Shown here: piece after piece, positions 1-64,000 of the stretch
Numbering within the stretch: position 1 is the stretch's first letter
Layout: every line of letters starts with the position of its first letter
Assembly (NCBI GenBank): GCA_028710985.1
Contig: JAQTTB010000001.1
Coordinates: forward strand, 523,014 to 587,013
Direction of reading: 5' to 3'
Origin: Patescibacteria group bacterium
GTDB taxonomy: Bacteria; Patescibacteriota; Patescibacteriia; JAHJFT01
Length of the DNA stretch: 64,000 bases
Translations under genes and position numbers: made by a program
Notes under the pieces: model-generated
Told to the model about the DNA's origin: nothing
What the model saw: the letters and a program-made list of their open reading frames with translations, nothing else
Databases searched by the model: none

Positions 1-276
1 TACATCGTTATCGCGTTCTGCGTTCTTTGGGTGACGATTTTTCTCTGCTGGGTTATTTATTATGTCGCCATGATCTTGCGCCAGGCCCATAGCTTAATGA
101 ACGAGCTCAAAGAAAAAATGCAGGCCATTGACGACGCAATTCGCGGCGTCCGTGAAAAGATTGAGCATTCTTCGGTGCATCTCGCTCTGATTGCCGACGG
201 CGCACGCTATCTTGTTAAATATTTTACCGAGAATAAAGAATCTAAAAGAACAAAAAAGACAAAGATAGAAATATAA
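1..276 (+). CDS. 3' fragment of a hypothetical membrane protein that starts upstream of the window
   Basis: Reading frame is open from base 1 (YIVIAFCVLWVTIFLCWVIYYVAMIL...). A hydrophobic segment is followed by a charged tail. ORF-track entry 31..276. Confidence 0.3.
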   Translation, partial: YIVIAFCVLWVTIFLCWVIYYVAMILRQAHSLMNELKEKMQAIDDAIRGVREKIEHSSVHLALIADGARYLVKYFTENKESKRTKKTKIEI

Positions 277-301
277 TAGGAGGGTCCGATGAAAAATAAT
301 T

Positions 302-3300
302 ATGAAATTCGTACACCTGCACACGCACTCCCATTATTCTCTTCTTGACGGTCTTGGAAAAATTCCCGCTTTGGTTAGTCGGGCCAAGGAGCTTGGTATG
401 CCGGCACTCGCACTAACCGATCATGGCGCCATGTACGGCGCTATTGAATTTTATACGACCTGCCGGAAAGAGGGAATTAAGCCGATTATCGGCGTCGAGG
501 CTTATGTTGCGCCGAACCGCCGCTTTGATAAGCGGCCCAGAATTGATGACGGCGCGTTCCATCTCGTTCTGCTTGCCGAAACGCTTGAGGGATACAAAAA
601 TCTTCTGCGGCTAACCTCAAAGGCATATCTTGAGGGATTTTATTATCGGCCGCGCATGGACAAAGAAATTTTGCGGGAGTATTCACGCGGAATAATTGCG
701 TCAACCGCTTGTCTGGGCGGTCAGATACCGCGCGCTCTTATGGCCGAACGCTTTGAAGACGCGGAGAACCTGGTTACCGAATATAAATCAATTTTCGGGG
801 CAGATAATTTTTTTCTTGAGCTTCAGGACCACCCCGAATTGCCGGAATACGAAATTTTAAATCCGCGCATCATGGATCTCGCCAAAGCGACCGGCACCCC
901 ACTTATCGCCACTAAAGACATTCATTACGTTTATCCCGACGATCGCCAGGCACAGGATCTGCTGACTTGCGTGCAGACCGGTAAGACCGTAAATGACACG
1001 GACCGCCTCAACATGGCCAACCATGACGCCTCGATGACATCGCCCGAGCACATGGCCGAGGCCTTTGCTCACGTTCCCGAAGCGATTGAGAATACCGTGA
1101 AAATCGCCGAGCGCTGCAATGTGGAAATTCCGCTCGGCGGCAACATTCTTCCGGTTTTTCACGTGCCGACCGGCGAATCCGACAACGCCTATCTGCGCCG
1201 TCTTTGCGAAAAGGGACTTGGGGATCGCTTTCCCGTCGCCGGACCGGAAATCCGCGAACGGCTTGAGTACGAGCTTAGCACTATTGAACGAATGGGTTTT
1301 GCCTCGTATTTCCTGATTGTTTCGGATTTTGTGAACTGGGCCAAGGATCGAGGCATTATGGTCGGCCCGGGCCGCGGCTCGGCCGCCGGTTCGATCGTAT
1401 CGTATGTTTTAAAAATTACCGACATCGATCCATTGCGCTACGGCCTGCTGTTTGAAAGATTTTTGAATCCGGACCGCATTTCCATGCCGGATATCGACCT
1501 TGATTTTGCCGATGACCGCCGCGGCGAGGTGATTGAGTACGTCGTGAAAAAATACGGCAGCGACAATGTCGCTGGAATCATTACCTTCGGGACAATGGCC
1601 TCGCGCGCTGCGGTGCGCGATGTTGGCCGCGTCCTCGGCTGGCCGTACGGAGAAGTTGATCGCATTGCCAAACTCATCCCGCCGCCGATTCAGGGTAAGC
1701 ATATTCCGCTCGTGAAATCAGTCAAGGAAAATCCCGAGCTCCGCGCTGTCTACGAGGGAGACGCGCGTGTCAAAGAGCTTCTCGATCTCTCCATGAAACT
1801 CGAGGGGACCGTGCGCCACGCGTCCCAGCACGCCTGCGGCATCGTTATTTCCGACAAGCCGCTCACTGAATATGTGCCTCTCCAGGCGGTGCCGGATGGC
1901 GACATTGATCGGGTTACTCAGTATTCGCTCCATCCGATTGAGGATATCGGTCTTCTGAAGATGGACTTCTTGGGGCTCGCGAACCTGACCATCATTCAGA
2001 ACGCGTTGGATATCATCGGCGCGGTTTATCACGAAAAAATTGATATCGAAAAAATTCCTCTGGATGATAAGAAGGCATTCGAACTTCTCGGTCGCGGCGA
2101 AACGACGGGTGTGTTTCAGCTTGAGTCAGACGGCATGAAACGCTACATCAAAGAGCTTAAACCCACGGAAATGGAAGATATTATCGCCATGGTTGCGCTC
2201 TACCGCCCGGGCCCGATGCAATGGATTGACAGTTTCATCCGGCGCAAGCACGGTAAGGAGCGGATTGAATATGAGCATCCGCTGATGGAGAACGCGCTCA
2301 AGAACACATACGGCATTCCGGTTTATCAAGAACAGGTCATGCAGGTTTCAAAAGATATGGCCGGGTTTACCGGCGGCGAGGCCGATACTCTGCGCAAGGC
2401 CATGGGAAAGAAGATTGCCGCGCTCATGAAGGAGATGAAGGATAAATTTATCAAGGGCGCGGTCAAGCAGGGCGTGGCGCGTGACAAAGCCGACAAGGTA
2501 TTTACGCGTCTTGAAGACTTCGCGGCATACGGTTTTAACAAGTCGCACGCCACCTGCTATGCCATGATCGCTTATCGCACCGCGTTTCTCAAGGCGCGTT
2601 ATCCCAATTGTTTTATGGCCGCGCTCATGAATTCCGATTCCCAGAATATCGACCGCATCACCATTGAAGTCGATGAGTGTCGCAAGATGGGGCTGGAGGT
2701 CCTGCCGCCGGATGTTAATGAGTCATTTGGAAAATTTGCCATTGTGCCTAATACCAATAAAATTCGCTGGGGCCTTTCGGCAATCAAAAATCTCGGTGAA
2801 GATATCGTTAAGACAATTGTTCACGAAAGAAAAGCGAACGGCAATTTCCGCGACCTTGAAGATTTTATTTCACGCATCAATACAAAGAATTTTAACAAAA
2901 AATCCCTGGAATCGCTTATCCGCTCCGGCGCGCTTGATTTGTTCGGCGAGCGGAACCAGCTTTTGCAGAATATCGAAATACTTTTGGAATTTCATCGTGG
3001 CATTCAGAAAGAGATTGAAAGCGGCCAGTCCAGTCTCTTTGCCGGGTCGCCCGAGGTCGGCCGGTCAAGGCTCACCCTGCGTCCTGTCCCCGCCGCGCCA
3101 AAGAGAGAGCGTCTGCAGTGGGAGAGAGAACTATTGGGCCTTTACGTCACTGAACATCCGTTTCGCGAGCTCGAGGAGGCGCTCGGTGATGCGATTACAA
3201 GGCTTTCTGAGCTTGCGCACCGGCGCGAGGGATTCGTGAAAATTGGCGGCGTGCTTACAACGATGAAAAAAATCCTGACGAGAAAAAATGAAACCATGCT

Positions 3301-3769
3301 GTTTGCAAGAATTGAGGACACATCCGGAGATATTGAACTTATTATTTTTCCCAATACCTACCGTGATTTTAGCGCCGTTTGGCAGGCGGATAACACGATA
3401 ATCGTTTCCGGAAAAATTTCGGACAAAGATGGGGAACCGAAAGTAATAGTGAACAGCGCCTGCTCCGCGGATAAGGAAAATTGCATGCAGGCGCTTTCCA
3501 TTCTGGAAAACGGCGCCGGCTGGGCGCCGTCCGCGGCTTCTCTTTCGCGCGCGGTGCAGATCGAGATCCCGGGGAGTGCCGCTGGCGAAACTATGGCCCG
3601 GCTCAAGGAGGTACTTCTTGCGTATCCGGGCGGAGAGCGGGTGCGGCTCATAATTGGCAGCGGATACGCGGCCAAAAAAATCGAGCCCGATATTCGCGTG
3701 GATTATTCCGCCGGGCTTGTCGAGGCGGTTGGCGGCCTGCTCGGGCCCGAGAGTATTCGCATGGCGTAG
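302..3769 (+). CDS. dnaE: DNA polymerase III alpha subunit
   Basis: 1155 aa. N-terminal PHP domain (HLHTHSHYSLLDG) and PolIIIA core motifs. AGGAGG upstream of the ATG. Confidence 0.95.
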   Translation: MKFVHLHTHSHYSLLDGLGKIPALVSRAKELGMPALALTDHGAMYGAIEFYTTCRKEGIKPIIGVEAYVAPNRRFDKRPRIDDGAFHLVLLAETLEGYKNLLRLTSKAYLEGFYYRPRMDKEILREYSRGIIASTACLGGQIPRALMAERFEDAENLVTEYKSIFGADNFFLELQDHPELPEYEILNPRIMDLAKATGTPLIATKDIHYVYPDDRQAQDLLTCVQTGKTVNDTDRLNMANHDASMTSPEHMAEAFAHVPEAIENTVKIAERCNVEIPLGGNILPVFHVPTGESDNAYLRRLCEKGLGDRFPVAGPEIRERLEYELSTIERMGFASYFLIVSDFVNWAKDRGIMVGPGRGSAAGSIVSYVLKITDIDPLRYGLLFERFLNPDRISMPDIDLDFADDRRGEVIEYVVKKYGSDNVAGIITFGTMASRAAVRDVGRVLGWPYGEVDRIAKLIPPPIQGKHIPLVKSVKENPELRAVYEGDARVKELLDLSMKLEGTVRHASQHACGIVISDKPLTEYVPLQAVPDGDIDRVTQYSLHPIEDIGLLKMDFLGLANLTIIQNALDIIGAVYHEKIDIEKIPLDDKKAFELLGRGETTGVFQLESDGMKRYIKELKPTEMEDIIAMVALYRPGPMQWIDSFIRRKHGKERIEYEHPLMENALKNTYGIPVYQEQVMQVSKDMAGFTGGEADTLRKAMGKKIAALMKEMKDKFIKGAVKQGVARDKADKVFTRLEDFAAYGFNKSHATCYAMIAYRTAFLKARYPNCFMAALMNSDSQNIDRITIEVDECRKMGLEVLPPDVNESFGKFAIVPNTNKIRWGLSAIKNLGEDIVKTIVHERKANGNFRDLEDFISRINTKNFNKKSLESLIRSGALDLFGERNQLLQNIEILLEFHRGIQKEIESGQSSLFAGSPEVGRSRLTLRPVPAAPKRERLQWERELLGLYVTEHPFRELEEALGDAITRLSELAHRREGFVKIGGVLTTMKKILTRKNETMLFARIEDTSGDIELIIFPNTYRDFSAVWQADNTIIVSGKISDKDGEPKVIVNSACSADKENCMQALSILENGAGWAPSAASLSRAVQIEIPGSAAGETMARLKEVLLAYPGGERVRLIIGSGYAAKKIEPDIRVDYSAGLVEAVGGLLGPESIRMA

Positions 3770-3825
3770 GTGTTTTTTTAATGTAAAAATGGTATAATAT
3801 TACACACAAATAAAAACACAATTTT

Positions 3826-5019
3826 ATGATACAAGACACTCAAAAACGCCAGGTGACGCGTAAGCCAGTCGCCCATATCGTAAAACAGCGTCCGCCCGCG
3901 GTACGCCTGTACCGCCGGATTGCTATCAGTTTTTTGATTCTGACAATTTTATTACTCGCCTTGGTGGCCTATCTTTCATTCTCTAGCGCCCATATTAAGA
4001 TATTCACGGCCGCCGAAACTGCAAGCGCTGAGTTTGTGGCCGACATCGTCAAGGTGGCGAGCGCGCCTAATCAGGTTGAGGGTAGGATCGTTGAGCGAAT
4101 ATTTGAAAAATCAAAAGAATTTACGCCGTCGGGCGAAGGCAAGACAACGCCAGCCAAGGCCGGCGGGGAAGTAACCATTATTAATAAATATAATAAAGAT
4201 CAGGCGCTCATTGCGACGACGCGTCTTCAGGCGACGGACGGAAAAATTTTTCGTATCGATAAGAGCGTCGTTGTACCGGCCGGCGGCGAGATAAAGGCGA
4301 CTGCTCATGCCGACAAAGAGGGCGCGGAATATGAAATCGGGCCGTCTCATTTCATTATCCCCGGGCTCTGGGAAGGGTTGCGTGACAAGATCTATGCCGA
4401 ATCCGCTTCTCCGATGACCGGCGGAACCGTAACTTTGAAAGTAGTGAGCGCCGACGATCTCACTCGCGCCGAGTCGGAGCTTGCAAGTGAAATATTAGAG
4501 CAGGTCAAGGCCGATTTAATCAGCGAGAACGCGGATCCGCGTTTCTCCAAACCGGTTTTTTCAATTGAAACGTTGGAAAAAGTTTCAGACACAATTCCTG
4601 GGCAGGAGGCTGACAAATTCACAATCAAGCTTAAGGTCAAGGTTATTGCGGTTTTCTATAATGCCGAACAAATGGACGGCGTGATGGCGTCCAAACTAGA
4701 GGAGGCCATGGATAGTGATCACACGCTCGGTGACATCATGGAAGACAGTATTATCTTCACGATTGGCCGCTATGATTCATCAACCGGAATTGTTAATCTC
4801 GCAGTGAGCGCGTTCGGCGAGGCGCGCCTCAAAGAGAACAGCCGGCTTTTGGACAAGCGGAAAATTACCGGCCTTGGCGTGGATGACGCTAAAAAGTATC
4901 TTATGAGTTCGCCGTCAATTGAGAATGTCGAAATTTCCTCAAGCCCGTTCTGGCTCAAGCGCGTCCCGAATTTGGAAGATCATATTGAATATGAAATAAT
5001 TTATGGAGGGACTGAATAA
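3826..5019 (+). CDS. hypothetical N-terminally membrane-anchored protein
   Basis: 397-aa ORF with a single TM helix (ISFLILTILLLALVAYLSF) after a basic N-terminus. No recognisable catalytic motif. Confidence 0.5.
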   Translation: MIQDTQKRQVTRKPVAHIVKQRPPAVRLYRRIAISFLILTILLLALVAYLSFSSAHIKIFTAAETASAEFVADIVKVASAPNQVEGRIVERIFEKSKEFTPSGEGKTTPAKAGGEVTIINKYNKDQALIATTRLQATDGKIFRIDKSVVVPAGGEIKATAHADKEGAEYEIGPSHFIIPGLWEGLRDKIYAESASPMTGGTVTLKVVSADDLTRAESELASEILEQVKADLISENADPRFSKPVFSIETLEKVSDTIPGQEADKFTIKLKVKVIAVFYNAEQMDGVMASKLEEAMDSDHTLGDIMEDSIIFTIGRYDSSTGIVNLAVSAFGEARLKENSRLLDKRKITGLGVDDAKKYLMSSPSIENVEISSSPFWLKRVPNLEDHIEYEIIYGGTE

Positions 5020-5024
5020 AAATT

Positions 5025-6818
5025 ATGGAAAAACATGACAAATTAGAAATCATGCGCCATTCGGCCGCCCATGTCATGGCCGCGGCCGTACAAAAACTTT
5101 TTCCGGATGCCAAGTTCGGCATCGGTCCGGTAATTGAGTGCGGTTTTTATTATGATTTTGACATCAGAGAGAATCTCACGCCCGAACATTTGGAGAAGAT
5201 AGAGAAAGAGATGGAGAAGATTATTAAAGAAAAAATTGAGTTTGAGCGCGAGGAAATGGATATCGAATCAGCTATCAATCTGTTCAAAAAACTTGGCCAG
5301 GATTACAAAGTTGAGCTTCTCCGCGATATCAAAGAGAAGGGCACTACGAAATTCAAATCCAGCGAAGAGCAGGAGCTCGTGCAGGAAGGAGAAAAAATTT
5401 CAATTTACCGCACCGGCGATTTCGTTGATCTCTGCCGCGGCCCTCATGTCAAAAATACTGGTGAAATAAAAGTCTTCAAACTTCTGAATCTTGCCGGAGC
5501 CTATTGGCGCGGTTCGGAAAAGAACCCCATGCTCCAGCGCATTTACGCCACGGCCTGGGAAAAACAGAAAGATCTGGACGAGTATCTTCGCGTCCAGGAA
5601 GAGGCCACCAAGCGCGACCACCGCAAGCTCGGCAAAGAGCTGGATATTTTCATATTCAACGAAAACATCGGCAAGGGCCTGCCTCTCTTATTGCCGAACG
5701 GCCGCGTTCTACGCGATGAGATTCTTAAGCTCGAGCGCGAGATTGAAGACACAGTCGGCTTTGAAAGGGTCTGGACTCCGCAAATCGCGAAAAGTGATCT
5801 CTACAAGCTCACTGGTCACTGGGACCATTATCAAGACACCATGTTTCCAGCTTTCGGCATGGAGGACGAAACCTACGTGCTCCGGCCGATGAACTGCCCG
5901 CATCACTACATGATTTATAAAAACAAGCCGCACAGCTACCGCGAACTGCCGCTGCGCATCACCGAAGACGGAACCTGCTATCGTTTTGAAAAATCCGGTG
6001 AACTCGGCGGACTCGCGCGCGTGCGCTGCCTTACAATTGATGACGCCCACATTTTTATTATGCCGAGCCAGATTGAAGAAGAATACCCGCGCCTCATCGG
6101 CATGGCGAAAAAGATGTTTGATGCGTTCCAACTCAAAGACTATTATGTCCGGCTTTCCACGCACGATCCGGAGAACACGGAAAAATATATTTCCGACCAG
6201 AATACCTGGAACAAGGCCGAAGCCCTGCTGGAAAAAATCGTCAAAGCGAATAACATCAAGTATGTTATCGGCAAGGGCGAAGCCGCCTTCTACGGGCCAA
6301 AGCTCGATTTCATCGTTCACGACGCCATCGGCCGCGAATGGCAGATGTCCACGCTTCAGATCGATTTCTTCATGGCCGAGCGGCTTGGCATGACTTATAT
6401 TGATGATAAGGGACAAGACGCTTATCCCATCATCATTCACCGTGGGTTCACCGGTTCACTTGAGCGCACCATCGCCATGCTGATTGAGCATTTCAGCGGC
6501 GCTTTTCCGGTCTGGCTCGCACCGGTTCAGGTGAAACTCATACCGGTCGGAGCCGGGCACATTGATTTTTGCGCCGCTTTGCACAAAGAATTTTTATCCC
6601 TGGGCATTCGTTCGCGCGTTGATGATGCCAATGAAACCGTGGGCAATAAAATCCGCAAGGCGGAAAAAGAAAAAGTACCCTACATGCTCGTGGTCGGGGA
6701 TAAAGAAATGAGCGGAGAAGAAATGACCGTCCGCGTTCGGGGAGAAAAGGACCAGATCAAGATGGCCAAGCCGGAATTTACAGAAAAAATCCTCGGCGAG
6801 ATAAAGAACCGGACATAA
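5025..6818 (+). CDS. thrS: threonyl-tRNA synthetase (short form lacking N-terminal TGS domain)
   Basis: HSAAHVMAAAV editing-domain motif and class II core (RPMNCPHH, GPKLDF), 597 aa. Confidence 0.93.
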   Translation: MEKHDKLEIMRHSAAHVMAAAVQKLFPDAKFGIGPVIECGFYYDFDIRENLTPEHLEKIEKEMEKIIKEKIEFEREEMDIESAINLFKKLGQDYKVELLRDIKEKGTTKFKSSEEQELVQEGEKISIYRTGDFVDLCRGPHVKNTGEIKVFKLLNLAGAYWRGSEKNPMLQRIYATAWEKQKDLDEYLRVQEEATKRDHRKLGKELDIFIFNENIGKGLPLLLPNGRVLRDEILKLEREIEDTVGFERVWTPQIAKSDLYKLTGHWDHYQDTMFPAFGMEDETYVLRPMNCPHHYMIYKNKPHSYRELPLRITEDGTCYRFEKSGELGGLARVRCLTIDDAHIFIMPSQIEEEYPRLIGMAKKMFDAFQLKDYYVRLSTHDPENTEKYISDQNTWNKAEALLEKIVKANNIKYVIGKGEAAFYGPKLDFIVHDAIGREWQMSTLQIDFFMAERLGMTYIDDKGQDAYPIIIHRGFTGSLERTIAMLIEHFSGAFPVWLAPVQVKLIPVGAGHIDFCAALHKEFLSLGIRSRVDDANETVGNKIRKAEKEKVPYMLVVGDKEMSGEEMTVRVRGEKDQIKMAKPEFTEKILGEIKNRT

Positions 6819-6840
6819 ATTATAAGCGTGTAAAAATATT

Positions 6841-6915
6841 CTGTAGGGGCAGGCCTTGTGCCTGCCCTGTTTTAATGCCGTCTAAAATAGGCGACCGCAA
6901 GGGTCGCCCCTACAG
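6841..6915. terminator. compound nested-hairpin element downstream of thrS (REP-like, GTAGGGGC family)
   Basis: Outer arms CTGTAGGGGC/GCCCCTACAG enclose two inner hairpins (GGCAGGCCTTGTGCCTGCC and GGCGACCGCAAGGGTCGCC). Confidence 0.5.
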
Positions 6916-6919
6916 CCTC

Positions 6920-6948
6920 TTGACATTTTGGCTAAATTATGGTAAATT
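6920..6948 (+). promoter_or_regulatory. sigma70-like promoter for the 6974 gene
   Basis: TTGACA, 17-nt spacer, TAAATT. AGGAGG Shine-Dalgarno before the ATG at 6974. Confidence 0.5.
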
Positions 6949-6973
6949 GGCCTGTTCCGAATAGGAGGACGCC

Positions 6974-7381
6974 ATGGATTCTGTCAACTCGCCTCCGGTC
7001 GTGGATTCCGTATCTCCGGCTGATTTAGAAGACGGCATTGCCGAAGCCTCGCTCACCATAGTGCCCAAGACCGTGCCGGTCGCGGACCGCAAGCTCATTC
7101 TGGTGATTGACCGCGGCTTGGACAGTCTGCCGGTTTCCGAGCTTTCCAAGCTCGAGATCACGTTTGAGTTCCGGAGCCAGGTCCAGGATTTCCGCGTTAA
7201 GGAAGTCTGGGACGGCCTGCCCTACTACCTCGAGCTTGAACCCGTAGATGCGCCGCTTTACACGGCGCTGCTCGAGGATCCCAACTCAACCACCATGGTT
7301 CCGGAGATAATCTTCTCCCACCAGTGCGGGGAAATGTTCACCAAACCCAACAGCCGCTGTCATCGCGAACTTCTTGACTGA
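6974..7381 (+). CDS. hypothetical protein
   Basis: 135-aa ORF with consensus promoter and SD upstream, and a GAACCC-ACTCC-GGGTTC plus T-run terminator at 7379-7407. Confidence 0.5.
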   Translation: MDSVNSPPVVDSVSPADLEDGIAEASLTIVPKTVPVADRKLILVIDRGLDSLPVSELSKLEITFEFRSQVQDFRVKEVWDGLPYYLELEPVDAPLYTALLEDPNSTTMVPEIIFSHQCGEMFTKPNSRCHRELLD

Positions 7382-7410
7382 ACCCACTCCGGGTTCGTCT
7401 TTTTTTAATC

Positions 7411-7445
7411 AAAAAACGCCCCGAGCTTATCGAGGGGCGTTTTTC
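7411..7445 (-). terminator. intrinsic terminator (conserved-loop family GAGYYTATCG)
   Basis: AAAAAACGCCCCGAGCTTATCGAGGGGCGTTTTTC. Stem GCCCC/GGGGC with flanking A- and T-runs. Serves the minus-strand PP2C gene. Confidence 0.6.
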
Positions 7446-7454
7446 AATTTATAA

Positions 7455-8744
7455 TTAATGTACCAGCATCGCTCCGGCCGTGGAATCATCCTGCTTGGCC
7501 CGTTCCTGTGCCAGCTTGTCGGTCCGCACAATATTTTTAAGTTCCGGATACTGGTCCAGGCTCATTTTGCCCATGCGGATTTTTGATGCAACCACCAGCA
7601 TCTGGCTCATGCGGTTCGGATCGTCGGCGAATTTTTTGGCAATTTTCTCAATTTCGTCATCGAAAAGATTGTCATGAATGCCGTCGCTTGTTTCAAAAAA
7701 TACATCGCCTTTTTTCGCGTCTACGGTAAAGATTTGGGCCGCGGATTCAATGTCGGCCGCGCTCTTGGAACTGATGCCTGTGGTTTTTTCGCGGATCTCG
7801 TTGATGCTAAAGGTTGCTTTTTTTGCTCCGCCCTCTTCTGAAAAATACCCCTGCTTGATCACTCTTGGACCTTTCTCTAAGATGTCGCCAAGCACCATTT
7901 TTTTAATCGCGCCGGCCGATGGTTCAGGAAATTTTTGAGAAATAATATTATCCAGTTCTTCCAGGGTGTAGCGCGTGTCGGTTGACTGGTCATCCGGAAA
8001 AATTCCCTCGTCAATCAGAAACTGCGCCGGCGAACTGTCGCGGGTCAGGCGCTCCATCTTTCCGCCGCGGAGCCGCATCACCCGGCTGTCGCCCATGTGC
8101 GCGACTGTCACTTTTTCCTGGGGTTCTTTTTTACCAAAGCCCAGGATTCCTTTTTCGCCCGGCTGGGTCCAGCGGTGCATCATGCTGAAGGTCGCACCCA
8201 TCGCTTCAGCGCCGCGGCTTTTATCGGCCCTTAAGTCATCGCCGTGTAAGGCGGCAAAGGTCGCCATTTCTTTCTGTGAAGTAAACATGAGATTGCGCAG
8301 GCTTTCTTCAATGGTTTTTTGGTCGCCCTTGGCCGCGCTGTCGCGGAGTAGCGCGTCATGGCGCTTATAAAAATCTTTCACCGTGTCGCGGATAGTGTGC
8401 GAGGCTTCATAACCGCCCATTTGCCCGCCCATGCCGTCGGCCACCAGAACATAATTATCGCCGGCCGCGAGCGCGTCTTCGTTTTTTTCATGGTCGCCTT
8501 TCAAAGAATAAGCCGTGGCTTCGGCGGATTTTTCAATCTCCGGCGAGTTTTCGGCAATGCCAATGTCCTCGCGGATTTCTTCAATCTGCGCTTCTTCGGC
8601 CGCTCGGGCTTTGGCGCGCGCCGCTTCGGGCAGCGGGGGAGGCATTCTCCTCTTCGCGGCTTCGGGAATCGGCGGCGGGCCTTTCTTTTCAGCTTTAAAT
8701 TCCTGCGGACTATAGGATTCGAATTGTGCTCCGGTTTCCGGCAT
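7455..8744 (-). CDS. PP2C-family Ser/Thr protein phosphatase with Pro-rich N-terminal region
   Basis: PP2C metal-binding motifs VADGMGG, HMGDSR and TSDGIHDNL. Confidence 0.8.
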   Translation of the reverse strand: MPETGAQFESYSPQEFKAEKKGPPPIPEAAKRRMPPPLPEAARAKARAAEEAQIEEIREDIGIAENSPEIEKSAEATAYSLKGDHEKNEDALAAGDNYVLVADGMGGQMGGYEASHTIRDTVKDFYKRHDALLRDSAAKGDQKTIEESLRNLMFTSQKEMATFAALHGDDLRADKSRGAEAMGATFSMMHRWTQPGEKGILGFGKKEPQEKVTVAHMGDSRVMRLRGGKMERLTRDSSPAQFLIDEGIFPDDQSTDTRYTLEELDNIISQKFPEPSAGAIKKMVLGDILEKGPRVIKQGYFSEEGGAKKATFSINEIREKTTGISSKSAADIESAAQIFTVDAKKGDVFFETSDGIHDNLFDDEIEKIAKKFADDPNRMSQMLVVASKIRMGKMSLDQYPELKNIVRTDKLAQERAKQDDSTAGAMLVH

Positions 8745-8805
8745 ATTGAAAATATATATTGATTATTACTACAATTTTAGCATATTTTAGGCAAAAAGTC
8801 AAGTC

Positions 8806-8834
8806 TTGAATTTTCTTTATTCCGGGGTTATAAT
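8806..8834 (+). promoter_or_regulatory. sigma70-like promoter for miaB
   Basis: TTGAAT, 17-nt spacer, TATAAT, immediately upstream of miaB. Confidence 0.45.
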
Positions 8835-8842
8835 CAAAATCC

Positions 8843-10180
8843 ATGACTAAACATTATCATCTCATTGCCCTGGGCTGTCAGATGAATAAATCCGATTCCG
8901 AGCGCGCTGCCGCGTTACTCGATAGTCTCGGCCTGACTCAAACTCTTCGTCCCGAAGAGGCGGATTTTATTTTGATAAATACCTGCTCGGTGCGCCAGTC
9001 GGCCGAAGACCGCGTTTATGGGCAGGTGAAGAAATTTAATAAATTAAAAATCAAAAAGCCGGGGCTCATCATTGGCGTTACCGGTTGTATGCCCGGCCGT
9101 GACAAAAGAGGGGAATTTTTTAAAAAAATGCCCGGTCTTGATTTGTATTTCCCAATTAGCGACTTGCCGCATCTTCCGGCCATGCTCCGTGCCCGGAATC
9201 CGGAAATCGGCATTCTGGAAGTTGATCCCGATTATCTCAAAATCGCGCCAAAGCATCAAAACAAGTTTAAAGCATTCATTACAATCGAGACCGGCTGTGA
9301 TAAGTACTGCGCTTACTGCGTCGTGCCGTTCGCGCGCGGCCCGGTGCGCCATCGGCTACTCAGTGACATTCTGGTTGAGGCGCGCGCTCTCGCCGCCGGC
9401 GGTTGTCTGGAAATCACCCTGCTCGGCCAGACCGTGAATAATTACATAGCCGCGGATGCGGAAAATTTTAATTCAAAAAATCCGTTCAAAGACAACTTTG
9501 CCGCTCTGCTTTGGGAGCTTAATCAAATTTCCGGGATTGAACGCATCCACTTTACCGCGGCGCATCCGAGCCACATGACCGATGAGGTGATTGCCGCGCT
9601 CGCGCTGCCGCGCCAGGCCAATTATCTCCATCTCCCGGTCCAGTCGGGGAGCAATTCGGTACTCGCGAGGATGAATCGACCATATACGCGCGAAGAGTAT
9701 ATAGAAATTATCAAAAAAGTCCGCAGCGCGCGGCCGGGGATTGCCATCGGTACGGATATCATTGTCGGATTTCCGGGCGAAACAGCCGAGGAATTTGAGG
9801 AGACTCTGAGTCTCTACCGTGAAATTGAGTTTGATATATCATACAACGCGATTTATTCGCCGCGGTCCGGCACGGCCGCGGTTAAAGCCTATGGAGACGA
9901 TGTCCCGCGCGAGGAAAAAGAGTGGCGTTGGCAGGAGCTGGAAAACACCATGCGCGAAATCACTCTGCGGAAGAATCAGGCATACGCCGGCCGCGAGGTT
10001 TCCGTGCTTGTGGATTCATGCGCCGCCGGCATTTGCCGCGGCAATTCAGCAGAAATGAAGCTGGTGAATTTTTCACACCTCGGGGATTTGACAGGCCAAA
10101 TCCGGCCTGTTATTATTGAAGTCCCTAAACTGTGGATTTTGGAAGGTAAATTGGCCCTCATTAATGATAAAAAAGAGTAA
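8843..10180 (+). CDS. miaB: tRNA (N6-isopentenyladenosine-37) methylthiotransferase
   Basis: MTTase N-domain; radical-SAM CDKYCAYC cluster; TRAM-like C-terminus. Followed directly by miaA. Confidence 0.9.
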   Translation: MTKHYHLIALGCQMNKSDSERAAALLDSLGLTQTLRPEEADFILINTCSVRQSAEDRVYGQVKKFNKLKIKKPGLIIGVTGCMPGRDKRGEFFKKMPGLDLYFPISDLPHLPAMLRARNPEIGILEVDPDYLKIAPKHQNKFKAFITIETGCDKYCAYCVVPFARGPVRHRLLSDILVEARALAAGGCLEITLLGQTVNNYIAADAENFNSKNPFKDNFAALLWELNQISGIERIHFTAAHPSHMTDEVIAALALPRQANYLHLPVQSGSNSVLARMNRPYTREEYIEIIKKVRSARPGIAIGTDIIVGFPGETAEEFEETLSLYREIEFDISYNAIYSPRSGTAAVKAYGDDVPREEKEWRWQELENTMREITLRKNQAYAGREVSVLVDSCAAGICRGNSAEMKLVNFSHLGDLTGQIRPVIIEVPKLWILEGKLALINDKKE

Positions 10181-11096
10181 TAAACTCGTTGCCGTGGTTG
10201 GCCCGACGGCCGGCGGCAAGACGACCTGGAGCCTTGAATTAGCCAAAAAATTCAACGGCGAGATTGTTAATGCTGACTCGCGGCAGATTTACCGTTGGAT
10301 GGACGTCGGCACGGCCAAGGAGCCGGGCCGCTGGCGCCGGGTCGGCGGGCGGCGCTTTTATGAGGTTCAGGGCGTGCCGCATTATCTGATTGATTTTCTT
10401 GAACCGAACCGCGACTTTAGCGTCGCCGAATTCCAGCGCCGCGCCATCCGCCGCATCCGCGAAATCCAGTCGCGCGGCAAACTCCCGATTTTGGTTGGCG
10501 GTACCGGTCTCTACATTAAAGCGGTAATTGACAACATGAAGATTCCCAAGGTTAAAGCGAACCAGAATCTGCGCAAAAGCCTTGAGACCAAAAGCAATGA
10601 AGAGCTTTGGAGCCTTCTCGGTCGCATGGATCCCGGCGCCCTTAAGGTGGTTGATCCACAGAACAAACGCCGCATCATCCGCGCGCTTGAAGTCTGCATT
10701 TTGACGGGCAAGCCCTTTTCCGAACAGCGGGCCATGGGTAATCCGATTTTTGATGCATTGCAAATCGGCGTGCGCGTTCCGCGGCCGCTGCTTTACGAAA
10801 GAATTGACCGGAGAGTTGACCGGATGGTTAGAGAAGGCCTGGTTCAGGAAATTCAAAACTTGCTCTCCCGCAATTTTAAATGGGGGGACCCCGGGCTTTC
10901 GGGTATCGGCTACCGGCAGATGGGATGCTACTTGCGGGGCGAATGCGAGCTCAGGGATGCGATCGGATTTCTGAAAAAAGATACCCGTCGATATTCAAAG
11001 CGTCAGGAGACCTGGTTCAAGCGCGATTCGCGCGTGAACTGGCTGGATAATTATAATCAGGCCAAAAAATTAGTCCAGGAATTTTTACAAAAATAA
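10164..11096 (+). CDS. miaA: tRNA dimethylallyltransferase
   Basis: P-loop AVVGPTAGGKT and the DSRQIYRWMDVGTAKE motif. Start moved to the ATG giving MIKKSNKLVAVVGP (the ORF track started at an upstream alternative codon). Overlaps the miaB stop. Confidence 0.9.
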   Translation: MIKKSNKLVAVVGPTAGGKTTWSLELAKKFNGEIVNADSRQIYRWMDVGTAKEPGRWRRVGGRRFYEVQGVPHYLIDFLEPNRDFSVAEFQRRAIRRIREIQSRGKLPILVGGTGLYIKAVIDNMKIPKVKANQNLRKSLETKSNEELWSLLGRMDPGALKVVDPQNKRRIIRALEVCILTGKPFSEQRAMGNPIFDALQIGVRVPRPLLYERIDRRVDRMVREGLVQEIQNLLSRNFKWGDPGLSGIGYRQMGCYLRGECELRDAIGFLKKDTRRYSKRQETWFKRDSRVNWLDNYNQAKKLVQEFLQK

Positions 11097-11100
11097 AAAT

Positions 11101-11155
11101 ATCGCCCGGTACGGGCGATATTTTTTTGTAGAGGTCGCATATATGTGACCTCTAC
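11101..11155. terminator. bidirectional double-hairpin terminator between miaA and gatB
   Basis: ATCGCCCGGTACGGGCGAT plus T-run, then GTAGAGGTCGCATATATGTGACCTCTAC (GCATATATGC-loop family). Confidence 0.6.
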
Positions 11156-11156
11156 A

Positions 11157-12665
11157 TTATTTTTGTAAAAATTTTTCAAGCAGAACCTTCGTGATATTCG
11201 GATCCGCGGTTCCTTCGGATTTTATCATCACCTGGCCGACAAAAAATTGGATGAGCGCGGTTTTTCCGGCGCGGTAGGCCTCGGCCTTGTCCGGATTATC
11301 TTCAACTACCTGGCGGACGATTTGTTCAATTTCCGCTACGTCGCTCATCTGCCCGAGTTCGCGGTCCTCCATAATCTGGCTCGGATCCTGGCCGGTTTCA
11401 AGCATGGCTGCAAGAATTTTTTGCCCGGCGGCGCTGCCGACCTTATTCGCGTAAATTAGGCTCACGAATTCGGCGAAATTTTCCGGCGTGATTTTCAGAT
11501 TCTTGATGTCAATATTTTTATCCGCCATGGCGCCCGCGAGCTTGGAGCAGAGCCATCCGCCGACAAGTTTCGCGAGTTTATTCTTGTTCTTTTCGTAAAT
11601 TTCTTCGGACGTGCCGTCCAGGTCCGGAACCGACGCCAGCCATTCCTTGAGTTCGCTCACGGTGTTTTCCGCGTATTCGGCCCAGTCGAGGTCGCTCGTA
11701 AGAAACCGCGCGTTCTCGCCCGAAAATCCGTATTCATCCATGAATCTTTTTCTCTTGGCGGCCGGAAGCTCCGGCAGGGCGGATTTTGCGCGGGTAATCA
11801 TGTCGCCCAAATCAAGCGGGGGAATATCCGGTTCGGGAAAATAGCGGTAATCTTGCTCGGCTTCCTTGACGCGTTGTTCCACGGTTTCGCCCGCATCTTC
11901 GTCCCAGCCGCGGGTTGACTGCTGGCTCGGCGGCTTCCCCTGTCCCCAGAGTTTTTCCTGGCGCATGATTTCATATTCCAGTGCGCGTTCAACGGCCTTG
12001 AATGAATTCAGGTTTTTGATTTCGGTTTTCGGAAACAGAGTCTGCGTATCGGCCGGCCGCAAGCTTACATTGGCGTCGCAGCGCAGCTCGCCGCGCTCCA
12101 TGTCGGCGTTGGAAACTCCGAGATAGCGCATAATTGTGCGCAGCTCTTGCAAAAAAATTTTGGCTTCAAACGGAGTCGCGATGTCCGGCGCGGTCACGAT
12201 TTCAATGAGCGGGGTGCCGCCGCGGTTGTAATCAACCAGCGTGGCGTCTTTTTCATCGTGAAAAGATTTAGCCGCGTCTTCTTCAAGATGCACCCGGATG
12301 ATATTTATGCGGGCATAGTTGCGCGGTCCCTTCGGAATTTCGATTTCAAGATAGCCGTCCTTGGCGATCGGCATGTCGTATTGCGATATCTGGTAGCCTT
12401 TCGGCAGATCCGGATAGAAATAATTCTTGCGGTCGAATTTTGAACGTTCCTGGATCGTGCAGCCCAGGGCCGCCGCGGCGCGAATGCCGAATTCAATGGC
12501 CGTGGAATTCACCACCGGCAAAGCGCCCGGCTGGCCGGTGCAAACCGAACAGACCGCCGTATTAGCCGGAGTGCCGTCCGGCACATTGGCGCACGGACAG
12601 AACATCTTGGTTTTAGTCTTGAGCTGAACGTGTATTTCCAGCCCGATGACTGGCTGATATTGCAT
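11157..12665 (-). CDS. gatB: Asp/Glu-tRNA amidotransferase subunit B
   Basis: Canonical MQYQPVIGLEIHVQL N-terminus; GatB/YqeY C-terminal domain. Confidence 0.95.
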   Translation of the reverse strand: MQYQPVIGLEIHVQLKTKTKMFCPCANVPDGTPANTAVCSVCTGQPGALPVVNSTAIEFGIRAAAALGCTIQERSKFDRKNYFYPDLPKGYQISQYDMPIAKDGYLEIEIPKGPRNYARINIIRVHLEEDAAKSFHDEKDATLVDYNRGGTPLIEIVTAPDIATPFEAKIFLQELRTIMRYLGVSNADMERGELRCDANVSLRPADTQTLFPKTEIKNLNSFKAVERALEYEIMRQEKLWGQGKPPSQQSTRGWDEDAGETVEQRVKEAEQDYRYFPEPDIPPLDLGDMITRAKSALPELPAAKRKRFMDEYGFSGENARFLTSDLDWAEYAENTVSELKEWLASVPDLDGTSEEIYEKNKNKLAKLVGGWLCSKLAGAMADKNIDIKNLKITPENFAEFVSLIYANKVGSAAGQKILAAMLETGQDPSQIMEDRELGQMSDVAEIEQIVRQVVEDNPDKAEAYRAGKTALIQFFVGQVMIKSEGTADPNITKVLLEKFLQK

Positions 12666-12703
12666 AAATCTTAATTCAGTTGATTCTGGTCCATTCGGCA
12701 GGC

Positions 12704-13435
12704 TCAGGGCATGCTTTTGAATTTCTTTAGTTCGATGTATAGAATAACGGAAATCGCGCCGGCGAGCGGCATTGCCGCCACATTAACTATTTGCGATATG
12801 AGATTACTGAGCCACGGTAGATACTGTCCCGAAGCAAATGCCTCCCATTGGCCGGTCGCCAGACCGACGAGCAGAAACAGGATCGCCGTCACGATGTAGA
12901 ATATAATCCCGTACACAAAGTAGCACGCCACGAGTCTCCAGAGCACGGCCCACCACTTGCCGGTGACGAGCTGTTTACTCTGTTTTAGAGCCGCGGTGCC
13001 GCGTGTTCCTTCCAGAACATTTATCACCGAACTGAAGGTGAACCAAACTGCAAAAATAATACCAGGAATAAGGAAGAGTAGTGTTCCGCCGAAAACCGCG
13101 AATCCGGTGAGGATTGAAACCCAAAGCAGGGGAATGATTTTTGTCCAAGCATTCTGGCTTATTGCCTTTACGTCATACTGCTCGCCGTCGTAAATTTTCG
13201 CGATTATCGCGGTCATGGTTGCAAAAACCCAGAGGCCGACAATCATCGTGCCAATTCCTGCCACGATTGCGAGAAGCATGCTCAAGATCCAGAGCTCCTG
13301 GGGGATAAGTACCACGAGAATCATCGCCACTGCCGGGATTAGGGACCAGACTGCGATTAGAATGAGCGTCTTAAAATTCGCAAAATATATGGACCAGCTT
13401 TTTTTTATAAGTTCGCCCGCGCCAATAAAGTTCAT
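12704..13435 (-). CDS. hypothetical polytopic membrane protein
   Basis: 243 aa with about six hydrophobic helices. No assignable family. Confidence 0.5.
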   Translation of the reverse strand: MNFIGAGELIKKSWSIYFANFKTLILIAVWSLIPAVAMILVVLIPQELWILSMLLAIVAGIGTMIVGLWVFATMTAIIAKIYDGEQYDVKAISQNAWTKIIPLLWVSILTGFAVFGGTLLFLIPGIIFAVWFTFSSVINVLEGTRGTAALKQSKQLVTGKWWAVLWRLVACYFVYGIIFYIVTAILFLLVGLATGQWEAFASGQYLPWLSNLISQIVNVAAMPLAGAISVILYIELKKFKSMP

Positions 13436-13454
13436 AGATTTTGTTATTAAATTA

Positions 13455-14042
13455 TTAATTTATTAAATTATTGATAAGGCGCCAAACTTGTTCATGTATT
13501 TCGTCAATTGAACCGTTGGCGTTGATTTTTTTCCAGCCGTACTCTTCGCCGAGCTCAATATGAATCTGCCGGACCCGCTCCGTGAATTCATCGTCGGATT
13601 CATGCCGATGCTCTTTTTCAACACCCTGTATAAATCGTTCTCCGTTAAAGAGAATTCCCAGGTCTTCGCGCAGGAGATGGGAGTTCAGCCTTTGTAAAAA
13701 AGCCTTATCAACCCCCGCGCCGGCGCCCCAGGCGATACCGGTGCCGATATAGTCTTCAGCCACGATAATTATACCATCTTTGAGTTTCTGGCGCAGAACC
13801 GGTTCGTATTGCGTGCGGTTCAGCACTTGGATAATCTGGAACTCCCGCGACGTCAGCTCGTGCGGATTTCCGTTCCGCAGATAGTTATTCAAAATTCCGC
13901 CTGAGGGTTCAAGGTCGTAAATCGCGTACTTTAAATACTCGGCCGGTCGGCCCTCGGCGTTGAGCCGCTCCACCAGCTTCTTGGCCTGCAGAGTCTTTCC
14001 AAGATTATTGATGCCGTAGAAAACTATGAATTTGCCGGTCAT
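13455..14042 (-). CDS. tmk: thymidylate kinase-like P-loop kinase
   Basis: FIVFYGINNLGKT P-loop resembling the Tmk FIVFEGxDGxGK. Located at the end of a dTMP-synthesis operon. Confidence 0.55.
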   Translation of the reverse strand: MTGKFIVFYGINNLGKTLQAKKLVERLNAEGRPAEYLKYAIYDLEPSGGILNNYLRNGNPHELTSREFQIIQVLNRTQYEPVLRQKLKDGIIIVAEDYIGTGIAWGAGAGVDKAFLQRLNSHLLREDLGILFNGERFIQGVEKEHRHESDDEFTERVRQIHIELGEEYGWKKINANGSIDEIHEQVWRLINNLIN

Positions 14043-14047
14043 ATTAA

Positions 14048-14557
14048 TTATTTGATTACGGAATATCTCAATTGGATTGCGTTATCATCCAGTTTTTTAA
14101 TTTCCAAAAGCTTCAAGTTTATATCAACGTCCGCGCCGCGAAAAAGCGGCAGTCCCTCGCCGAAGATTTTCGGTTCAATCGTGAGCCAGATCTCGTCAAT
14201 CAGCCCGCTTTTCAAAAAAAGCCCGTTAATGGTCGCACCGCCGCCGATAATGGCGTTTGAAAATCCGCGCTTCTCGAGATCGGTGAGCAGCTCACGCGGT
14301 TCCCGATTGGTAAATTCAAGCGAGTCTGGAATATTTTTCGTGGCGTCGGGTTCGGGATTCATTACCACGTTCAGCCGGCCGGGGAGCGGCCGTCCGATGG
14401 TATCATAAGTCGTCTGCCCCATGATGATGACGCCGGCTTTTTTCGTTTCTTCAACAAAAATCTTTTTGTCCGCTTTGCTCGTCCAGGTCGCGGCATGGGC
14501 CGCGTGCTTGGCGATCTTGCCGTCAAGCGTAATCGCCATGAGGAGTATTGTTTTCAT
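14048..14557 (-). CDS. dihydrofolate reductase-like protein (RibD C-terminal/DHFR family)
   Basis: MKTILLMAITLDGKIA...IMGQTTYDTIG...IGGGATING motifs. Start trimmed to the internal ATG abutting the thyA stop. Confidence 0.65.
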   Translation of the reverse strand: MKTILLMAITLDGKIAKHAAHAATWTSKADKKIFVEETKKAGVIIMGQTTYDTIGRPLPGRLNVVMNPEPDATKNIPDSLEFTNREPRELLTDLEKRGFSNAIIGGGATINGLFLKSGLIDEIWLTIEPKIFGEGLPLFRGADVDINLKLLEIKKLDDNAIQLRYSVIK

Positions 14558-14561
14558 AAAT

Positions 14562-15434
14562 TCAGACCGCAATTTCAAATTTAATCGCCGGAAAGCTCTG
14601 ATAGTCCGCGAGTTTTGTATCGTCGTATTTCCAGTCAAAGATTGACGTGAAATTATCCGTTGCAATCCGCGGCAAGGGATACTGATTCGGATCGCGGCTG
14701 ATTTGTTCTTTTGCCCCATCCAGGTGGTTTACGTAGATGTGCGTGTCCGCCAAAAATCCCACCAGTTTTCCCTCGGCAAGTCCGGCCTCTTTGGCGAGAA
14801 GGTGCAGGAGCAGGGCATAGCTCGTGATATTAAAGGGCAGGCCGAGCATGGTGTCCACGGACCGCTGATTCCAAAGAAGATTCAGTTTATTATTGATGAC
14901 CGTCACCTGAAAAGAATAATGGCACGGCGGCAGAGCCATCTCGGCGATTTTTGACGGATTCCACGCGGAGACGATCATGCGCCGGTCATTGGGATTTTTT
15001 TTAAGCGTCTCTACGACCTGCTTGAGCTGATCCACTCCCTGGCCGGCATGGTCTTTGTCAAAACCGGCATAGTCGGCGTTAAAATGCCGCCACTGAAAGC
15101 CGTAAATCGGCCCGAGGTCGCGTTCGGCCGCCATCCGCGCCTTGGTTTCCGCGCCATGACCGTATGGCACCTTGGCGGGCGATGCCCATTCGTCCCAGAT
15201 ATGGTTATTGCGCTCCTGCAGCCATTGTTTGTCGGTCAGCCCCTTGATGAAAAATTCCAATTCGCTCGCAATGCACTTGAAGGGCATTTTTTTGGTAGTG
15301 AGCAGGGGAAAGCCCTTGCTCATATCATGTTCAAACATGGCGCCGGCAATGGCAATGGTATCCACGCCGGTGCGATTGGCTTTTCGTTCACCCTGATCAA
15401 GGATTTTTTTTACGATATCAATGTAGGCTTTCAT
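14562..15434 (-). CDS. thyA: thymidylate synthase
   Basis: Full-length ThyA signature (RTGVDT, LPPCH, FNITSYALL). Confidence 0.95.
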   Translation of the reverse strand: MKAYIDIVKKILDQGERKANRTGVDTIAIAGAMFEHDMSKGFPLLTTKKMPFKCIASELEFFIKGLTDKQWLQERNNHIWDEWASPAKVPYGHGAETKARMAAERDLGPIYGFQWRHFNADYAGFDKDHAGQGVDQLKQVVETLKKNPNDRRMIVSAWNPSKIAEMALPPCHYSFQVTVINNKLNLLWNQRSVDTMLGLPFNITSYALLLHLLAKEAGLAEGKLVGFLADTHIYVNHLDGAKEQISRDPNQYPLPRIATDNFTSIFDWKYDDTKLADYQSFPAIKFEIAV

Positions 15435-15461
15435 ATTTTTCTACAAGCTACAAGCTAATTC

Positions 15462-15908
15462 CTACAAGCTGGTTTTATACCCGCCGGTCGACCCGAAACC
15501 GCCGCGGTTTGCGTTGTTCATTTCGTCGGTTTCCTCGAGCTCGGCCTTCTCGATTTTTACAAGCAGGCCCTGGGCGAGTCTTTCGCCGCGTTCAATTTTG
15601 GCGGTTTGGTTTTTAAAATTATAGAGCAGAACTTTGACCTCGTCTTCGGGTCCCCAATAGTCCTGGTCGAACACGCCGACCGAATTCGGGAGCATCAGGC
15701 CCTTTTTGCCGGGAAGGCTGGAACGGGCGATTATCAAAAATGCATAACCTTCGGGAACCCGGATTATCAGGTTCGCCGGCACCGGCACGATTTCACCCGG
15801 CGCGATTTCCGTATCAACTCGCGCGCATAAATCAAAAGCTACCGCGCCAGCGGTTTGATACTGGGGTAGCGGTAGCTCTTTATCAATTCTTTTTATTTTA
15901 ACTTTCAT
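15462..15908 (-). CDS. dut: dUTP diphosphatase
   Basis: dUTPase motifs (AGAVAFDL, GLMLPNSVGVFDQDY, RGGFGSTG). Start set at MKVKIKRI. Confidence 0.9.
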   Translation of the reverse strand: MKVKIKRIDKELPLPQYQTAGAVAFDLCARVDTEIAPGEIVPVPANLIIRVPEGYAFLIIARSSLPGKKGLMLPNSVGVFDQDYWGPEDEVKVLLYNFKNQTAKIERGERLAQGLLVKIEKAELEETDEMNNANRGGFGSTGGYKTSL

Positions 15909-16488
15909 TGATTTGGGAAATAATTTTTCGCGCGGCCGCGATGAGTTCTTCCATAGTGCTCTCATTTATGATTGTCCAGTCGGCCATGGCGATCGGCCCG
16001 CCCTTATCCAGATTCTCAATTTCCGCGTAGTCGCGCGACTCAGCGTCGTCGCGGGAGAATGACCGGAAAATCATTTTCGGATCCTCGCCGTGATGAGCGG
16101 CGCGGTTTTCAAGCCGCGCGTATCTTGTCTCCGGAGAAGCGTAAATGGCGATTACCTTGAGCGCTTCGCCGTATTTATTTTTAAACTCTTTGTATTCGGA
16201 CCACGAGTACAGGCCGTCCACGATGACATTGGCCTCCCGAAGAGCTTCATCAATCTTCGGAAAGTTCAAAACCGCGAATGCGGCCATGCCGTGCTTGGCG
16301 CGGAGTTCTTCGCGGATCGGGCGTTCGTTTTGCTCGCTCGGCTCCAGGCCGCGGCGCTTCACTTCGTCCAGTGTAATCTGTCCGAGCCGGACATACGCCC
16401 AGTTTTGTTTTTTAAATTCATCGGCAACCGCGGTTTTGCCCGCGCCGCACATGCCGACAAGTGCGATTATTTTTTTTGTCATATTCAT
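15898..16488 (-). CDS. P-loop nucleotide/nucleoside kinase (dephospho-CoA-kinase-like fold), unassigned specificity
   Basis: Walker A GMCGAGKT. Sits between dCMP deaminase and dut, which suggests a dNMP kinase role. Confidence 0.55.
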   Translation of the reverse strand: MNMTKKIIALVGMCGAGKTAVADEFKKQNWAYVRLGQITLDEVKRRGLEPSEQNERPIREELRAKHGMAAFAVLNFPKIDEALREANVIVDGLYSWSEYKEFKNKYGEALKVIAIYASPETRYARLENRAAHHGEDPKMIFRSFSRDDAESRDYAEIENLDKGGPIAMADWTIINESTMEELIAAARKIISQINES

Positions 16489-17033
16489 TCCGTGCGCAAT
16501 TGAACGCCGCCCTCTTTGGGATCCATGGTTTCTATCTCTTTCTGGTAAAGGCTTGCCAAAAAATTATTCACCTCTTTTTTCTCTTCATATATATCAACCT
16601 GAAGACCGGCGTCTTTAAGATATTGGATCGCCTGTTCGGCGCGGTAAATTTTCCCCAGAACAACGCGGCTGACGTGGCAGGCGACAATATATTTGCAGCA
16701 ATGCATGCAGGGGCTGTAGGTCGTATAGAGCGTCGTCCCCTCGGTGCTCGCGCCGGGAACAAGGGCGGCCTGAAGCAGGGCATTGTGTTCGCCGTGGATT
16801 GTGCGGATGCAGTGGCCTTCTTCTATGAGATGGCCGTCCGGGCCGTCGCAGTGCGGCAAGCCGGGAGGCGCGCCGTTATAGCCGGTTGAGATAATGCGGT
16901 TATTCTTCACAAGAACGGCGCCGGCGCGCAGCCGGTCGCAGGTGCTCCGGGTCGCGATAATCCGGGCAATTGCCATAAAATAGTCGTCCCATTTGGGCCG
17001 AAAATATTTTTCGTCGTTTTTTTGCTCCTCCAT
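16485..17033 (-). CDS. dCMP deaminase (ComEB-like)
   Basis: Zinc-binding HAEHNAL...PCMHCC deoxycytidylate-deaminase signature. Confidence 0.85.
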   Translation of the reverse strand: MEEQKNDEKYFRPKWDDYFMAIARIIATRSTCDRLRAGAVLVKNNRIISTGYNGAPPGLPHCDGPDGHLIEEGHCIRTIHGEHNALLQAALVPGASTEGTTLYTTYSPCMHCCKYIVACHVSRVVLGKIYRAEQAIQYLKDAGLQVDIYEEKKEVNNFLASLYQKEIETMDPKEGGVQLRTE

Positions 17034-17045
17034 ATTCCGGAAAGT

Positions 17046-17726
17046 TTAAATTTCAAATTTAATGCCCGGGCCCATTGAAGTCGCGATGGTTGCGCTTTTT
17101 ACGTATTCTCCCTTTGAAGAGGGCGGTTTGACGCGCAATACCGCTTCAATGAGAGCGTTCAGGTTTTCAAGAAGCTTGGCCGAATCGAGCGACACCTTGC
17201 CGATGGTCTGATGCACGTTTGCGGTGGCATCGTTTTTGAATGTGATTTTGCCCCTCTTAATTTCTTCAATCATCTTTTTAACATTCGGGCCGACGGTATC
17301 GGTTTTGGGGTTCGGCATCAGGCCCTTGGGGCCGAGAATCTTTGCGATTTTCGCGAGTTTCGGCATCATGTCCGGAGTGGCGACCGCGACGTCAAAATCG
17401 ATCTTTTCGCTTTTTTTGATTTTTTCAATCATATCATCGCCGCCGATAATGTCGGCGCCGGCCGCTTTGGCTTCGGCTTCGCGGTCCGCGGCAACGAACG
17501 CGGCGACGCGGCGCTCCTTGCCGATTGAATGCGGAAAAATAATGGTGGAGCGAATCTGCTGTTCGCCCTTGGCCGGGTCGATGCCCAGCTGGAAGTGGGC
17601 CTCAACAGCAGCGTCGAATTTTACGGTTGAAGTTTTTTTCGCAAGTTCAATCGCCTCCGCTCGCGGATAGACCTTCTTGCGGTCAATTAATTTCTTGGCC
17701 TCCTCGTATCTTTTCGATCTTGGCAT
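17046..17726 (-). CDS. rplA: 50S ribosomal protein L1
   Basis: Start set at MPRSKRYEE. Full L1 fold motifs. Confidence 0.95.
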   Translation of the reverse strand: MPRSKRYEEAKKLIDRKKVYPRAEAIELAKKTSTVKFDAAVEAHFQLGIDPAKGEQQIRSTIIFPHSIGKERRVAAFVAADREAEAKAAGADIIGGDDMIEKIKKSEKIDFDVAVATPDMMPKLAKIAKILGPKGLMPNPKTDTVGPNVKKMIEEIKRGKITFKNDATANVHQTIGKVSLDSAKLLENLNALIEAVLRVKPPSSKGEYVKSATIATSMGPGIKFEI

Positions 17727-17806
17727 ATTGTTTTCTCCGTGGTGCAAGCCCCCGATGCTCACTTGCGTTCGATCGGGGTCCCACAATAAGAATTAGTGAT
17801 TAAAAT

Positions 17807-18232
17807 TTATTCCTGGACCGTTACGCCCATCTGGCGCGCGGTGCCTTCGATAATCTTCATTGCCGCGTCAATATCGTGGGCATTGAGATCCGGCATTTTT
17901 TTCTCGGCGATTTCCTTCACTTGGGCGTGCGTGATTTTCCCGACTTTCTCCTGGAGCGGCTTGCCCGAACCCTTTTCGATTCCGGCCGCCTTTTTAATAA
18001 GTTCCGAAGCCGGCGGGGTCTTGGTGACAAAACTGAAAGTCGCGTCCTGGTAGACGGTAATAATCACGGGCACAACTTCGCCCATTTTGTCCTTGGTCGC
18101 GGCATTGAATTTGCTGCAGAAATCCTGGATATTCAAGCCGTGCTGGCCCAAGGCCGGGCCGACCGGCGGCGCCGGGTTTGCCTGGCCGCCCTTGAGCTGC
18201 AGCTTTATCTGCGTTTTTACTTTTTTTGCCAT
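17807..18232 (-). CDS. rplK: 50S ribosomal protein L11
   Basis: [33 protein letters not shown]-terminus. Confidence 0.95.
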
Positions 18233-18314
18233 ATTAAGATTATTAATTGGATGGCACTTACTAGAAGCTTGCCCTTTGCGCATTGAGCGGTTGGGGCAAT
18301 AAGTGCGGGTTGGT

Positions 18315-18386
18315 CGGTGAATCAGTGAATCAGTGGATCAGGATATTTGTCCCGATTAACCGGTCAACTGATTCACCGATTCACCG
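18315..18386 (-). terminator. hairpin/attenuator between nusG and rplK built from GGTGAATC tandem repeats
   Basis: GGTGAATCAGTGAATCAGTGGATCAG pairs with CTGATTCACCGATTCACCG. Lies immediately after the nusG stop. Confidence 0.45.
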
Positions 18387-18932
18387 TTATATTTTTTTAA
18401 TCTGCAAAAAGTCCAGTTCCACCGGAGTCTCGCGTCCGAACATATTGACCAGCACTTTGATCTTGCCGCGCGCTTCGTCCAGTTCGCTGACTTTTCCTTC
18501 GAATCCCTTGAACGGCCCGTCGACAATCTTGACCGGCGATCCGGCGGAAACATCAATCTTATACTGCGGCTCCTCAACGCCCATTCTTTTCTGTAGCGAT
18601 TTAACTTCGTCCTCGGAAAGGGGAGTCGGAACCGTGCCCGTGCCGATAAATCCGGTGACATTCGGGGTGTTGCGCACCATGTACCAGGAATCGTCCGTCA
18701 CGATCATCTCGACGAGAACATAGCCCGGAAAGATTTTCTCTTCCACGATGCGGCGCTTGCCGTTCTTGATTTTAATTTTTTTCTCTTTCGGAATCAGTAC
18801 GCCGAAGACCTTGTCTTCCATGTCGTACGACTCGATTCTCTTTTTAAGATTATCCATCACATTTTCTTCATATCCCGAATATGTGTGGATCGCATACCAG
18901 CGGCGTCCCCGCTGCAATACTTGCTTTGGCAT
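18387..18932 (-). CDS. nusG: transcription antiterminator NusG
   Basis: NGN domain (WYAIHTYSGYE) and KOW domain (VDGPFKGFEGKV). Confidence 0.95.
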   Translation of the reverse strand: MPKQVLQRGRRWYAIHTYSGYEENVMDNLKKRIESYDMEDKVFGVLIPKEKKIKIKNGKRRIVEEKIFPGYVLVEMIVTDDSWYMVRNTPNVTGFIGTGTVPTPLSEDEVKSLQKRMGVEEPQYKIDVSAGSPVKIVDGPFKGFEGKVSELDEARGKIKVLVNMFGRETPVELDFLQIKKI

Positions 18933-18972
18933 ATGATAATATTCCTCCTAAGTTAAAAGAGCGATTTTTTAT

Positions 18973-19167
18973 TTAGCGGACGACCTGTTCCAACCCGAGG
19001 GTCAAAACATAATCGCATGCTCCTAAAAACACGGCAATTGCCAGGCTGATGCCGATCACGAGCATTGAATAGTGCGTAATTTCGGCACGGGTCGGCCAGG
19101 CGACTTTTTTTAGCTCGGCTTTTGAGGAGATGATGTACTCCACGATTTTATTTTCTTTCCAAGACAT
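18973..19167 (-). CDS. secE: preprotein translocase subunit SecE
   Basis: 64 aa with a single TM helix, upstream of nusG in the conserved secE-nusG-rplKA order. Confidence 0.85.
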   Translation of the reverse strand: MSWKENKIVEYIISSKAELKKVAWPTRAEITHYSMLVIGISLAIAVFLGACDYVLTLGLEQVVR

Positions 19168-19237
19168 ATTTTTATCTTTAAAAAGCCCTGTTCGGGCTTA
19201 CGCTCACAATCATACAATATATATACAAATTTGGCAA

Positions 19238-19273
19238 GGTTTAAACGTAGTGACAAGTCGCGACTTGTCACTA
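19238..19273. terminator. perfect 36-nt palindrome between gyrB and secE
   Basis: AAACGTAGTGACAAGTCGCGACTTGTCACTACGTTT. Confidence 0.5.
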
Positions 19274-19288
19274 CGTTTGATTTTGCGA

Positions 19289-21364
<2,076 letters not shown>

Positions 21365-21465
21365 TTAACTTAATTTATGCCAATATTTTATCATTTTTTA
21401 TAGCAATTAGCAAGGTAAAATATCCGCTTGGAACAAGGCGAAAATTCTGATATAATTGACGCATT

Positions 21466-22338
21466 ATGGCAAACACAAATAGTTTTACCGAAGAAGAGCA
21501 GAAGCGCACGAAATTACTCGCCTTGAGCTATTGGTATGTCACGCACAAGGTCAAGCTGCGCCGCGTCGGGCTGGGCATCCTAATCGGCATGGCCGCAATT
21601 TTTTGGCTGTACGCTCTCTGGGGAGTGCTGGATCTTTTTGTAATATCATATTCAAGATATAAGGCCATGATGAATGACCTAACTTCAGGGCCGGCTTATT
21701 CGCAGGAATGGATTCGCGTCAACGCGCCGCGGCCGATCGATGCGGGTACGGCCCGGGTTTTCCCGAGCGGCGAAAAATTTGATTTTTTGGCTAAAATTAG
21801 CAATGAAAGCCCGATATTTTGGGCCGAATTCAACTATAAATTCACCTTCGCGGGCGGCGAAACCACCCGGCGCCACGGCTTTATCCTGCCGACCGAAGAA
21901 AAATGGCTGGCTGAATTGGCTTTTTCCGGCACGGCCCGACCCGAGAGCGCCAAGCTTGTTTTGGAAGACGTCGCTCGGCATCGACTAGATGCGCACGAGG
22001 TTCCGGATTATGGGGAATGGAAAAATGAACGCTTCAATTTCAAAATTACGGATATTGCGCAGGAATCCGCACTTTCGCTCGGAAAAGGTACGGTCATGAA
22101 AACAAAATTTACGGTGCAGAATCTCTCGGCATACGGATACCGGAGCGTGGGGTTTTACGTCATCGCTTACCGTGGCGCTACGCCGTCCGGAGTAAATTTT
22201 GTCGCATTGAGTGATTTTCGCTCCGGGGAAACCCGCGCGGTTGAAGTAAGCTGGTTTGACAGTTTGGCGCAGGTAAGTAAAATGGAGATTGCGCCCGAAG
22301 TCAATATTTTTGACGAGGGCAATTACCTGCCGCTCTAA
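21466..22338 (+). CDS. hypothetical membrane-anchored protein
   Basis: 290-aa ORF with one TM helix (LGILIGMAAIFWLYALWGVL). Confidence 0.5.
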   Translation: MANTNSFTEEEQKRTKLLALSYWYVTHKVKLRRVGLGILIGMAAIFWLYALWGVLDLFVISYSRYKAMMNDLTSGPAYSQEWIRVNAPRPIDAGTARVFPSGEKFDFLAKISNESPIFWAEFNYKFTFAGGETTRRHGFILPTEEKWLAELAFSGTARPESAKLVLEDVARHRLDAHEVPDYGEWKNERFNFKITDIAQESALSLGKGTVMKTKFTVQNLSAYGYRSVGFYVIAYRGATPSGVNFVALSDFRSGETRAVEVSWFDSLAQVSKMEIAPEVNIFDEGNYLPL

Positions 22339-23430
22339 ATGTTTGTAAAACTAAAAAATTTCGACTGGATTTTGTTTGCTGCGGTTTTTTTATTGTGCTG
22401 TATCGGCCTCGCGGCTATTTATTCGGTGGCGCTCTCTCAGCAGGAACCGGATTTTTTTAATTTCAAAAAACAACTGGCCGTGCTCGCAGTCGGAGTAATT
22501 GTTATTTTTTTCATCGCCGCGTCCAATTATCGGTTGCTTCGGAATTACCGTCGGTTAATTTATATCGGCGGCCTCGCGCTGCTTGCCGGCGTATTGCTTT
22601 TTGGACAAACCATCCGCGGCACGACCGGCTGGTTCTCAATCGGCCCGCTCAATTTTCAGCCCGTTGAGCTCGCCAAGATTTGTCTCCTCGTGCTCATGGC
22701 GAGTTATTTGAGCGAGCGGAGCGGCATACATTTTGGTTTTAAACAGCTCGTTGCGGTTTCGGCGCTTGGCGGCGCGTATATTCTGCTTGTCATGGGCCAG
22801 CCGGACCTTGGTTCCGCCATGGTGCTTTTTTCACTGTGGTTCGGCCTGCTTTTTTTCGGCAATACCCGGAAAAGATTTATCGCCCTGATACTTGTCGCAA
22901 TTATCATGGTCAGTATCTTTGGATGGTTTTTTGGACTCCAGGATTTTCAGCGCGACCGCGTGCTTACTTTTTTGGACCCGGAGCGCGATCCACTCGGTCA
23001 GGGATATAACGTAACTCAGGCCGTAATTGCAATTGGCGCCGGCGGATTTTTTGGTCGCGGCCTGGGCTTCGGCTCGCAGTCCCAGCTGAAATTCCTGCCT
23101 GAAAGCCAGACTGATTTTATTTTCGCGGTCGTTGCCGAAGAGCTTGGACTCGTCGGGGTCGCTCTCATGATCGGTCTTTTTTCCATCGTACTCTGGCGTC
23201 TCTTTAAAATCTGTGCTAGGTCGGGCGATGATTTCAGCCTTTTTTTGGCGCTCGGCATCATTATTCTGCTCGCGACGCAGATCGGAGTGAACATCGCCAT
23301 GAATCTCGGCTGGTTCCCGGTCACCGGCATCACTCTGCCCTTCTTGAGCTACGGCGCCAGTTCGCTTCTTACTTTTCTCTTGATGATCGGCATTGCCGAA
23401 AGCATCGCGGTGCATGAGGCGCCGCGCTAA
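22339..23430 (+). CDS. SEDS-family peptidoglycan glycosyltransferase (FtsW/RodA)
   Basis: About ten TM helices and FtsW/RodA/SpoVE-type conserved blocks. Confidence 0.88.
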   Translation: MFVKLKNFDWILFAAVFLLCCIGLAAIYSVALSQQEPDFFNFKKQLAVLAVGVIVIFFIAASNYRLLRNYRRLIYIGGLALLAGVLLFGQTIRGTTGWFSIGPLNFQPVELAKICLLVLMASYLSERSGIHFGFKQLVAVSALGGAYILLVMGQPDLGSAMVLFSLWFGLLFFGNTRKRFIALILVAIIMVSIFGWFFGLQDFQRDRVLTFLDPERDPLGQGYNVTQAVIAIGAGGFFGRGLGFGSQSQLKFLPESQTDFIFAVVAEELGLVGVALMIGLFSIVLWRLFKICARSGDDFSLFLALGIIILLATQIGVNIAMNLGWFPVTGITLPFLSYGASSLLTFLLMIGIAESIAVHEAPR

Positions 23431-23468
23431 CCCTGTCGCAATCGTGCGCATTCTGCTATCATATACCT

Positions 23469-23804
23469 ATGTTTAATTTCAACAGCCAATTTTCCCTGCC
23501 GGAGAATCTGAAGATAATGGGCAATTGTCCGCTCTGCGGGAGCTCGACGCAAAAGCTTGAGGCGCGCGTTTTGCGCGAAACGACCGAGAATCAGCTCGTT
23601 CATCTTCATTGCGCCGCGTGCCTTGGATCCGTCATTGCGCTTTTTATGGCCTCCGGAGTCGGGGTTGCCTCGTACGGCCTGATTACGGACTTGAGCTACG
23701 ATGATGTACTTAAATTCCGCAATTCCGACGAGCTCACCCTGGACCATGTGATTCGCGCCCACGAAGAGGTTGATTCTCCGCAATTTTTGGCTAAGATTTC
23801 CTAA
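23469..23804 (+). CDS. hypothetical zinc-ribbon protein
   Basis: CPLCG...HCAAC motif. Competes with an antisense ORF 23427..23843, so confidence is low. Confidence 0.3.
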   Translation: MFNFNSQFSLPENLKIMGNCPLCGSSTQKLEARVLRETTENQLVHLHCAACLGSVIALFMASGVGVASYGLITDLSYDDVLKFRNSDELTLDHVIRAHEEVDSPQFLAKIS

Positions 23805-23865
23805 TCTTGACAGCCGGAGCGGATTCTGGTTAAATATAGGCACATTTTAAATATTTTTAGAGAAT

Positions 23866-24594
23866 ATGACTGAACTCACTTTAAACGTTAATAAGCGCGC
23901 CGACGGTGCCGACAAGGCCAGGGCCCTGGTCCGCCAGAGTTTGGTTCCGGGCGTTGTCTACGGACACGGCATTGCGAACCAAAATATTGTTTTAGAAAAA
24001 AACGTGCTGGAAAAAATATATAAAGCGGCCGGCGAAGCAAAACTCATTGATCTTAAAATCGGCGATGATAAGCCGGTCAAGGTTTTGATACAGGATATTC
24101 AGAGAGAACCGGTGCATGATATGCCGATTCATGTTGATTTTCGCCAGGTGCGCATGGATGAAAAAATTATTGCCGACATGGTCATCAAATTCATCGGCGA
24201 GTCGGCGGCCGTCAAAGAACTCGGCGGCACGCTGGTTAAAAATTATTACACCCTGCAGGTTGAATGTATGCCGAGCGAGCTTTCCAATGAGATCGTTGTC
24301 GATATTTCAAATCTCAAAAATTTTGAGGACGTAATTCGGGTAAAGGATCTTGCAATACCGCCGTCAATCCATGTTTTGGATGAGCCGGAGCGCAGCATCG
24401 CGGTGGTTAAGCCGCCGATGACCGAAGCCGAGATTGCTGAACTTGAAAAAGCGCCGGCCGCCGGCGTTGATCAGGTTGAAGTTGCCGCCAAGGGCAAGGC
24501 CCCGGAAGAGGGTGAAGAAGGCGCCGAAGAAGCCGCTCCTGCGGCTGGTGCGAAACCCGAAAAAGAAGAGCCAAAAAAAGAGAAAAACAAATGA
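23866..24594 (+). CDS. rplY: 50S ribosomal protein L25 (Ctc/general-stress form)
   Basis: L25 N-domain plus C-terminal domain and acidic/Lys tail. Confidence 0.9.
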   Translation: MTELTLNVNKRADGADKARALVRQSLVPGVVYGHGIANQNIVLEKNVLEKIYKAAGEAKLIDLKIGDDKPVKVLIQDIQREPVHDMPIHVDFRQVRMDEKIIADMVIKFIGESAAVKELGGTLVKNYYTLQVECMPSELSNEIVVDISNLKNFEDVIRVKDLAIPPSIHVLDEPERSIAVVKPPMTEAEIAELEKAPAAGVDQVEVAAKGKAPEEGEEGAEEAAPAAGAKPEKEEPKKEKNK

Positions 24595-25691
24595 AAATCG
24601 CGATCCGTGAGTTAGCAAACAAAATTTTTAAACACGCCGAAGATTCGGGTGCGGAACGACGAAGAAAGTTACTTCTCGCCGCGCTTGCTCTCGGCGTTGT
24701 TTTAATTTGCGCCGCGTCAGTCGGGACATATCTCACGGTCGCTTCGCGCTATGCCACGCCCGCGGTTTCCGATGAGCCGTCCTCGGCAGTGGCTGCGGAT
24801 ACCGCGCCGAGAACAATTGACGGCGTGATGGCTGCGGCCGGCCGCACGAATCTTGTACCCATTGCCGCGATGATTGAAAACCACATTGAATCGCGGCCGC
24901 CGTCCGGCATCTCGCGCGCGAGCCTGGTATTCGAAGCCCCGGCCGAGGCGGGCATCACGCGGTTCTTGGCGATTTTTGACCAGGATTTTTCAAGCGATGA
25001 AGTCGGCCCGGTCCGTTCGGCGCGCGATTATTATCTTGACTGGGCGGCCGAGTTCGGTGCGCTGTACGCGCATTGCGGCGGCAGTCCGCTTGCTTTGCAG
25101 AAGATTCCGTCATATCCGATTTTTGACCTGAACGAATTTTACAACGGCCGTTTTTTCTGGCGCGATAACGAACGCACGGCGCCGCATAATGTTTATTCAA
25201 ATTCCGATTTGCTCCGCCAGGCGGTTGAGGCCAAAGAGATGGACGCGGTCGCGGCTTACGAATCATGGCGCTTTAAAGACGATCAGCCGTCCGCTGCGCC
25301 GTCAGCGAATGAAATTACAATTAATTTTTCCACGCCCGCATATCTCACGCGCTGGGTCTACGCGTCCGGTACCAATGAATATGTGAGATTCCACGGCGAA
25401 GTTCAGCATATAGAAAAAAACGGCGACGCCATTAAAGCCAAAAATATCGCCATTGTCGTCACCGAAGCCACGGTGATTGATTACGAGGGCCGTCTGAATC
25501 TCCGCACCCTCGGCAAGGGCAAGGCCTGGGTTTTCCGCGACGGCGGCGCGCTTGAGGCGACCTGGCAGAAAGACGATATTCAGGACCGCCTGCGCTTCTA
25601 TGATGTCACCGGCCGGGAGATTGAATTCAACCGCGGCGTGACGTGGGTGGAAGTGGCAACCGACGCCTCTAAAATAAAATACTCAAAATAA
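24591..25691 (+). CDS. DUF3048-like membrane-anchored protein
   Basis: N-terminal TM anchor; GITRFLAIF, SARDYYLDWA and HCGGS blocks typical of YerB/DUF3048-like proteins (assigned from memory). Confidence 0.45.
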   Translation: MKIAIRELANKIFKHAEDSGAERRRKLLLAALALGVVLICAASVGTYLTVASRYATPAVSDEPSSAVAADTAPRTIDGVMAAAGRTNLVPIAAMIENHIESRPPSGISRASLVFEAPAEAGITRFLAIFDQDFSSDEVGPVRSARDYYLDWAAEFGALYAHCGGSPLALQKIPSYPIFDLNEFYNGRFFWRDNERTAPHNVYSNSDLLRQAVEAKEMDAVAAYESWRFKDDQPSAAPSANEITINFSTPAYLTRWVYASGTNEYVRFHGEVQHIEKNGDAIKAKNIAIVVTEATVIDYEGRLNLRTLGKGKAWVFRDGGALEATWQKDDIQDRLRFYDVTGREIEFNRGVTWVEVATDASKIKYSK

Positions 25692-25700
25692 AAAAATAAA

Positions 25701-25730
25701 TGTATGGGTCGCATATATGCGCCCCGTACA
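25701..25730. terminator. bidirectional hairpin terminator (GCATATATGC-loop family)
   Basis: TGTATGGGTCGCATATATGCGCCCCGTACA between convergent genes. Confidence 0.55.
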
Positions 25731-25731
25731 T

Positions 25732-26583
25732 TTATTTTCCCCACCCAATTACTCTCACCCGTCCGCACATATCGTCATACGGTTTAATCCGGTCGCGCGG
25801 GCCGATAAATTTGATTATTTTTTTGCCCTGCTCGGGATCAATTTCGAAATATGACTGCATGGAGTTGAGATTTGGCAAAATTTTCCGAATCTCGTTGATT
25901 AGCCGTCCGTAATATTTAAGTCCGTCTTTGCCGCCGTCAAGCGCGGCGCGCGGCTCGTATTTTTTCACATCCGCGGGGCACTCGCGCCACACCGCGGTCG
26001 GAAGATAGGGGAGATTGGCCACGATCAAAATATTGGGATTCTTTTTCCAGAATTCAATCGGCAAAGCCTTGAGCAAATCGGATTTTATAAAATCAATCTT
26101 TGCGCCAAGTTTTTTCGCGTTTTGTCGCGCGGTCTTAAGCGCGGCCGCCGAATTATCAATCGCAATGACTTTTACGCGCGGCTTGTTTTTGGCAATCGCA
26201 ATGGCAAGCGCGCCCGAGCCGGTACCTACATCGATTACGGCTGCGCGCGGATGTTTATTCAAATACTTCAACGCCAGGCTCACAAGCATTTCGCTTTCCG
26301 GCCGTGGAATAAGAACCTTTTTATTCACGCCGATCTTGAGTTTGTAAAAATATTTTATGCCCGTGAGATAGGCGACTGGCTCATGCCTGGTGCGGCGCCG
26401 AATTAACTTGGTAAATCGCGCCAGCTCCGGTGCTCGCAATTCTCTGTCCCGGTGCGCGAACAAAAAAACCCGGTCGCGTCCGAGCGCGTGCGCCAATAGA
26501 ATTTCGGCATCGAGATCTGGTGAATCAATATGATTCTGTTGTAAAATTTTCATTGCCCTGGAAAGGGCTTGGGTGATGGTCAT
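25732..26583 (-). CDS. prmC: release-factor glutamine methyltransferase PrmC/HemK (with C-terminal extension)
   Basis: SAM-binding VIDVGTGSGA and NLPY (NPPY-type) motifs. Confidence 0.9.
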   Translation of the reverse strand: MTITQALSRAMKILQQNHIDSPDLDAEILLAHALGRDRVFLFAHRDRELRAPELARFTKLIRRRTRHEPVAYLTGIKYFYKLKIGVNKKVLIPRPESEMLVSLALKYLNKHPRAAVIDVGTGSGALAIAIAKNKPRVKVIAIDNSAAALKTARQNAKKLGAKIDFIKSDLLKALPIEFWKKNPNILIVANLPYLPTAVWRECPADVKKYEPRAALDGGKDGLKYYGRLINEIRKILPNLNSMQSYFEIDPEQGKKIIKFIGPRDRIKPYDDMCGRVRVIGWGK

Positions 26584-26617
26584 ATCGTTATCATATCATG
26601 TTTATTGCATCATTCGG

Positions 26618-26645
26618 TAGGGGCGTATTGCAATACGCCCCTACA
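26618..26645. repeat. REP-like perfect palindrome GTAGGGGCGTATTGCAATACGCCCCTAC
   Basis: 28-nt perfect inverted repeat. Member of the GTAGGGGCG...CGCCCCTAC family. Confidence 0.7.
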
Positions 26646-26776
26646 AGACGACCGCGCATTGACAACCCGGCGCGATTTTGGTACAAATCAATATCCCGCC
26701 GGAATATTTCCGGCCGGAAAACCATGGGTAAGGCTGGCGTCGCAATGCGGCGTTGGTAGGCCCAAGGAGGAAAGAG

Positions 26777-27388
26777 ATGTCCGAAAAGAAAATGATGAGT
26801 CCGAGGCAACTTCGCGAGCTCATGGCCGTGGTCAGCCGGCACCTGTCTATTCATCTGCCGGCCAAGGTGGCGCAGAGCGTGATCGACAAGCCCGGCGATT
26901 TGGAGTTTGAGCTCTGCGAGCTCTTCTGGCGCATCGCCGAAGCGAACGAGAAGGCAAGAAGGGCGGTGGAAGCGAAGCACATCATCGACTGCGACGCCGA
27001 CCCCTATCTGCTCGGCCTCTTCACCGTGGAAGAGCACCGGAGAAGCGGTCAGTTGGAGTGGGACCCGGACAAGGTCGTTCTTTACCTTTCCGATTTGCAG
27101 AGGGGTCGTAGTGTTGTCCAGGGCCACGCGCTCCGCAAGGAACTCCAAAATCAGTCGGTTCTGAACGCCTGCGTCCTGGATTACCTGCTCGTTCATCCAA
27201 ACCTCATTCCCATCATGTGGATGAGGATGCGGGTCTACTTCTGGGGTACGATTTATTGCGATCGAGAAGGTGACCTCTGCGTTCGCGGCCTCTTCTGGGA
27301 AGACGAAAAAGGGTGGTTCTGGCGCTACAAGCATCTTTCGCACGATTTCTACCGCGACGACACCGCGGCGGTTTCTGCAAGCGTCTAG
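26777..27388 (+). CDS. hypothetical Trp-rich protein
   Basis: 203-aa ORF (MSEKKMMSPRQL...) with a strong GGAGGAAAGAG SD. Bracketed by REP palindromes and a CCCGTTTGCATTAAATTGCAACGGG plus T-run terminator. Confidence 0.45.
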   Translation: MSEKKMMSPRQLRELMAVVSRHLSIHLPAKVAQSVIDKPGDLEFELCELFWRIAEANEKARRAVEAKHIIDCDADPYLLGLFTVEEHRRSGQLEWDPDKVVLYLSDLQRGRSVVQGHALRKELQNQSVLNACVLDYLLVHPNLIPIMWMRMRVYFWGTIYCDREGDLCVRGLFWEDEKGWFWRYKHLSHDFYRDDTAAVSASV

Positions 27389-27621
27389 TAGCGGCGCATT
27401 GCAATACGCTGCTACGCGCCGACCCCCTGACCCGTTTGCATTAAATTGCAACGGGTCTTTTTTATTTAAATGCGAGTAGGGGCGGACCCCTGCGTCCGCC
27501 CTGTTCGTCGGGCGTCCGCCCCTACCATTTGTCGTCACCAACAAACGGCCGGTCGTCGATTTTCACCGCGTAGGGGCGAACGGCCGTTCGCCCCTACCGT
27601 TGATCCGTAATACGCCCCTAC
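27388..27621. repeat. cluster of four GTAGGGGCG-family palindromes plus a half-site
   Basis: Palindromes at 27388-27415 (GTAGCGGCGCATTGCAATACGCTGCTAC), 27476-27526 (GTAGGGGCGGAC...GTCCGCCCCTAC) and 27570-27597 (GTAGGGGCGAACGGCCGTTCGCCCCTAC), plus the half-site AATACGCCCCTAC at 27609-27621. Confidence 0.7.
27429..27467 (+). terminator. intrinsic terminator of the 26777 gene
   Basis: GACCCGTTTGCATTAAATTGCAACGGGTC followed by TTTTTTATTT. Confidence 0.6.
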
Positions 27622-27645
27622 CGGCGCAACCCCAATTCATTCCAT

Positions 27646-27673
27646 TTGATTTTAGGGGGAGGTATGATACAAT
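27646..27673 (+). promoter_or_regulatory. putative promoter of paralog A
   Basis: TTGATT, 16-nt spacer, TACAAT. Confidence 0.35.
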
Positions 27674-27701
27674 AATATCAATTTAAAATTAAATTAAAAT
27701 T

Positions 27702-28421
27702 ATGGACAAAATCAACCCATCCATGCCCGGCGAGGCAAAAAATATGTCCGCGGTCTGGATAATCGTCGCCATCGTAATCGTCGCCGTCGCGCTCGGCGGA
27801 TTAATGTATTATTTTCAAACCCTGTCGCAAGAAAAATTCGTTGCGCAGGAACAGGCGATTAATGATTTGCGCGAAGAACTTGGTCAGCCGACGGTCGTGG
27901 CTGAGGAAGGGGTGGAAGAGGAAGGTTCGGCCGAGGAAGAATATCTTACCTTTGAATCCGAACCAGTTTCTGTTTTACCCGAGATATTCTCGTTTGAATA
28001 TGCCAAAGGTTGGCATATTTATCATGAATATGATCATGGATGGGGCGAGGAAAAAGAAATTAGCAAAATATTAGTTTCGCCTGACCCGCTTCAGATTGCG
28101 CTTGACGCCGAATATTTACCTCAAGTTTATATTCTTGTCGATTTTGACTCCGTGGATACTCTTGATGAGTTCGTCGATCGGAAGTATGGAGATTCGGTGG
28201 AAACGAGTGAGGACGTAATAATTGCCAACTATCCCGGAAAAAAGATACACGTTGTAGATGACAAGATCAGCGGAGAAGATATTGAGGTTTATGCCTTCGT
28301 ATCCCCCAATGCCGCGTATTCTATTTATATTTATTATCCCGGCATAAAACAAGCAAGCATTGACCTCCCGGCAGAATATCAGCGCATCATTGATTCATTC
28401 AAGATTGAGTCAGGCAGTTAA
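27702..28421 (+). CDS. paralog A: N-terminally membrane-anchored secreted protein with acidic linker
   Basis: MDKINPSMPGEAKNMSAVWIIVAIVIVAVALGG signal-anchor. First ~55 aa are ~90% identical to paralog B and the C-terminal domain is unrelated. GGGGGAGG SD. Confidence 0.6.
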   Translation: MDKINPSMPGEAKNMSAVWIIVAIVIVAVALGGLMYYFQTLSQEKFVAQEQAINDLREELGQPTVVAEEGVEEEGSAEEEYLTFESEPVSVLPEIFSFEYAKGWHIYHEYDHGWGEEKEISKILVSPDPLQIALDAEYLPQVYILVDFDSVDTLDEFVDRKYGDSVETSEDVIIANYPGKKIHVVDDKISGEDIEVYAFVSPNAAYSIYIYYPGIKQASIDLPAEYQRIIDSFKIESGS

Positions 28422-28475
28422 TCGCACGATTCAAAAAAGGCCGCGCGTTTATTGCCGGCCTTTTTGAATATACGC

Positions 28476-28545
28476 GCAGGGGCGTATTGTCGCGTAGGGG
28501 CGAACGGCCGTTCGCCCCTACCGTTGATCCGCAATACGCCCCTAC
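28476..28545. repeat. second copy of the GTAGGGGCG palindrome block
   Basis: GCAGGGGCGTATTG half-site, GTAGGGGCGAACGGCCGTTCGCCCCTAC (28494-28521) and the AATACGCCCCTAC half-site. The ~95-nt block 28487-28581 is near-identical to 27563-27657. Confidence 0.7.
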
Positions 28546-28570
28546 CGGCGCAACCCCAATTCATTCCATT

Positions 28571-28600
28571 TGATTTTATCCGGGGGGGGGGTGGTATAAT
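28571..28600 (+). promoter_or_regulatory. promoter of paralog B with a G10 homopolymer in the spacer (candidate phase-variable promoter)
   Basis: TTGATT (28571-28576); the spacer contains G10 (28582-28591); extended -10 TGGTATAAT. Spacer is 18 nt with G10 and would be 17 nt with G9. Confidence 0.45.
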
Positions 28601-28630
28601 GCAATCAATAATTAAATCATTAAAATACAT

Positions 28631-29233
28631 ATGGACAAACTAAATGCATCCATGCCCGGCGTGGCAAAAAATATGTCCGCGGTCTGGATTATCGTCGCTA
28701 TCATCATCGTTGCCGCAATTCTCGGCGGAATGATGTATTATTTTCAAACCCTGTCGCAAGAAAAATTCGTTGCGCAGGAAGAGGCGATTGAGGCTCTACG
28801 CGCCGAGTTAAGCGAACCGGCCGCTTCAACTGCGGTAGAAGAAGAGGAGGCGGTTGCGGGAGATCAGGCCAAAGTCGAAGCAATTGATGAGCTTCAATAT
28901 GAAAACGATTATTATGGATTCAGCCTGTCATTCCCAGAGACATGGAGGGGCTATTCCGTTTATCATGAAGCCAATTCAATACATTTTGGTTTCGCGGCGG
29001 AGAAAGATCTCATGGCGATAGAAGTGATGGATTTGGAGGATTGGAAGATAATGAAAAAAGAATTGGATCTTCCGGGCCATGAAGCCGATGCGCTCTATAG
29101 CGCAGCCTACAGGGGCGAGAATGATAATTTCGCATTCTTTGGATGGGCGGCCCAAGACACGGTAAACGATGAGTTTATTCTTTCCAGAAGGATGGAAGTA
29201 GGGTCAATAATTAAAACGTTTAAAGCGAAATAG
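28631..29233 (+). CDS. paralog B: N-terminally membrane-anchored secreted protein
   Basis: MDKLNASMPGVAKNMSAVWIIVAIIIVAAILGG. Shared leader and N-terminus with paralog A; distinct C-terminal domain. Confidence 0.6.
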   Translation: MDKLNASMPGVAKNMSAVWIIVAIIIVAAILGGMMYYFQTLSQEKFVAQEEAIEALRAELSEPAASTAVEEEEAVAGDQAKVEAIDELQYENDYYGFSLSFPETWRGYSVYHEANSIHFGFAAEKDLMAIEVMDLEDWKIMKKELDLPGHEADALYSAAYRGENDNFAFFGWAAQDTVNDEFILSRRMEVGSIIKTFKAK

Positions 29234-29239
29234 TTAAAT

Positions 29240-29290
29240 AAAAAATCGCCCCGACGTTCACTTCATTCAGTCGGGACGATTTTTATTTTC
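29240..29290. terminator. bidirectional terminator between paralog B and prfA
   Basis: ATCGCCCCGAC...GTCGGGACGAT hairpin flanked by A- and T-runs. Confidence 0.55.
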
Positions 29291-29310
29291 TCAGTTCCCG
29301 ATTCACCGAT

Positions 29311-30381
<1,071 letters not shown>

Positions 30382-30402
30382 AAAAATAAATAATGGATAT
30401 CC

Positions 30403-30544
30403 GCTCGTCGTCATTCCGAGCGAAGCCCCGATCGCAATCGGGGCAAAGCCGAGGAATCCCTTTTCTTCAATCCAGCCAGTCTGATTAAAGAGATTCCTCC
30501 GCTCATCCCCCGCGTTGCGGGGGACTCGGTCGGAATGACGAGCG
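30403..30544 (-). ncRNA. structured 5' leader of prfA with a 19-bp long-range stem enclosing GC hairpins (candidate regulatory RNA or MITE-like insert)
   Basis: CGCTCGTCGTCATTCCGAG (30403-30421) pairs with CTCGGTCGGAATGACGAGCG (30525-30544). Inner hairpins GCCCCGATCGCAATCGGGGC and CCCCCGCGTTGCGGGGG. Confidence 0.35.
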
Positions 30545-30556
30545 TTGTATTTAAAA

Positions 30557-30609
30557 ATCCCCGCGCGGGGATTTTGTGGGCGAGTGTAAGGGCGATTCAC
30601 GAATCGCCC
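30557..30609 (-). terminator. rpmE terminator, two hairpins
   Basis: GGGCGATTCACGAATCGCCC, then AATCCCCGCGCGGGGATTTT flanked by A- and T-runs. Confidence 0.6.
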
Positions 30610-30633
30610 AAAAACCGCCCGGCTGTAATTCAG

Positions 30634-30915
30634 CTATTTCTTGGCGGATTTTTTGGCAGTGGCGCGCTTGGCGCGTTTTGCTTTTTTGCCCTGTCGCGCG
30701 GCCGCGCTCGCGGTCTTTGCCTTAACCTTGGCCTGGAATTTTTCCACGCGGCGGGCGGTGTCCACGAGTTTCTGTTTGCCGGTATAAAAAGGATGGCACG
30801 CCGAACAAAGCTCAACATTGATTTCCGGCACGGTCGCGCCGGTTGTAAAGCTGTTGCCGCACGCGCAGGTCACGCGCGCATTCGGATAATAAGTTGGATG
30901 AATATCTTTTTTCAT
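30634..30915 (-). CDS. rpmE: 50S ribosomal protein L31 with Lys-rich C-terminal tail
   Basis: [23 protein letters not shown]...[10 protein letters not shown] zinc-ribbon L31 signature. Confidence 0.9.
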
Positions 30916-30966
30916 AACAGCTCAAGTTTAGCATAAGCTAAATAATCATGCAAGTCTGGGTTTATA

Positions 30967-30995
30967 AAAAAAATCACCCCAAGAGACGGGGTGGA
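30967..30995. terminator. bidirectional hairpin TCACCCCAAGAGACGGGGTGA
   Basis: Flanked by A-run and T-run. Terminates the minus-strand 31012 gene. Confidence 0.5.
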
Positions 30996-31011
30996 AAAGG
31001 CAGTTGATTGG

Positions 31012-31569
31012 CTAGGGAATAAGGGAGAGCAGCTTGAGCCACTCGGGCTTGATGGTGTCCGCGCCGGTGGGAAACTTGCCGGAGCGGATATTTCCGAGCG
31101 CCTGCTCAAGGCGCGACTTCGTGTTCTCCTCGCTCGCAAGCGTGTGCGTGCTCGGCAGTTTCTTTTTGAAGCCCATGAATTCCTCGTAGGCGGCATATAC
31201 CACGAACTTCGCGCCCTCGGGCTTGGCAACCGGGCTCGGTTCGCTGATCGTCATGCGCACGTAGCCGTACTGGTTATCATCAATGGCCTCGGAATCCATC
31301 CAGTGGCCGCTCCAGAACGGGCCGTCGCCTTCGCGCCGCAGGTAGTAGATGTAGAAATGCGACGATGAGTATATTTTGAAGAAAGCTATGAGGTCGTCTT
31401 CAATGAGCCCCTGGATGACCGAGTCCCCGTAGCGGTCTTTCAGGCCGCCGACGAAATATTTGTCCTCCGTATCGACGTAGAGCTGGCCCGCGAAGTCGAC
31501 GGGCGGATATACTCCTCCGTCATAATTGGCTTCGACGAACTTGCCGCTGACCAAACTTATTTTCAGCAT
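31012..31569 (-). CDS. hypothetical protein
   Basis: Start set at MLKISLVSGKF, preceded by an AGGAGG SD. Confidence 0.5.
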   Translation of the reverse strand: MLKISLVSGKFVEANYDGGVYPPVDFAGQLYVDTEDKYFVGGLKDRYGDSVIQGLIEDDLIAFFKIYSSSHFYIYYLRREGDGPFWSGHWMDSEAIDDNQYGYVRMTISEPSPVAKPEGAKFVVYAAYEEFMGFKKKLPSTHTLASEENTKSRLEQALGNIRSGKFPTGADTIKPEWLKLLSLIP

Positions 31570-31658
31570 GTTTTCCTCCTCGCTGAACAAAGAATATAAT
31601 GCATGAGGCGCGGTGTCAAGCAATTGATTTTTGCCGCGTTTAGTATAAAATACTCAAC

Positions 31659-32675
31659 ATGTTCACCTCTGACTTTAACTACAATCTTCCGCAAGAACTC
31701 ATCGCCCAGTCGCCGGCCCGGCCGCGCGACAGCTCGCGGCTCATGGTTCTCGACCGAAAAACCGGCGCAATCGAGCACCAGCATTTTTATGATTTGCCGG
31801 AATTCCTGAAATCCGGCGATGTTTTGGTATTCAATGAAACCAAAGTTTTCAAGGCGCGGCTCATGGGAAAACTCGGCGGCCGTGAAATTGAAATATTTCT
31901 CTTGCGCGAGCGGGACGGATTATGGCAGGCGCTTGCCCGGCCGGCAAAATTACTTGAAACCGGAGCGGAAATTAATTTTCCGGGTGGTCTCGTCGCCACG
32001 GTCGCGGATAAAGATAGCCAGGGCATCGTGGCAATAAAGTTTAATTTGTCCGAAGACGAACTCATGGCCGCGATTTCGGAGATCGGCAAGGTGCCCACGC
32101 CGCCGTACATAAAAACTTTGGCCGAGCTCGAAGATTATCAGACCGTCTATGCCAAGAATACGGGTTCGGTCGCCGCGCCCACGGCCGGCTTTCATTTCAC
32201 TTCCGAACTTTTGGAAAAATTGAAAACCGCGGGCGTGTCCTTGGAATTTTTGACGCTTCATGTCGGGCTTGGCACATTCCGCCCGGTTCAATCCGAAAAT
32301 CTCGAAGACCACGAAATGCACGCCGAGTTTGTCGAGCTTGACGCCGAAACCGCGGATCGCATCAGCCGGGCGAAGCAGGAGGGGAGGCGAATAATCGCCA
32401 TCGGCACAACCACCACGCGGGCGCTTGAAGGCATTGCCGCTACAAATCACGGCGCGCTTAAAGAATTTCGCGGGGACATAAATATTTTTATCAAACCCGG
32501 TTTTGAATTCAAAATTATTGACGGGCTGATTACCAATTTTCATCTTCCCAAATCAACCCTGCTTGTTTTGGTCTCGGCCTTGGCCGGCCGCGAAAAAATT
32601 CTCGCCGCGTATCAAGAGGCAGTCAATCAAAAATATCGGTTTTATTCTTTCGGCGACGCCATGCTGATTACTTAG
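31659..32675 (+). CDS. queA: S-adenosylmethionine:tRNA ribosyltransferase-isomerase
   Basis: FNYNLPQELIAQSPARPRDSSRLMVL N-terminus; full QueA length. Confidence 0.95.
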   Translation: MFTSDFNYNLPQELIAQSPARPRDSSRLMVLDRKTGAIEHQHFYDLPEFLKSGDVLVFNETKVFKARLMGKLGGREIEIFLLRERDGLWQALARPAKLLETGAEINFPGGLVATVADKDSQGIVAIKFNLSEDELMAAISEIGKVPTPPYIKTLAELEDYQTVYAKNTGSVAAPTAGFHFTSELLEKLKTAGVSLEFLTLHVGLGTFRPVQSENLEDHEMHAEFVELDAETADRISRAKQEGRRIIAIGTTTTRALEGIAATNHGALKEFRGDINIFIKPGFEFKIIDGLITNFHLPKSTLLVLVSALAGREKILAAYQEAVNQKYRFYSFGDAMLIT

Positions 32676-32723
32676 AGACCATGTCTTGCTAAATTCATCT
32701 TTTTCTGCTAACATTACCTAACT

Positions 32724-33761
32724 ATGCAAACCGTTGAATCCGTAACCATGGGCCATCCGGACAAGATCTGCGACCAGATTGCCGATTCAATTTTGGATGA
32801 ATATCTGCGTCGCGATCCGGACGCGCGCGTGGCGATTGAAGTTTTTGGCGGCCATGGCGCGTTGTTTATCGGCGGCGAGGTAACGAGCCGCGAATCTTTT
32901 GATATTTCAAATCTGGCGCTCTCGGTTTACCGCGACATCGGCTACCGCGACGCACTTGAACCGTTCGTAAATATCGAATCCCAGTCTCCGGAAATCGCGT
33001 CCGCGGTTGACGATGGCGGCGCCGGCGACCAGGGCATCATGTACGGTTATGCCACGCTCGAGACTCCGGAGTTTCTTCCGGCCGCCCTGGTCCATGCGCG
33101 CAACCTGACCCGCCGGCTTACCGACCTTTCGCGCAATCACCAGGATTTTTACTGGCTCGGGCCGGACGGCAAGTCGCAGGTCACGGTTCAGGCCGGCCGC
33201 GTTTCCCACGTGGTTGTTTCATCCCAGCACGCCGAGGACATGGAGCTCGCTGAAGTGCGTTCACAAATCAAACAACATGTCGTTACGCCGGTCATCGGAA
33301 ACATTGACGGCGCGGAAATTATCATTAACCCGGCCGGTCCGTTTACCCGCGCCGGATTCTCGGCCGACGCCGGACTCACTGGCCGCAAAATCATGGTTGA
33401 TACCTACGGCGGACTTTTGCCCGCCGGCGGCGGAGCTTTTTCCGGCAAGGACCCTTCCAAGGTTGATCGTTCGGCCGCGTATATGGCGCGTTTTGCCGCC
33501 AAGAACCTGGTGGCCAATGGTTTTGCCAAAAACTGCCTGGTTTCCGTGGCTTATGCCATCGGCCGGGCAGAGCCGGTCATGCTCGCGGCGCGCGACGGCA
33601 AAGGCAGGGACCTCACTGCGGTTCTCAAGGAAAAATTTGACTTCCGGCCAAAGGCAATTATTGAGCGCCTGGATCTCAAGCGCCCGATTTACCGCGACAC
33701 CGCGGCCAACGGCCATTTTGGCCGCGAAGGTTTGTCGTGGGAAGAGGTAGTTAATATTTAA
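32724..33761 (+). CDS. metK: S-adenosylmethionine synthetase (short bacterial form)
   Basis: ESVTMGHPDKICDQIADSILD N-terminal motif; GGGAFSGKDPSKVDRSAAY P-loop-like motif. Confidence 0.9.
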   Translation: MQTVESVTMGHPDKICDQIADSILDEYLRRDPDARVAIEVFGGHGALFIGGEVTSRESFDISNLALSVYRDIGYRDALEPFVNIESQSPEIASAVDDGGAGDQGIMYGYATLETPEFLPAALVHARNLTRRLTDLSRNHQDFYWLGPDGKSQVTVQAGRVSHVVVSSQHAEDMELAEVRSQIKQHVVTPVIGNIDGAEIIINPAGPFTRAGFSADAGLTGRKIMVDTYGGLLPAGGGAFSGKDPSKVDRSAAYMARFAAKNLVANGFAKNCLVSVAYAIGRAEPVMLAARDGKGRDLTAVLKEKFDFRPKAIIERLDLKRPIYRDTAANGHFGREGLSWEEVVNI

Positions 33762-33770
33762 TTTATATTT

Positions 33771-34388
33771 ATGCAAAAAGCTGCTATAATTTTTTTGATA
33801 TTCGGCGCCCTCGCGCTTTCCGGCTGCGGCGAGCCGGTTGAGTATAATATTCCAGAAAATAATAACGACACAACTATGCAAAATGCGCAGACGTATTTTT
33901 TTCCCGGCCGGCTCGCGGACGAAGAGATTAAAAACAAAGTCGTGGTTATCGGAACCGCCAAGGGCGACATCGCGTTCGAGCTTTATGCCGACGAAGCGCC
34001 GCTTACGGTTTCCAACTTTATTTATCTCGCCAAGGCGGGGTTTTATAACGATCTGACATTTCATCGCGTTGAGCCCGGATTCGTGGTCCAGGGCGGCGAT
34101 CCGTCCGGCAACGGCACCGGCGGCCCGGGCTACACCGTGCCCGCGGAAATCGTGCCGACCCTGAAACACGTGAAGGGCGCGGTCGCCATGGCGCGGCTTC
34201 CTGACCAGGTTAATCCGGAGAAAGCCTCAAGCGGCAGCCAATTTTACATAACTCTCGATGAAACGTCATTTCTCGACGGCCAGTATACGATTTTCGGTAA
34301 GGTGATTGACGGCATGGCCGTTGTTGAAAAAATTCAAATTGGCGACAAAATAACTTCGATTAAAATCCAGGACAAAGAATCTAATTAA
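33771..34388 (+). CDS. cyclophilin-type peptidyl-prolyl isomerase, lipoprotein
   Basis: Lipobox LALSGC; cyclophilin core (FHRVEPGFVVQGGDP, SQFYITL). Confidence 0.9.
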   Translation: MQKAAIIFLIFGALALSGCGEPVEYNIPENNNDTTMQNAQTYFFPGRLADEEIKNKVVVIGTAKGDIAFELYADEAPLTVSNFIYLAKAGFYNDLTFHRVEPGFVVQGGDPSGNGTGGPGYTVPAEIVPTLKHVKGAVAMARLPDQVNPEKASSGSQFYITLDETSFLDGQYTIFGKVIDGMAVVEKIQIGDKITSIKIQDKESN

Positions 34389-34391
34389 TTT

Positions 34392-34415
34392 TGCCCGACC
34401 TGCCTGCCGGCAGGC
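34392..34415. repeat. minimal CCTGCCTGC...GCAGGCAGG palindrome (same termini as the 49-bp element at 52138 and 59834)
   Basis: CCTGCCTGCCGGCAGGCAGG, perfect 20-nt inverted repeat between PPIase and the next gene. Confidence 0.5.
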
Positions 34416-34426
34416 AGGTTCACCGT

Positions 34427-35572
34427 ATGACCAAGAGGCCGCCATTTTTTAGCAAACCATCCAGGATCATTCTCTGGGTTGCGATTTGCGCGACTGTAAT
34501 TTTTTCAATTTATATTCTTGTCATGCCCAAGGGAAGTACGAAGCAGATCGAGCTCGTGAGCCTCCCAAAGAGAATGCCCACGCCCGAAGAGGTGCGTGGG
34601 ATTTATGTTACTTCGTTCATCGCCGCCCAGCCCGAATTGCGCCAGGAGCTCGTAAATCTCGTTGACCGTACCGACCTCAATACAATGGTTATTGATATCA
34701 AAGATGCCTTAGGCAACCTTGCGTTTGAACCGCGCCGGCCGACTTTCCGCGATATCGGACGCTCCGATATGCAGATAACCGATTTTAGCGAATGGCTTGC
34801 GGACTTGCATGACCGCGGCATCTATACGGTGGCGCGCATGCCGGTTTTTCAGGACGAGGCGCTGGCCCAGGTGCATCCCGAGTGGGCGATTCGCCGGCAG
34901 AGCGGCGGGGTCTGGCATGACTGGCAAGGCAAGGCCTGGATCGATCCGGGCTCCCAGGAAGCCTGGGAGTACATCGCCGACACGGCGCGTGAGGCCTATG
35001 ACCTTGGTTTTGATGAAGTGAATTTTGACTATATCCGCTTTCCTTCGGACGGGGATCTCTCGCAGATTGTATATACCTATCACCGCAACGATGAAAGACG
35101 CAAATATGTCACCATGGAGGAATTCTATGAATGGCTGGACTCGGAGTTGAACTATCTGCCGATCCCGTTGTCTGTCGATCTTTTCGGGCTAACGTATGTC
35201 AAACAGAATCAGGAAGACGATATGAATATCGGCCAGCGCATCGCCGATGCGATTGAACATTTTGAATATATCTGCCCCATGGTTTACGCGAGCCATTATC
35301 CGGCTGGATTTTTGGGATATGAAAACCCGGCGGAACATCCGTACGAAATCGTGAAAGACAGTCTGACTATCGGCGCGGAAATCATCCAGGAATACGGCGG
35401 CGATCCGCATCAGTCGCGGCCGTGGATTCAGGATTTTAACATGGGTGCGGATTACACGCCGGAAATGGTGCGCGGTCAGATTAATGCCGAGCGTGAAGTT
35501 GGTGCAAGTGGTTTCGTCGCCTGGAACGCGCGCAACATTTACTCCGAAGAGGCTTTTAAAAATCTTGAATAA
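34427..35572 (+). CDS. membrane-anchored putative glycoside-hydrolase-like protein (DUF4015-like)
   Basis: Start set at MTKRPPFF after the palindrome. TM anchor, then a TIM-barrel-like GIYVTS...MVIDIKD...RFPSDG pattern. Family assignment is from memory. Confidence 0.45.
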   Translation: MTKRPPFFSKPSRIILWVAICATVIFSIYILVMPKGSTKQIELVSLPKRMPTPEEVRGIYVTSFIAAQPELRQELVNLVDRTDLNTMVIDIKDALGNLAFEPRRPTFRDIGRSDMQITDFSEWLADLHDRGIYTVARMPVFQDEALAQVHPEWAIRRQSGGVWHDWQGKAWIDPGSQEAWEYIADTAREAYDLGFDEVNFDYIRFPSDGDLSQIVYTYHRNDERRKYVTMEEFYEWLDSELNYLPIPLSVDLFGLTYVKQNQEDDMNIGQRIADAIEHFEYICPMVYASHYPAGFLGYENPAEHPYEIVKDSLTIGAEIIQEYGGDPHQSRPWIQDFNMGADYTPEMVRGQINAEREVGASGFVAWNARNIYSEEAFKNLE

Positions 35573-35578
35573 AAAAAG

Positions 35579-35606
35579 TACGGGTAGCATATATGCGACC
35601 CGTACT
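35579..35606. terminator. bidirectional hairpin terminator (GCATATATGC-loop family)
   Basis: GTACGGGTAGCATATATGCGACCCGTAC flanked by A7 and T8. Confidence 0.6.
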
Positions 35607-35610
35607 TTTT

Positions 35611-37233
35611 TTAATATAATTCTTCTTTTTTCTCTTTGAAGAAATTCACAAAATCTTCAAGCGATTCAATGAGCGCCTTGAACGGCGCTTCAATTATAAC
35701 GTCAAAGATAAATATAAAGAAGTTGATTTTTACGGATTTGAGCGACAGCCATCGGCCGAGCCGGACAATCGGCAAAAAGAGCAGGTCAAAAATCAAAGTT
35801 ATGATATTGCCGCTCGAGCGAATGACGATAAGTTCGTGCGCACTTTGCCGGATTCTGACCCCGAAAAAGCTGATTAAGCTCAGGAACACAATGAATATCG
35901 CGCCGCTCGCGATATTGAATTCAAGTCGGCGCAACCCGTAAATGATAAGTCCAAGGACTCCGACAAAAACCACGGCGTAGATAATATTAAAAATGAAAGT
36001 TACAATCGGGCTGCGGCGCACCACGGTTTGCATGACGATTTTCCCCTGCTCTTCGGGGCTCTTAAAAATTATTTCGCGTAAACCGTCAACGATTTTTTCC
36101 GTGTTCTTTTTGGAAGGAACACGCACCGTCGCGCCGAGGAAGAACATGAGGAGCGGCGGGAAGAGTACGTTTATAGTAACCGGAATGTAGCGGAATTCAT
36201 GGGCGATATAAATATCAAACGGTACCTCGAGGAGAACCGCAAGCACCATTTTTGTGAGAAAAATATAGATCACACTGCGCACCATGCTGCGGCGCAGTTT
36301 GCTCCGGGATTCGTGATAACGGCTGTCGCAGGATTTCCGTATTTCTGAAAAAAACGCTTCTTCCGGACGGAAGGCTGTGCGCGCGAGTTCCGGCTTCTCG
36401 AGGAGTACATCCCGCAGAATGTCGAAAAACACCGTATGCTGCCGGAAGATGCGCAACATTTTTTCGCCGACCGGTTTAACGGCGATGGATTCAATCATTT
36501 TTATTATTTTTTCAAATTCGCGTGCGTAATTTTCTAAATTCTGCTCGCTTGGGGATGACCATTCGGGCCACATCTTTCTTATCATTTCGTAGCGGATGAT
36601 GCCCATGTCGGCTTTCCAGAGAGAACGGAGGTTTGCCACAAAAAGGAGGTAGTCTTTTTCCAGCTCACTCACGCGCAGATCCACGAAATGAACTTTATTG
36701 CTGACCGTCTGCAGCATGAACTGGAGAAGCGCGCGTTCGCGGTCCTTGGGCAGGAGAAGATCCTCAATTTCCGCGGCCGCGGCGCTCCAGAGCCAGTCGA
36801 TATTGCTCCGGTTGTAGGCGCGCGGGTCGGTTTCATTGATTTTTTCTAAAAGAAAAAAATACTTGGAGAGCACCTGCTCTATTTCAAGTATCTTTGTTTC
36901 CGGCACCGTATTATTTTTAAGATATCCGCCGCGGATAAGTTCGTAGGTCAGCGGCCGCGCGATTTCCTGGGATTCAACCCCCGGATAGATGCGGCGTTTG
37001 AGTATCCTCTGGATTGCATTTTTCCGGAGCAGATGGTCGTCCTTATAGTCAACAATGTTGCGGAATCTTTCGTAGACATAGGCAAGCGCGCCGATGATTA
37101 CGTTCACCTGAATCTTTGCGGCACTGGGAGCCGATTCGCCGGCGTGCATTGCCCGTACGTATGAGCTTAAAAATTTTTCCACCAGGGGATATAACTTTAT
37201 GGCCGAGGTGTTTTGCTGATTTGGAATCATCAT
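35611..37233 (-). CDS. hypothetical large protein with C-terminal multi-TM domain
   Basis: 540-aa ORF. N-terminal soluble half and C-terminal half with about five hydrophobic helices. Confidence 0.5.
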   Translation of the reverse strand: MMIPNQQNTSAIKLYPLVEKFLSSYVRAMHAGESAPSAAKIQVNVIIGALAYVYERFRNIVDYKDDHLLRKNAIQRILKRRIYPGVESQEIARPLTYELIRGGYLKNNTVPETKILEIEQVLSKYFFLLEKINETDPRAYNRSNIDWLWSAAAAEIEDLLLPKDRERALLQFMLQTVSNKVHFVDLRVSELEKDYLLFVANLRSLWKADMGIIRYEMIRKMWPEWSSPSEQNLENYAREFEKIIKMIESIAVKPVGEKMLRIFRQHTVFFDILRDVLLEKPELARTAFRPEEAFFSEIRKSCDSRYHESRSKLRRSMVRSVIYIFLTKMVLAVLLEVPFDIYIAHEFRYIPVTINVLFPPLLMFFLGATVRVPSKKNTEKIVDGLREIIFKSPEEQGKIVMQTVVRRSPIVTFIFNIIYAVVFVGVLGLIIYGLRRLEFNIASGAIFIVFLSLISFFGVRIRQSAHELIVIRSSGNIITLIFDLLFLPIVRLGRWLSLKSVKINFFIFIFDVIIEAPFKALIESLEDFVNFFKEKKEELY

Positions 37234-37357
37234 ATTTTGCTTAAAATATAATCCAAATCCGGTCTTTTGTCAATTTAAGTTTTTAGCAGGTGACGATTTT
37301 GCCTTCGGTTAAAATATGTGATAAAATACATTCATAAAAAAATAATTTATTAATAAT

Positions 37358-37654
37358 ATGAGAAAGTTATTTGCATTGTTCACGGTATTCGCGCTCGTTG
37401 CTCTGATGGGCGCCGGCTGCGCTCTCTCAATTTCTCCGGAAGAGAAACCGGTGACCGTGCCGAGCGAAGAGGTGCCCGTGCCCACGGCCGATGAGATTGG
37501 CGAGGTAGATGTTGTCGAAGAAGGCGAGGCCGAAAGCGAGAAGAGCATCGACGAATTGATCGGGGAAGCAGATGGCTTAGAGGAAGAAGCCGCCGGTACT
37601 CTAAATGATCTGCAAAATATTGACGACTCGCAGGATAATAAAGTGAATTTATAA
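37358..37654 (+). CDS. small secreted acidic lipoprotein
   Basis: Signal peptide with lipobox (LMGAGCAL); Glu/Asp-rich body. Confidence 0.5.
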   Translation: MRKLFALFTVFALVALMGAGCALSISPEEKPVTVPSEEVPVPTADEIGEVDVVEEGEAESEKSIDELIGEADGLEEEAAGTLNDLQNIDDSQDNKVNL

Positions 37655-37658
37655 ATAT

Positions 37659-38345
37659 ATGAAAAATAAAATTATTTTCGGTTTCGCGCTCGCGGCCCTT
37701 TCCGCGACGATCGGTTTTTCCGCATTGGCGCTCACTCCGCTGGTCGATGAGCAGACCAAGCTCGACAGCTGGCGTACGCTCGGTCTTAATATGATTGAGA
37801 ATCGCCTCAGCGTTCTTTCTACGGCGGACACTCTTTTGTCTCAGGCCGCGCTTGTTTCCGACCGGGTAAAAGCCGACCTCTCGACCGAGATTCAAAATAA
37901 CGAAGCCAGCCTTAGTGCGCTCAAGGACGAGATCAGCGCCGAAACCGCACTTGACGCCATGAAGCAGAAAGTCGCTTCCATTGTTGAGCAATACCGAATT
38001 TACATCGTCGTGCTTCCCAAAACATATGGTTTCGCCACGGCGAGCCGTTTCCGCTCCCTTGAGGCCAAGGTGGATGTCTTAGCCGACAAGATTGAAGAAG
38101 AATCCGTGGATGACTCAAGTGAGGCAAAGTCGCTGATCGAGCAGGCGCGGAATCTCTTGGTTTTGGCTGAACAGAAAATTGATTTAGCGGAACAGAAATA
38201 CAGCGCCATGAGCGTGGAAAATTATCTGCAGGCCGCGGCATTGAATTTTGAAGCGCGTGCTTATCTCATTGAAGTAAAGGGCTATCTGCACGATGCCCTT
38301 GCCAAGGTAAAGCAGGCTGTGGACATACTAAAATCCGGCGAATAA
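37659..38345 (+). CDS. secreted coiled-coil protein
   Basis: Signal peptide, then heptad-rich sequence. Confidence 0.5.
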   Translation: MKNKIIFGFALAALSATIGFSALALTPLVDEQTKLDSWRTLGLNMIENRLSVLSTADTLLSQAALVSDRVKADLSTEIQNNEASLSALKDEISAETALDAMKQKVASIVEQYRIYIVVLPKTYGFATASRFRSLEAKVDVLADKIEEESVDDSSEAKSLIEQARNLLVLAEQKIDLAEQKYSAMSVENYLQAAALNFEARAYLIEVKGYLHDALAKVKQAVDILKSGE

Positions 38346-38355
38346 TTAAATGAAA

Positions 38356-38380
38356 AATGCCCCGAGTCTATCGCGGGCAT
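38356..38380 (+). terminator. intrinsic terminator (conserved-loop family GAGYYTATCG)
   Basis: ATGCCCCGAGTCTATCGCGGGCAT followed by a T7 run. Confidence 0.6.
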
Positions 38381-38460
38381 TTTTTTGTCGGCCGGGTGAT
38401 TGACATTTTTCCGCCGTTATGGTTAGGTTTAATCAGCACTTTGAGAAGGAGGGACGTTTC

Positions 38461-38946
38461 ATGGATCCGACAGAAAATCCGAAAAAGAATCCGGCAACCT
38501 GTCCGCACGCTTCGATGCATGAAATCACTTTCGGCAATATTTGCGACGATTGCGGTCTCGTCTTTCCGGGCGACGTGTTTCTCGACGAACTCCGTTGGGC
38601 CGTGGAAAATAATGCCACGCCGCCCTGCCCGGTTTGCGGCCAAGACCTTTCGCTGGTCGAGGATCAGGGAGGAGTCTTCGTCTGTGGCCACTGCAATAAT
38701 CGGACCGAATATCCCAAAGATATTGGCAAGATAATCCTCGCAATTAAAGACCCGTCTTTCAAAAGTCGCACATTCTACCCCCTCGTCGACCGCGTTCGCT
38801 TGCTCGCGAGGTGTCCCTATTGTGAGAAGGACAGGCTGGGACGCATCGCCGAGCTCGCGGTCAAGTGCTTGGATTGCGGACTGACGATCCGCCGTTGTCC
38901 AGACGGGGACGATCTAGTATTCGAGTTCTTCTTCTCCAGGAAATAA
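38461..38946 (+). CDS. Cys-rich multi-zinc-ribbon protein
   Basis: Five CxxC pairs (CDDCG, CPVCG, CGHCN, CPYCE, CLDCG). AAGGAGGG SD before the ATG at 38461. Confidence 0.5.
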   Translation: MDPTENPKKNPATCPHASMHEITFGNICDDCGLVFPGDVFLDELRWAVENNATPPCPVCGQDLSLVEDQGGVFVCGHCNNRTEYPKDIGKIILAIKDPSFKSRTFYPLVDRVRLLARCPYCEKDRLGRIAELAVKCLDCGLTIRRCPDGDDLVFEFFFSRK

Positions 38947-39046
38947 TCGAACAGCCGAACGGTCACCCCGATCGGCTGATTTTTTTTGCTAATAATGCCG
39001 AAAGTTGGTATAATATAATCAAATTAATTCAATAATAATCCACCTT

Positions 39047-39301
39047 ATGACGCAAAACATTCTTGATATTACATCCGGCGATTGGCTCGCTTTCAGCGGG
39101 GCATCCGTCCTGATGATTGTTCTCATCATCTGGGCTCTTTTCTGGAAGGGCTGGGCGCTTTGGCGCGCCGCGCGCAACGGGCACAAGATCTGGTACATCG
39201 CGCTATTAATTCTTAACACAGTCGGCATCCTGGAGATACTCTATATTTTTATCTGGGGAAAGTCCAAGAGCGAAAAGCCGGGCATTCCGCCGGCCGCATA
39301 A
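39047..39301 (+). CDS. small two-TM membrane protein
   Basis: 84-aa ORF with two hydrophobic helices. A terminator follows at 39314-39345 (CCCTGAGTTTATCGAAGGG, same loop family). Confidence 0.4.
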   Translation: MTQNILDITSGDWLAFSGASVLMIVLIIWALFWKGWALWRAARNGHKIWYIALLILNTVGILEILYIFIWGKSKSEKPGIPPAA

Positions 39302-39385
39302 ATTAATAAATAAAATACCCTGAGTTTATCGAAGGGTATTTTTATTAAAAAAAGGCCGTCCCAAGGAGGGAGCGGCAGAGCGCGG

Positions 39386-39598
39386 TTAGCTGTGGATTCT
39401 TATCGCGATGTGCGACGGAATCGCCATGGCTAACCCGACGAGCATGACAAGGATCAGGAACCAGCGCGCTGTTTCCGGATCCACGAAGATGTAGGCGATA
39501 AATCCGCCGAATGTTGCGAAGATGCCTACAAACCGGATGGCATGGAGCAGTGCAGTCCGAGTACCTTCACTTCGCGACCTCGCATCCAGGTTGTTCAT
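39386..39598 (-). CDS. small membrane protein
   Basis: 70-aa ORF with two hydrophobic helices. Confidence 0.35.
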   Translation of the reverse strand: MNNLDARSRSEGTRTALLHAIRFVGIFATFGGFIAYIFVDPETARWFLILVMLVGLAMAIPSHIAIRIHS

Positions 39599-39684
39599 TC
39601 CTACCTCCTTTTCTCGGACAAGGATAGAGGATACACTATTTTCGTATTTTTGTCAATCCTCCGGACAAATGGTAGAATTAAACC

Positions 39685-40551
39685 ATGTTTATTTATCTTA
39701 TCCAAATAGTCTGTTTCGTGCTCTTCGGCGTTCTGGCAGTAATCGCGCTGCGCCGCCGTGAGCTTTGGACTTTGTTCGTGGCGACGATTTACGCCGCTTT
39801 TTTTGAAAATCTCGACATCATCATTTCCCGCGGAGAGTTTGGCAGTTACACCTATGATCCCCATCTTATCCTCATCGTCATTCAAACCCCGCTTTTTGTC
39901 ATTCTGTCCTGGGGCATAATTTTTTACTCATCATTCCTGCTTGCGAAAGGGCTGACCCGAAAGTTTTGGATTCAGGCGCTCTCCGTGCCTCTTCTCGCAA
40001 CAATTATAGATTTGACCATGGATCCGGTGGCCACACGGCTTGGGTTGTGGTCATGGCAGGGCTATGGCGCGCACGACGGCATTCTCGGCGTGCCGCTCGC
40101 GAATTTCATGGGCTGGTATCTCGTAGTGTTTGCACTCATGATCACCTTGCGCCTTATCGGTCACATTGATTTTTTGGGACGAACGGGCCGCAATGTCATC
40201 ATGCCAATTTTTTCCTGCGGGCTTTTTTTTATTTTTTTCGCTGCGTTCAGTTTTACGGCCAATGCGTTCGGCCTGAATATTTCAAATCAGTTTAATTTTA
40301 TCCAATTTTTCTTTCCGCCGGTTGCGGCGGCTTGCATTATCGGTTGGATATTATTTCCGGGAAAAATCAGCATCAGTCGTAGCCATCTTTTTTGGATGTA
40401 TGCATCGCGTGGGCTTTTCTACATATTTTCGGTTTACGGATTAATCGCTCTGGGCTTCTGGAAAGAGCCGGTGTTCATTATTCTGCTGGTCTTCTCGCTG
40501 GTTATCGAAATCATTGCAGGTATAAAATTTAAAATAAATGCCAAGACTTAG
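39685..40551 (+). CDS. hypothetical polytopic membrane protein
   Basis: 288 aa with seven or eight predicted helices. Confidence 0.5.
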   Translation: MFIYLIQIVCFVLFGVLAVIALRRRELWTLFVATIYAAFFENLDIIISRGEFGSYTYDPHLILIVIQTPLFVILSWGIIFYSSFLLAKGLTRKFWIQALSVPLLATIIDLTMDPVATRLGLWSWQGYGAHDGILGVPLANFMGWYLVVFALMITLRLIGHIDFLGRTGRNVIMPIFSCGLFFIFFAAFSFTANAFGLNISNQFNFIQFFFPPVAAACIIGWILFPGKISISRSHLFWMYASRGLFYIFSVYGLIALGFWKEPVFIILLVFSLVIEIIAGIKFKINAKT

Positions 40552-41917
40552 CGCTTCACAGCTTTACAATTTTTCTCAGTGCCCCTACCGCGTCCACCTT
40601 GATATTTTCGGAGATGAGAAAGAGAAATCGCCGGAATCGGATTTCCTCGCCATGCTGATCGAGGAGGGCGTGCGTCATGAAAAAGACGCCATCGCTGAAA
40701 TGCCATTCTTAGAGGTGGAGGCGCGCGGCACGCTTACGGCACGAGCCGAAGTTACACGCGACCTGATGAAAAAGAAAACGCCCTGGATTTATCAGGGCGT
40801 GCTTCTGACTCGCACCATGGTCGGCATTCCTGATATTTTGGAATATACGGGCGGCCGGTATATCCCCGTGGAAATCAAGTCCGGTGCCGGTCTTAAGGAA
40901 GCGTATATCCAGCAAATCTGTTTTTACGATGAGTTGCTCGGCGAGCTTTTTGGACGTCGTTCGGGTCGCGGTAAAATAATAAATATCAAGAAAGAAATTT
41001 TGGAAGTGGACTGCAATGCCTCGCGTCGCGCCTTTCTTGATAACCTTGCCGCCCTTAAGAAAATCGCCTCGGGTGAAGAAGAGAGTGAGCTGGCCATCGG
41101 TTCGGATTGCAATAACTGCCACTGGAGAAAATTCTGCGAAGAAAAAGCGCGCGCCGAAGATGATCTTACTCTGATCCACGGTCTCGGCCGAGCGTTCAAA
41201 GAGGGGCTGAGGCAGGCCGGGATCAAAACCCAGGGCCAAGCCGCTAAGGTCGATCCGTCGCTCGCGCGCGAAATCCGGCGCCTCGGTCCGGCAAAGCTTG
41301 AAAAATTCCGCGAACAGGCTAAGGTGAACATTGCCGGCAAGATGATGGTTTTCGCGAGGCCCACGATGCGCTGCGCGCCCCTCGAGATATTCATCGATCT
41401 CGAAGGGGATCCGATGCTCGGGATAGACTACCTTATTGGTATGATCGTCCGAAAAAAGGGTAAGGAGCAGTATGTCAGCTTCGTTGCCCGCCGGCCCGAA
41501 GATGAGGCCGCGATGTGGGAGGAGTTCCTTAATTTCATGGCCGGCATCTCGGAAGATTACATTCTTTATCATTATCATAATTATGAAAAAGTGCATTTCA
41601 AGATGCTGTTCGAAAAATATGGCGGCGACGGAGAGCTTTATCATGAAATCGACTATGCGCTCGAGGATCTGAAGAGAACGATCGATAAATCAATGTATCT
41701 TCCGCTTACGCGCTATAGCCTCAAGTGCGTTGCGCGCCATTTGGGTTTTGAATGGCGCGCGGGAGAAGAGGCCGGAGGCGCAAATTCCATTATCTGGTAC
41801 GAGAAATATCTTGGGGATACTGAAAAGAATGCAGATTTGATGCAAAAAATTATTGACTACAATGCCGATGACTGCCGCGCGACCCGTGTGGTCAAAGACT
41901 GGCTTGAGAAAATTTGA
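40538..41917 (+). CDS. RecB-family nuclease, TM0106-type (PD-(D/E)xK nuclease with Cas4-like Cys cluster plus RNase-H-like C-terminal domain)
   Basis: N-terminal YNFSQCPYRVHLD; Cys cluster CNNCHWRKFC; C-terminal IDYNADDCRAT, typical of TIGR03491-like proteins (from memory). Confidence 0.65.
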   Translation: MPRLSASQLYNFSQCPYRVHLDIFGDEKEKSPESDFLAMLIEEGVRHEKDAIAEMPFLEVEARGTLTARAEVTRDLMKKKTPWIYQGVLLTRTMVGIPDILEYTGGRYIPVEIKSGAGLKEAYIQQICFYDELLGELFGRRSGRGKIINIKKEILEVDCNASRRAFLDNLAALKKIASGEEESELAIGSDCNNCHWRKFCEEKARAEDDLTLIHGLGRAFKEGLRQAGIKTQGQAAKVDPSLAREIRRLGPAKLEKFREQAKVNIAGKMMVFARPTMRCAPLEIFIDLEGDPMLGIDYLIGMIVRKKGKEQYVSFVARRPEDEAAMWEEFLNFMAGISEDYILYHYHNYEKVHFKMLFEKYGGDGELYHEIDYALEDLKRTIDKSMYLPLTRYSLKCVARHLGFEWRAGEEAGGANSIIWYEKYLGDTEKNADLMQKIIDYNADDCRATRVVKDWLEKI

Positions 41918-42705
41918 ATATGAAAAAAATCGTTATTGCAATTTTTGCCGTATTCCTGCTCTCGGTTGCTTTCTTGTACCGCGTGGAAATCCGGCAATGG
42001 TATGAAAATCGGACTCGGGAAGTCGTGCCGTCTCCGCGTTCGGCCGAGGAATTCTCTTACCCGGAAGAGAACGGCGCTTTTGCCAATGTTCTGCCCGACG
42101 CGGCATCCATGACCGCGAGCGGCGGTTTGCCGGATGAATTCAATCTCGACGTGCCGTTTACATCCCAGGCGCCGCTCAAGGAGTGGGATGAAACCCATGA
42201 GGAGTCCTGCGAAGAAGCGTCGGTTATTATGGTTGATTATTTTTATAAAAATAATCAATTCACCAGTCCGGAACAGGCGGATGAAGCAATATTGAAATTC
42301 ATTGATTACGAAAAAACATTTCTGGGATTTTTTGAGAGCACCACGGCTGACGAACTGGCGCGCGTCGTTGAATCGTACTATGATTATGATGTCGATTTGA
42401 TTTATGATTTTTCGGTGGACAATGTAAAACAGGCGGTGCGCCGCGGCTATCCGGTGATTGTTCCGGCCGCTGGCCGGGTTTTGGATAATCCGCACTTTCA
42501 GGATCCGGGTCCCATTTACCACATGCTGGTTATCAAGGGCTGGAAAGGGGATTCCTTCATCACAAATGATCCTGGAACCCAGTTCGGCGCCGATTGGCTT
42601 TACACCTTCGATCATCTGATGGAATCGGCCCATGATTGGAACGGAGGAAATGTGGAACAAGGGAAGAGAGTCATGCTCATCGTAAAACCGCGTGTAAACA
42701 ATTAA
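41914..42705 (+). CDS. secreted C39-like peptidase-domain protein (YvpB-like)
   Basis: Signal anchor; candidate catalytic Cys in ESCEEASVIMV and a His-bearing C-terminal half. Confidence 0.35.
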   Translation: MNMKKIVIAIFAVFLLSVAFLYRVEIRQWYENRTREVVPSPRSAEEFSYPEENGAFANVLPDAASMTASGGLPDEFNLDVPFTSQAPLKEWDETHEESCEEASVIMVDYFYKNNQFTSPEQADEAILKFIDYEKTFLGFFESTTADELARVVESYYDYDVDLIYDFSVDNVKQAVRRGYPVIVPAAGRVLDNPHFQDPGPIYHMLVIKGWKGDSFITNDPGTQFGADWLYTFDHLMESAHDWNGGNVEQGKRVMLIVKPRVNN

Positions 42706-42715
42706 TAGAATATAT

Positions 42716-43150
42716 ATGATATCACTTTCTTACGGATTTATTGCCGGTGGCATCGGCGGCATTGTCATGGCCATACTAATTCATCTTGCACCGCTTATTG
42801 CAAGCAAAAAATATTTACCCGATATTGATAAGTACTTTTTTCTCGGCCGTCATTTTTCGGCTCGCGAAGTCCATCTCTTTGGAATTTTTATTCAGCTCGC
42901 CTTGAGTGTAATTTTCGGCGGGATATATATTCTACTCGTTGATCAAAAAATAATATTTCATGATTTTCACTATGTGTCCATTCTTTTTTACGGCGTACTT
43001 GTCTGGCTCGCCAAGGGGGCGATTCTCACCCCGCTCCTCGGGGCCGGGTTCTTCGGCGCCAAGCAGGGAAAATACGTCTGGCTGGAAATGTTTATAATCC
43101 ATCAAATTTACGCCCTGGTTTTCTGGCTGGCGGTCAATTTATACGTCTGA
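42716..43150 (+). CDS. hypothetical four-TM membrane protein
   Basis: 144 aa, hydrophobic throughout. Confidence 0.45.
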   Translation: MISLSYGFIAGGIGGIVMAILIHLAPLIASKKYLPDIDKYFFLGRHFSAREVHLFGIFIQLALSVIFGGIYILLVDQKIIFHDFHYVSILFYGVLVWLAKGAILTPLLGAGFFGAKQGKYVWLEMFIIHQIYALVFWLAVNLYV

Positions 43151-43302
43151 GTTATCCACAGAACCCGGTCCCTTTACTTGGAAAATATAGGCTGGTATAA
43201 TATATTTAGCCGTAAGGAGTGGTGATACGCTCTCTATGGCGATAGTTCGGGAAAACAAAATCTCACCATCCGGTGAGATTTTGCTTTCTAGAGTGTCGTC
43301 GC

Positions 43303-43331
43303 TTGACAGTTTTTCGCTTGTATTGTAATAT
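43303..43331 (+). promoter_or_regulatory. sigma70-like promoter of the rplJL operon
   Basis: TTGACA, 17-nt spacer, TAATAT. Confidence 0.5.
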
Positions 43332-43339
43332 ATTGTTAT

Positions 43340-43508
43340 CAATTTAATTTTTGCCGAAGATAACGGGGGTTTCAGCCAGAGGCTGAGGCTTAAAACCACA
43401 CCCCGTCGAGGTGAAATTCCGGCCTGACACTACTTTTAGGTCATGGACTCGGACCTCGTTATCTGCGGCAAAACCGCAGTTTATTTTTTACCCAAAGGTC
43501 GCAACTAT
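43340..43508 (+). ncRNA. rplJ (L10) leader with attenuator hairpin
   Basis: Structured 170-nt 5' UTR ending in CTGCGGCAAAACCGCAG plus T-run (43463-43490), just before the rplJ ATG. Confidence 0.5.
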
Positions 43509-44033
43509 ATGCCAAAAACAAGAGTACAGAAAGAAAATACCGTTTCCGACTTGGTCGACAAATTCAGCCGCACCAAGTCAGTGGTTTTTGCCGATTTTCA
43601 GGGGCTCAAAATGCCGGAAATCGACGAATTGCGCAACCAATGCCTAAAGCAGGGCATTTCTTACTCAGTCGCCAAAAAGACCCTGGTGCGCATCGCGCTT
43701 GAGAAAGCGGGCGTCAAAGAGATTGATCCAAAGTCAATTGAAGGTTCGCTCGCCACGGTTTTTGGATTTGAGGATGAGGTCGCGCCTGCAAAATTGCTCG
43801 CCACCTTCTCCAGAGCGCACGAGGCGCTCAAGATTAAAGCCGGCATACTTGAAGGCCGGCTCATTCCGTTCGAAGAAGTAATGAAGCTTTCTAAGATACC
43901 GTCAAGGCTTGAGCTTTATGCCATGCTCGTTCGTACCATGAATGGACCGGTTTCCGGATTCGCCAATGTTCTTGCTGGAAATCTGCGGAAATTTATGTAC
44001 GCATTAAACGCAATCAAAGAATCTAAATCATAA
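43509..44033 (+). CDS. rplJ: 50S ribosomal protein L10
   Basis: Start set at [11 protein letters not shown]10 fold. Confidence 0.9.
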
Positions 44034-44047
44034 ATAATTTTAAAAAT

Positions 44048-44452
44048 ATGGCAGAAGAGAAAAAAGACGTCGTGGTTCCGGAAAAATTCAAGAAGCTCGT
44101 TGAGGAAGTTGAAAAAATGAGCGTACTTGATCTCTCGGAACTCGTTAGCATTCTTGAGGATAAATTCGGCGTTTCGGCCGCCGCTCCGGCAGTTGCCGTT
44201 GCCGCCGCCGCTCCAGTCGCCGCCGAAGCCGCCGATGAAAAGACCGAGTTCAATCTTGAACTCCTTGAAGCCGGCGCCAACAAGATCAACGTGATTAAGG
44301 TGGTTCGTGAAGTCACGGGTTTAGGCCTCGCCGATGCCAAGGCCATCGTTGACAGCGCACCGAAGATAGTGAAAGAAGCCATGCCAAAGGCTGATGCCGA
44401 AGCCGCCAAAAAGAAGATTGAGGAAGCCGGCGGAAAAGCAGCTCTCAAATAA
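44048..44452 (+). CDS. rplL: 50S ribosomal protein L7/L12
   Basis: Ala-rich hinge and C-terminal domain ([24 protein letters not shown]). Confidence 0.95.
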
Positions 44453-44460
44453 TTGGTTAC

Positions 44461-44505
44461 AAAATAAAAAAAGAACGGCCGTGTAATTATGCGGCCGTTC
44501 TTTTG
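44461..44505. repeat. left 44-bp direct repeat / terminator hairpin flanking the RT module
   Basis: AAAATAAAAAAAGAACGGCCGTGTAATTATGCGGCCGTTCTTTT. Near-identical to 46289-46333 except for the 10-nt loop. Confidence 0.7.
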
Positions 44506-44554
44506 ATTTTTTTAAAAAAAGAGGCATCGCGTTTGCGATGCCCGAGCGGCGTAG

Positions 44555-45460
44555 TTAAATACCGAGTTTTCTTAATGCCCTCAGTCCGTTAAAGCGGTCG
44601 ACGAGCTTGGTTTCAGTGCGGTTGTGCGGAGCACAGTATTCGGTCGCCCCCCAGAAAGCGCCCATCATGCCAGCGGCCTGGGCAAAATTTGCACGGCCGC
44701 GTTTGACCGAGTACAGGCGGCCGCGTATCTTGCGCAGATAGTGCCGCGGGATAAAGATGCGGCTGGTCTTATCCATGGCAATGCCGTTGATGACCACCGG
44801 AGCCTTTTGGATGTCGCGGACAATGGATTTCTTATGGTTGATCTGGAATCCAGCCGCGAGAATGATGCGCCGTATCATCTGCCGCTTTCTTTTGCCGATC
44901 GGTTCAGTCGCCGAAAAGGTCAGGTCGTCGAGATAGCGCGTATAGATGATGCCGTGGCGCCGGCAGAATTCGCCGAGCGGCCGGTCAAGAAGTTCGCCGG
45001 CATAGCGGTTGGCAAGATCCGGCGAAGCCGGCGCGCCGGTTGCGAGCCCACCCTCGTCTGCTATGCAGTACTTATTAAGAAAGGCGAGAAGCCCTGTCTC
45101 GTCCTCCATCAGCCGTTCGTCAAGATTCATGAGTATCCCGGCGAGCCGCTCGGCGTCCACGCTCGGATAGAAATTGTGGATGTCGGTGAGGTAGAAAAAG
45201 CGGTTGCCGCGGTGCCGGAGCACATTTTTCTTGGGGGATGAGCCGCGCATCGCGCCGGTGGCGTGCGGCAGGGGATGGTGCTCGAGAAGGTGGCGCCGCA
45301 AGTAAAAGATTAGCCCGCGGTGGACCTGGCGCATCGCGTTATTTGGCGCGTAGAGCGTGCGCATTTTTACGGTCTTCGCTACCGGATTTACGTCTCTGTA
45401 GGTAAATTTGTTGAACCCCGGAGTCCCATCTATGTTTTTCAGAATTATATCAAAGAGCAT
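44555..45460 (-). CDS. stand-alone reverse transcriptase, retron- or defence-RT-like (301 aa, no maturase or endonuclease domain)
   Basis: RT motifs: HATGAMRGSSPKKNVLRH plus FFYLTDIHNFYPSVD (motifs 1-2), GLATGAPASPDLANRY (motif 4, the SP type), YTRYLDDLTFS (YxDD), AAGFQINHKKS (motif 7). AAGGAGG SD 5 nt before the ATG at 45460. TTGCAT, 17-nt spacer, TAAAAT promoter at about 45490-45520 on the minus strand. Confidence 0.8.
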   Translation of the reverse strand: MLFDIILKNIDGTPGFNKFTYRDVNPVAKTVKMRTLYAPNNAMRQVHRGLIFYLRRHLLEHHPLPHATGAMRGSSPKKNVLRHRGNRFFYLTDIHNFYPSVDAERLAGILMNLDERLMEDETGLLAFLNKYCIADEGGLATGAPASPDLANRYAGELLDRPLGEFCRRHGIIYTRYLDDLTFSATEPIGKRKRQMIRRIILAAGFQINHKKSIVRDIQKAPVVINGIAMDKTSRIFIPRHYLRKIRGRLYSVKRGRANFAQAAGMMGAFWGATEYCAPHNRTETKLVDRFNGLRALRKLGI

Positions 45461-45535
45461 GGCGCCCTCCTTATAGATTTTTGTGTAGGTTGATTTTAGT
45501 ACAGCGCCGAATAAAATGCAAGTAAATTTTTTTGG

Positions 45536-45916
45536 TATAAAAAACGCATCAAACCAGGGGTTTGACGCGAAGGGAGAAACCCGATTTTCATCGGGCAGTG
45601 AATTCACAGCGGCGGGTTGGCCAAGTTCGTTGCCCGATTCTGGGTTCTGCGGACAACGATCAAGAGAACAGACTTTGCCGCTGAGGCTTCGATGCAGGGC
45701 CGAAACGGCAGCGCCGAGGCCGCAGGCCGGGGCGCCCTCTGTGCCGAAAGAAGAAGAGAAGGGGCGGATACTATGGCAATTTCCGTTTCCGGAAATCCCG
45801 CTGGCGCACCTTGATGCGCCAACCCTCGTGGGCAAGAGCACTTTGGCGTCCAGCCAGAACCAGGAAACCGTCTTGGCCAACCCGGACTGGACTTGGCTTT
45901 ATCCTATCATAAACAA
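45536..45916 (-). ncRNA. structured ncRNA unit 1 upstream of the RT (RT-associated template/scaffold RNA candidate)
   Basis: No credible ORF or SD. Ends on the minus strand in GCGTCAAACCCCTGGTTTGATGCG plus a U-run. Shares conserved hairpins with unit 2. Confidence 0.4.
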
Positions 45917-46297
45917 AAAAACGCATCAAACCAGGGGGTTTGATGCGAAGAGAGAGAGTCCCGACTCGGTCGGGAAGAAAGTGCAGCGGCGGGTTTGAGT
46001 CATTGTCCGCAAGGGACTTTCCGGGCATGGGAGCTTGCCGCTGAAGATACCCGTGGCGTCCGAGGGCACTGAACAACGGGCCGAATCAGCCACTGCGGCC
46101 GCTGATCCGCCTCATGCAGATACCAACGGGAGCGCTTCGGGTTGCCCAGGGGCGATGGGGTACTGTTCAAAGCCCTGGTTTAACCCTTTGGCGCACCTGA
46201 AATGCGCCAAGACGATGAGCACCGAGGATCTCACCCGGAATGAACTAGCTCAAACCCAGCCAAGGTGGCTATGAAGAGGGTAGCATAAAATTCAAAA
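45917..46297 (-). ncRNA. structured ncRNA unit 2 (diverged tandem copy of unit 1)
   Basis: Ends in GCATCAAACCCCCTGGTTTGATGC plus U7. Same hairpin set as unit 1 with compensatory changes. Confidence 0.4.
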
Positions 46298-46333
46298 TAA
46301 AAAAAGAACGGCCGCGATATCGTGGGCCGTTCT
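46289..46333. repeat. right 44-bp direct repeat / terminator hairpin flanking the RT module
   Basis: AAAATAAAAAAAGAACGGCCGCGATATCGTGGGCCGTTCTTTTTT. Confidence 0.7.
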
Positions 46334-46336
46334 TTT

Positions 46337-48574
46337 TTATTCGCTGAATCCGAAATTCCAGACGCCGTTGTCGGCCAGCACCCAGATTTGGCGTGCCGTG
46401 CGATCGATGTAAAAACTTTTTATATTCTGCAGGTCGTTCAGGAGGTATTGAGTTTTGAGTTTACCGTCCTTGGCCAGTACTACAACACGTTTTCCGGCCG
46501 GGTCAAGAATAAATATATTGTCCGTACCCTCGGTCGTCCAAATTTGCGTCGCGCCCGTCAGCGCGGGATCAATGGTCGTAGCCGACCAGGATTGTTTTTC
46601 ACCGGTATAGAATTTATAAATTTCACCATTTGATTTCAGGGCGTAAATCGAGCCGTCAATCGTAATGGCGACTGCGTCCGAAAGATTGACATTCGCAGTT
46701 TTAATCCAGGCCGCGCCGGCCGCGAGCCCGGAATCGGGCGAGCGGTGCTGCTTAAATATTTGGTTCGCCGTGGTGTCCAAGACATAAATATTTGAATTCC
46801 AGCCGGCCGCGTCAATAAAGCTCTTTTGTTCGGCCGCGGCGGCGAGGGGAACGTCCCTCCACGAAAGTCCGGCCACGTCAATTTCCGAAGCCCCTGGGCG
46901 CTGGTCGAAAACCAAATATGAATTATCGCCGGATTTGTAAATCGCGGTAATGCTTTGTATATCCGCATTTTCCCAGTCAACTTCCTGCCAGGCATTCGCG
47001 TCGTCGCGCCAGACATAAAGTTCTTTTGCCCCGGAAAGAATCAAAGTTTTATCGGCGTTTCGCAGGAGATAACGAAAGTTAATCGTCTGGCCTTCGGCGC
47101 TGAGCGGCATGTCGGCGACTTTCTCTAAATCGTTTGGAATGACTTCATGGCGGAGCTCTTGGCGTAAAATATCAATTTGGGCGAGAAGTCCCTGTTTGAT
47201 TTCGCGCTGATCGCGCTTTGCTTCCGGTAGCGACTGGATTGCGGATAGCGCTTGGCTCACAAGCTCACGCGTGCGTTCCTCGTCGCCGTAGATCAGGGTA
47301 CTCTCGGCCTCGTCTTTTATTTGAGTGATCTCAATCACTTTATTATTATAAACCGCCTCGTCTTCGCGTGCATGTTTCCGATAGTTGAGATAAATCAGGC
47401 TCCATGCAAAAAGTAGCACCAGGATAAGGGCGATGATAAAAACCGATTTATTTTTCTTGCCGAGATGGCTGAACCAGCCGACCGAGCGGTCTCCGGTTTC
47501 CTGGGCATCGCTCTTATAGCTCGCGATGGTTTCGGCGCGTTTGCCGTGGAAGTTCGTAATGATAAAAAATAAGTTTTTGAAGAAGCGGCCGGTGATGCCG
47601 ATTGCGCGGAGCGTGATGGCACCGATCCAAATAAAGAATTTGGCAATGCTCCGGGGGAGTTCGCGCGGGGTTGGAGCGATTTTTTCCTCATATTTCGGGC
47701 CGCGTATTGGTATCAGTCGTGAAATTACCGCAGTGAGCCCAGCCCAAATCTTTGAGGCAAACCCAGTGCCGCCGCCTAAAAGATATCGGTCGGTTTCCGC
47801 GGTAGTCGCCTTAAGATGCTCAAGCGAACCTCGGAAATTCTTCGGTGCCGCCGCTTCGGTGCCGACCGGGATAAGTTCTTCATAATGCTGGATGATAATG
47901 GCCGTATATCCGCCGCGCAGACTGCCGTGCAAAAGTTCATTGCGCAGATATTCGACGGATTCGACCGGTTTTTTCGCGGTTACAATCGGCAACAGCCGTT
48001 CTTCGGGGAAGGCTTCGGCCAGTTCGGAGTTTGAGATTATTATGGCATCCCCGCTTTGGATGGAGCCGTACATTACATTTTCAAAAATTTTAACGGGATT
48101 AAAATTATCCGGATCGGATTGAACGTTCTTCGTAAGATCAAAAACGCGGTAACCTTTGCCATCCTGCTTCTGGAAAAACATCATTTTATTCTGGCCGATC
48201 GCGGAGAACGAAAGGTCCGTGCCGGAGCAAGCGGCGATTAAGATATTCAATTTCTTAAGATCCACCGGATTGGATTCTTTGGAGATAAAATCCGTGATAT
48301 TTTTATTGGTCGCCTGTAGGGATTTTTCAAACTCCGCGCCAAAGTCAATGCCATGCTCTTCCTGATAAAATTTTTCAATGCCGTCGATAAAGTTTTCGGT
48401 CAAACGTTCGTAGGCTGGATGGATGGAGTCGATTTTAATAATGCCAAAAATAGATCCGCCTTCATGCGCCGCACCCGGTGGAATTTCAAAATTAAAAACG
48501 CGGTTAATGCATTGGCGGTTCGTTGCGCTTTCTAGGAAAAGCTCGTTTATGAGTATCTCCGGCTTCTTTGACAT
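46337..48574 (-). CDS. large membrane protein: cytoplasmic N-domain, one TM helix, extracellular repeat (beta-propeller-like) domain
   Basis: 745-aa ORF. TM helix VFIIALILVLLFAWSLIYL in the middle. C-terminal half has repeated blocks (NIYVLD, SIYALK, NIFILD). Confidence 0.6.
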   Translation of the reverse strand: MSKKPEILINELFLESATNRQCINRVFNFEIPPGAAHEGGSIFGIIKIDSIHPAYERLTENFIDGIEKFYQEEHGIDFGAEFEKSLQATNKNITDFISKESNPVDLKKLNILIAACSGTDLSFSAIGQNKMMFFQKQDGKGYRVFDLTKNVQSDPDNFNPVKIFENVMYGSIQSGDAIIISNSELAEAFPEERLLPIVTAKKPVESVEYLRNELLHGSLRGGYTAIIIQHYEELIPVGTEAAAPKNFRGSLEHLKATTAETDRYLLGGGTGFASKIWAGLTAVISRLIPIRGPKYEEKIAPTPRELPRSIAKFFIWIGAITLRAIGITGRFFKNLFFIITNFHGKRAETIASYKSDAQETGDRSVGWFSHLGKKNKSVFIIALILVLLFAWSLIYLNYRKHAREDEAVYNNKVIEITQIKDEAESTLIYGDEERTRELVSQALSAIQSLPEAKRDQREIKQGLLAQIDILRQELRHEVIPNDLEKVADMPLSAEGQTINFRYLLRNADKTLILSGAKELYVWRDDANAWQEVDWENADIQSITAIYKSGDNSYLVFDQRPGASEIDVAGLSWRDVPLAAAAEQKSFIDAAGWNSNIYVLDTTANQIFKQHRSPDSGLAAGAAWIKTANVNLSDAVAITIDGSIYALKSNGEIYKFYTGEKQSWSATTIDPALTGATQIWTTEGTDNIFILDPAGKRVVVLAKDGKLKTQYLLNDLQNIKSFYIDRTARQIWVLADNGVWNFGFSE

Positions 48575-48638
48575 AGGGATTCGTGAGTATTATACTGTAT
48601 TATACAACAATGGTTATTTTTAGAAAAGGTCAACGAAT

Positions 48639-49232
48639 ATGCTTGAACAACTCTTTGGTTCACATACCCGGGCGCGCCTGCTAAATTTGTTTTTGCGCAA
48701 TTCGGACAAGTCTTTTTTTGTCCGCGAAATTACCCGGAAAATCCAGTCCCAGATCAATTCGGTACGGCGCGAATTGCGCAATCTGGAGGATGTCGGTTTG
48801 CTTACCTCCACCGAGATGCAGGATGCCGAAGGTAGGGCGCTCCCCAAAACCGCCAAGCGATTTTACCGCGTGAATAAAGATTTTGTTCTGTATCAGGAAT
48901 TGCAGGCCTTGATTTTAAAATCCCAACTCCTGCTCCAGCGTGATCTGCAAAGAAAAATTGATGAACTTGGCACGATCAGTTATTTGGCGCTCACCGGTTC
49001 ATTCCTCGGGCGCGAGGATATGCCGATTGACGTGTTTATTGTCGGACGAATCAGCGGTGAAAAGCTCGCCCGCCTCATCAAAAAGTTTGAAAAATCTTTG
49101 GGCGAAGAAATCAATTATACCGCCATGACGCTCAAAGAATTTAATTATCGCCGTCAACTCACGGATAAATTTCTTTTCTCCATACTCGAGGGTCCCAAGA
49201 TTGTTCTCATTGATAAACTGGAAGTTAGCTAA
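48639..49232 (+). CDS. winged-helix DNA-binding protein with C-terminal nucleotidyltransferase-like domain (putative regulator)
   Basis: N-terminal wHTH (RARLLNLFLRNSDKSFFVREITRKI). Confidence 0.45.
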   Translation: MLEQLFGSHTRARLLNLFLRNSDKSFFVREITRKIQSQINSVRRELRNLEDVGLLTSTEMQDAEGRALPKTAKRFYRVNKDFVLYQELQALILKSQLLLQRDLQRKIDELGTISYLALTGSFLGREDMPIDVFIVGRISGEKLARLIKKFEKSLGEEINYTAMTLKEFNYRRQLTDKFLFSILEGPKIVLIDKLEVS

Positions 49233-49234
49233 AT

Positions 49235-49651
49235 ATGTTTCTTTTCATTGACATGACACCGGAAAAAGGGTTCGGGCTCGCGCTGGGGAAGCCCGAAGCG
49301 ACAGGACCTCTTTTTTTAATGCGCGAGGGCTTTGATGCACCGGCCGAGGACCTGCTCGGTATCATTGATAAATTTTTTAAAAAAAATAAAGTGCTTGTCG
49401 CGGAACTCGCCGGCATCGCGCTCGCTGGCGGCCGTTCGTTTACTCAAACGCGCACTGCTGCATCGGTTGCGAACACAATCGGATTTTTCATGGATATCCC
49501 GGTCGCGGTTATCACCGCACCGGACGTCACCGAGGGTGTGCGGGCGCTTCGCGGAAAATCGGGATTTGTCCCGGCCCGGCCGGTCTATTCGGCCAAACCG
49601 AATATTACCCGGCCAAAATCCCGCAAACTGAAAATAAAACATCGGCCATGA
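49235..49651 (+). CDS. TsaB/YeaZ-like protein (short)
   Basis: MFLFIDMTPE...GIALAGGRSFTQTRTAASVANTIGFFMDIPVAVITA parallels YeaZ blocks AIDT...GPGSFTGLRIG. Confidence 0.55.
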   Translation: MFLFIDMTPEKGFGLALGKPEATGPLFLMREGFDAPAEDLLGIIDKFFKKNKVLVAELAGIALAGGRSFTQTRTAASVANTIGFFMDIPVAVITAPDVTEGVRALRGKSGFVPARPVYSAKPNITRPKSRKLKIKHRP

Positions 49652-51126
49652 GCGAAAAAATCGAAAAAAAATTGCTGGAAATGTTTCCCGGCGCGCTCGT
49701 CTGGCTCACTTTGATCTTGGGCCTGATATTTTCCTTTACGCGTCCGCTTTGGGTTATATATTTCATTATTCTTTTTGATTTATTCTGGGTGCTTAGGCTT
49801 TTATATTTCATTTTTTATCTTCTTACCTCATGGAGGCGGTATCGCCGAGATATTAAAATTGACTGGGTCAGCCGGCTTGGTAATAAAGAATCCTGGGATA
49901 AATACTATCATTTTATTTTCTTGCCCACGTATGAAGAGCCGTTGGAGGTTTTGGAAAATACGTTTAGCGCCCTCTGCGAAGTAAATTATCCGCTTGATCG
50001 GTTTGTGGTTATTCTGGGCGGCGAGGCCCGCGAGCGCGAGAATTTTTTGGCGCGCGCGCGGATTATCCAGGAAAAATATGCCGCGAGATTCCACAAGATG
50101 ATTATTACAGTGCATGCGCTCGCGGACGATGAGGTGCCGGGCAAGGGATCGAATCTCAACTGCATGGGTCGCGAGGTTAAGAAGTTCATCGATGATAGCG
50201 GCCTGGCGTACGAGAATATCATCGTTTCGTCATTTGACGTTGATACCGTCACGCATCCGCAGTATTTTGCCTGCCTTACATATTTATATATGACCACGCC
50301 GGCTCCGACCCGTTCGTCATTTCAGCCGGTTGCGCTTTTTGGTAACAATATCTGGGAAGCGCGTTCAATCGTCCGCGTTTCGTCTTTCGGCACGACCTTC
50401 TGGCTCCTGGGCGAGCTTGCGCGGCCGGATCGGCTATGGACGTTCGCGTCGCACAGTATGAGTTTTAAAATGCTTGTGGATGTTGGTTTTTGGCAGAAGG
50501 ATATTGTCACCGAAGATTCGCGTATATTTCTGCAGGGACTCACCCAGTATCATGGCGATTATCGCGTGGTGCCGATTTTTTTGCCGGTTTCCATGGATGC
50601 GGTTTCCGGAGCTAGCTTCTGGGAGGCGCTTGCGAATCTTTATAAACAGCAGCGGCGTTGGGCATGGGGAGTTGAGCATCTGCCATATCTTTTTATGAAA
50701 TTCCGGCGCGACCGGCTCATGCCGCTTCGCACCAAGATTAAATTTCTCTGGAATCACATTGAGGGAATGTATACTTGGGCCGTGGCGCCAATTTTGATTT
50801 TTGTGCTTGGTTATTTGCCGCTCATTGTCGGCCGCGAGCAGGCCGCGACCAGCGCCCTGTTTCAGAACGCGCCGTACACCCTTGAGACCCTGATGCGCAT
50901 CGCTACGATCGGCGTTTTTGTTTCGGCGATTCTTAGCCTGGTCCTGCTTCCGCCACGACCCAAGTTTTATCCGCGCCACCGGTATTTAATCATGATTCTG
51001 CAGTGGGTTCTCCTTCCTATTACTATTACCCTGTTTGGTTCCCTACCAGCGATTGACGCGCAGACGCGACTCATGCTCGGCGGCCGCTTCCGCCTCGGAT
51101 TTAACGTTACTCAGAAAAAAAGATAA
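49648..51126 (+). CDS. processive family-2 glycosyltransferase (cellulose/chitin-synthase-like) with TM domains
   Basis: D,D,D35Q(R)RW architecture: SFDVDT, TEDSRIF, QQRRWAWG. N- and C-terminal TM helices. Confidence 0.8.
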   Translation: MSEKIEKKLLEMFPGALVWLTLILGLIFSFTRPLWVIYFIILFDLFWVLRLLYFIFYLLTSWRRYRRDIKIDWVSRLGNKESWDKYYHFIFLPTYEEPLEVLENTFSALCEVNYPLDRFVVILGGEARERENFLARARIIQEKYAARFHKMIITVHALADDEVPGKGSNLNCMGREVKKFIDDSGLAYENIIVSSFDVDTVTHPQYFACLTYLYMTTPAPTRSSFQPVALFGNNIWEARSIVRVSSFGTTFWLLGELARPDRLWTFASHSMSFKMLVDVGFWQKDIVTEDSRIFLQGLTQYHGDYRVVPIFLPVSMDAVSGASFWEALANLYKQQRRWAWGVEHLPYLFMKFRRDRLMPLRTKIKFLWNHIEGMYTWAVAPILIFVLGYLPLIVGREQAATSALFQNAPYTLETLMRIATIGVFVSAILSLVLLPPRPKFYPRHRYLIMILQWVLLPITITLFGSLPAIDAQTRLMLGGRFRLGFNVTQKKR

Positions 51127-52225
51127 TATGGCTCGAATATCCATAAATATTGTCACCTGGAACGGCATGCGCTATCTTCCCGAGGCGCTTGAGTCGATTT
51201 CTAATCAGACATTCCAGGATATTGAAATAGTGATAATTGATAATGGTTCAACCGACGGCACGGTTGAATATATCCGCGATAATTTTACCGGAATTACGCT
51301 TCTACGGAATATGCGCAACCTCGGTTTCGCGCATGGCCACAATCAGGGAATCCGCTTGGTGCTGAACCGATGGCAGAATCAGGATTTGGAAAATAGTTTC
51401 ATTCTCGTTACTAATCAAGATATTATTTTGCGTAAGGATTTTTTGGAAAAAATGATTTCCGTCGCCGAGACGGCGCCGCGCGCGGCGAGTTTTGGCGGAA
51501 AGTTGTTTAAGGCGTTTTTTGCTACAGCTGAAGATAATATCGAAGACAGCATCAAGTCGGATACGCTCGATTCCACTGGCCTCCGGTGCTTTAGATCGCA
51601 CCGTTTCGTGGACAGGGGGGCTGGTGAGCGCGATCAGGGGCAGTATGATGCCGAGAGGGAGGTTTTCGGTGTATCCGGGGCGATTATGATGCTGCGCGCT
51701 TCGGCACTCGCGAGTGTGAGATATAAAGATGAGTTTTTTGATGAAAATTATTTTGCGTATAAAGAGGATGTCGATCTTGCCTGGCGTTTGCGCTTGGCGG
51801 GATGGGGGAGCCTGTATGTTCCCGAAGCGATCGCTCATCATTACCGCGGCGCCTACTCGGCCGAACGCGCCGGATGGATGGAGACCTGGCGCAGCCGTAA
51901 GAGCCGCTCGATGATTGTCAAATTAAATTCGTACGTCAATCATTACCTGACGATTATAAAAAACGCGCATATCCGCAATATCATCCTGCGCCTCCCGTGG
52001 ATTATTGCCTACGAGCTTAAAAAAAATATTTATTTATTTTTTCTTGAGCCTCGGGTTTTCTGGAAAGGGCTTTTTAAACTTTCCGTGAAGCTTCCGGACG
52101 CGCTCCGTAAGAGAAAATTCATCCTTTCCCGCGCCATGCCTACCGGCCCGCTTCGCCATAGCTTCAGCGAGGCGAGCAGGCAGGCCGCGGCGCGCCCGGC
52201 GGAGATAAGAAAATGGTTCAAGTAA
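51127..52225 (+). CDS. family-2 glycosyltransferase
   Basis: Start set at MARISINIVTWNG. GT-A DxD region. The C-terminal tail carries the 49-bp repeat element. Confidence 0.8.
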
Positions 52226-52229
52226 AAAT

Positions 52230-53021
52230 ATGGACGTCAGTATAATCATCCTAAATTACAAAAGTTCCGGTTTGGCGCGCCAGTGCATTAAAAGCATTGT
52301 TGCAGCTGCGCCGAAACTTGAGTATGAAATTATTGTCGTTGATAACAATTCTCACGACGGCATTGGGAGAATGCTTCGCGAGCAGTTCCCGCAAGTAAAA
52401 TTTATTCAGTCCAGCCGCAACGCCGGCTTTGCCGCGGGCAATAACATCGGCCTGCGCGTCGCCACCGGACGCTATGCCATGATCGTGAATCCGGACATTA
52501 TTGTGAATCCCGGAACCCTGGAGGAAATGGTAAAAGAAATGGATGCCCATCCCGAAATCGGCTTGCTCGCGCCGCAGCTCCTAAATCCCGACAAAACAAT
52601 TCAGTATTCATGCTATCGTCTTCCGACATTCGGCATACCGTTTTATCGCCGCACGCCGCTCGGTCTCACACCTCGCGGTAAGCGCATGATCCGCTCGTAT
52701 CTTATGGCCGAATGGGACCATGCCGCTCCGCGCGAGATTGATTGGTGCGTCGCCGCCTGCATCATGGTTCGGCGAAGCGCCGTTGAGTGCGTTGGTTATT
52801 TTGACGAAAGATATTTTATGTATTTTGAAGACGCCGACTGGTGCCGTCGGTTTCATCAAGCCGGATTCAGGGTAGTATATTTTCCACGTGCAAAAATGTT
52901 TCATTATCACATCCGTCAGTCCGCTGATGTGCCGTGGTTCATGGGATTATTTCAAAAAATAAGCCGCATCCATATGGCAAGCGCGTTAAAATATTTCTGG
53001 AAGTGGAAGGGCAAGGAATAA
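52230..53021 (+). CDS. family-2 glycosyltransferase
   Basis: MDVSIIILNYKSS...VVDNNSHDG GT-A N-terminus. Confidence 0.85.
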   Translation: MDVSIIILNYKSSGLARQCIKSIVAAAPKLEYEIIVVDNNSHDGIGRMLREQFPQVKFIQSSRNAGFAAGNNIGLRVATGRYAMIVNPDIIVNPGTLEEMVKEMDAHPEIGLLAPQLLNPDKTIQYSCYRLPTFGIPFYRRTPLGLTPRGKRMIRSYLMAEWDHAAPREIDWCVAACIMVRRSAVECVGYFDERYFMYFEDADWCRRFHQAGFRVVYFPRAKMFHYHIRQSADVPWFMGLFQKISRIHMASALKYFWKWKGKE

Positions 53022-53038
53022 ATATTTAAAATAAAAAA

Positions 53039-55078
53039 ATGTACGAGTATCCAACAAATTTTGTCGCGCAGGCTCCGAGTGAAGTTCGTAATGTCCGGGT
53101 CGGCCGGCCGAAGTGGCCGTATATCGGAGCGGTGCTTTTGATTATTATCGTTGTATTGGTAATCGCCGCCGTGCCCTACGCCCTGCTTGCCAACAATATT
53201 TACAACGAGGCTCTTGCCGGAAAGGCAAATTTAGAAGAAGCGCAGAATTACGCCGTGGCGCTTAAATTTGACGGCGCCCGCGAGCAGATCGACGACGCGG
53301 TTGGGCACTTTATATCGGCGCGCCGGAGCTTTATTCCGTTCAAAATTTTTATTTGGATGCCGTGGATCGGAAGGCAGATTAAAGCCGTGGACAGTCTTTT
53401 GGAAACCGGAGTTGAAACATCCGAAGCGGTCGGCGACCTTCTCGAGGTCGGTGAAGAAATTTATAAAGTTTTTGAATTGTCCGAAGAAATCAAGGCGGAC
53501 ATTAAGCCCGAAATATCCGGCGGCGTCCGGTTCATTGATCTTGACCGCGAAACAAAAAGAGAAATTTTGAAAAAATTATACGAGTCGGGTCCGCGCATCC
53601 AGGAAGCGCTCGTCCGCATCGACCTCGCCATATCGAGCTTCAGCCGTATTCCGCAGGACGATTTGGCCAAGCCGCTCCGCGACGCCATCGCGCCGTTTGC
53701 CGACAAGCTTCCGGAATTCAAGAAACAGCTGACGCTCGCCGTGCCGCTCGTAAAGATTCTGCCCGAACTCGCCGGTTATCCCGAACCGAAAAATTATCTT
53801 ATACTATTATCCAACAACGCCGAGCTCCGGCCGGCTGGCGGATTTCTTGGCACTTATGGAATATTTAAGGTCGCGGACGGTGAAATTCTGGACCTCTCGA
53901 CCCACGATGTGTACGCGCTTGACCGCCAGGCCGAATCTTTTTTGCGCGTGGATCCGCCGCCGCCGCTCGTGAAATATCTCAAGGTGAACAACTGGTATAT
54001 GCGCGACGCCAACTGGTCGCCGGATTTTGCTGCGTCGGCGCAGAAGGTTCTTTGGTTTTATTCCGAAGAGGCGCGCGGGGTTGCCACCCGCCGCGGTTCG
54101 CCGCTCCCCGAAGCGCCGCTTATAAATTTTAACGGCGTGATTTCCGTGAACCCGACCGTAGTTGCGGACATTCTTTCTATCATCGGCCCGATTACGATTG
54201 AAAATCAAACATTTAATTCTGAGAATTTTATTGATTCGCTCGAGTATCAGGTTGAAGTTGCTTTTCTTTCCGACGGCACCCCGCGCAGTCAGCGAAAAGA
54301 AATTATTAGCCTGCTTTCGGCGGAGATAATTGATAAATTATTTTCACTCCCGGCTGTGAAATGGATAGATGTTCTACGCGAGGCAGAACGTGGGCTGGAA
54401 GAGCGGGAAATTATTGTTTATGAAAACGACCCCGATATTCAGGAATCGCTTGAATTCCAAAATTGGGCCGGACGCGTCCGGTCGACTGACGGAGATTTCC
54501 TGAAAGTCGTTGACGCCAATCTCGCGAGTCTTAAAACCGATCCGTACGTTGAGCGTCAAATCAAATACGAATCTTGGTTTGAGGAGGACGGCGCTCTCAT
54601 GGCCCGGGTGAATATTCATTATAAAAACACAGCCGGCTTCAGCTGGAAGACGACGCGTTATCGCACTTATACCCGCGTCTACGCGCCCGAGGGAAGTGAG
54701 TTGGTTTCCGTTACCGGCAGTCTCAGGGATGATAAACTCGCCAATCCCGGTCTTGAGCCCGGCACGCCGGACGAATATAACGAGCTCGGCAAAACGGTTT
54801 TTGGCGCCTTCACCGCCATTGAGCCCGGAGCCCAGGGCGATCTTGTCTTCACCTACAAACTGCCCGAGTCGGTCAGCGCAATGATAAAGAACGGAGATTA
54901 TAATCTTTACGTTGAAAAACAGGCCGGAGCGGTGGCTTATGGCTTGACTTTGTCCCTGAATTTTGATAAAAACTTAAAGCAAGCCGAACCGGCAGAGCTT
55001 GAATCGCACTGGGGAGACCGGAGTTATAATCTTGAGACCGACCTTAGGGTCGATCGCACCGTCAATATAAAATTCTAA
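53039..55078 (+). CDS. DUF4012-domain membrane-anchored protein (polysaccharide-locus associated)
   Basis: TM anchor, then LLSNNAELRPAGGFLGTYGIFKV, the hallmark DUF4012 block (from memory). Confidence 0.65.
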   Translation: MYEYPTNFVAQAPSEVRNVRVGRPKWPYIGAVLLIIIVVLVIAAVPYALLANNIYNEALAGKANLEEAQNYAVALKFDGAREQIDDAVGHFISARRSFIPFKIFIWMPWIGRQIKAVDSLLETGVETSEAVGDLLEVGEEIYKVFELSEEIKADIKPEISGGVRFIDLDRETKREILKKLYESGPRIQEALVRIDLAISSFSRIPQDDLAKPLRDAIAPFADKLPEFKKQLTLAVPLVKILPELAGYPEPKNYLILLSNNAELRPAGGFLGTYGIFKVADGEILDLSTHDVYALDRQAESFLRVDPPPPLVKYLKVNNWYMRDANWSPDFAASAQKVLWFYSEEARGVATRRGSPLPEAPLINFNGVISVNPTVVADILSIIGPITIENQTFNSENFIDSLEYQVEVAFLSDGTPRSQRKEIISLLSAEIIDKLFSLPAVKWIDVLREAERGLEEREIIVYENDPDIQESLEFQNWAGRVRSTDGDFLKVVDANLASLKTDPYVERQIKYESWFEEDGALMARVNIHYKNTAGFSWKTTRYRTYTRVYAPEGSELVSVTGSLRDDKLANPGLEPGTPDEYNELGKTVFGAFTAIEPGAQGDLVFTYKLPESVSAMIKNGDYNLYVEKQAGAVAYGLTLSLNFDKNLKQAEPAELESHWGDRSYNLETDLRVDRTVNIKF

Positions 55079-55081
55079 ATT

Positions 55082-56086
55082 ATGTGGGTTAAAAAAATCG
55101 GCATTGATCTCGGAACAGCAACCGTGCTTGTCTACGTTCCAAAACGCGGCATCATTTTGAATGAGCCGTCGGTTGTTGCGATTTCCACGATTGATAAAAA
55201 AGTTCTGGCCGTGGGTCGCGAAGCGAAAGACATGCTCGGCCGCACGCCGGATTCAATCATTGCGCGCCGTCCCTTGAAAGACGGCGTAATTGCCGATTAT
55301 CGCACTACCGAAGCGATGCTTAAATATTTCATTAACAAGGCGCTGGGTGGCATGCGTCTTTTTCGTCCCGAGGTTATGGTCGCGGTTCCGGGCGGCATTA
55401 CCTCAACCGAGCGCCGCGCCGTGATTGACGCGGCCATCGCCGCCGGCGCCAAAGCGGCCTACATCATCAAAGAACCGATTGTCGCGGCCATCGGCGCCGA
55501 TATTCCGATTGGCAGCGCGTCCGGCCACATGGTTGTTGACATCGGCGGCGGCACCGCCGAGATTGCCGTAATCTCTTTGGGCGGAATCGTGGCTTCTGAA
55601 TCGGTGCGCATCGGCGGCACGAAGTTCGATCTCGCCATCATGGAGCACGTACGCCGCAAATACGGTCTCGCCATCGGCGAGCGCACGGCCGAAGAAGTAA
55701 AAATCAATATTGGCTCGGCCATGTATATGGAAAATAAATTGACCATGGAAGTAAAAGGCCGCGACATGATGACCGGATTGCCGCGCATCATCACCATCAC
55801 TTCGGACGATATTACCGATGCGATTCAAAATGAACTTGACGGTATCATTGACGCCATCAAAGACGTTTTGCAAAAAACCCCGCCCGAACTTTCGGCCGAT
55901 GTCATGGACAAGGGCATGATTTTGACCGGCGGTTCAGCCCTGCTTCGCAATCTTGGCCAACTTTTCCGCGAAGCAACCGGCGTGTCCGCCTACGTAGCGG
56001 ATGAGCCCCAGCTCTGCGTGGCAAAGGGCACCGGCATCGCGCTTGAAAATCTTGAATCCTACAAGCGTTCTATTTTTTCCGGATAA
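55082..56086 (+). CDS. mreB: rod-shape-determining actin homologue MreB
   Basis: IGIDLGTATVLVY phosphate-1 and DIGGGTAEIAV phosphate-2 motifs. Confidence 0.95.
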   Translation: MWVKKIGIDLGTATVLVYVPKRGIILNEPSVVAISTIDKKVLAVGREAKDMLGRTPDSIIARRPLKDGVIADYRTTEAMLKYFINKALGGMRLFRPEVMVAVPGGITSTERRAVIDAAIAAGAKAAYIIKEPIVAAIGADIPIGSASGHMVVDIGGGTAEIAVISLGGIVASESVRIGGTKFDLAIMEHVRRKYGLAIGERTAEEVKINIGSAMYMENKLTMEVKGRDMMTGLPRIITITSDDITDAIQNELDGIIDAIKDVLQKTPPELSADVMDKGMILTGGSALLRNLGQLFREATGVSAYVADEPQLCVAKGTGIALENLESYKRSIFSG

Positions 56087-56095
56087 AAATTTATT

Positions 56096-57223
56096 ATGAT
56101 CATTGGGATTGAGGCGGCTCGTCCGAACCGGCCGCAAAAAACCGGCACCGAATGGTACGGTTACCACGTGATTCAGGAAATTAAAAAAATCGCCGATCCT
56201 TCGGATCGGTTTATTTTATATACAAATGATCCTCTCCGTTCCGGCCTTGAGATAATGCCCAATGCGAACTGGCGCGAGAAGCGGCTCGGCTGGCCGATTC
56301 CGAAGTTTTGGACCCAGGGCCGCCTGTCGCTCGAGATGCTCGTAAATTCGCCGGATGCGGTTTTTATACCCGCGCATGCCATGCCAATTATTCATGTCAA
56401 GAATACGGTGGTCACTCTGCATGACGTTGGTTTTGAAAGATTTCCCGAGCTTTATTCCCGCGCCGATCTCTGGTACCACCGTTGGTCCGCGAAATTCATC
56501 ATCCGCCATGCCGCGAAAATTATCACGGTTTCAAATTTTTCAAAAAACGAACTCGTTGAGCTTTATGGCGCTCCGGCGGAAAAAATCTTTGTTACGCATC
56601 TGGGCTACGATGCCGAACGCTATCGGGTTATTGAGCCGGCCGAGGTGGAAAAAGTTTTACTGAAGCATAGAATCAAAACGCCGTATATTTTTTATATCGG
56701 CCGCCTGGAGCGCAAAAAAAATATTCCGCTGCTTATTGAAGCCTTCGGACGCTTTAAGCAAAAGAATCAAAACGACTCGCACTCGCTCGTTCTGGTCGGT
56801 CGGCCGGGATTTGATTATGAAAAAATTCAGGAAAATATAAAAAAATTCAATCTTGAACAATGGGTAATCCAAACCGGCTGGGTGGGGGAGGATAGTATCC
56901 CGTATTTTTACAACGGCGCGGCGGCGTTTGTTTTTCCGAGCCGTTACGAAGGCTTCGGCATCCCGCTCATTGAAGCAATGGCCTGCGGCACGCCGATTCT
57001 CGCGTCGCGCGCCGGGTCCATTCCCGAAGTTGCGGCCGATGCGGCGTTGTATTTTGAAACCGAGAGTGCGGATTCGCTCATCGCGGGCATGGAAAATATT
57101 CTGAACAATCAGGAGTTGCGCGGCTGTCTCCGCGCCGCCGGCTTGGCCCGCTGCCAAAATTTTTCCTGGGCTCGTACCGCCCGTCAGACTTTGGAAATTT
57201 TGAAATCAAATTCTAGATTCTAG
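56096..57223 (+). CDS. GT4 (GT-B) glycosyltransferase
   Basis: FVFPSRYEGFGIPLIEAMACGTPI EX7E region. Confidence 0.85.
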   Translation: MIIGIEAARPNRPQKTGTEWYGYHVIQEIKKIADPSDRFILYTNDPLRSGLEIMPNANWREKRLGWPIPKFWTQGRLSLEMLVNSPDAVFIPAHAMPIIHVKNTVVTLHDVGFERFPELYSRADLWYHRWSAKFIIRHAAKIITVSNFSKNELVELYGAPAEKIFVTHLGYDAERYRVIEPAEVEKVLLKHRIKTPYIFYIGRLERKKNIPLLIEAFGRFKQKNQNDSHSLVLVGRPGFDYEKIQENIKKFNLEQWVIQTGWVGEDSIPYFYNGAAAFVFPSRYEGFGIPLIEAMACGTPILASRAGSIPEVAADAALYFETESADSLIAGMENILNNQELRGCLRAAGLARCQNFSWARTARQTLEILKSNSRF

Positions 57224-57270
57224 CTTCTAGATTCTAGATTCTCCGCCGCCTCCCCGCAAGGGGATTTTTT
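57222..57270 (+). terminator. TTCTAGA tandem repeats then hairpin terminator
   Basis: TTCTAGATTCTAGCTTCTAGATTCTAGATTCTC overlapping the GT4 stop, then CCCCGCAAGGGG plus T6. Confidence 0.5.
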
Positions 57271-57297
57271 GTGTTATAATGTTGACATAATTTCAAT

Positions 57298-58065
57298 ATG
57301 ATTGAACAGGAGTTGCAAAAATTTGGCTTAAGCCAAAAAGAAATTAAGGTCTACCTTTCTTCGCTCCAGAGCGGTCCGCGCTCGGCGCAGGAGATTTCGC
57401 GCGTTGCCGGCGTCAACCGTGTCACGTGCTATGTCATCCTTGAATCCCTAAAGGGATACGGCTTGGTTACCCAGGTGGACGGGGAACGGGGCCGGCTTTT
57501 TGCCGCGGAAAATCCGGCGAATATCATAAGATTTTTGGAATCCCGCGAAAGAGAAATCCAGGATGTGAAGGCCAGGGTGCACCGCGCTATGCCTGAACTC
57601 ATGGCGATATTCAACGGCTTAGGCGATAAGCCGCTCATCCGTTTCCTTGACGGCATTGAAGGCATTGAGGTTATCCAGCGGGAGGTTTTTGAAAAAGATG
57701 TCAAAAACATTGACAGCATCGCCTGCCTGGATGCGGCGTTTGAACATATTGATCCCTACGAGTTCACCGAATATCGTGAGAACATGATCGCCAAGAAAAT
57801 TACCGGACGGACAATCTACACTTCAAAAAAATATACAACCGAATATCTGCCCGACGGATATGAAAAATGCCAGGAATTGCGCCGCCTGCCGTTTGAAAAA
57901 TTTAATTTTCCCGCCGAAATCTGGATTGCGGATAATTTCGCCGCCATTTTCAGCTTTCAGGGCAAGCCGGCGGTTATCGCGATTGAGCATCCTGCCATTA
58001 TTGCCGCAATGAAAACCTGGTTTGAGCTCGCGTGGGAAGCGGCCGCGCACCACGCCCAGCAATAA
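57298..58065 (+). CDS. TrmB-family transcriptional regulator
   Basis: N-terminal wHTH (LSQKEIKVYLSSLQSGPRSAQEISRVAGVNRVTCYVIL) plus TrmB-like C-domain. Confidence 0.65.
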   Translation: MIEQELQKFGLSQKEIKVYLSSLQSGPRSAQEISRVAGVNRVTCYVILESLKGYGLVTQVDGERGRLFAAENPANIIRFLESREREIQDVKARVHRAMPELMAIFNGLGDKPLIRFLDGIEGIEVIQREVFEKDVKNIDSIACLDAAFEHIDPYEFTEYRENMIAKKITGRTIYTSKKYTTEYLPDGYEKCQELRRLPFEKFNFPAEIWIADNFAAIFSFQGKPAVIAIEHPAIIAAMKTWFELAWEAAAHHAQQ

Positions 58066-58087
58066 ATTAAAGAAAACATTTTTAAAT

Positions 58088-60067
58088 ATGGCGTTTAAAA
58101 ATCTTTTTGAGCCGATAATGATCGGCTCGCTCAAATTAAAAAATCGTTTGGTCCTGCCACCCATGGTGCGAAACTGGGCAACCGAACGCGGCGAGGTGAC
58201 CGACCGATTGGTGGATCATTATGCCGCCCTCGCTCGCGGCGGTACGGCCATGCTGATTCTTGAGGCGATCTATGTTTCGCCCGAGGGTCGCGGCTTTACT
58301 TATCAGATGGGCATCGATAATGATGCCTTGGTTCCGGGACTAAAAAAATTAGTTGATGCCGCGCATCAATATGGCGCGGCAATCGGGCCGCAGCTATATC
58401 ATGCCGGCCGCCAGACAAACTCAAAAACTATCAGCCAGCCGCCGGTCGCGCCTTCGCCCATCCCGTGCCCGGTTCAGCGGGAAATGCCGCGCGAACTCTC
58501 GGCCGAGGAAATTTCCGAAATTGAAAACGCCTTCGCCGCGGCCGCCCTGCGCGCCAAGGGAGCGGGATTTGATTTTGTTGAAGTGCACGGTGCGCACGGT
58601 TATCTCATTACGCAATTTTTATCCGCGTATTCAAACAAAAGAAAAGACGCGTACGGCGGCGATCTTGAAGGCCGCATGGCATTTTTAAAAAATATCATTA
58701 AAAAAATTAGAGCTGCGGTTGGCCCGGATTATCCCGTGACCGTGCGGCTTTCGGGTGAGGAGCGCGTTCCCGGCGGTCTCACCATTGACGACACGAAAAA
58801 AATCGTCAAAGAGCTGGAAAAACTCGGCATTGACGCGGTGCACATTTCCGTCGGCAATTACGGAAGCTTTGCCGAGGGACTCATGATTCCGACCATGGCC
58901 GCGCCGACCGGAGCGCTGGTATATCTCGCCGAACAGGTGAAGAAATCAACCAGGCTGCCGGTAATCGCGGTCGGAAAAATCAACACCCCCGAACTCGCTG
59001 AAGAAATTATTGCGAACGGCCAGGCCGATATGGTTGCCCTCGGCCGGGAGCTTATGGCCGATCCGGAATGGCCGAACAAGGTGCGCGATGGCCGCGCCGA
59101 TGAGATTCAGCGGTGCATTGCCTGCAACCAGGGATGCATTGACCGGCTGTTTGCCGGGCTTGATACTCAGTGCGTGGTCAATCCGCTTTTCGGGCGCGAA
59201 CGCGAATTCGCGGTTACCCCGGCGGCTGATTTAAAAAAAATCATGGTGATCGGCGGCGGTCCGGCGGGCATGCAGGCCGCGATTGTCGCCAAGAAACGCG
59301 GACATGGAGTTGCGATTTATGAACAAGGAAGCGAACTTGGCGGCGCTTTGCTTTTTGCGCAGAAACCGCCGCATCGCGAGGGCATCGCCTGGCTGGTTAA
59401 GGATTTTATCGCTCAAATACACGAACTCGGCATTGAGGAAAATTTCAATACCGAAGTGACGCCCGAACTTGTCGCCGAGGTCAAACCCGACGCGATTATT
59501 ATCGCCACCGGCTCGGAGTGTGCCCTTCCTCCGATTCCGGGAGTAAATCTGCCGAACGTGATGTCGCCGCGCGATGTTCTTTCCGGCCAGGTCAGAGTTG
59601 GAAATAGTGTTATCGTCGCTGGCGGCGGCTGTGTCGGCGCCGAGGTAGCCGAATATTTGGTCGAGCGCGGACATAAAGTGAAAATTGTGGAAATGAGAGA
59701 GGCGATTGTCAGCGATCTTGGATTTGCGGACGGCGTTCAGCTGCGCGCCCGTTTGGAAAAACTTGGCGTTGAAATTTTTACAAAAACAAAAATTCTTGAA
59801 ATAAAAAAAGACGGTATTGTGATTGAGCGCGAAGGCCTGCCTGCTCGCCTCGCTGAAGCTGTGGCGAAGCGGGCCGGTAGGCAGGGCAAACGCGATGAAA
59901 TCGGTGGCGAGAGTCTGGTGCTTTGCCTCGGCTCAAAATCGGTTAATGATCTCGAAAAATTGCTCGTCGGAGCCGCGTCCGAAATCGTGGTTGTCGGCGA
60001 CGCCGTGGAACCGCGGCGTATTCTTGAAGCGGTCTACGAAGGCTATGCCGCCGGATTAAATATTTAA
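58088..60067 (+). CDS. NADH:flavin oxidoreductase of the Old-Yellow-Enzyme / 2,4-dienoyl-CoA-reductase type with C-terminal FAD/NAD(P)-binding domain
   Basis: Start set at MAFKNLFEPIMIGSLKLKNRLVLPPM. OYE TIM barrel (HGAHGYLITQFLS), Cys cluster CIACNQGC, then GGGPAGMQAA Rossmann motif. Confidence 0.85.
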   Translation: MAFKNLFEPIMIGSLKLKNRLVLPPMVRNWATERGEVTDRLVDHYAALARGGTAMLILEAIYVSPEGRGFTYQMGIDNDALVPGLKKLVDAAHQYGAAIGPQLYHAGRQTNSKTISQPPVAPSPIPCPVQREMPRELSAEEISEIENAFAAAALRAKGAGFDFVEVHGAHGYLITQFLSAYSNKRKDAYGGDLEGRMAFLKNIIKKIRAAVGPDYPVTVRLSGEERVPGGLTIDDTKKIVKELEKLGIDAVHISVGNYGSFAEGLMIPTMAAPTGALVYLAEQVKKSTRLPVIAVGKINTPELAEEIIANGQADMVALGRELMADPEWPNKVRDGRADEIQRCIACNQGCIDRLFAGLDTQCVVNPLFGREREFAVTPAADLKKIMVIGGGPAGMQAAIVAKKRGHGVAIYEQGSELGGALLFAQKPPHREGIAWLVKDFIAQIHELGIEENFNTEVTPELVAEVKPDAIIIATGSECALPPIPGVNLPNVMSPRDVLSGQVRVGNSVIVAGGGCVGAEVAEYLVERGHKVKIVEMREAIVSDLGFADGVQLRARLEKLGVEIFTKTKILEIKKDGIVIEREGLPARLAEAVAKRAGRQGKRDEIGGESLVLCLGSKSVNDLEKLLVGAASEIVVVGDAVEPRRILEAVYEGYAAGLNI

Positions 60068-60071
60068 AAAT

Positions 60072-60836
60072 ATGAAACTTGAAAAAACATTGAACAAGCT
60101 CGGACTCTCGGACAAGGAAGCGCGCGTCTACCTCGCCGCGCTTGAACTCGGGCCCGAGGCCGTGCAGGAGATTGCCAAAAAATCCGGCGTCAACCGCGCC
60201 ACCACTTACGTGATGATTGAGTCGCTCATCCGGCGCGGGCTCATGAGCTCATACGAGCAGGGGAAAAAACGGCTTTTCGCGCCAGAAGAACCCAACCGGC
60301 TTTTTAACTCTCTGAAATCCGCGGAGCAGGAAATTGAAGAAAGACAAAGCGCGCTTAAGTCAATCATGCCCGATCTTCTCGCCATTTGCGCTGGCGCCGA
60401 AAACAAGCCGCGCATCAGATTATTTGAGGGCTACGAAGGCATCATCTCCATAAAACAAGATATTCAGGAATCGGGAACTGATTATATGGATAACATACTT
60501 GATATGGATGAATTCAAAAGAATATTTTCTGGCCATGAGTTTGATGAGCAGAATAAAAAATTTTTTAAAAGTAAATTAAACTATCGCTGCATTTTAACCT
60601 CCGGTCCGCTGGAACAAGAAATATTAGAAAAGTTTAAAGTGTTTTCTGGCATCAGATTCTTGGAAAGAGGAAAATTTTTTTTCCCGGGAGAGATCGGGAT
60701 GTACGCAAACAAGTCCGCGTTCCTAACTTATCGCGGCACCATGATCGGCGTAATAATTGAAAGTGCGGAAATCAATCAAATGCTTCGGGCCATGTTCAGC
60801 ATGCTTTGGGAGATGAATATTGGCGAAAAATTATAA
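60072..60836 (+). CDS. TrmB-family transcriptional regulator (paralogue of 57298)
   Basis: LSDKEARVYLAALELGPEAVQEIAKKSGVNRATTYVMI wHTH. Confidence 0.65.
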   Translation: MKLEKTLNKLGLSDKEARVYLAALELGPEAVQEIAKKSGVNRATTYVMIESLIRRGLMSSYEQGKKRLFAPEEPNRLFNSLKSAEQEIEERQSALKSIMPDLLAICAGAENKPRIRLFEGYEGIISIKQDIQESGTDYMDNILDMDEFKRIFSGHEFDEQNKKFFKSKLNYRCILTSGPLEQEILEKFKVFSGIRFLERGKFFFPGEIGMYANKSAFLTYRGTMIGVIIESAEINQMLRAMFSMLWEMNIGEKL

Positions 60837-60965
60837 AAAAAGACACCGACCGAGTACCGGTGGTGCCGTGCATATCCCCCAATTTATTGAGATTCCTCCC
60901 GAATTTTTCTTCTGAACTTTATGTTAAGGCTTGAAAGCTTGCCGTTTACGTTATATGCGGCATCG

Positions 60966-61343
60966 TTAGCCACCCCAGCCGCAATTGCAGTGCCGGACCG
61001 CGGACTTGCGCCAGCGGCGCATGTATGGCGTCTTCCAGCCCTTGAGGACCGGATCGTCCGCCGCCTGAAACGCGCTCTCCATGAGCGCGATTTTGTTTAC
61101 TTCGGTCGCAGAGGCACCGCGTGCCCTGCCCGGCATGTTGTTTGCATTCTCCCTTGGGAGAGCGGCAAACTCCGGACAAAGCAGTACGTCATCGCACTTA
61201 CTCGCCAGCCGCTCTCCCTCGGATCCGTGTGGAACCCTGGAAAGTGACTTTGCTTCTCGGAAAAACTCGCTGATTGGCTGCTTCAGTACGCTTGCCATCA
61301 TTCTGTTTTCCGTGAGCACGAGTTTGCGCGATAGACTTGGCAT
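60966..61343 (-). CDS. hypothetical protein
   Basis: 125-aa ORF with AGGAGG SD 6 nt before the ATG. Competes with plus-strand ORF 60921..61247, which has no SD. Confidence 0.35.
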   Translation of the reverse strand: MPSLSRKLVLTENRMMASVLKQPISEFFREAKSLSRVPHGSEGERLASKCDDVLLCPEFAALPRENANNMPGRARGASATEVNKIALMESAFQAADDPVLKGWKTPYMRRWRKSAVRHCNCGWGG

Positions 61344-61389
61344 GATATTCCTCCTTGAGCACGGTTTAGAATTAACTGGCCTGCATTGA

Positions 61390-62460
61390 TGATTTGGACC
61401 TTATAATTGGTTTTGTTCTTGGCCGCGAATCGCCAATATCCGGTTTACCCCACAAGGGGAACCGGCCACTATATCACAAGATTTCACGCTTGTCAATGGA
61501 GGGGGGGATGTGTTAAAAAAGCGGACATCTTGTCCGCATTTTTTGTTCGTAAATCGGTAAATTGATTTGAATTTTAGATAATTCTGTCAGCAACTCTTGA
61601 CAAATTCCGCAGAGCGTACTAATGTTCAAGGTTCGTTGCGAAAATAATATTTTCAGGGTTGTGTAAATAAGTTTGAAGTAAAAATATTACGGGAGGGGAT
61701 TGAGGGCCAATCTCGCAAATCCTACTTATCTACACCATTGTGAAAATTTTGTCAAGCGATTGACAGATTAATCACGCGTAGAGGAGAAAGATAAGAATGC
61801 CTTGGTATATCTCGTAGTGCCGGGGCGTTTTTGTATTGTAGTAGATGATTGTGGACTTGTATAAAACGAAAACAGACCCAGAAGGGATCTGTCAGGAAAT
61901 TAAGCACTTGAAATGATTTATTGGTTCATTTCAGACCAGGACAGCTTTCCGCCTCACCACTTGTCTTCCCACGGCATGGAAAGACACCAGGTGACTGATG
62001 GGGGCTTGATCGTGTCTAGATCGTGTTTTGTGGCTCCTTAGGCCACGCCTTTTACCTGAATCCGCTCATGTCCTCTTGTCCTCCTTGGCTGATCGAAGTC
62101 CGAGAGCATCGTAGCACTAGCACAACATGCCCATATAATATCACATTTTGGCACTTTTGTCAAGAGACTGCCAGCCCGCAGCAAAGCTGCGGGCAATTTT
62201 AAGTTGTAAATTTTAAATTTTAATTCAAGCCCCAATTTCTAAATTTTTAATAACAAAATGTCGCGTCGCTGCTTGTTTGAAGAATTTTGAATTTATAATT
62301 TAAAATTGAATTATAATTTAAAATTAAAAAAGTCCTCATTTTGCATTACGCGCAAAAGAGGACCGGCACCCAATTCTTATATTAACAAACAATTTATTAG
62401 CATAAGGATTGTGAGCGCTTTTTGACAGAATGTCGAGGCGCGCTCGAGAATACCTCGGAA
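61390..62460. other. AT-rich ~1.1-kb gene-poor region with internal bidirectional terminator and short AT tandem repeats
   Basis: No ORF longer than 65 aa. Terminator AAAAAAGCGGACATCTTGTCCGCATTTTTTG at 61516-61546. Tandem AATTATAATTTAAAATT repeats at 62286-62330. Lower GC than the flanks. Confidence 0.4.
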
Positions 62461-62464
62461 GGAG

Positions 62465-63682
62465 CTAGTGAACGAACGGGTCCCAGTCGTTGTCATCGCT
62501 GCCGCCGCACCAATCTGCCTCATAATCGTCTCGATCGTGATCCGGGCAGACCGAGAAGTAATGGGGGCCGAGTTGGGGTTCGGGCGTGCAGCGTTCCGAG
62601 GTTGTGGTCTTGCCTGCGACCCGCAAGTCGTTGAGGTTCAGAAGCCCGAACTGGACTTCGCCGCTATAAAGACCTATATAGATCCTTACCTTCAGGTATG
62701 GATTGTCGATTTCCGGCATCGTTATATTCTCGAAAACGAAACCGCCATCATCTTCTTGGGCTACGTTTCCGAGAAAGGCATCTACCGACATGCCGTCTCT
62801 GACGCCATGCGCCCAAAGGATTGCGACAATTCCTGCGGGGCCTCCGCTTATCGGGATCGGTGTTTCGCCGCGCGTCTGATGCACGGCCAACCGTTCGATC
62901 GTATCACCCGGTTCCAGATTGGTTGTGGCAAAGGAAAGCAAGTATTCATCCGGACTCTCCATATACCACAGCGTGGGGGATTCGGGAACGCATGAGTAGA
63001 TCAGCTCGAGGCCGATCGCCACCTGGCCTTCGGGAACCCCGTCCTCGAATGGGCAAAAGCCCGATTCGCCTGGGCAGTTGTGTTCGCACACACCCTCGTC
63101 GATCTCGCCGTCACAGTCGTTGTCGTGGATGAGGTCGCATACTTCTTCAGCGCCCGGATGGATGTCGGCGCGATGATCGTTGCAGTCGTCGCCATTCGTC
63201 ACGTACCCCGGGGGCATCTCGGTGGCCGGACAGTGTAGAGAAGTGCTGGTGCTGTCCACTCCGCCGAACCCGTCGCCGTCTTCGTCAAAGAATATCAGGA
63301 CGCGGTCGATCTGGTCATGGACGCACGCGCCGTCGAAGCCGCACACGTCCATGGTGCACAGATCGCCGTCGTCGCAGTCCAGGTGACTCTCGCAGGACGG
63401 GGAGCAGAGGGGGTCCTCGCTCGGTGTCTGTACGCACGCGCCGCTCTCGCAGCTACCTATAGTGCACGGATCTTCGTCCATGCAGTCCGAGTCTTCGTCG
63501 CATTCCAGACAATCCGGAATCGCGAAGTGCTGGCACTCGGCCACGGAGTCGCACACATCGCTGGTGCACGGGTCACCGTCGTCGCAGTCGGTTGAGCACT
63601 CGATCGGATCGCCGTCGACCCTATCCGTTCCGTAGCATCCCATGAGCATCGCGGCCACGAACAGTATTACGATATTCCTCAT
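62465..63682 (-). CDS. Cys-rich secreted lipoprotein with MopE-type putative metal-binding motif and CxxDxDCxDxDPCTxDxC repeats
   Basis: Lipobox LMGC. Repeats CDDGDPCTSDVC, CMDEDPCTIGSC, CDDGDLCTMDVC. CNDHRADIHPGAEEVCDLIHDNDCDGEIDEG matches the MopE-like motif. GGGAGG SD. GC-rich relative to neighbours. Confidence 0.65.
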   Translation of the reverse strand: MRNIVILFVAAMLMGCYGTDRVDGDPIECSTDCDDGDPCTSDVCDSVAECQHFAIPDCLECDEDSDCMDEDPCTIGSCESGACVQTPSEDPLCSPSCESHLDCDDGDLCTMDVCGFDGACVHDQIDRVLIFFDEDGDGFGGVDSTSTSLHCPATEMPPGYVTNGDDCNDHRADIHPGAEEVCDLIHDNDCDGEIDEGVCEHNCPGESGFCPFEDGVPEGQVAIGLELIYSCVPESPTLWYMESPDEYLLSFATTNLEPGDTIERLAVHQTRGETPIPISGGPAGIVAILWAHGVRDGMSVDAFLGNVAQEDDGGFVFENITMPEIDNPYLKVRIYIGLYSGEVQFGLLNLNDLRVAGKTTTSERCTPEPQLGPHYFSVCPDHDRDDYEADWCGGSDDNDWDPFVH

Positions 63683-64000
63683 CTCATCCTCCCGCCTCCG
63701 ACACCGTCGGAGGACTTGTTGCGTTGTTTAGGAACACCTGGACCGACAAATTTTTTATCAGCTCGGGTGTTGGCTGAATTAGATTCAGCCAAGAAAATGT
63801 TGAAGGAGCATCTCTCACCATGCCGACGGGGTGATGACGATGTAGCTGACGAACTTGCCGTCGTACTCCTTGGCCAGGTAGGCCGTTAGAGCACTCGCCA
63901 CATTCCCATCGGGCTGGAACTGCACATCCAGCGCTATGTGTCTCTTCGTTCCGTCGAGTTCTACGTAGTTAGCGATCACTTTTATCTCTCGAGCGTTGAG

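Follow-up and report, generated by a model that had tools for sequence, protein, structure and literature searches.

Integrase-encoding islands are bounded by att direct repeats that restore their target, such as the 3' ends of tRNA genes or the 5' end of dusA. Group IIC introns insert just downstream of terminator hairpins, and the hairpin is not duplicated. [quoted passage not shown] To our knowledge, retrons are regarded as non-mobile, and little is understood of how they come to occupy new positions in a chromosome. The closest precedent for the locus described below is the E. coli element Retron-Eco5 (Ec107), which is a minimal retron, has no mobility genes and takes the place of a 34-bp intergenic palindrome (PMC6868368). 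Retron-Nex1 (Ne160), for its part, has duplicated msr-msd copies without a nearby RT (PMC6868368), and about 80% of the RTs of the CPR have been reported as DGRs (PMC8632793).

The locus to be compared with these systems lies in a 64-kb stretch of DNA, the whole of which was analysed and is here termed the window, from a Patescibacteria (CPR) MAG. It comprises two tandem structured ncRNA units and an RT gene, all on the minus strand, situated between a resident ribosomal protein operon and a convergent gene for a 745-aa protein, and bracketed by a pair of repeats 1,784 bp apart (Table 1). The 3' end of the inserted module coincides with the RT gene's own terminator, and the predicted RT promoter is located downstream of the terminator of the proximal RNA. 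Inspection of ORFs revealed no gene other than that of the RT between the repeats, and the GC content of the module is 54-58% as against 43-50% in the flanks. A first-pass annotation of the same DNA had claimed that two near-identical, terminator-containing direct repeats delimit the RT module. This claim is upheld, as both of the strings which it quoted are found verbatim, the left at 44461-44504 and the right at 46294-46338, with the 1.78-kb module between them; the position of 46289-46333 that it assigned to the right copy sits ~5 nt to the left of the true one.

Table 1. Coordinates in the window of the RT module, the repeats bracketing it and the adjoining resident genes.
Feature	Position	Strand	Description or basis
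rplJ	43443-44033	+	Pfam Ribosomal_L10; resident operon
rplL	44048-44452	+	Pfam Ribosomal_L12_N, Ribosomal_L12; resident operon, putatively terminated by left repeat
Left repeat copy	44460-44508		hairpin 44469-44504; repeat finder, folding
RT gene's own intrinsic terminator	44515-44543	-	GGGCATCGCAAACGCGATGCC + T7, then A7; 9 pairs, 6 GC
Retron-type RT, 301 aa, YLDD active site	44555-45460	-	Pfam RVT_1, retron RT profiles
RT start codon, ATG	45460-45458	-	
RT RBS, AAGGAGG	45472-45466	-	
Putative sigma-70-like promoter of RT gene, TTGCAT/17 nt spacer/TAAAAT	45493-45521	-	consensus match only
Proximal structured ncRNA unit, about 377-378 nt	45539-45915	-	inverted repeat, fold z, covariance model
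Proximal unit, terminator plus T-run	45569-45545	-	
Proximal unit, small hairpin	45595-45580	-	
Proximal unit, motif GCCGCUG	45613-45607	-	sequence
Proximal unit, motif CUCAGCGGC	45685-45677	-	sequence
Proximal unit, closing helix	a1 45884-45854 / a2 45643-45613	-	31-nt inverted repeat
Proximal unit, family-defining double hairpin	45827-45770	-	covariance model R1
Distal ncRNA unit, about 377-378 nt	45916-46292	-	alignment to proximal unit, fold z
Distal unit, terminator	45947-45922	-	same as in proximal unit
Right repeat copy	46293-46341		hairpin 46300-46338; repeat finder, folding
745-aa gene	46337-48574	-	no Pfam match; homologues adjoin rplL in RT-less relatives
745-aa gene, stop codon	46339-46337	-	overlapped by right repeat

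The RT, annotated in public records as 350 or 441 aa through spurious extension of its N-terminus, shows a consistent affinity to retron enzymes. It matches the PADLOC retron RT models with values of 1.6e-34 to 1e-23 (RT_Ec107-like, 1.3e-29), and its top PDB matches are all retron RTs, with Ec86 at 2e-19. Its best NCBIfam match is retron_St85_RT, with 116 bits under a cutoff of 235 bits, and it reaches no curated family threshold. The scores obtained with the group II model TIGR04416 (22.4 bits, cutoff 300) and with Drt2 (25.8 bits) and Drt3a (31.8 bits) are all under the cutoffs of these models, those for the latter two far so. Neither profile nor PDB searches recovered an endonuclease or a DNA-binding extension on the 301-aa protein. 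The family to which it belongs comprises ~65 proteins sharing 40-51% identity, nearly all of them from CPR or groundwater metagenomes. The nearest RTs outside the family are St85-like retron RTs at 32%, and identity to the named retron RTs does not go beyond about 32%. The RT thus falls within the retron RT clade, and these sequence comparisons indicate that its family is a divergent, CPR-specific and retron-like clade. A group IIC intron was considered as a candidate for the module and rejected, in that Rfam searches found no group II intron RNA and the RT scores far under the intron-type cutoff.

Both ncRNA units of the window fold significantly better than shuffled sequences (z = -4.2 for the proximal and -3.7 for the distal unit) and end in the same terminator-like hairpin. 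The distal unit is 73% identical to the proximal one, with indels, and retains hairpin 1, the closing helix, the GCCGCUG motif, the small hairpin and the terminator; its hairpin 2 is degenerate, and it scores just 4.7 bits with the covariance model R1, as against 44.5 bits (E 2.5e-10) for the proximal unit. Across the family, the double hairpin is supported by compensatory changes in 13 of its 14 pairs, and its covariance model gives ~50 matches (E < 0.01) in ~46 of the 65 RT-family loci that were fetched, every one on the strand of the RT. The closer relatives have the RNA upstream of the RT, the more distant ones downstream, and tandem arrays are seen in the window, with two units, and in L002 and L003, with three units each. 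The closing helix a1/a2 differs in sequence among L131, L133, L134, L140, L143 and L002 as read by eye, RNAduplex on whole flanks, which over-extends, having been used solely for such reading of the core a1/a2 helices. Alignment and duplex predictions point to further conserved elements, namely a U/C-rich tract, a CCUCAGCGG motif, and CCGCUGA just 3' of the closing helix, and it is possible that pairing of CUCAGCGG with CCGCUGA forms a pseudoknot or an alternative helix. The RT is thus accompanied by a structured ncRNA on the same strand, equipped with an a1/a2 helix. A search of Rfam with the ncRNA returned nothing at the gathering level, and only sub-threshold terminator-containing families at E <= 1. 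A reading of the two units as the TR and VR of a DGR was also rejected, given that they are non-coding, that they differ by indels and in all base types, that their folds are those of the family's ncRNA, and that the affinity of the RT is to retrons.

Each of the repeats that bracket this module consists of an A-tract, a hairpin and a T-tract and is 45-49 bp long, 49 nt being the length reached by the repeat finder. On the plus strand of the window, two exact occurrences of the 21-mer AAAATAAAAAAAGAACGGCCG were counted, as against 0.01 expected from shuffles. Two blocks are identical between the copies, one of 22 nt, spanning a C, the interrupted A-tract of 13 nt and the 5' arm of the hairpin, and one of 12 nt, spanning the 3' arm and TTTT. 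The intervening hairpin centre of 10-11 nt matches at 5 of 11 positions, so that the differences are clustered there (0/34 vs 6/11, Fisher p = 5.7e-5). The earlier statement that only the loop differs is close to correct and needs a small qualification, as one C of the 3' arm in the left copy is missing from the right copy and the 3' flanks of the two are unlike (TTTTGATT vs TTTTTTATT). Both centres are nevertheless still able to pair, with three inner pairs changed on both sides next to the 34 identical outer positions. The predicted folds (-24.2 kcal/mol for the left copy and -23.4 kcal/mol for the right), each flanked by its A-tract and T-tract, look like bidirectional intrinsic terminators, a function that is predicted from their sequence. 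The left copy begins 8 nt past the rplL stop and, on the minus strand, forms a second candidate terminator behind the RT gene; the right copy encroaches on the end of the 745-aa gene.

Homologues of the 745-aa protein at 53-62% identity were used to find relatives of the host, and the contigs of three of them that span the tree (P0073, P0075 and P0080) were examined. In all three there is no RT; the stop codons of the convergent rplL and 745-aa gene are 57-58 bp apart, and the spacer contains a single A-tract/hairpin/T-tract. The gene order is conserved on both sides, with Caroten_synth, Cas4/RNase_H, Peptidase_C39, rplJ and rplL on the one, and the 745-aa gene followed by genes of ~197, ~135 and ~491 aa on the other. 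The presence of one terminator and of the same gene order in RT-less relatives suggests that the module is an insertion and that the repeats are a duplicated resident terminator. The first-pass annotation had proposed integration into, or recombination at, a terminator hairpin, and had recommended the inspection of empty sites in related genomes. Both this single-copy empty site in three lineages and the recurrence of the scar in the RT family, described below, speak for that proposal. The stem of the spacer terminator varies among genomes. That of L008 has AAAAAAAGAAC...GTTCTTTTTTATT in common with the window, and that of L006 has the interrupted A-tract AAAATAAAAAA in common with it; these resemblances in the A-tract and the outer stem suggest that both copies in the window are resident rather than element-borne. 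The 745-aa gene had also been considered as a retron effector, a candidacy that was rejected given its residence in the RT-less relatives.

The direction of the change is suggested by the midpoint-rooted NJ tree, in which the window lineage branches between empty-site lineages, making one gain more parsimonious than at least two precise losses; if the root were to lie on the window branch, one loss would be equally parsimonious as one gain. The databases contained no closer relative with more than 62% protein identity, and hence the insertion is not datable. Exact-protein look-ups with the RT, the 745-aa protein and RplL led to the same filled contig only, and to no empty-site strain variant. 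A second empty-site comparison was attempted for L162, whose glycosylase neighbour is 98% identical in L193, and yielded no empty site, the synteny ending 240 nt past the stop, before the repeat.

Taken together, these observations suggest that the repeats are probably two copies of one ancestral bidirectional terminator, duplicated when a 1.78-kb foreign module inserted at that point. The ancestral terminator would have served both the convergent rplL on the plus strand and the 745-aa gene on the minus strand. A foreign module with two tandem ncRNAs, an RT, and its own promoters and terminators would then have entered at this resident terminator, with the doubling of about 49 bp of the target, comprising the A-tract, the whole hairpin and the T-tract; how the duplication arose we infer further below. 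As a result each flanking gene would keep a complete terminator and the module would be insulated on both sides. The right copy is predicted to stop the 745-aa gene and to shield the ncRNA array, and the left copy to stop rplJL and to back up the RT's own terminator.

The wider RT family indicates that this arrangement is not confined to the window. Its members are found in unrelated genomic contexts, with no neighbour cluster common to more than 4 of 60+ loci, and occur once per fetched locus. An exact direct repeat of at least 17 nt was sought between the sequence up to 2 kb upstream of each RT and the 600 nt downstream. Such repeats flank 7 of the 45 loci tested, 6 of them independent (only 6 of about 44 independent loci), as compared with none among 180 pseudo-modules slid along the remainder of the window and none among 132 from the related empty-site contigs (0/312 in total). 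They span 17-145 bp, with a terminator-like hairpin in all but one of the six. In the window the exact repeat of 22 nt belongs to the terminator between rplL and the 745-aa gene, and in L131 a repeat of 35 nt at 89% identity corresponds to the terminator of a SET-domain gene. L159 has the 5' end of a gene repeated over 119 nt, at an identity of 91% and including an uninterrupted exact match of 87 nt; this gene, which we take to be miaA-like from its GPTASGKS P-loop N-terminus, is left intact by the duplication. The repeat of L162 is a hairpin of 33 nt whose two copies differ at a single position in the middle of the loop, and that of L163/L164 extends over 145 nt, includes a terminator, a promoter and an RBS, and is present in three copies. 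The repeat of L179 amounts to 20 nt, covering an A-tract and the 5' arm of a hairpin, and bounds a 3.2-kb module with a 521-aa HD-like gene, the sole extra gene encountered.

In each case the repeats enclose the RT together with its ncRNA, the latter being downstream of the RT in L162 and L163. From one locus to the next, the repeats show no relationship in sequence and the ends of the modules are not conserved; the insert, of 1.3-3.2 kb, ends at its own terminator in 4 of the 6 cases. The L131 module has its own promoter ~40 nt inside the upstream repeat. The loops of the two copies were also compared as possible reverse complements of each other, a notion that was rejected since it holds for L162 alone, and there trivially (a central C/G), and fails for the window, L131 and L163.

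A site-specific recombination of the att type might at first account for such scars. A tyrosine recombinase, whether of the Xer type or associated with the element, would have integrated a circular module carrying a hairpin of its own and left attL/attR-like hybrid sites whose arms are identical and whose centres differ. The juxtaposition of an identity block with a diverged remainder is in keeping with this, as is the fact that the direct repeat core is single-copy at the empty site. Likewise, L002, L003 and, independently, L172 have a XerC-like integrase gene immediately upstream of the ncRNA array. In L159 the element-proximal part of the repeat resembles another functional miaA 5' allele, as in islands that restore the end of a gene. 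However, ORF inspection, Pfam and tblastn with two family-adjacent integrases revealed no integrase in the module or the 64-kb window, the repeats of the six loci share no common core and range from 20 to 145 bp, and no flanking repeat was found at L002, L003 and L172, the very loci with the integrase. We therefore regard this mode of entry as unlikely. The term attachment-site-like, as used in the first-pass annotation, appears apt for the geometry, with repeats flanking an insert and a single-copy empty site, and inapt for the machinery.

A second alternative is that the RT itself uses target-primed reverse transcription to place a copy of the module's transcript at terminator hairpins, giving rise to long and variable target-site duplications as with non-LTR retrotransposons. 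The module does code for an RT as well as for structured RNAs, its flanking duplications are both long and of varying length, with a terminator-like hairpin in five of the six, and in four of the six it ends at its own terminator, followed in the window by an A7 run. Against this, the 301-aa RT is without the endonuclease or DNA-binding extension, the ends of the module are not conserved, and the own promoter of L131 together with the internal promoters and terminators of the window imply that the module is not a copy of its own transcript. Its distribution, with a single member per fetched locus, stability between the related genomes L002/L003 and L134/L135, and no member among the viral contigs of IMG/VR, is also at odds with autonomous movement, which on the whole seems improbable. 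There is only a slim chance that the effector-less modules are a self-mobilising retroelement, in which RT and RNA insert at terminator hairpins with long duplications of 20-145 bp. If true, they would constitute a class of bacterial retroelements apart from group II introns and the first mobile relatives of retrons.

It is highly improbable that the pair is a coincidence arising from a repeated terminator or REP-like family, in which a hairpin is reused at many operon ends and two copies happen to flank the module. The window does contain other palindrome families, namely GTAGGGGCG...CGCCCCTAC in four copies and TGTAGAGGTCGCATATATG... in three. A collection scan with AAGAACGGCC-N8-16-GGCCGTTCTT also recovered at least 120 stretches from unrelated bacteria with one palindromic site each, which marks the bare stem AAGAACGGCC...GGCCGTTCTT, found singly in at least 120 unrelated genomes, as generic terminator sequence. 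However, the 64-kb window holds no third copy of the GAACGGCCG hairpin, even when 3 mismatches are allowed. The identity of the two copies runs on through the interrupted A-tract, the relatives have exactly one terminator, and repeats recur around other members of the RT family and not around control segments. The suggestion made at first pass that the hairpin may be just another member of a terminator family of this genome, to be recognized from many copies at ordinary operon ends, thus finds no support within the 64-kb window, where it occurs at the two repeat sites only. Equally remote is the prospect that the module is ancestral and was precisely deleted from the relatives by recombination between the repeats, for although this would yield exactly the empty site observed and a single loss is compatible with an unrooted tree, midpoint rooting demands at least two independent precise losses, the GC content of the module is above that of its flanks, the RT family is patchy and occurs in unrelated contexts, and the origin of the duplication would be left unexplained.

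Returning to the duplication of a resident terminator upon insertion, the variable length of the repeats (20-145 bp), the lack of conserved ends, the absence of a recombinase or endonuclease, the promoter of L131 inside its repeats, and the single-copy and vertically stable distribution of the family make it unlikely that the agent was a transposase or an integrase, or that target-primed reverse transcription was at work, and favour a host process at the hairpin. A target-site duplication by an IS or transposon in particular was rejected on the grounds of variable duplications and non-conserved ends, and no transposase ORF was found in the module. The route that we prefer is hence a host-driven event at the hairpin without site specificity, to which we would assign about half of the weight of the overall explanation. 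It might have taken the form of template switching during replication stalled at the hairpin, or else of the recombination of incoming DNA carrying a copy of the site, be it one-sided homologous plus illegitimate or of the Campbell type. Survival in a compact genome would be limited to insertions by which the signals of the neighbouring genes are regenerated, and this would explain why the scars are whole terminators, a terminator with a promoter and an RBS (L163), or the 5' end of a gene (L159).

Plain duplication with subsequent uniform drift is insufficient to account for unrelated centres beside 34 identical positions, or for L159, where the 5 changes in the diverged part of the repeat are all synonymous (p about 3e-4) and point to a donor allele. 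The divergence of the centres calls for constraint on the outer stem and the tracts, for gene conversion, or for two alleles of the site. This leaves two alternatives, namely that alleles of the site were joined by recombination, or that the inner hairpin evolves much faster than the outer stem and the tracts. The latter is possible, as suggested by a comparison of the orthologous terminators of L008 and the window.

At the level of sequence, the locus would qualify as a retron by virtue of its RT and of a same-strand RNA with a1/a2, and would fall short of one in its effector, as no conserved effector gene was found in the family. A search of the literature recovered no description of this RT-ncRNA family, which is apparently an undescribed, effector-less, retron-like module of RT and ncRNA. 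The comparison of filled and empty sites, along with the six independent scars, makes the insertion of small RT modules into compact genomes directly testable; if the duplication is a mere by-product of host recombination, it would represent a well-documented insertion scar of modest interest.

The relationship of the locus to the systems introduced at the outset can now be delineated. In common with integrase islands, it has target repeats that flank the insert and a single-copy empty site, and the miaA-like gene of L159 is kept intact in the same vein; it differs from them in having no integrase near the window module, no shared core and inserts of only 1.3-3.2 kb. Group IIC introns offer another parallel as RT-encoding elements tied to the hairpins of intrinsic terminators, whereas here there is no intron RNA and the hairpin is duplicated. 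The combination of an RT and a structured ncRNA without an effector is reminiscent of DRT2 and DRT9, but the affinity in sequence is to retrons and not to the UG/DRT group. With Retron-Nex1 the locus shares the presence of multiple copies of the RNA region, with the difference that here the array directly precedes the RT. Finally, the likeness to Ec107 lies in a small module of the msr-msd-RT type that occupies an intergenic position at a palindrome between housekeeping genes. The module in the window is set apart from it by a distinct CPR clade of RTs, two tandem RNAs and the lack of an effector, and above all in the fate of the palindrome, which is replaced in Ec107, whereas here the insert has a copy of a duplicated palindromic terminator at either side.

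Comparison of the hairpin repeat pairs that flank the RT module in the window and in three related RT loci of other genomes (L131, L162 and L163) showed that the differences between the two copies of a pair tend to fall in the loop or at the centre. The window pair differs only over the central 10-11 nt, along with minor changes in the 3' flank. The loop of about 6 nt in the L163 pair holds three of its eight differences, and the single difference of the L162 pair lies at the centre. This bias could reflect either faster evolution of the loop or a mutational process specific to hairpins. The core GAACGGCCGTTC, which forms the outer stem of the window repeats, is also found inside two copies of a dispersed palindrome family, GTAGGGGCG...CGCCCCTAC. 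This family and a second one, TGTAGAGGTCGCATATATG...TACA, are REP-like or terminator-like palindromes scattered across the window. The window additionally contains a stretch duplicated in tandem, with the copies spaced at a period of about 925 bp. It comprises an intergenic block of 88 nt that is 99% identical between the copies, and two neighbouring genes (for proteins of 239 and 200 aa) that are 87% identical over their first 173 nt.

Within the module, the public RT gene calls are too long at the N-terminus (350 aa in NCBI and 441 aa in Logan); these extensions are spurious and run into the ncRNA. A start at 45460, preceded by a strong RBS, yields a protein of 301 aa, in agreement with the family. 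The conserved structured ncRNA of the family, with its double hairpin and long closing helix, occurs in tandem arrays in the window (two units), L002 and L003 (three each) and L150 (two hits). Each unit in the window carries a terminator of its own, and the RT is preceded by a separate promoter. In most relatives a lone ncRNA reads directly into the RBS of the RT. More distant family members, including L146, L149, L150, L152, L153, L161-L164, L167 and L173 among others, have the conserved double-hairpin RNA on the downstream side of the RT rather than upstream, and always on the RT strand. The conserved ncRNA motifs CUCAGCGGC and GCCGCUG are mutually complementary and lie on either side of the closing helix's 3' arm, which suggests a possible pseudoknot or alternative helix between them. 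Both motifs are jointly changed in L140 (CAGCAG and UUGCUG).

Coordinates of features in the window and at loci from other genomes (L numbers)
Feature	Locus	Positions	Strand
Palindromes GTAGGGGCG...CGCCCCTAC	window	26617-26653, 27388-27424, 27570-27606, 28494-28530	
Palindromes TGTAGAGGTCGCATATATG...TACA	window	11127-11164, 25701-25738, 35577-35614	
Tandem duplication	window	27567-27873, 28491-28802	
Public RT gene calls	window	44555-45880	
CUCAGCGGC / GCCGCUG	window	45677-45685 / 45607-45613	minus
CUCAGCGGC / GCCGCUG	window	46037-46045 / 45984-45990	minus
ncRNA array	window	45539-46292	minus
ncRNA array	L002	5031-5875	
ncRNA array	L003	5048-5876	
ncRNA hits	L150	5077-5437	
Flanking repeats	L159	3320-3438, 5008-5126	
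145-nt segment	L163	33-176, 1059-1203, 2613-2757	
XerC/phage-integrase-family gene	L002	3946-4932	
XerC/phage-integrase-family gene	L003	3959-4945	
XerC/phage-integrase-family gene	L172	115-1047	
HhH-GPD-like glycosylase gene	L162	5929-6897	
521-aa protein with HD-like motif	L179	2176-3741	

Two independent lineages (L002/L003 and L172) have a XerC/phage-integrase-family gene immediately upstream of the ncRNA-RT module, and no flanking repeats were found around the module at these three loci. L162, like L193 and L195, encodes a DNA glycosylase of the HhH-GPD-like type (about 322 aa), which shows 80-98% identity over very many CPR contigs assigned to different groups, in varying gene contexts. 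Such unusually high conservation suggests that this gene may have spread horizontally. The flanking repeats of L179 enclose a 521-aa protein with an HD-like motif, adjoining the RT in divergent orientation, which is the sole candidate effector seen in the RT family.

At L159, a miaA-like gene carries the RT module as an insertion in its 5' part. The copy on the upstream side retains its native start (MNNHKLIVILGPTASGKS...) and is cut short by the module about 40 codons in; the full downstream gene begins MQKLIVIL, and the differences are synonymous only. The longest ORF of this full gene overlaps the RT stop (ATGA), suggesting that the two may be translationally coupled. At L163, copies of one 145-nt segment comprising a terminator, promoter and RBS precede three successive genes, namely those for a UbiA-like membrane protein, the RT, whose RBS is supplied by the duplicated segment, and a pyrE-like gene, in a layout that resembles a cassette array.

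Follow-up and report, generated by a model that had tools for sequence, protein, structure and literature searches.

A very small, GC-rich hairpin repeat, probably a selfish DNA element, inserted in frame in two unrelated genes of a Patescibacteria genome

Two inverted copies inside unrelated genes

The window, by which we mean the whole 64-kb stretch of DNA that was analyzed, is part of a 744,538-nt contig from a Patescibacteria metagenome-assembled genome (MAG). Within it, a 49-bp sequence occurs in inverted orientation in two unrelated open reading frames (ORFs), at 52138–52186 on the plus strand and at 59834–59882 on the minus strand, with 48 of the 49 nt alike. The features concerned are the following.

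34399–34418, no strand assigned: perfect 20-nt palindrome CCTGCCTGCCGGCAGGCAGG, the minimal form, between a cyclophilin gene (33771–34388) and a DUF4015 gene
51128–52225, plus strand: host gene 1, a GT2 family glycosyltransferase of 365 aa (orthologues ≈348 aa)
52130–52194, no strand assigned: target context of copy A, in which the flanks CGCGCC and GCGGCGCG make a perfect 14-nt palindrome once the insert is removed, with the insert near its center
52136–52186, plus strand: copy A, a 51-nt in-frame insertion (ATGCCTACC...GCAGGCAGGCC) in the GT2 C-terminal tail, encoding MPTGPLRHSFSEASRQA
58088–60067, plus strand: host gene 2, an Old Yellow Enzyme (OYE)/FAD-dependent oxidoreductase of the 2,4-dienoyl-CoA reductase type, 659 aa (orthologues ≈641–643 aa)
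59834–59884, minus strand: copy B, a 51-nt in-frame insertion (plus-strand sequence GGCCTGCCTGC...GGTAGGCAG) that encodes GLPARLAEAVAKRAGRQ within the NAD(P)-binding part of the OYE/FAD oxidoreductase

The coordinates, the single mismatch, and the encoded peptides all agree exactly with the initial annotation of this DNA. A search of the 64-kb window allowing up to three mismatches returned only these two copies, and the same search returned none in 100 dinucleotide-preserving shuffles. The copies lie 7,633 nt apart, and in a repeat search the inverted similarity reaches 61 nt at 92% identity (52133–52193 versus 59827–59887). The string CCTGCCTGC occurs four times in the window against an expectation of 0.28, and all four occurrences fall within copy A, copy B, and the 20-nt palindrome at 34399–34418.

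Each 51-nt insert consists of a 48-nt core, CTGCCT...AGGCA(G/T), plus a 3-nt repeat, which, read in the orientation of the element, is GGC on both sides at both sites. This repeat may reflect a 3-bp duplication, microhomology, or coincidence. Because GCC stands on both sides of copy A, its placement is ambiguous by 3 nt; the 50-nt family unit corresponds to 52135–52184 there and to 59836–59885 in copy B, which has GGC on either side. With a covariance model built from the family alignment described below (model R1), copy A scores 71.4 bits on the minus strand and copy B 76.2 bits on the plus strand. Scanning the whole window with this model yields intact copies only and no decayed ones, three in 64 kb, of which two are genic. 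The element is markedly richer in GC (0.68–0.72) than the window (≈0.50).

We compared each host protein with its 39 closest orthologues, which for the oxidoreductase are 47 to 62% identical to it. The initial annotation had proposed checking both proteins for an insertion of about 16 residues, and the alignments reveal exactly 17 extra residues in each, GLPARLAEAVAKRAGRQ in the oxidoreductase and MPTGPLRHSFSEASRQA in the GT2 protein, absent from 39 of 39 orthologues in both cases; the peptide segment is therefore not one that orthologues share. In the two nearest relatives, both genes lie on one contig without the insert (P0004/P0125 on a 17,510-nt contig and P0003/P0132 on a 25,194-nt contig), and these are therefore true orthologues. 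The insert-bearing oxidoreductase is found on contigs of at least two independent run assemblies (SRR22315506 and SRR22315509; four carrier contigs in all), so the repeat is not an assembly artifact. A search of the metagenome contigs for an empty-site oxidoreductase allele of the same species gave 0 matches.

An AlphaFold2 model of the oxidoreductase (mean pLDDT 93.8) has values above 90 in the rest of the protein and places the insert in a short low-confidence helix (pLDDT 52–59) between the strands at residues 576–581 and 602–606. As modeled, the insert is a protrusion at a surface β-hairpin turn of an otherwise confident fold. In the GT2 protein, the insert lies 12 residues from the C terminus, within a poorly conserved tail.

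A repeat family with conserved arms and a 20-nt minimal form

We searched a set of one genome per species, 596 Gb in total, with the two-anchor pattern TGCCTACCGGCC-N18–36-AGCAGGCAGG, which specifies 22 bases. The scan returned 43 loci, whereas by our own arithmetic from 22 bases and 596 Gb about one would be expected by chance. From their sequences, we judged 41 of the 43 to be homologous; the other two (L012 and L026) look like chance matches. Conservation extends beyond the positions fixed by the pattern: the CC preceding the left arm is present in 32 of 35 aligned sequences, and the four columns GGCG before the right arm are conserved in 94 to 100% of the 35.

The carriers include many CPR lineages, Omnitrophota, Ignavibacteria, Bacteroidota, Planctomycetia (Planctomycetota), Nitrospirales and Thermodesulfovibrionia (Nitrospirota), Bdellovibrionales (Bdellovibrionota), and a Pseudomonadales bin. 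Because a complete chromosome and a 2-Mb contig are among the loci, mis-binning cannot explain this spread over phyla. CP181398.1 is an example of a complete genome with members of the family. The 14-nt arms are conserved in bacteria of more than ten phyla, whereas the interior varies by lineage, in classes that differ mainly by indels around conserved blocks. Unit size follows lineage as well, at 48 nt in CPR bacteria, 42 to 44 nt in Omnitrophota, Ignavibacteria, Nitrospirota, and Bdellovibrionota, and 49 to 55 nt in Bacteroidota.

A second scan, of metagenome contigs with a less constrained pattern for the CPR-type interior, added 13 loci. One of these (L097, GC 0.38) differs by one mismatch from each of the window copies. 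Identity between genomes thus equals identity within the genome, and the two window copies need not derive from one another. Scores with model R1 across 56 loci are bimodal, with intact copies at 51 bits or more and all others at 32 or less; together with the lack of decayed copies in the window, this fits a young or actively homogenized family. At some loci, the element is a module of longer composite repeats that also hold other hairpins (L016/L024/L038 and L031/L040).

Comparison with existing collections gave no family to which the element could be assigned. At gathering score, Rfam has no match in the window or in nine loci, and a permissive Rfam scan of the element gave only subthreshold miRNA-type hairpins, the best at 29 bits against a threshold of 90.5. 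Kinship to 5S rRNA helix I or to the 16S 341F region, which we also considered, is unsupported by the Rfam scan. Full-text literature searches for three sequence strings of the element returned nothing relevant, neither PLSDB plasmids nor GenBank phages gave a blastn match to the element, and the long-form pattern had 0 matches in viral contigs. Neither the window nor the loci contain a regularly spaced array of the CRISPR type.

The perfect 20-nt palindrome at 34399–34418 is the minimal form of the family. In the alignment to model R1, it occupies the outer stem and the 30-nt interior is treated as a deletion (22.6 bits), and it is more stable than shuffled sequences (z = −3.3). At 8 of 43 loci from other genomes (7 of the 41 judged homologous), a short palindrome and a long copy lie no more than 8 kb apart, and at one locus (L043) with a ≈94-nt tandem duplication, one unit carries the short form where its partner carries the long form, with identical flanks. 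The outer-stem alignment, the co-occurrence with long copies, and this substitution bear out the relationship between the palindrome and the 49-bp repeat that had initially been proposed from their ends. In viral contigs, the short form is present in 57 copies on 48 stretches with GC contents of 0.33 to 0.70, several contigs being multicopy.

One phage tRNA-Met (L075, 2239–2330) has the palindrome as its long variable arm and is nevertheless called by ARAGORN. We also observed family members that break a D-arm-like sequence (L086 at 515 and L100 at 908–957). These, together with members at L046 (8616) and L061 (339), interrupt tRNA-like sequences, not called by ARAGORN, at sites resembling the D arm or the variable loop.

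Location, folding, and neighborhood of the copies

Among ≈54 distinct copies, most lie between genes (≈88% intergenic outside the window). Members of the family are occasionally found within tRNA genes or beside them. Six are genic and in frame, with cores that are all 42 or 48 nt long, and no convincing case of a disrupted frame and no split gene is present in this set. Outside the window, in-frame copies occur in a MiaA homolog (L002, confirmed against solved MiaA structures), a QueC homolog (L034), a glycosyltransferase-like ORF (L008, assigned by reading its sequence), and a 363-aa ORF (L103). The genic copies are found in both orientations and in at least three reading frames. If insertions were random and purifying selection then acted on them, in-frame copies such as these six would be the ones to remain. 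We also considered excision at the RNA level, as by a "mini-intron," and rejected it in view of the preserved frames, the cores in multiples of three, and the absence of split genes.

The arms are two imperfect 14-nt inverted repeats, CCTGCCTRCCGGCC ... GGCGAGCAGGCAGG, which enclose a short inner hairpin; CCTGCCTACCGGCC matches the reverse complement of GGCGAGCAGGCAGG at 11 of 14 positions, with the outer 7 bp perfect. The imperfect hairpin of the initial annotation exists as a fold, but the fold of the window copies as single-stranded DNA is not significantly more stable than that of dinucleotide shuffles (z = −0.9 to −1.55). As RNA, the inner hairpin is only weakly, and not significantly, more stable than shuffles (median z −0.9). 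We discarded covariation of the inner hairpin as an argument, the signal being weak at this median z and the classes differing mainly by indels. The reverse strand folds better as RNA in 35 of 35 aligned members; we dropped this as evidence because the search pattern fixed some of the positions responsible. An argument from strand-specific G·U wobble pairs was withdrawn as well, since the first search pattern had fixed those positions; the less constrained metagenome sample is mostly Watson–Crick there (position 8 mostly G).

There is no fixed-length target-site duplication, most copies having a flanking repeat of 0 to 3 nt. Exact adjacent flanking repeats of 7, 8, 8, and 14 nt occur at four loci (L067, L042, L047, and L053, respectively), a length of 7 nt being reached by 0.6% of controls, and near-adjacent repeats of 10 and 13 nt occur at two others (L074 and L002). 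The flanks of copy A, which would form an uninterrupted palindrome without the insert, pair with each other in the predicted fold. Flank stems of at least 5 bp are mildly enriched around long copies (5 of 54, versus 2.4% in controls). A general rule of insertion into hairpin loops was rejected, the short form being not significant and the long form only mildly enriched.

All-against-all clustering of the 1,744 ORFs at 104 loci revealed no recurrent gene or transposase beside the copies; the clusters consisted only of phage structural genes, from related phage contigs, and one DNA methyltransferase. A Pfam search of ten unassigned ORFs in the window likewise found no transposase. One small ORF (38419–38946) gave a Zn_ribbon_IS1595 match of 19.6 bits against a cutoff of 25.4 and is probably just a zinc ribbon. 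In a Bacteroidales MAG, a long element stands at the 3′ end of an ORF (L040, ≈954–1437) within a repeat of more than 120 nt common to two contigs (L040 and L031). The C terminus of this ORF carries the motif RVEHxFG, from which we take it to resemble an IS5-type transposase. Judging from these sequences, the element may hitchhike on an insertion sequence there.

Apart from this family, the window contains a second, unrelated set of palindromes of the form GTAG(G/A)GG..-loop-..CC(C/T)CTAC, for example GTAGGGGCGTATTGCAATACGCCCCTAC, which have the classic layout of GTAG-tagged REPs. Several are followed by T-runs. They lie at the following positions.

11127–11164: GTAG palindrome
25701–25738: GTAG palindrome
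26617–26653: GTAG palindrome
27388–27424: GTAG palindrome
27570–27606: GTAG palindrome
28494–28530: GTAG palindrome
35577–35614: GTAG palindrome

The region 27567–28802 is a tandem duplication of ≈924 to 929 nt that includes two 88-nt stretches, 99% identical and each with a GTAG palindrome, which precede paralogous membrane-anchored proteins (27702–28421 and 28631–29233) with nearly identical N termini. Paralogous TrmB-family regulators (57298–58065 and 60072–60836) stand on either side of the oxidoreductase gene and share short stretches of 72% identity at the DNA level. A region of ≈1.5 kb (≈60900–62450) holds only short overlapping ORFs and no tRNA, with subthreshold matches to enterobacterial sRNAs as its best Rfam hits; the entire 64-kb window is without tRNA genes and without Rfam families at gathering score.

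Other GC-rich hairpin repeats, resembling "cattgcgag...gaagcaatc" and "gggaatgac," occur beside the CCTGCC element or nested with it in unrelated genomes. They are seen at the MiaA ORF (L002, "...SLAMTG..."), in the right flanks of L020 and L028 ("gacgaagcaatct"), and at 8290–8310 and 9880–9900 of L103 ("cgcgggaatgac" and "gagaatgac"). From their sequences, these arrangements suggest several cross-phylum hairpin families that form mosaics.

Comparison with known elements and interpretation

That palindromic selfish DNA can be carried in frame within genes is textbook knowledge in the case of Rickettsia, and the same has been observed with some REPs; each of these families is limited to one narrow lineage. 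Mitochondria also have very small GC-rich palindromes, the mobile GC clusters of yeast and the double-hairpin elements of Allomyces, which multiply in their genome and can occur within genes for proteins and RNAs. By description, our element resembles these mitochondrial elements, which differ in being organellar and lineage-specific.

The stem-loop repeats known as REPs, including intragenic ones, comprise GTAG- and CGTC-tagged families (Di Nocera et al. 2013, PMC3733652), for which insertion into small target palindromes and families without a transposase have both been documented (PMC3733652). Broadly like REPs, the element is a short, GC-rich, imperfect palindrome that is mostly intergenic and occasionally lies inside ORFs and is translated; it is sometimes nested in "target palindromes" or in mosaics with other hairpins, and, like the CGTC REPs, it has no known transposase (PMC3733652). 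It differs from them, or appears to, in several respects. The GTAG or CGTC end tag of REPs is absent, the ends being CCTGCC/GGCAGG, and GTAG is found internally only where position 8 is the A/T variant, which is not the case in most metagenome copies. REPs usually measure 20 to 40 nt, whereas here the short form is a perfect 20 nt and the long form 42 to 55 nt with a nested hairpin. REPs reach high copy numbers, whereas three copies in 64 kb is a low local density, and REP families are restricted to a species or genus (PMC3733652), whereas the arms of this element are identical across many phyla. The RAYT (HUH-Y1) gene that REPs flank has no recurring counterpart in the 104 loci or among the ten window ORFs.

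Rickettsia palindromic elements (RPEs; Ogata et al. 2000, as reviewed in PMC10969869) share with our element the nature of palindromic selfish DNA carried in frame in unrelated housekeeping genes, compatible with the protein fold and without a known transposase (PMC10969869). We set them apart by description, since RPEs are ≈100 to 150 bp long and restricted to Rickettsia (PMC10969869), whereas the present insert has 51 nt and a Patescibacteria host, and its family extends over many phyla, with the short form also present on phage contigs. In having terminal inverted repeats (14 nt, 11 of 14 complementary) and in being non-autonomous and dispersed, the element also recalls MITEs (PMC10969869), of which in-frame intragenic examples are known. 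However, it lacks a fixed-length target-site duplication, it is as small as the smallest MITEs or smaller (PMC10969869), and no parent insertion sequence with the same ends was seen in the window or the loci. Because the element has no REP tag, no MITE duplication, and no integron core, we file it as a selfish hairpin of the REP/RPE type in its behavior, belonging to no named family.

We consider it probable (≈0.7) that the 49-bp repeat represents two copies of a very small (48–51 bp), GC-rich, hairpin-forming, non-autonomous selfish DNA element. Its copies would land more or less anywhere, and selection would keep only the harmless ones, namely those that are intergenic or that, being a multiple of 3 nt and free of stops, fall in a tolerant loop; the genic copies that persist would therefore be translated as neutral decorations of 14 to 17 residues. 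To the initial annotation, the repeat looked like a mobile or recombinogenic element. Presence in these genes against absence in orthologues, along with dispersed, near-identical copies, argues for mobility, whereas "recombinogenic" found no support.

The element might move as a folded single strand, conceivably handled in trans by an enzyme encoded elsewhere, by analogy with the logic of REP/RAYT or IS200 systems. Movement would then leave no fixed target duplication, and there could be some preference for the centers of existing palindromes, which would also explain the nesting of the short form within the long.

Two other origins of a conserved hairpin deserve weight, and we regard both as unlikely. 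The repeat might be a functional cis-acting RNA or DNA hairpin, such as a terminator, an mRNA stabilizer, or a protein-binding site, that is kept by host selection and is not selfish. The intergenic position of most copies, the T-runs that follow some of them (L022 and L023), the strong conservation of the arms across phyla, and the thought that REPs act as RNA elements (PMC3733652) are all consistent with such a role. It fits poorly, however, with coding-region copies in both orientations and at least three reading frames, with copies in tRNA genes, and with the unrelated nature of the two genes that host the window copies; moreover, no Rfam family matches at gathering score, and the palindrome at 34399 has no T-run. 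Improbable to much the same degree is a templated filler, that is, a conserved small ssDNA or RNA product, retron-like or associated with repair, captured through microhomology at breaks or forks with no dedicated transposase. Flanking repeats that vary in length (3 nt at the window copies and 7–14 nt elsewhere), the lack of a linked transposase in the loci and the ten window ORFs, and near-identical copies in unrelated genomes would suit this origin, but flanking repeats are entirely missing from most copies, no gene emerged as a candidate template, and the lineage-specific interiors are explained at least equally well by genomic copies that were inherited and modified.

The inverted arrangement of the two copies, 7,633 nt apart, would also be expected if they bounded a 7.6-kb segment (52187–59833) that inverts or recombines, with rearrangement as their purpose. 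We hold this to be very improbable, since inversion would exchange the C termini of both genes for antisense sequence, independent run assemblies agree on the arrangement across the oxidoreductase copy, no recombinase gene was recognized nearby, and family members elsewhere are singletons. Slighter still is the chance of an integron attC-like site or another site-specific recombination site; the layout is superficially similar in that the outer stem is conserved, there is an internal mismatch, the inner stem is short, and the terminal structure varies, but the arms have no RYYYAAC/GTTRRRY core sites, and the copies are singletons inside genes with neither cassette arrays nor a neighboring integrase. 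That the repeat is an assembly artifact, or that the shared peptide is ancestral or convergent, has nothing in its favor beyond the source being a MAG, and its probability is negligible: the reading frames are intact, the same protein comes from separate run assemblies, dozens of assemblies produced by different laboratories contain homologous copies, the complete chromosome and the 2-Mb contig among them, and the segment is missing from all orthologues. The orthologues, the cross-genome copies, and the independent assemblies already refute it.

The selfish-element reading can be taken further, to a version that we find possible but doubtful. Here, the element would be a pan-bacterial, horizontally spreading "nested hairpin" whose 20-nt core colonizes phage genomes and the DNA between genes, as well as loops in proteins and tRNAs, and also serves as a landing pad for lineage-specific inner hairpins. 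It would be moved by neither a DDE nor a RAYT enzyme, via folded single strands or palindrome centers, and would be one of several cross-phylum hairpin families, the others including the "cattgcgag...gaagcaatc" and "gggaatgac" types that accompany it in L002, L020, L028, and L103.

In-frame palindromic selfish DNA as a phenomenon is already known. What appears to be new here is the family itself, its small size and nested short-in-long architecture, and, most notable, the identity of its arms across phyla and phage genomes. The arms are the same base for base in different phyla, and the 20-nt core recurs in phage genomes, across GC contents from 0.33 to 0.70, which suggests that the element is often transferred horizontally or that an as yet undescribed mobilizing machinery is widely shared. 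The inserts add 14 to 17 residues to real enzymes, and the element seeds spurious ORFs, with peptides of the LPTGRQ/LPAGRQ type, in the annotations of metagenome-assembled genomes.
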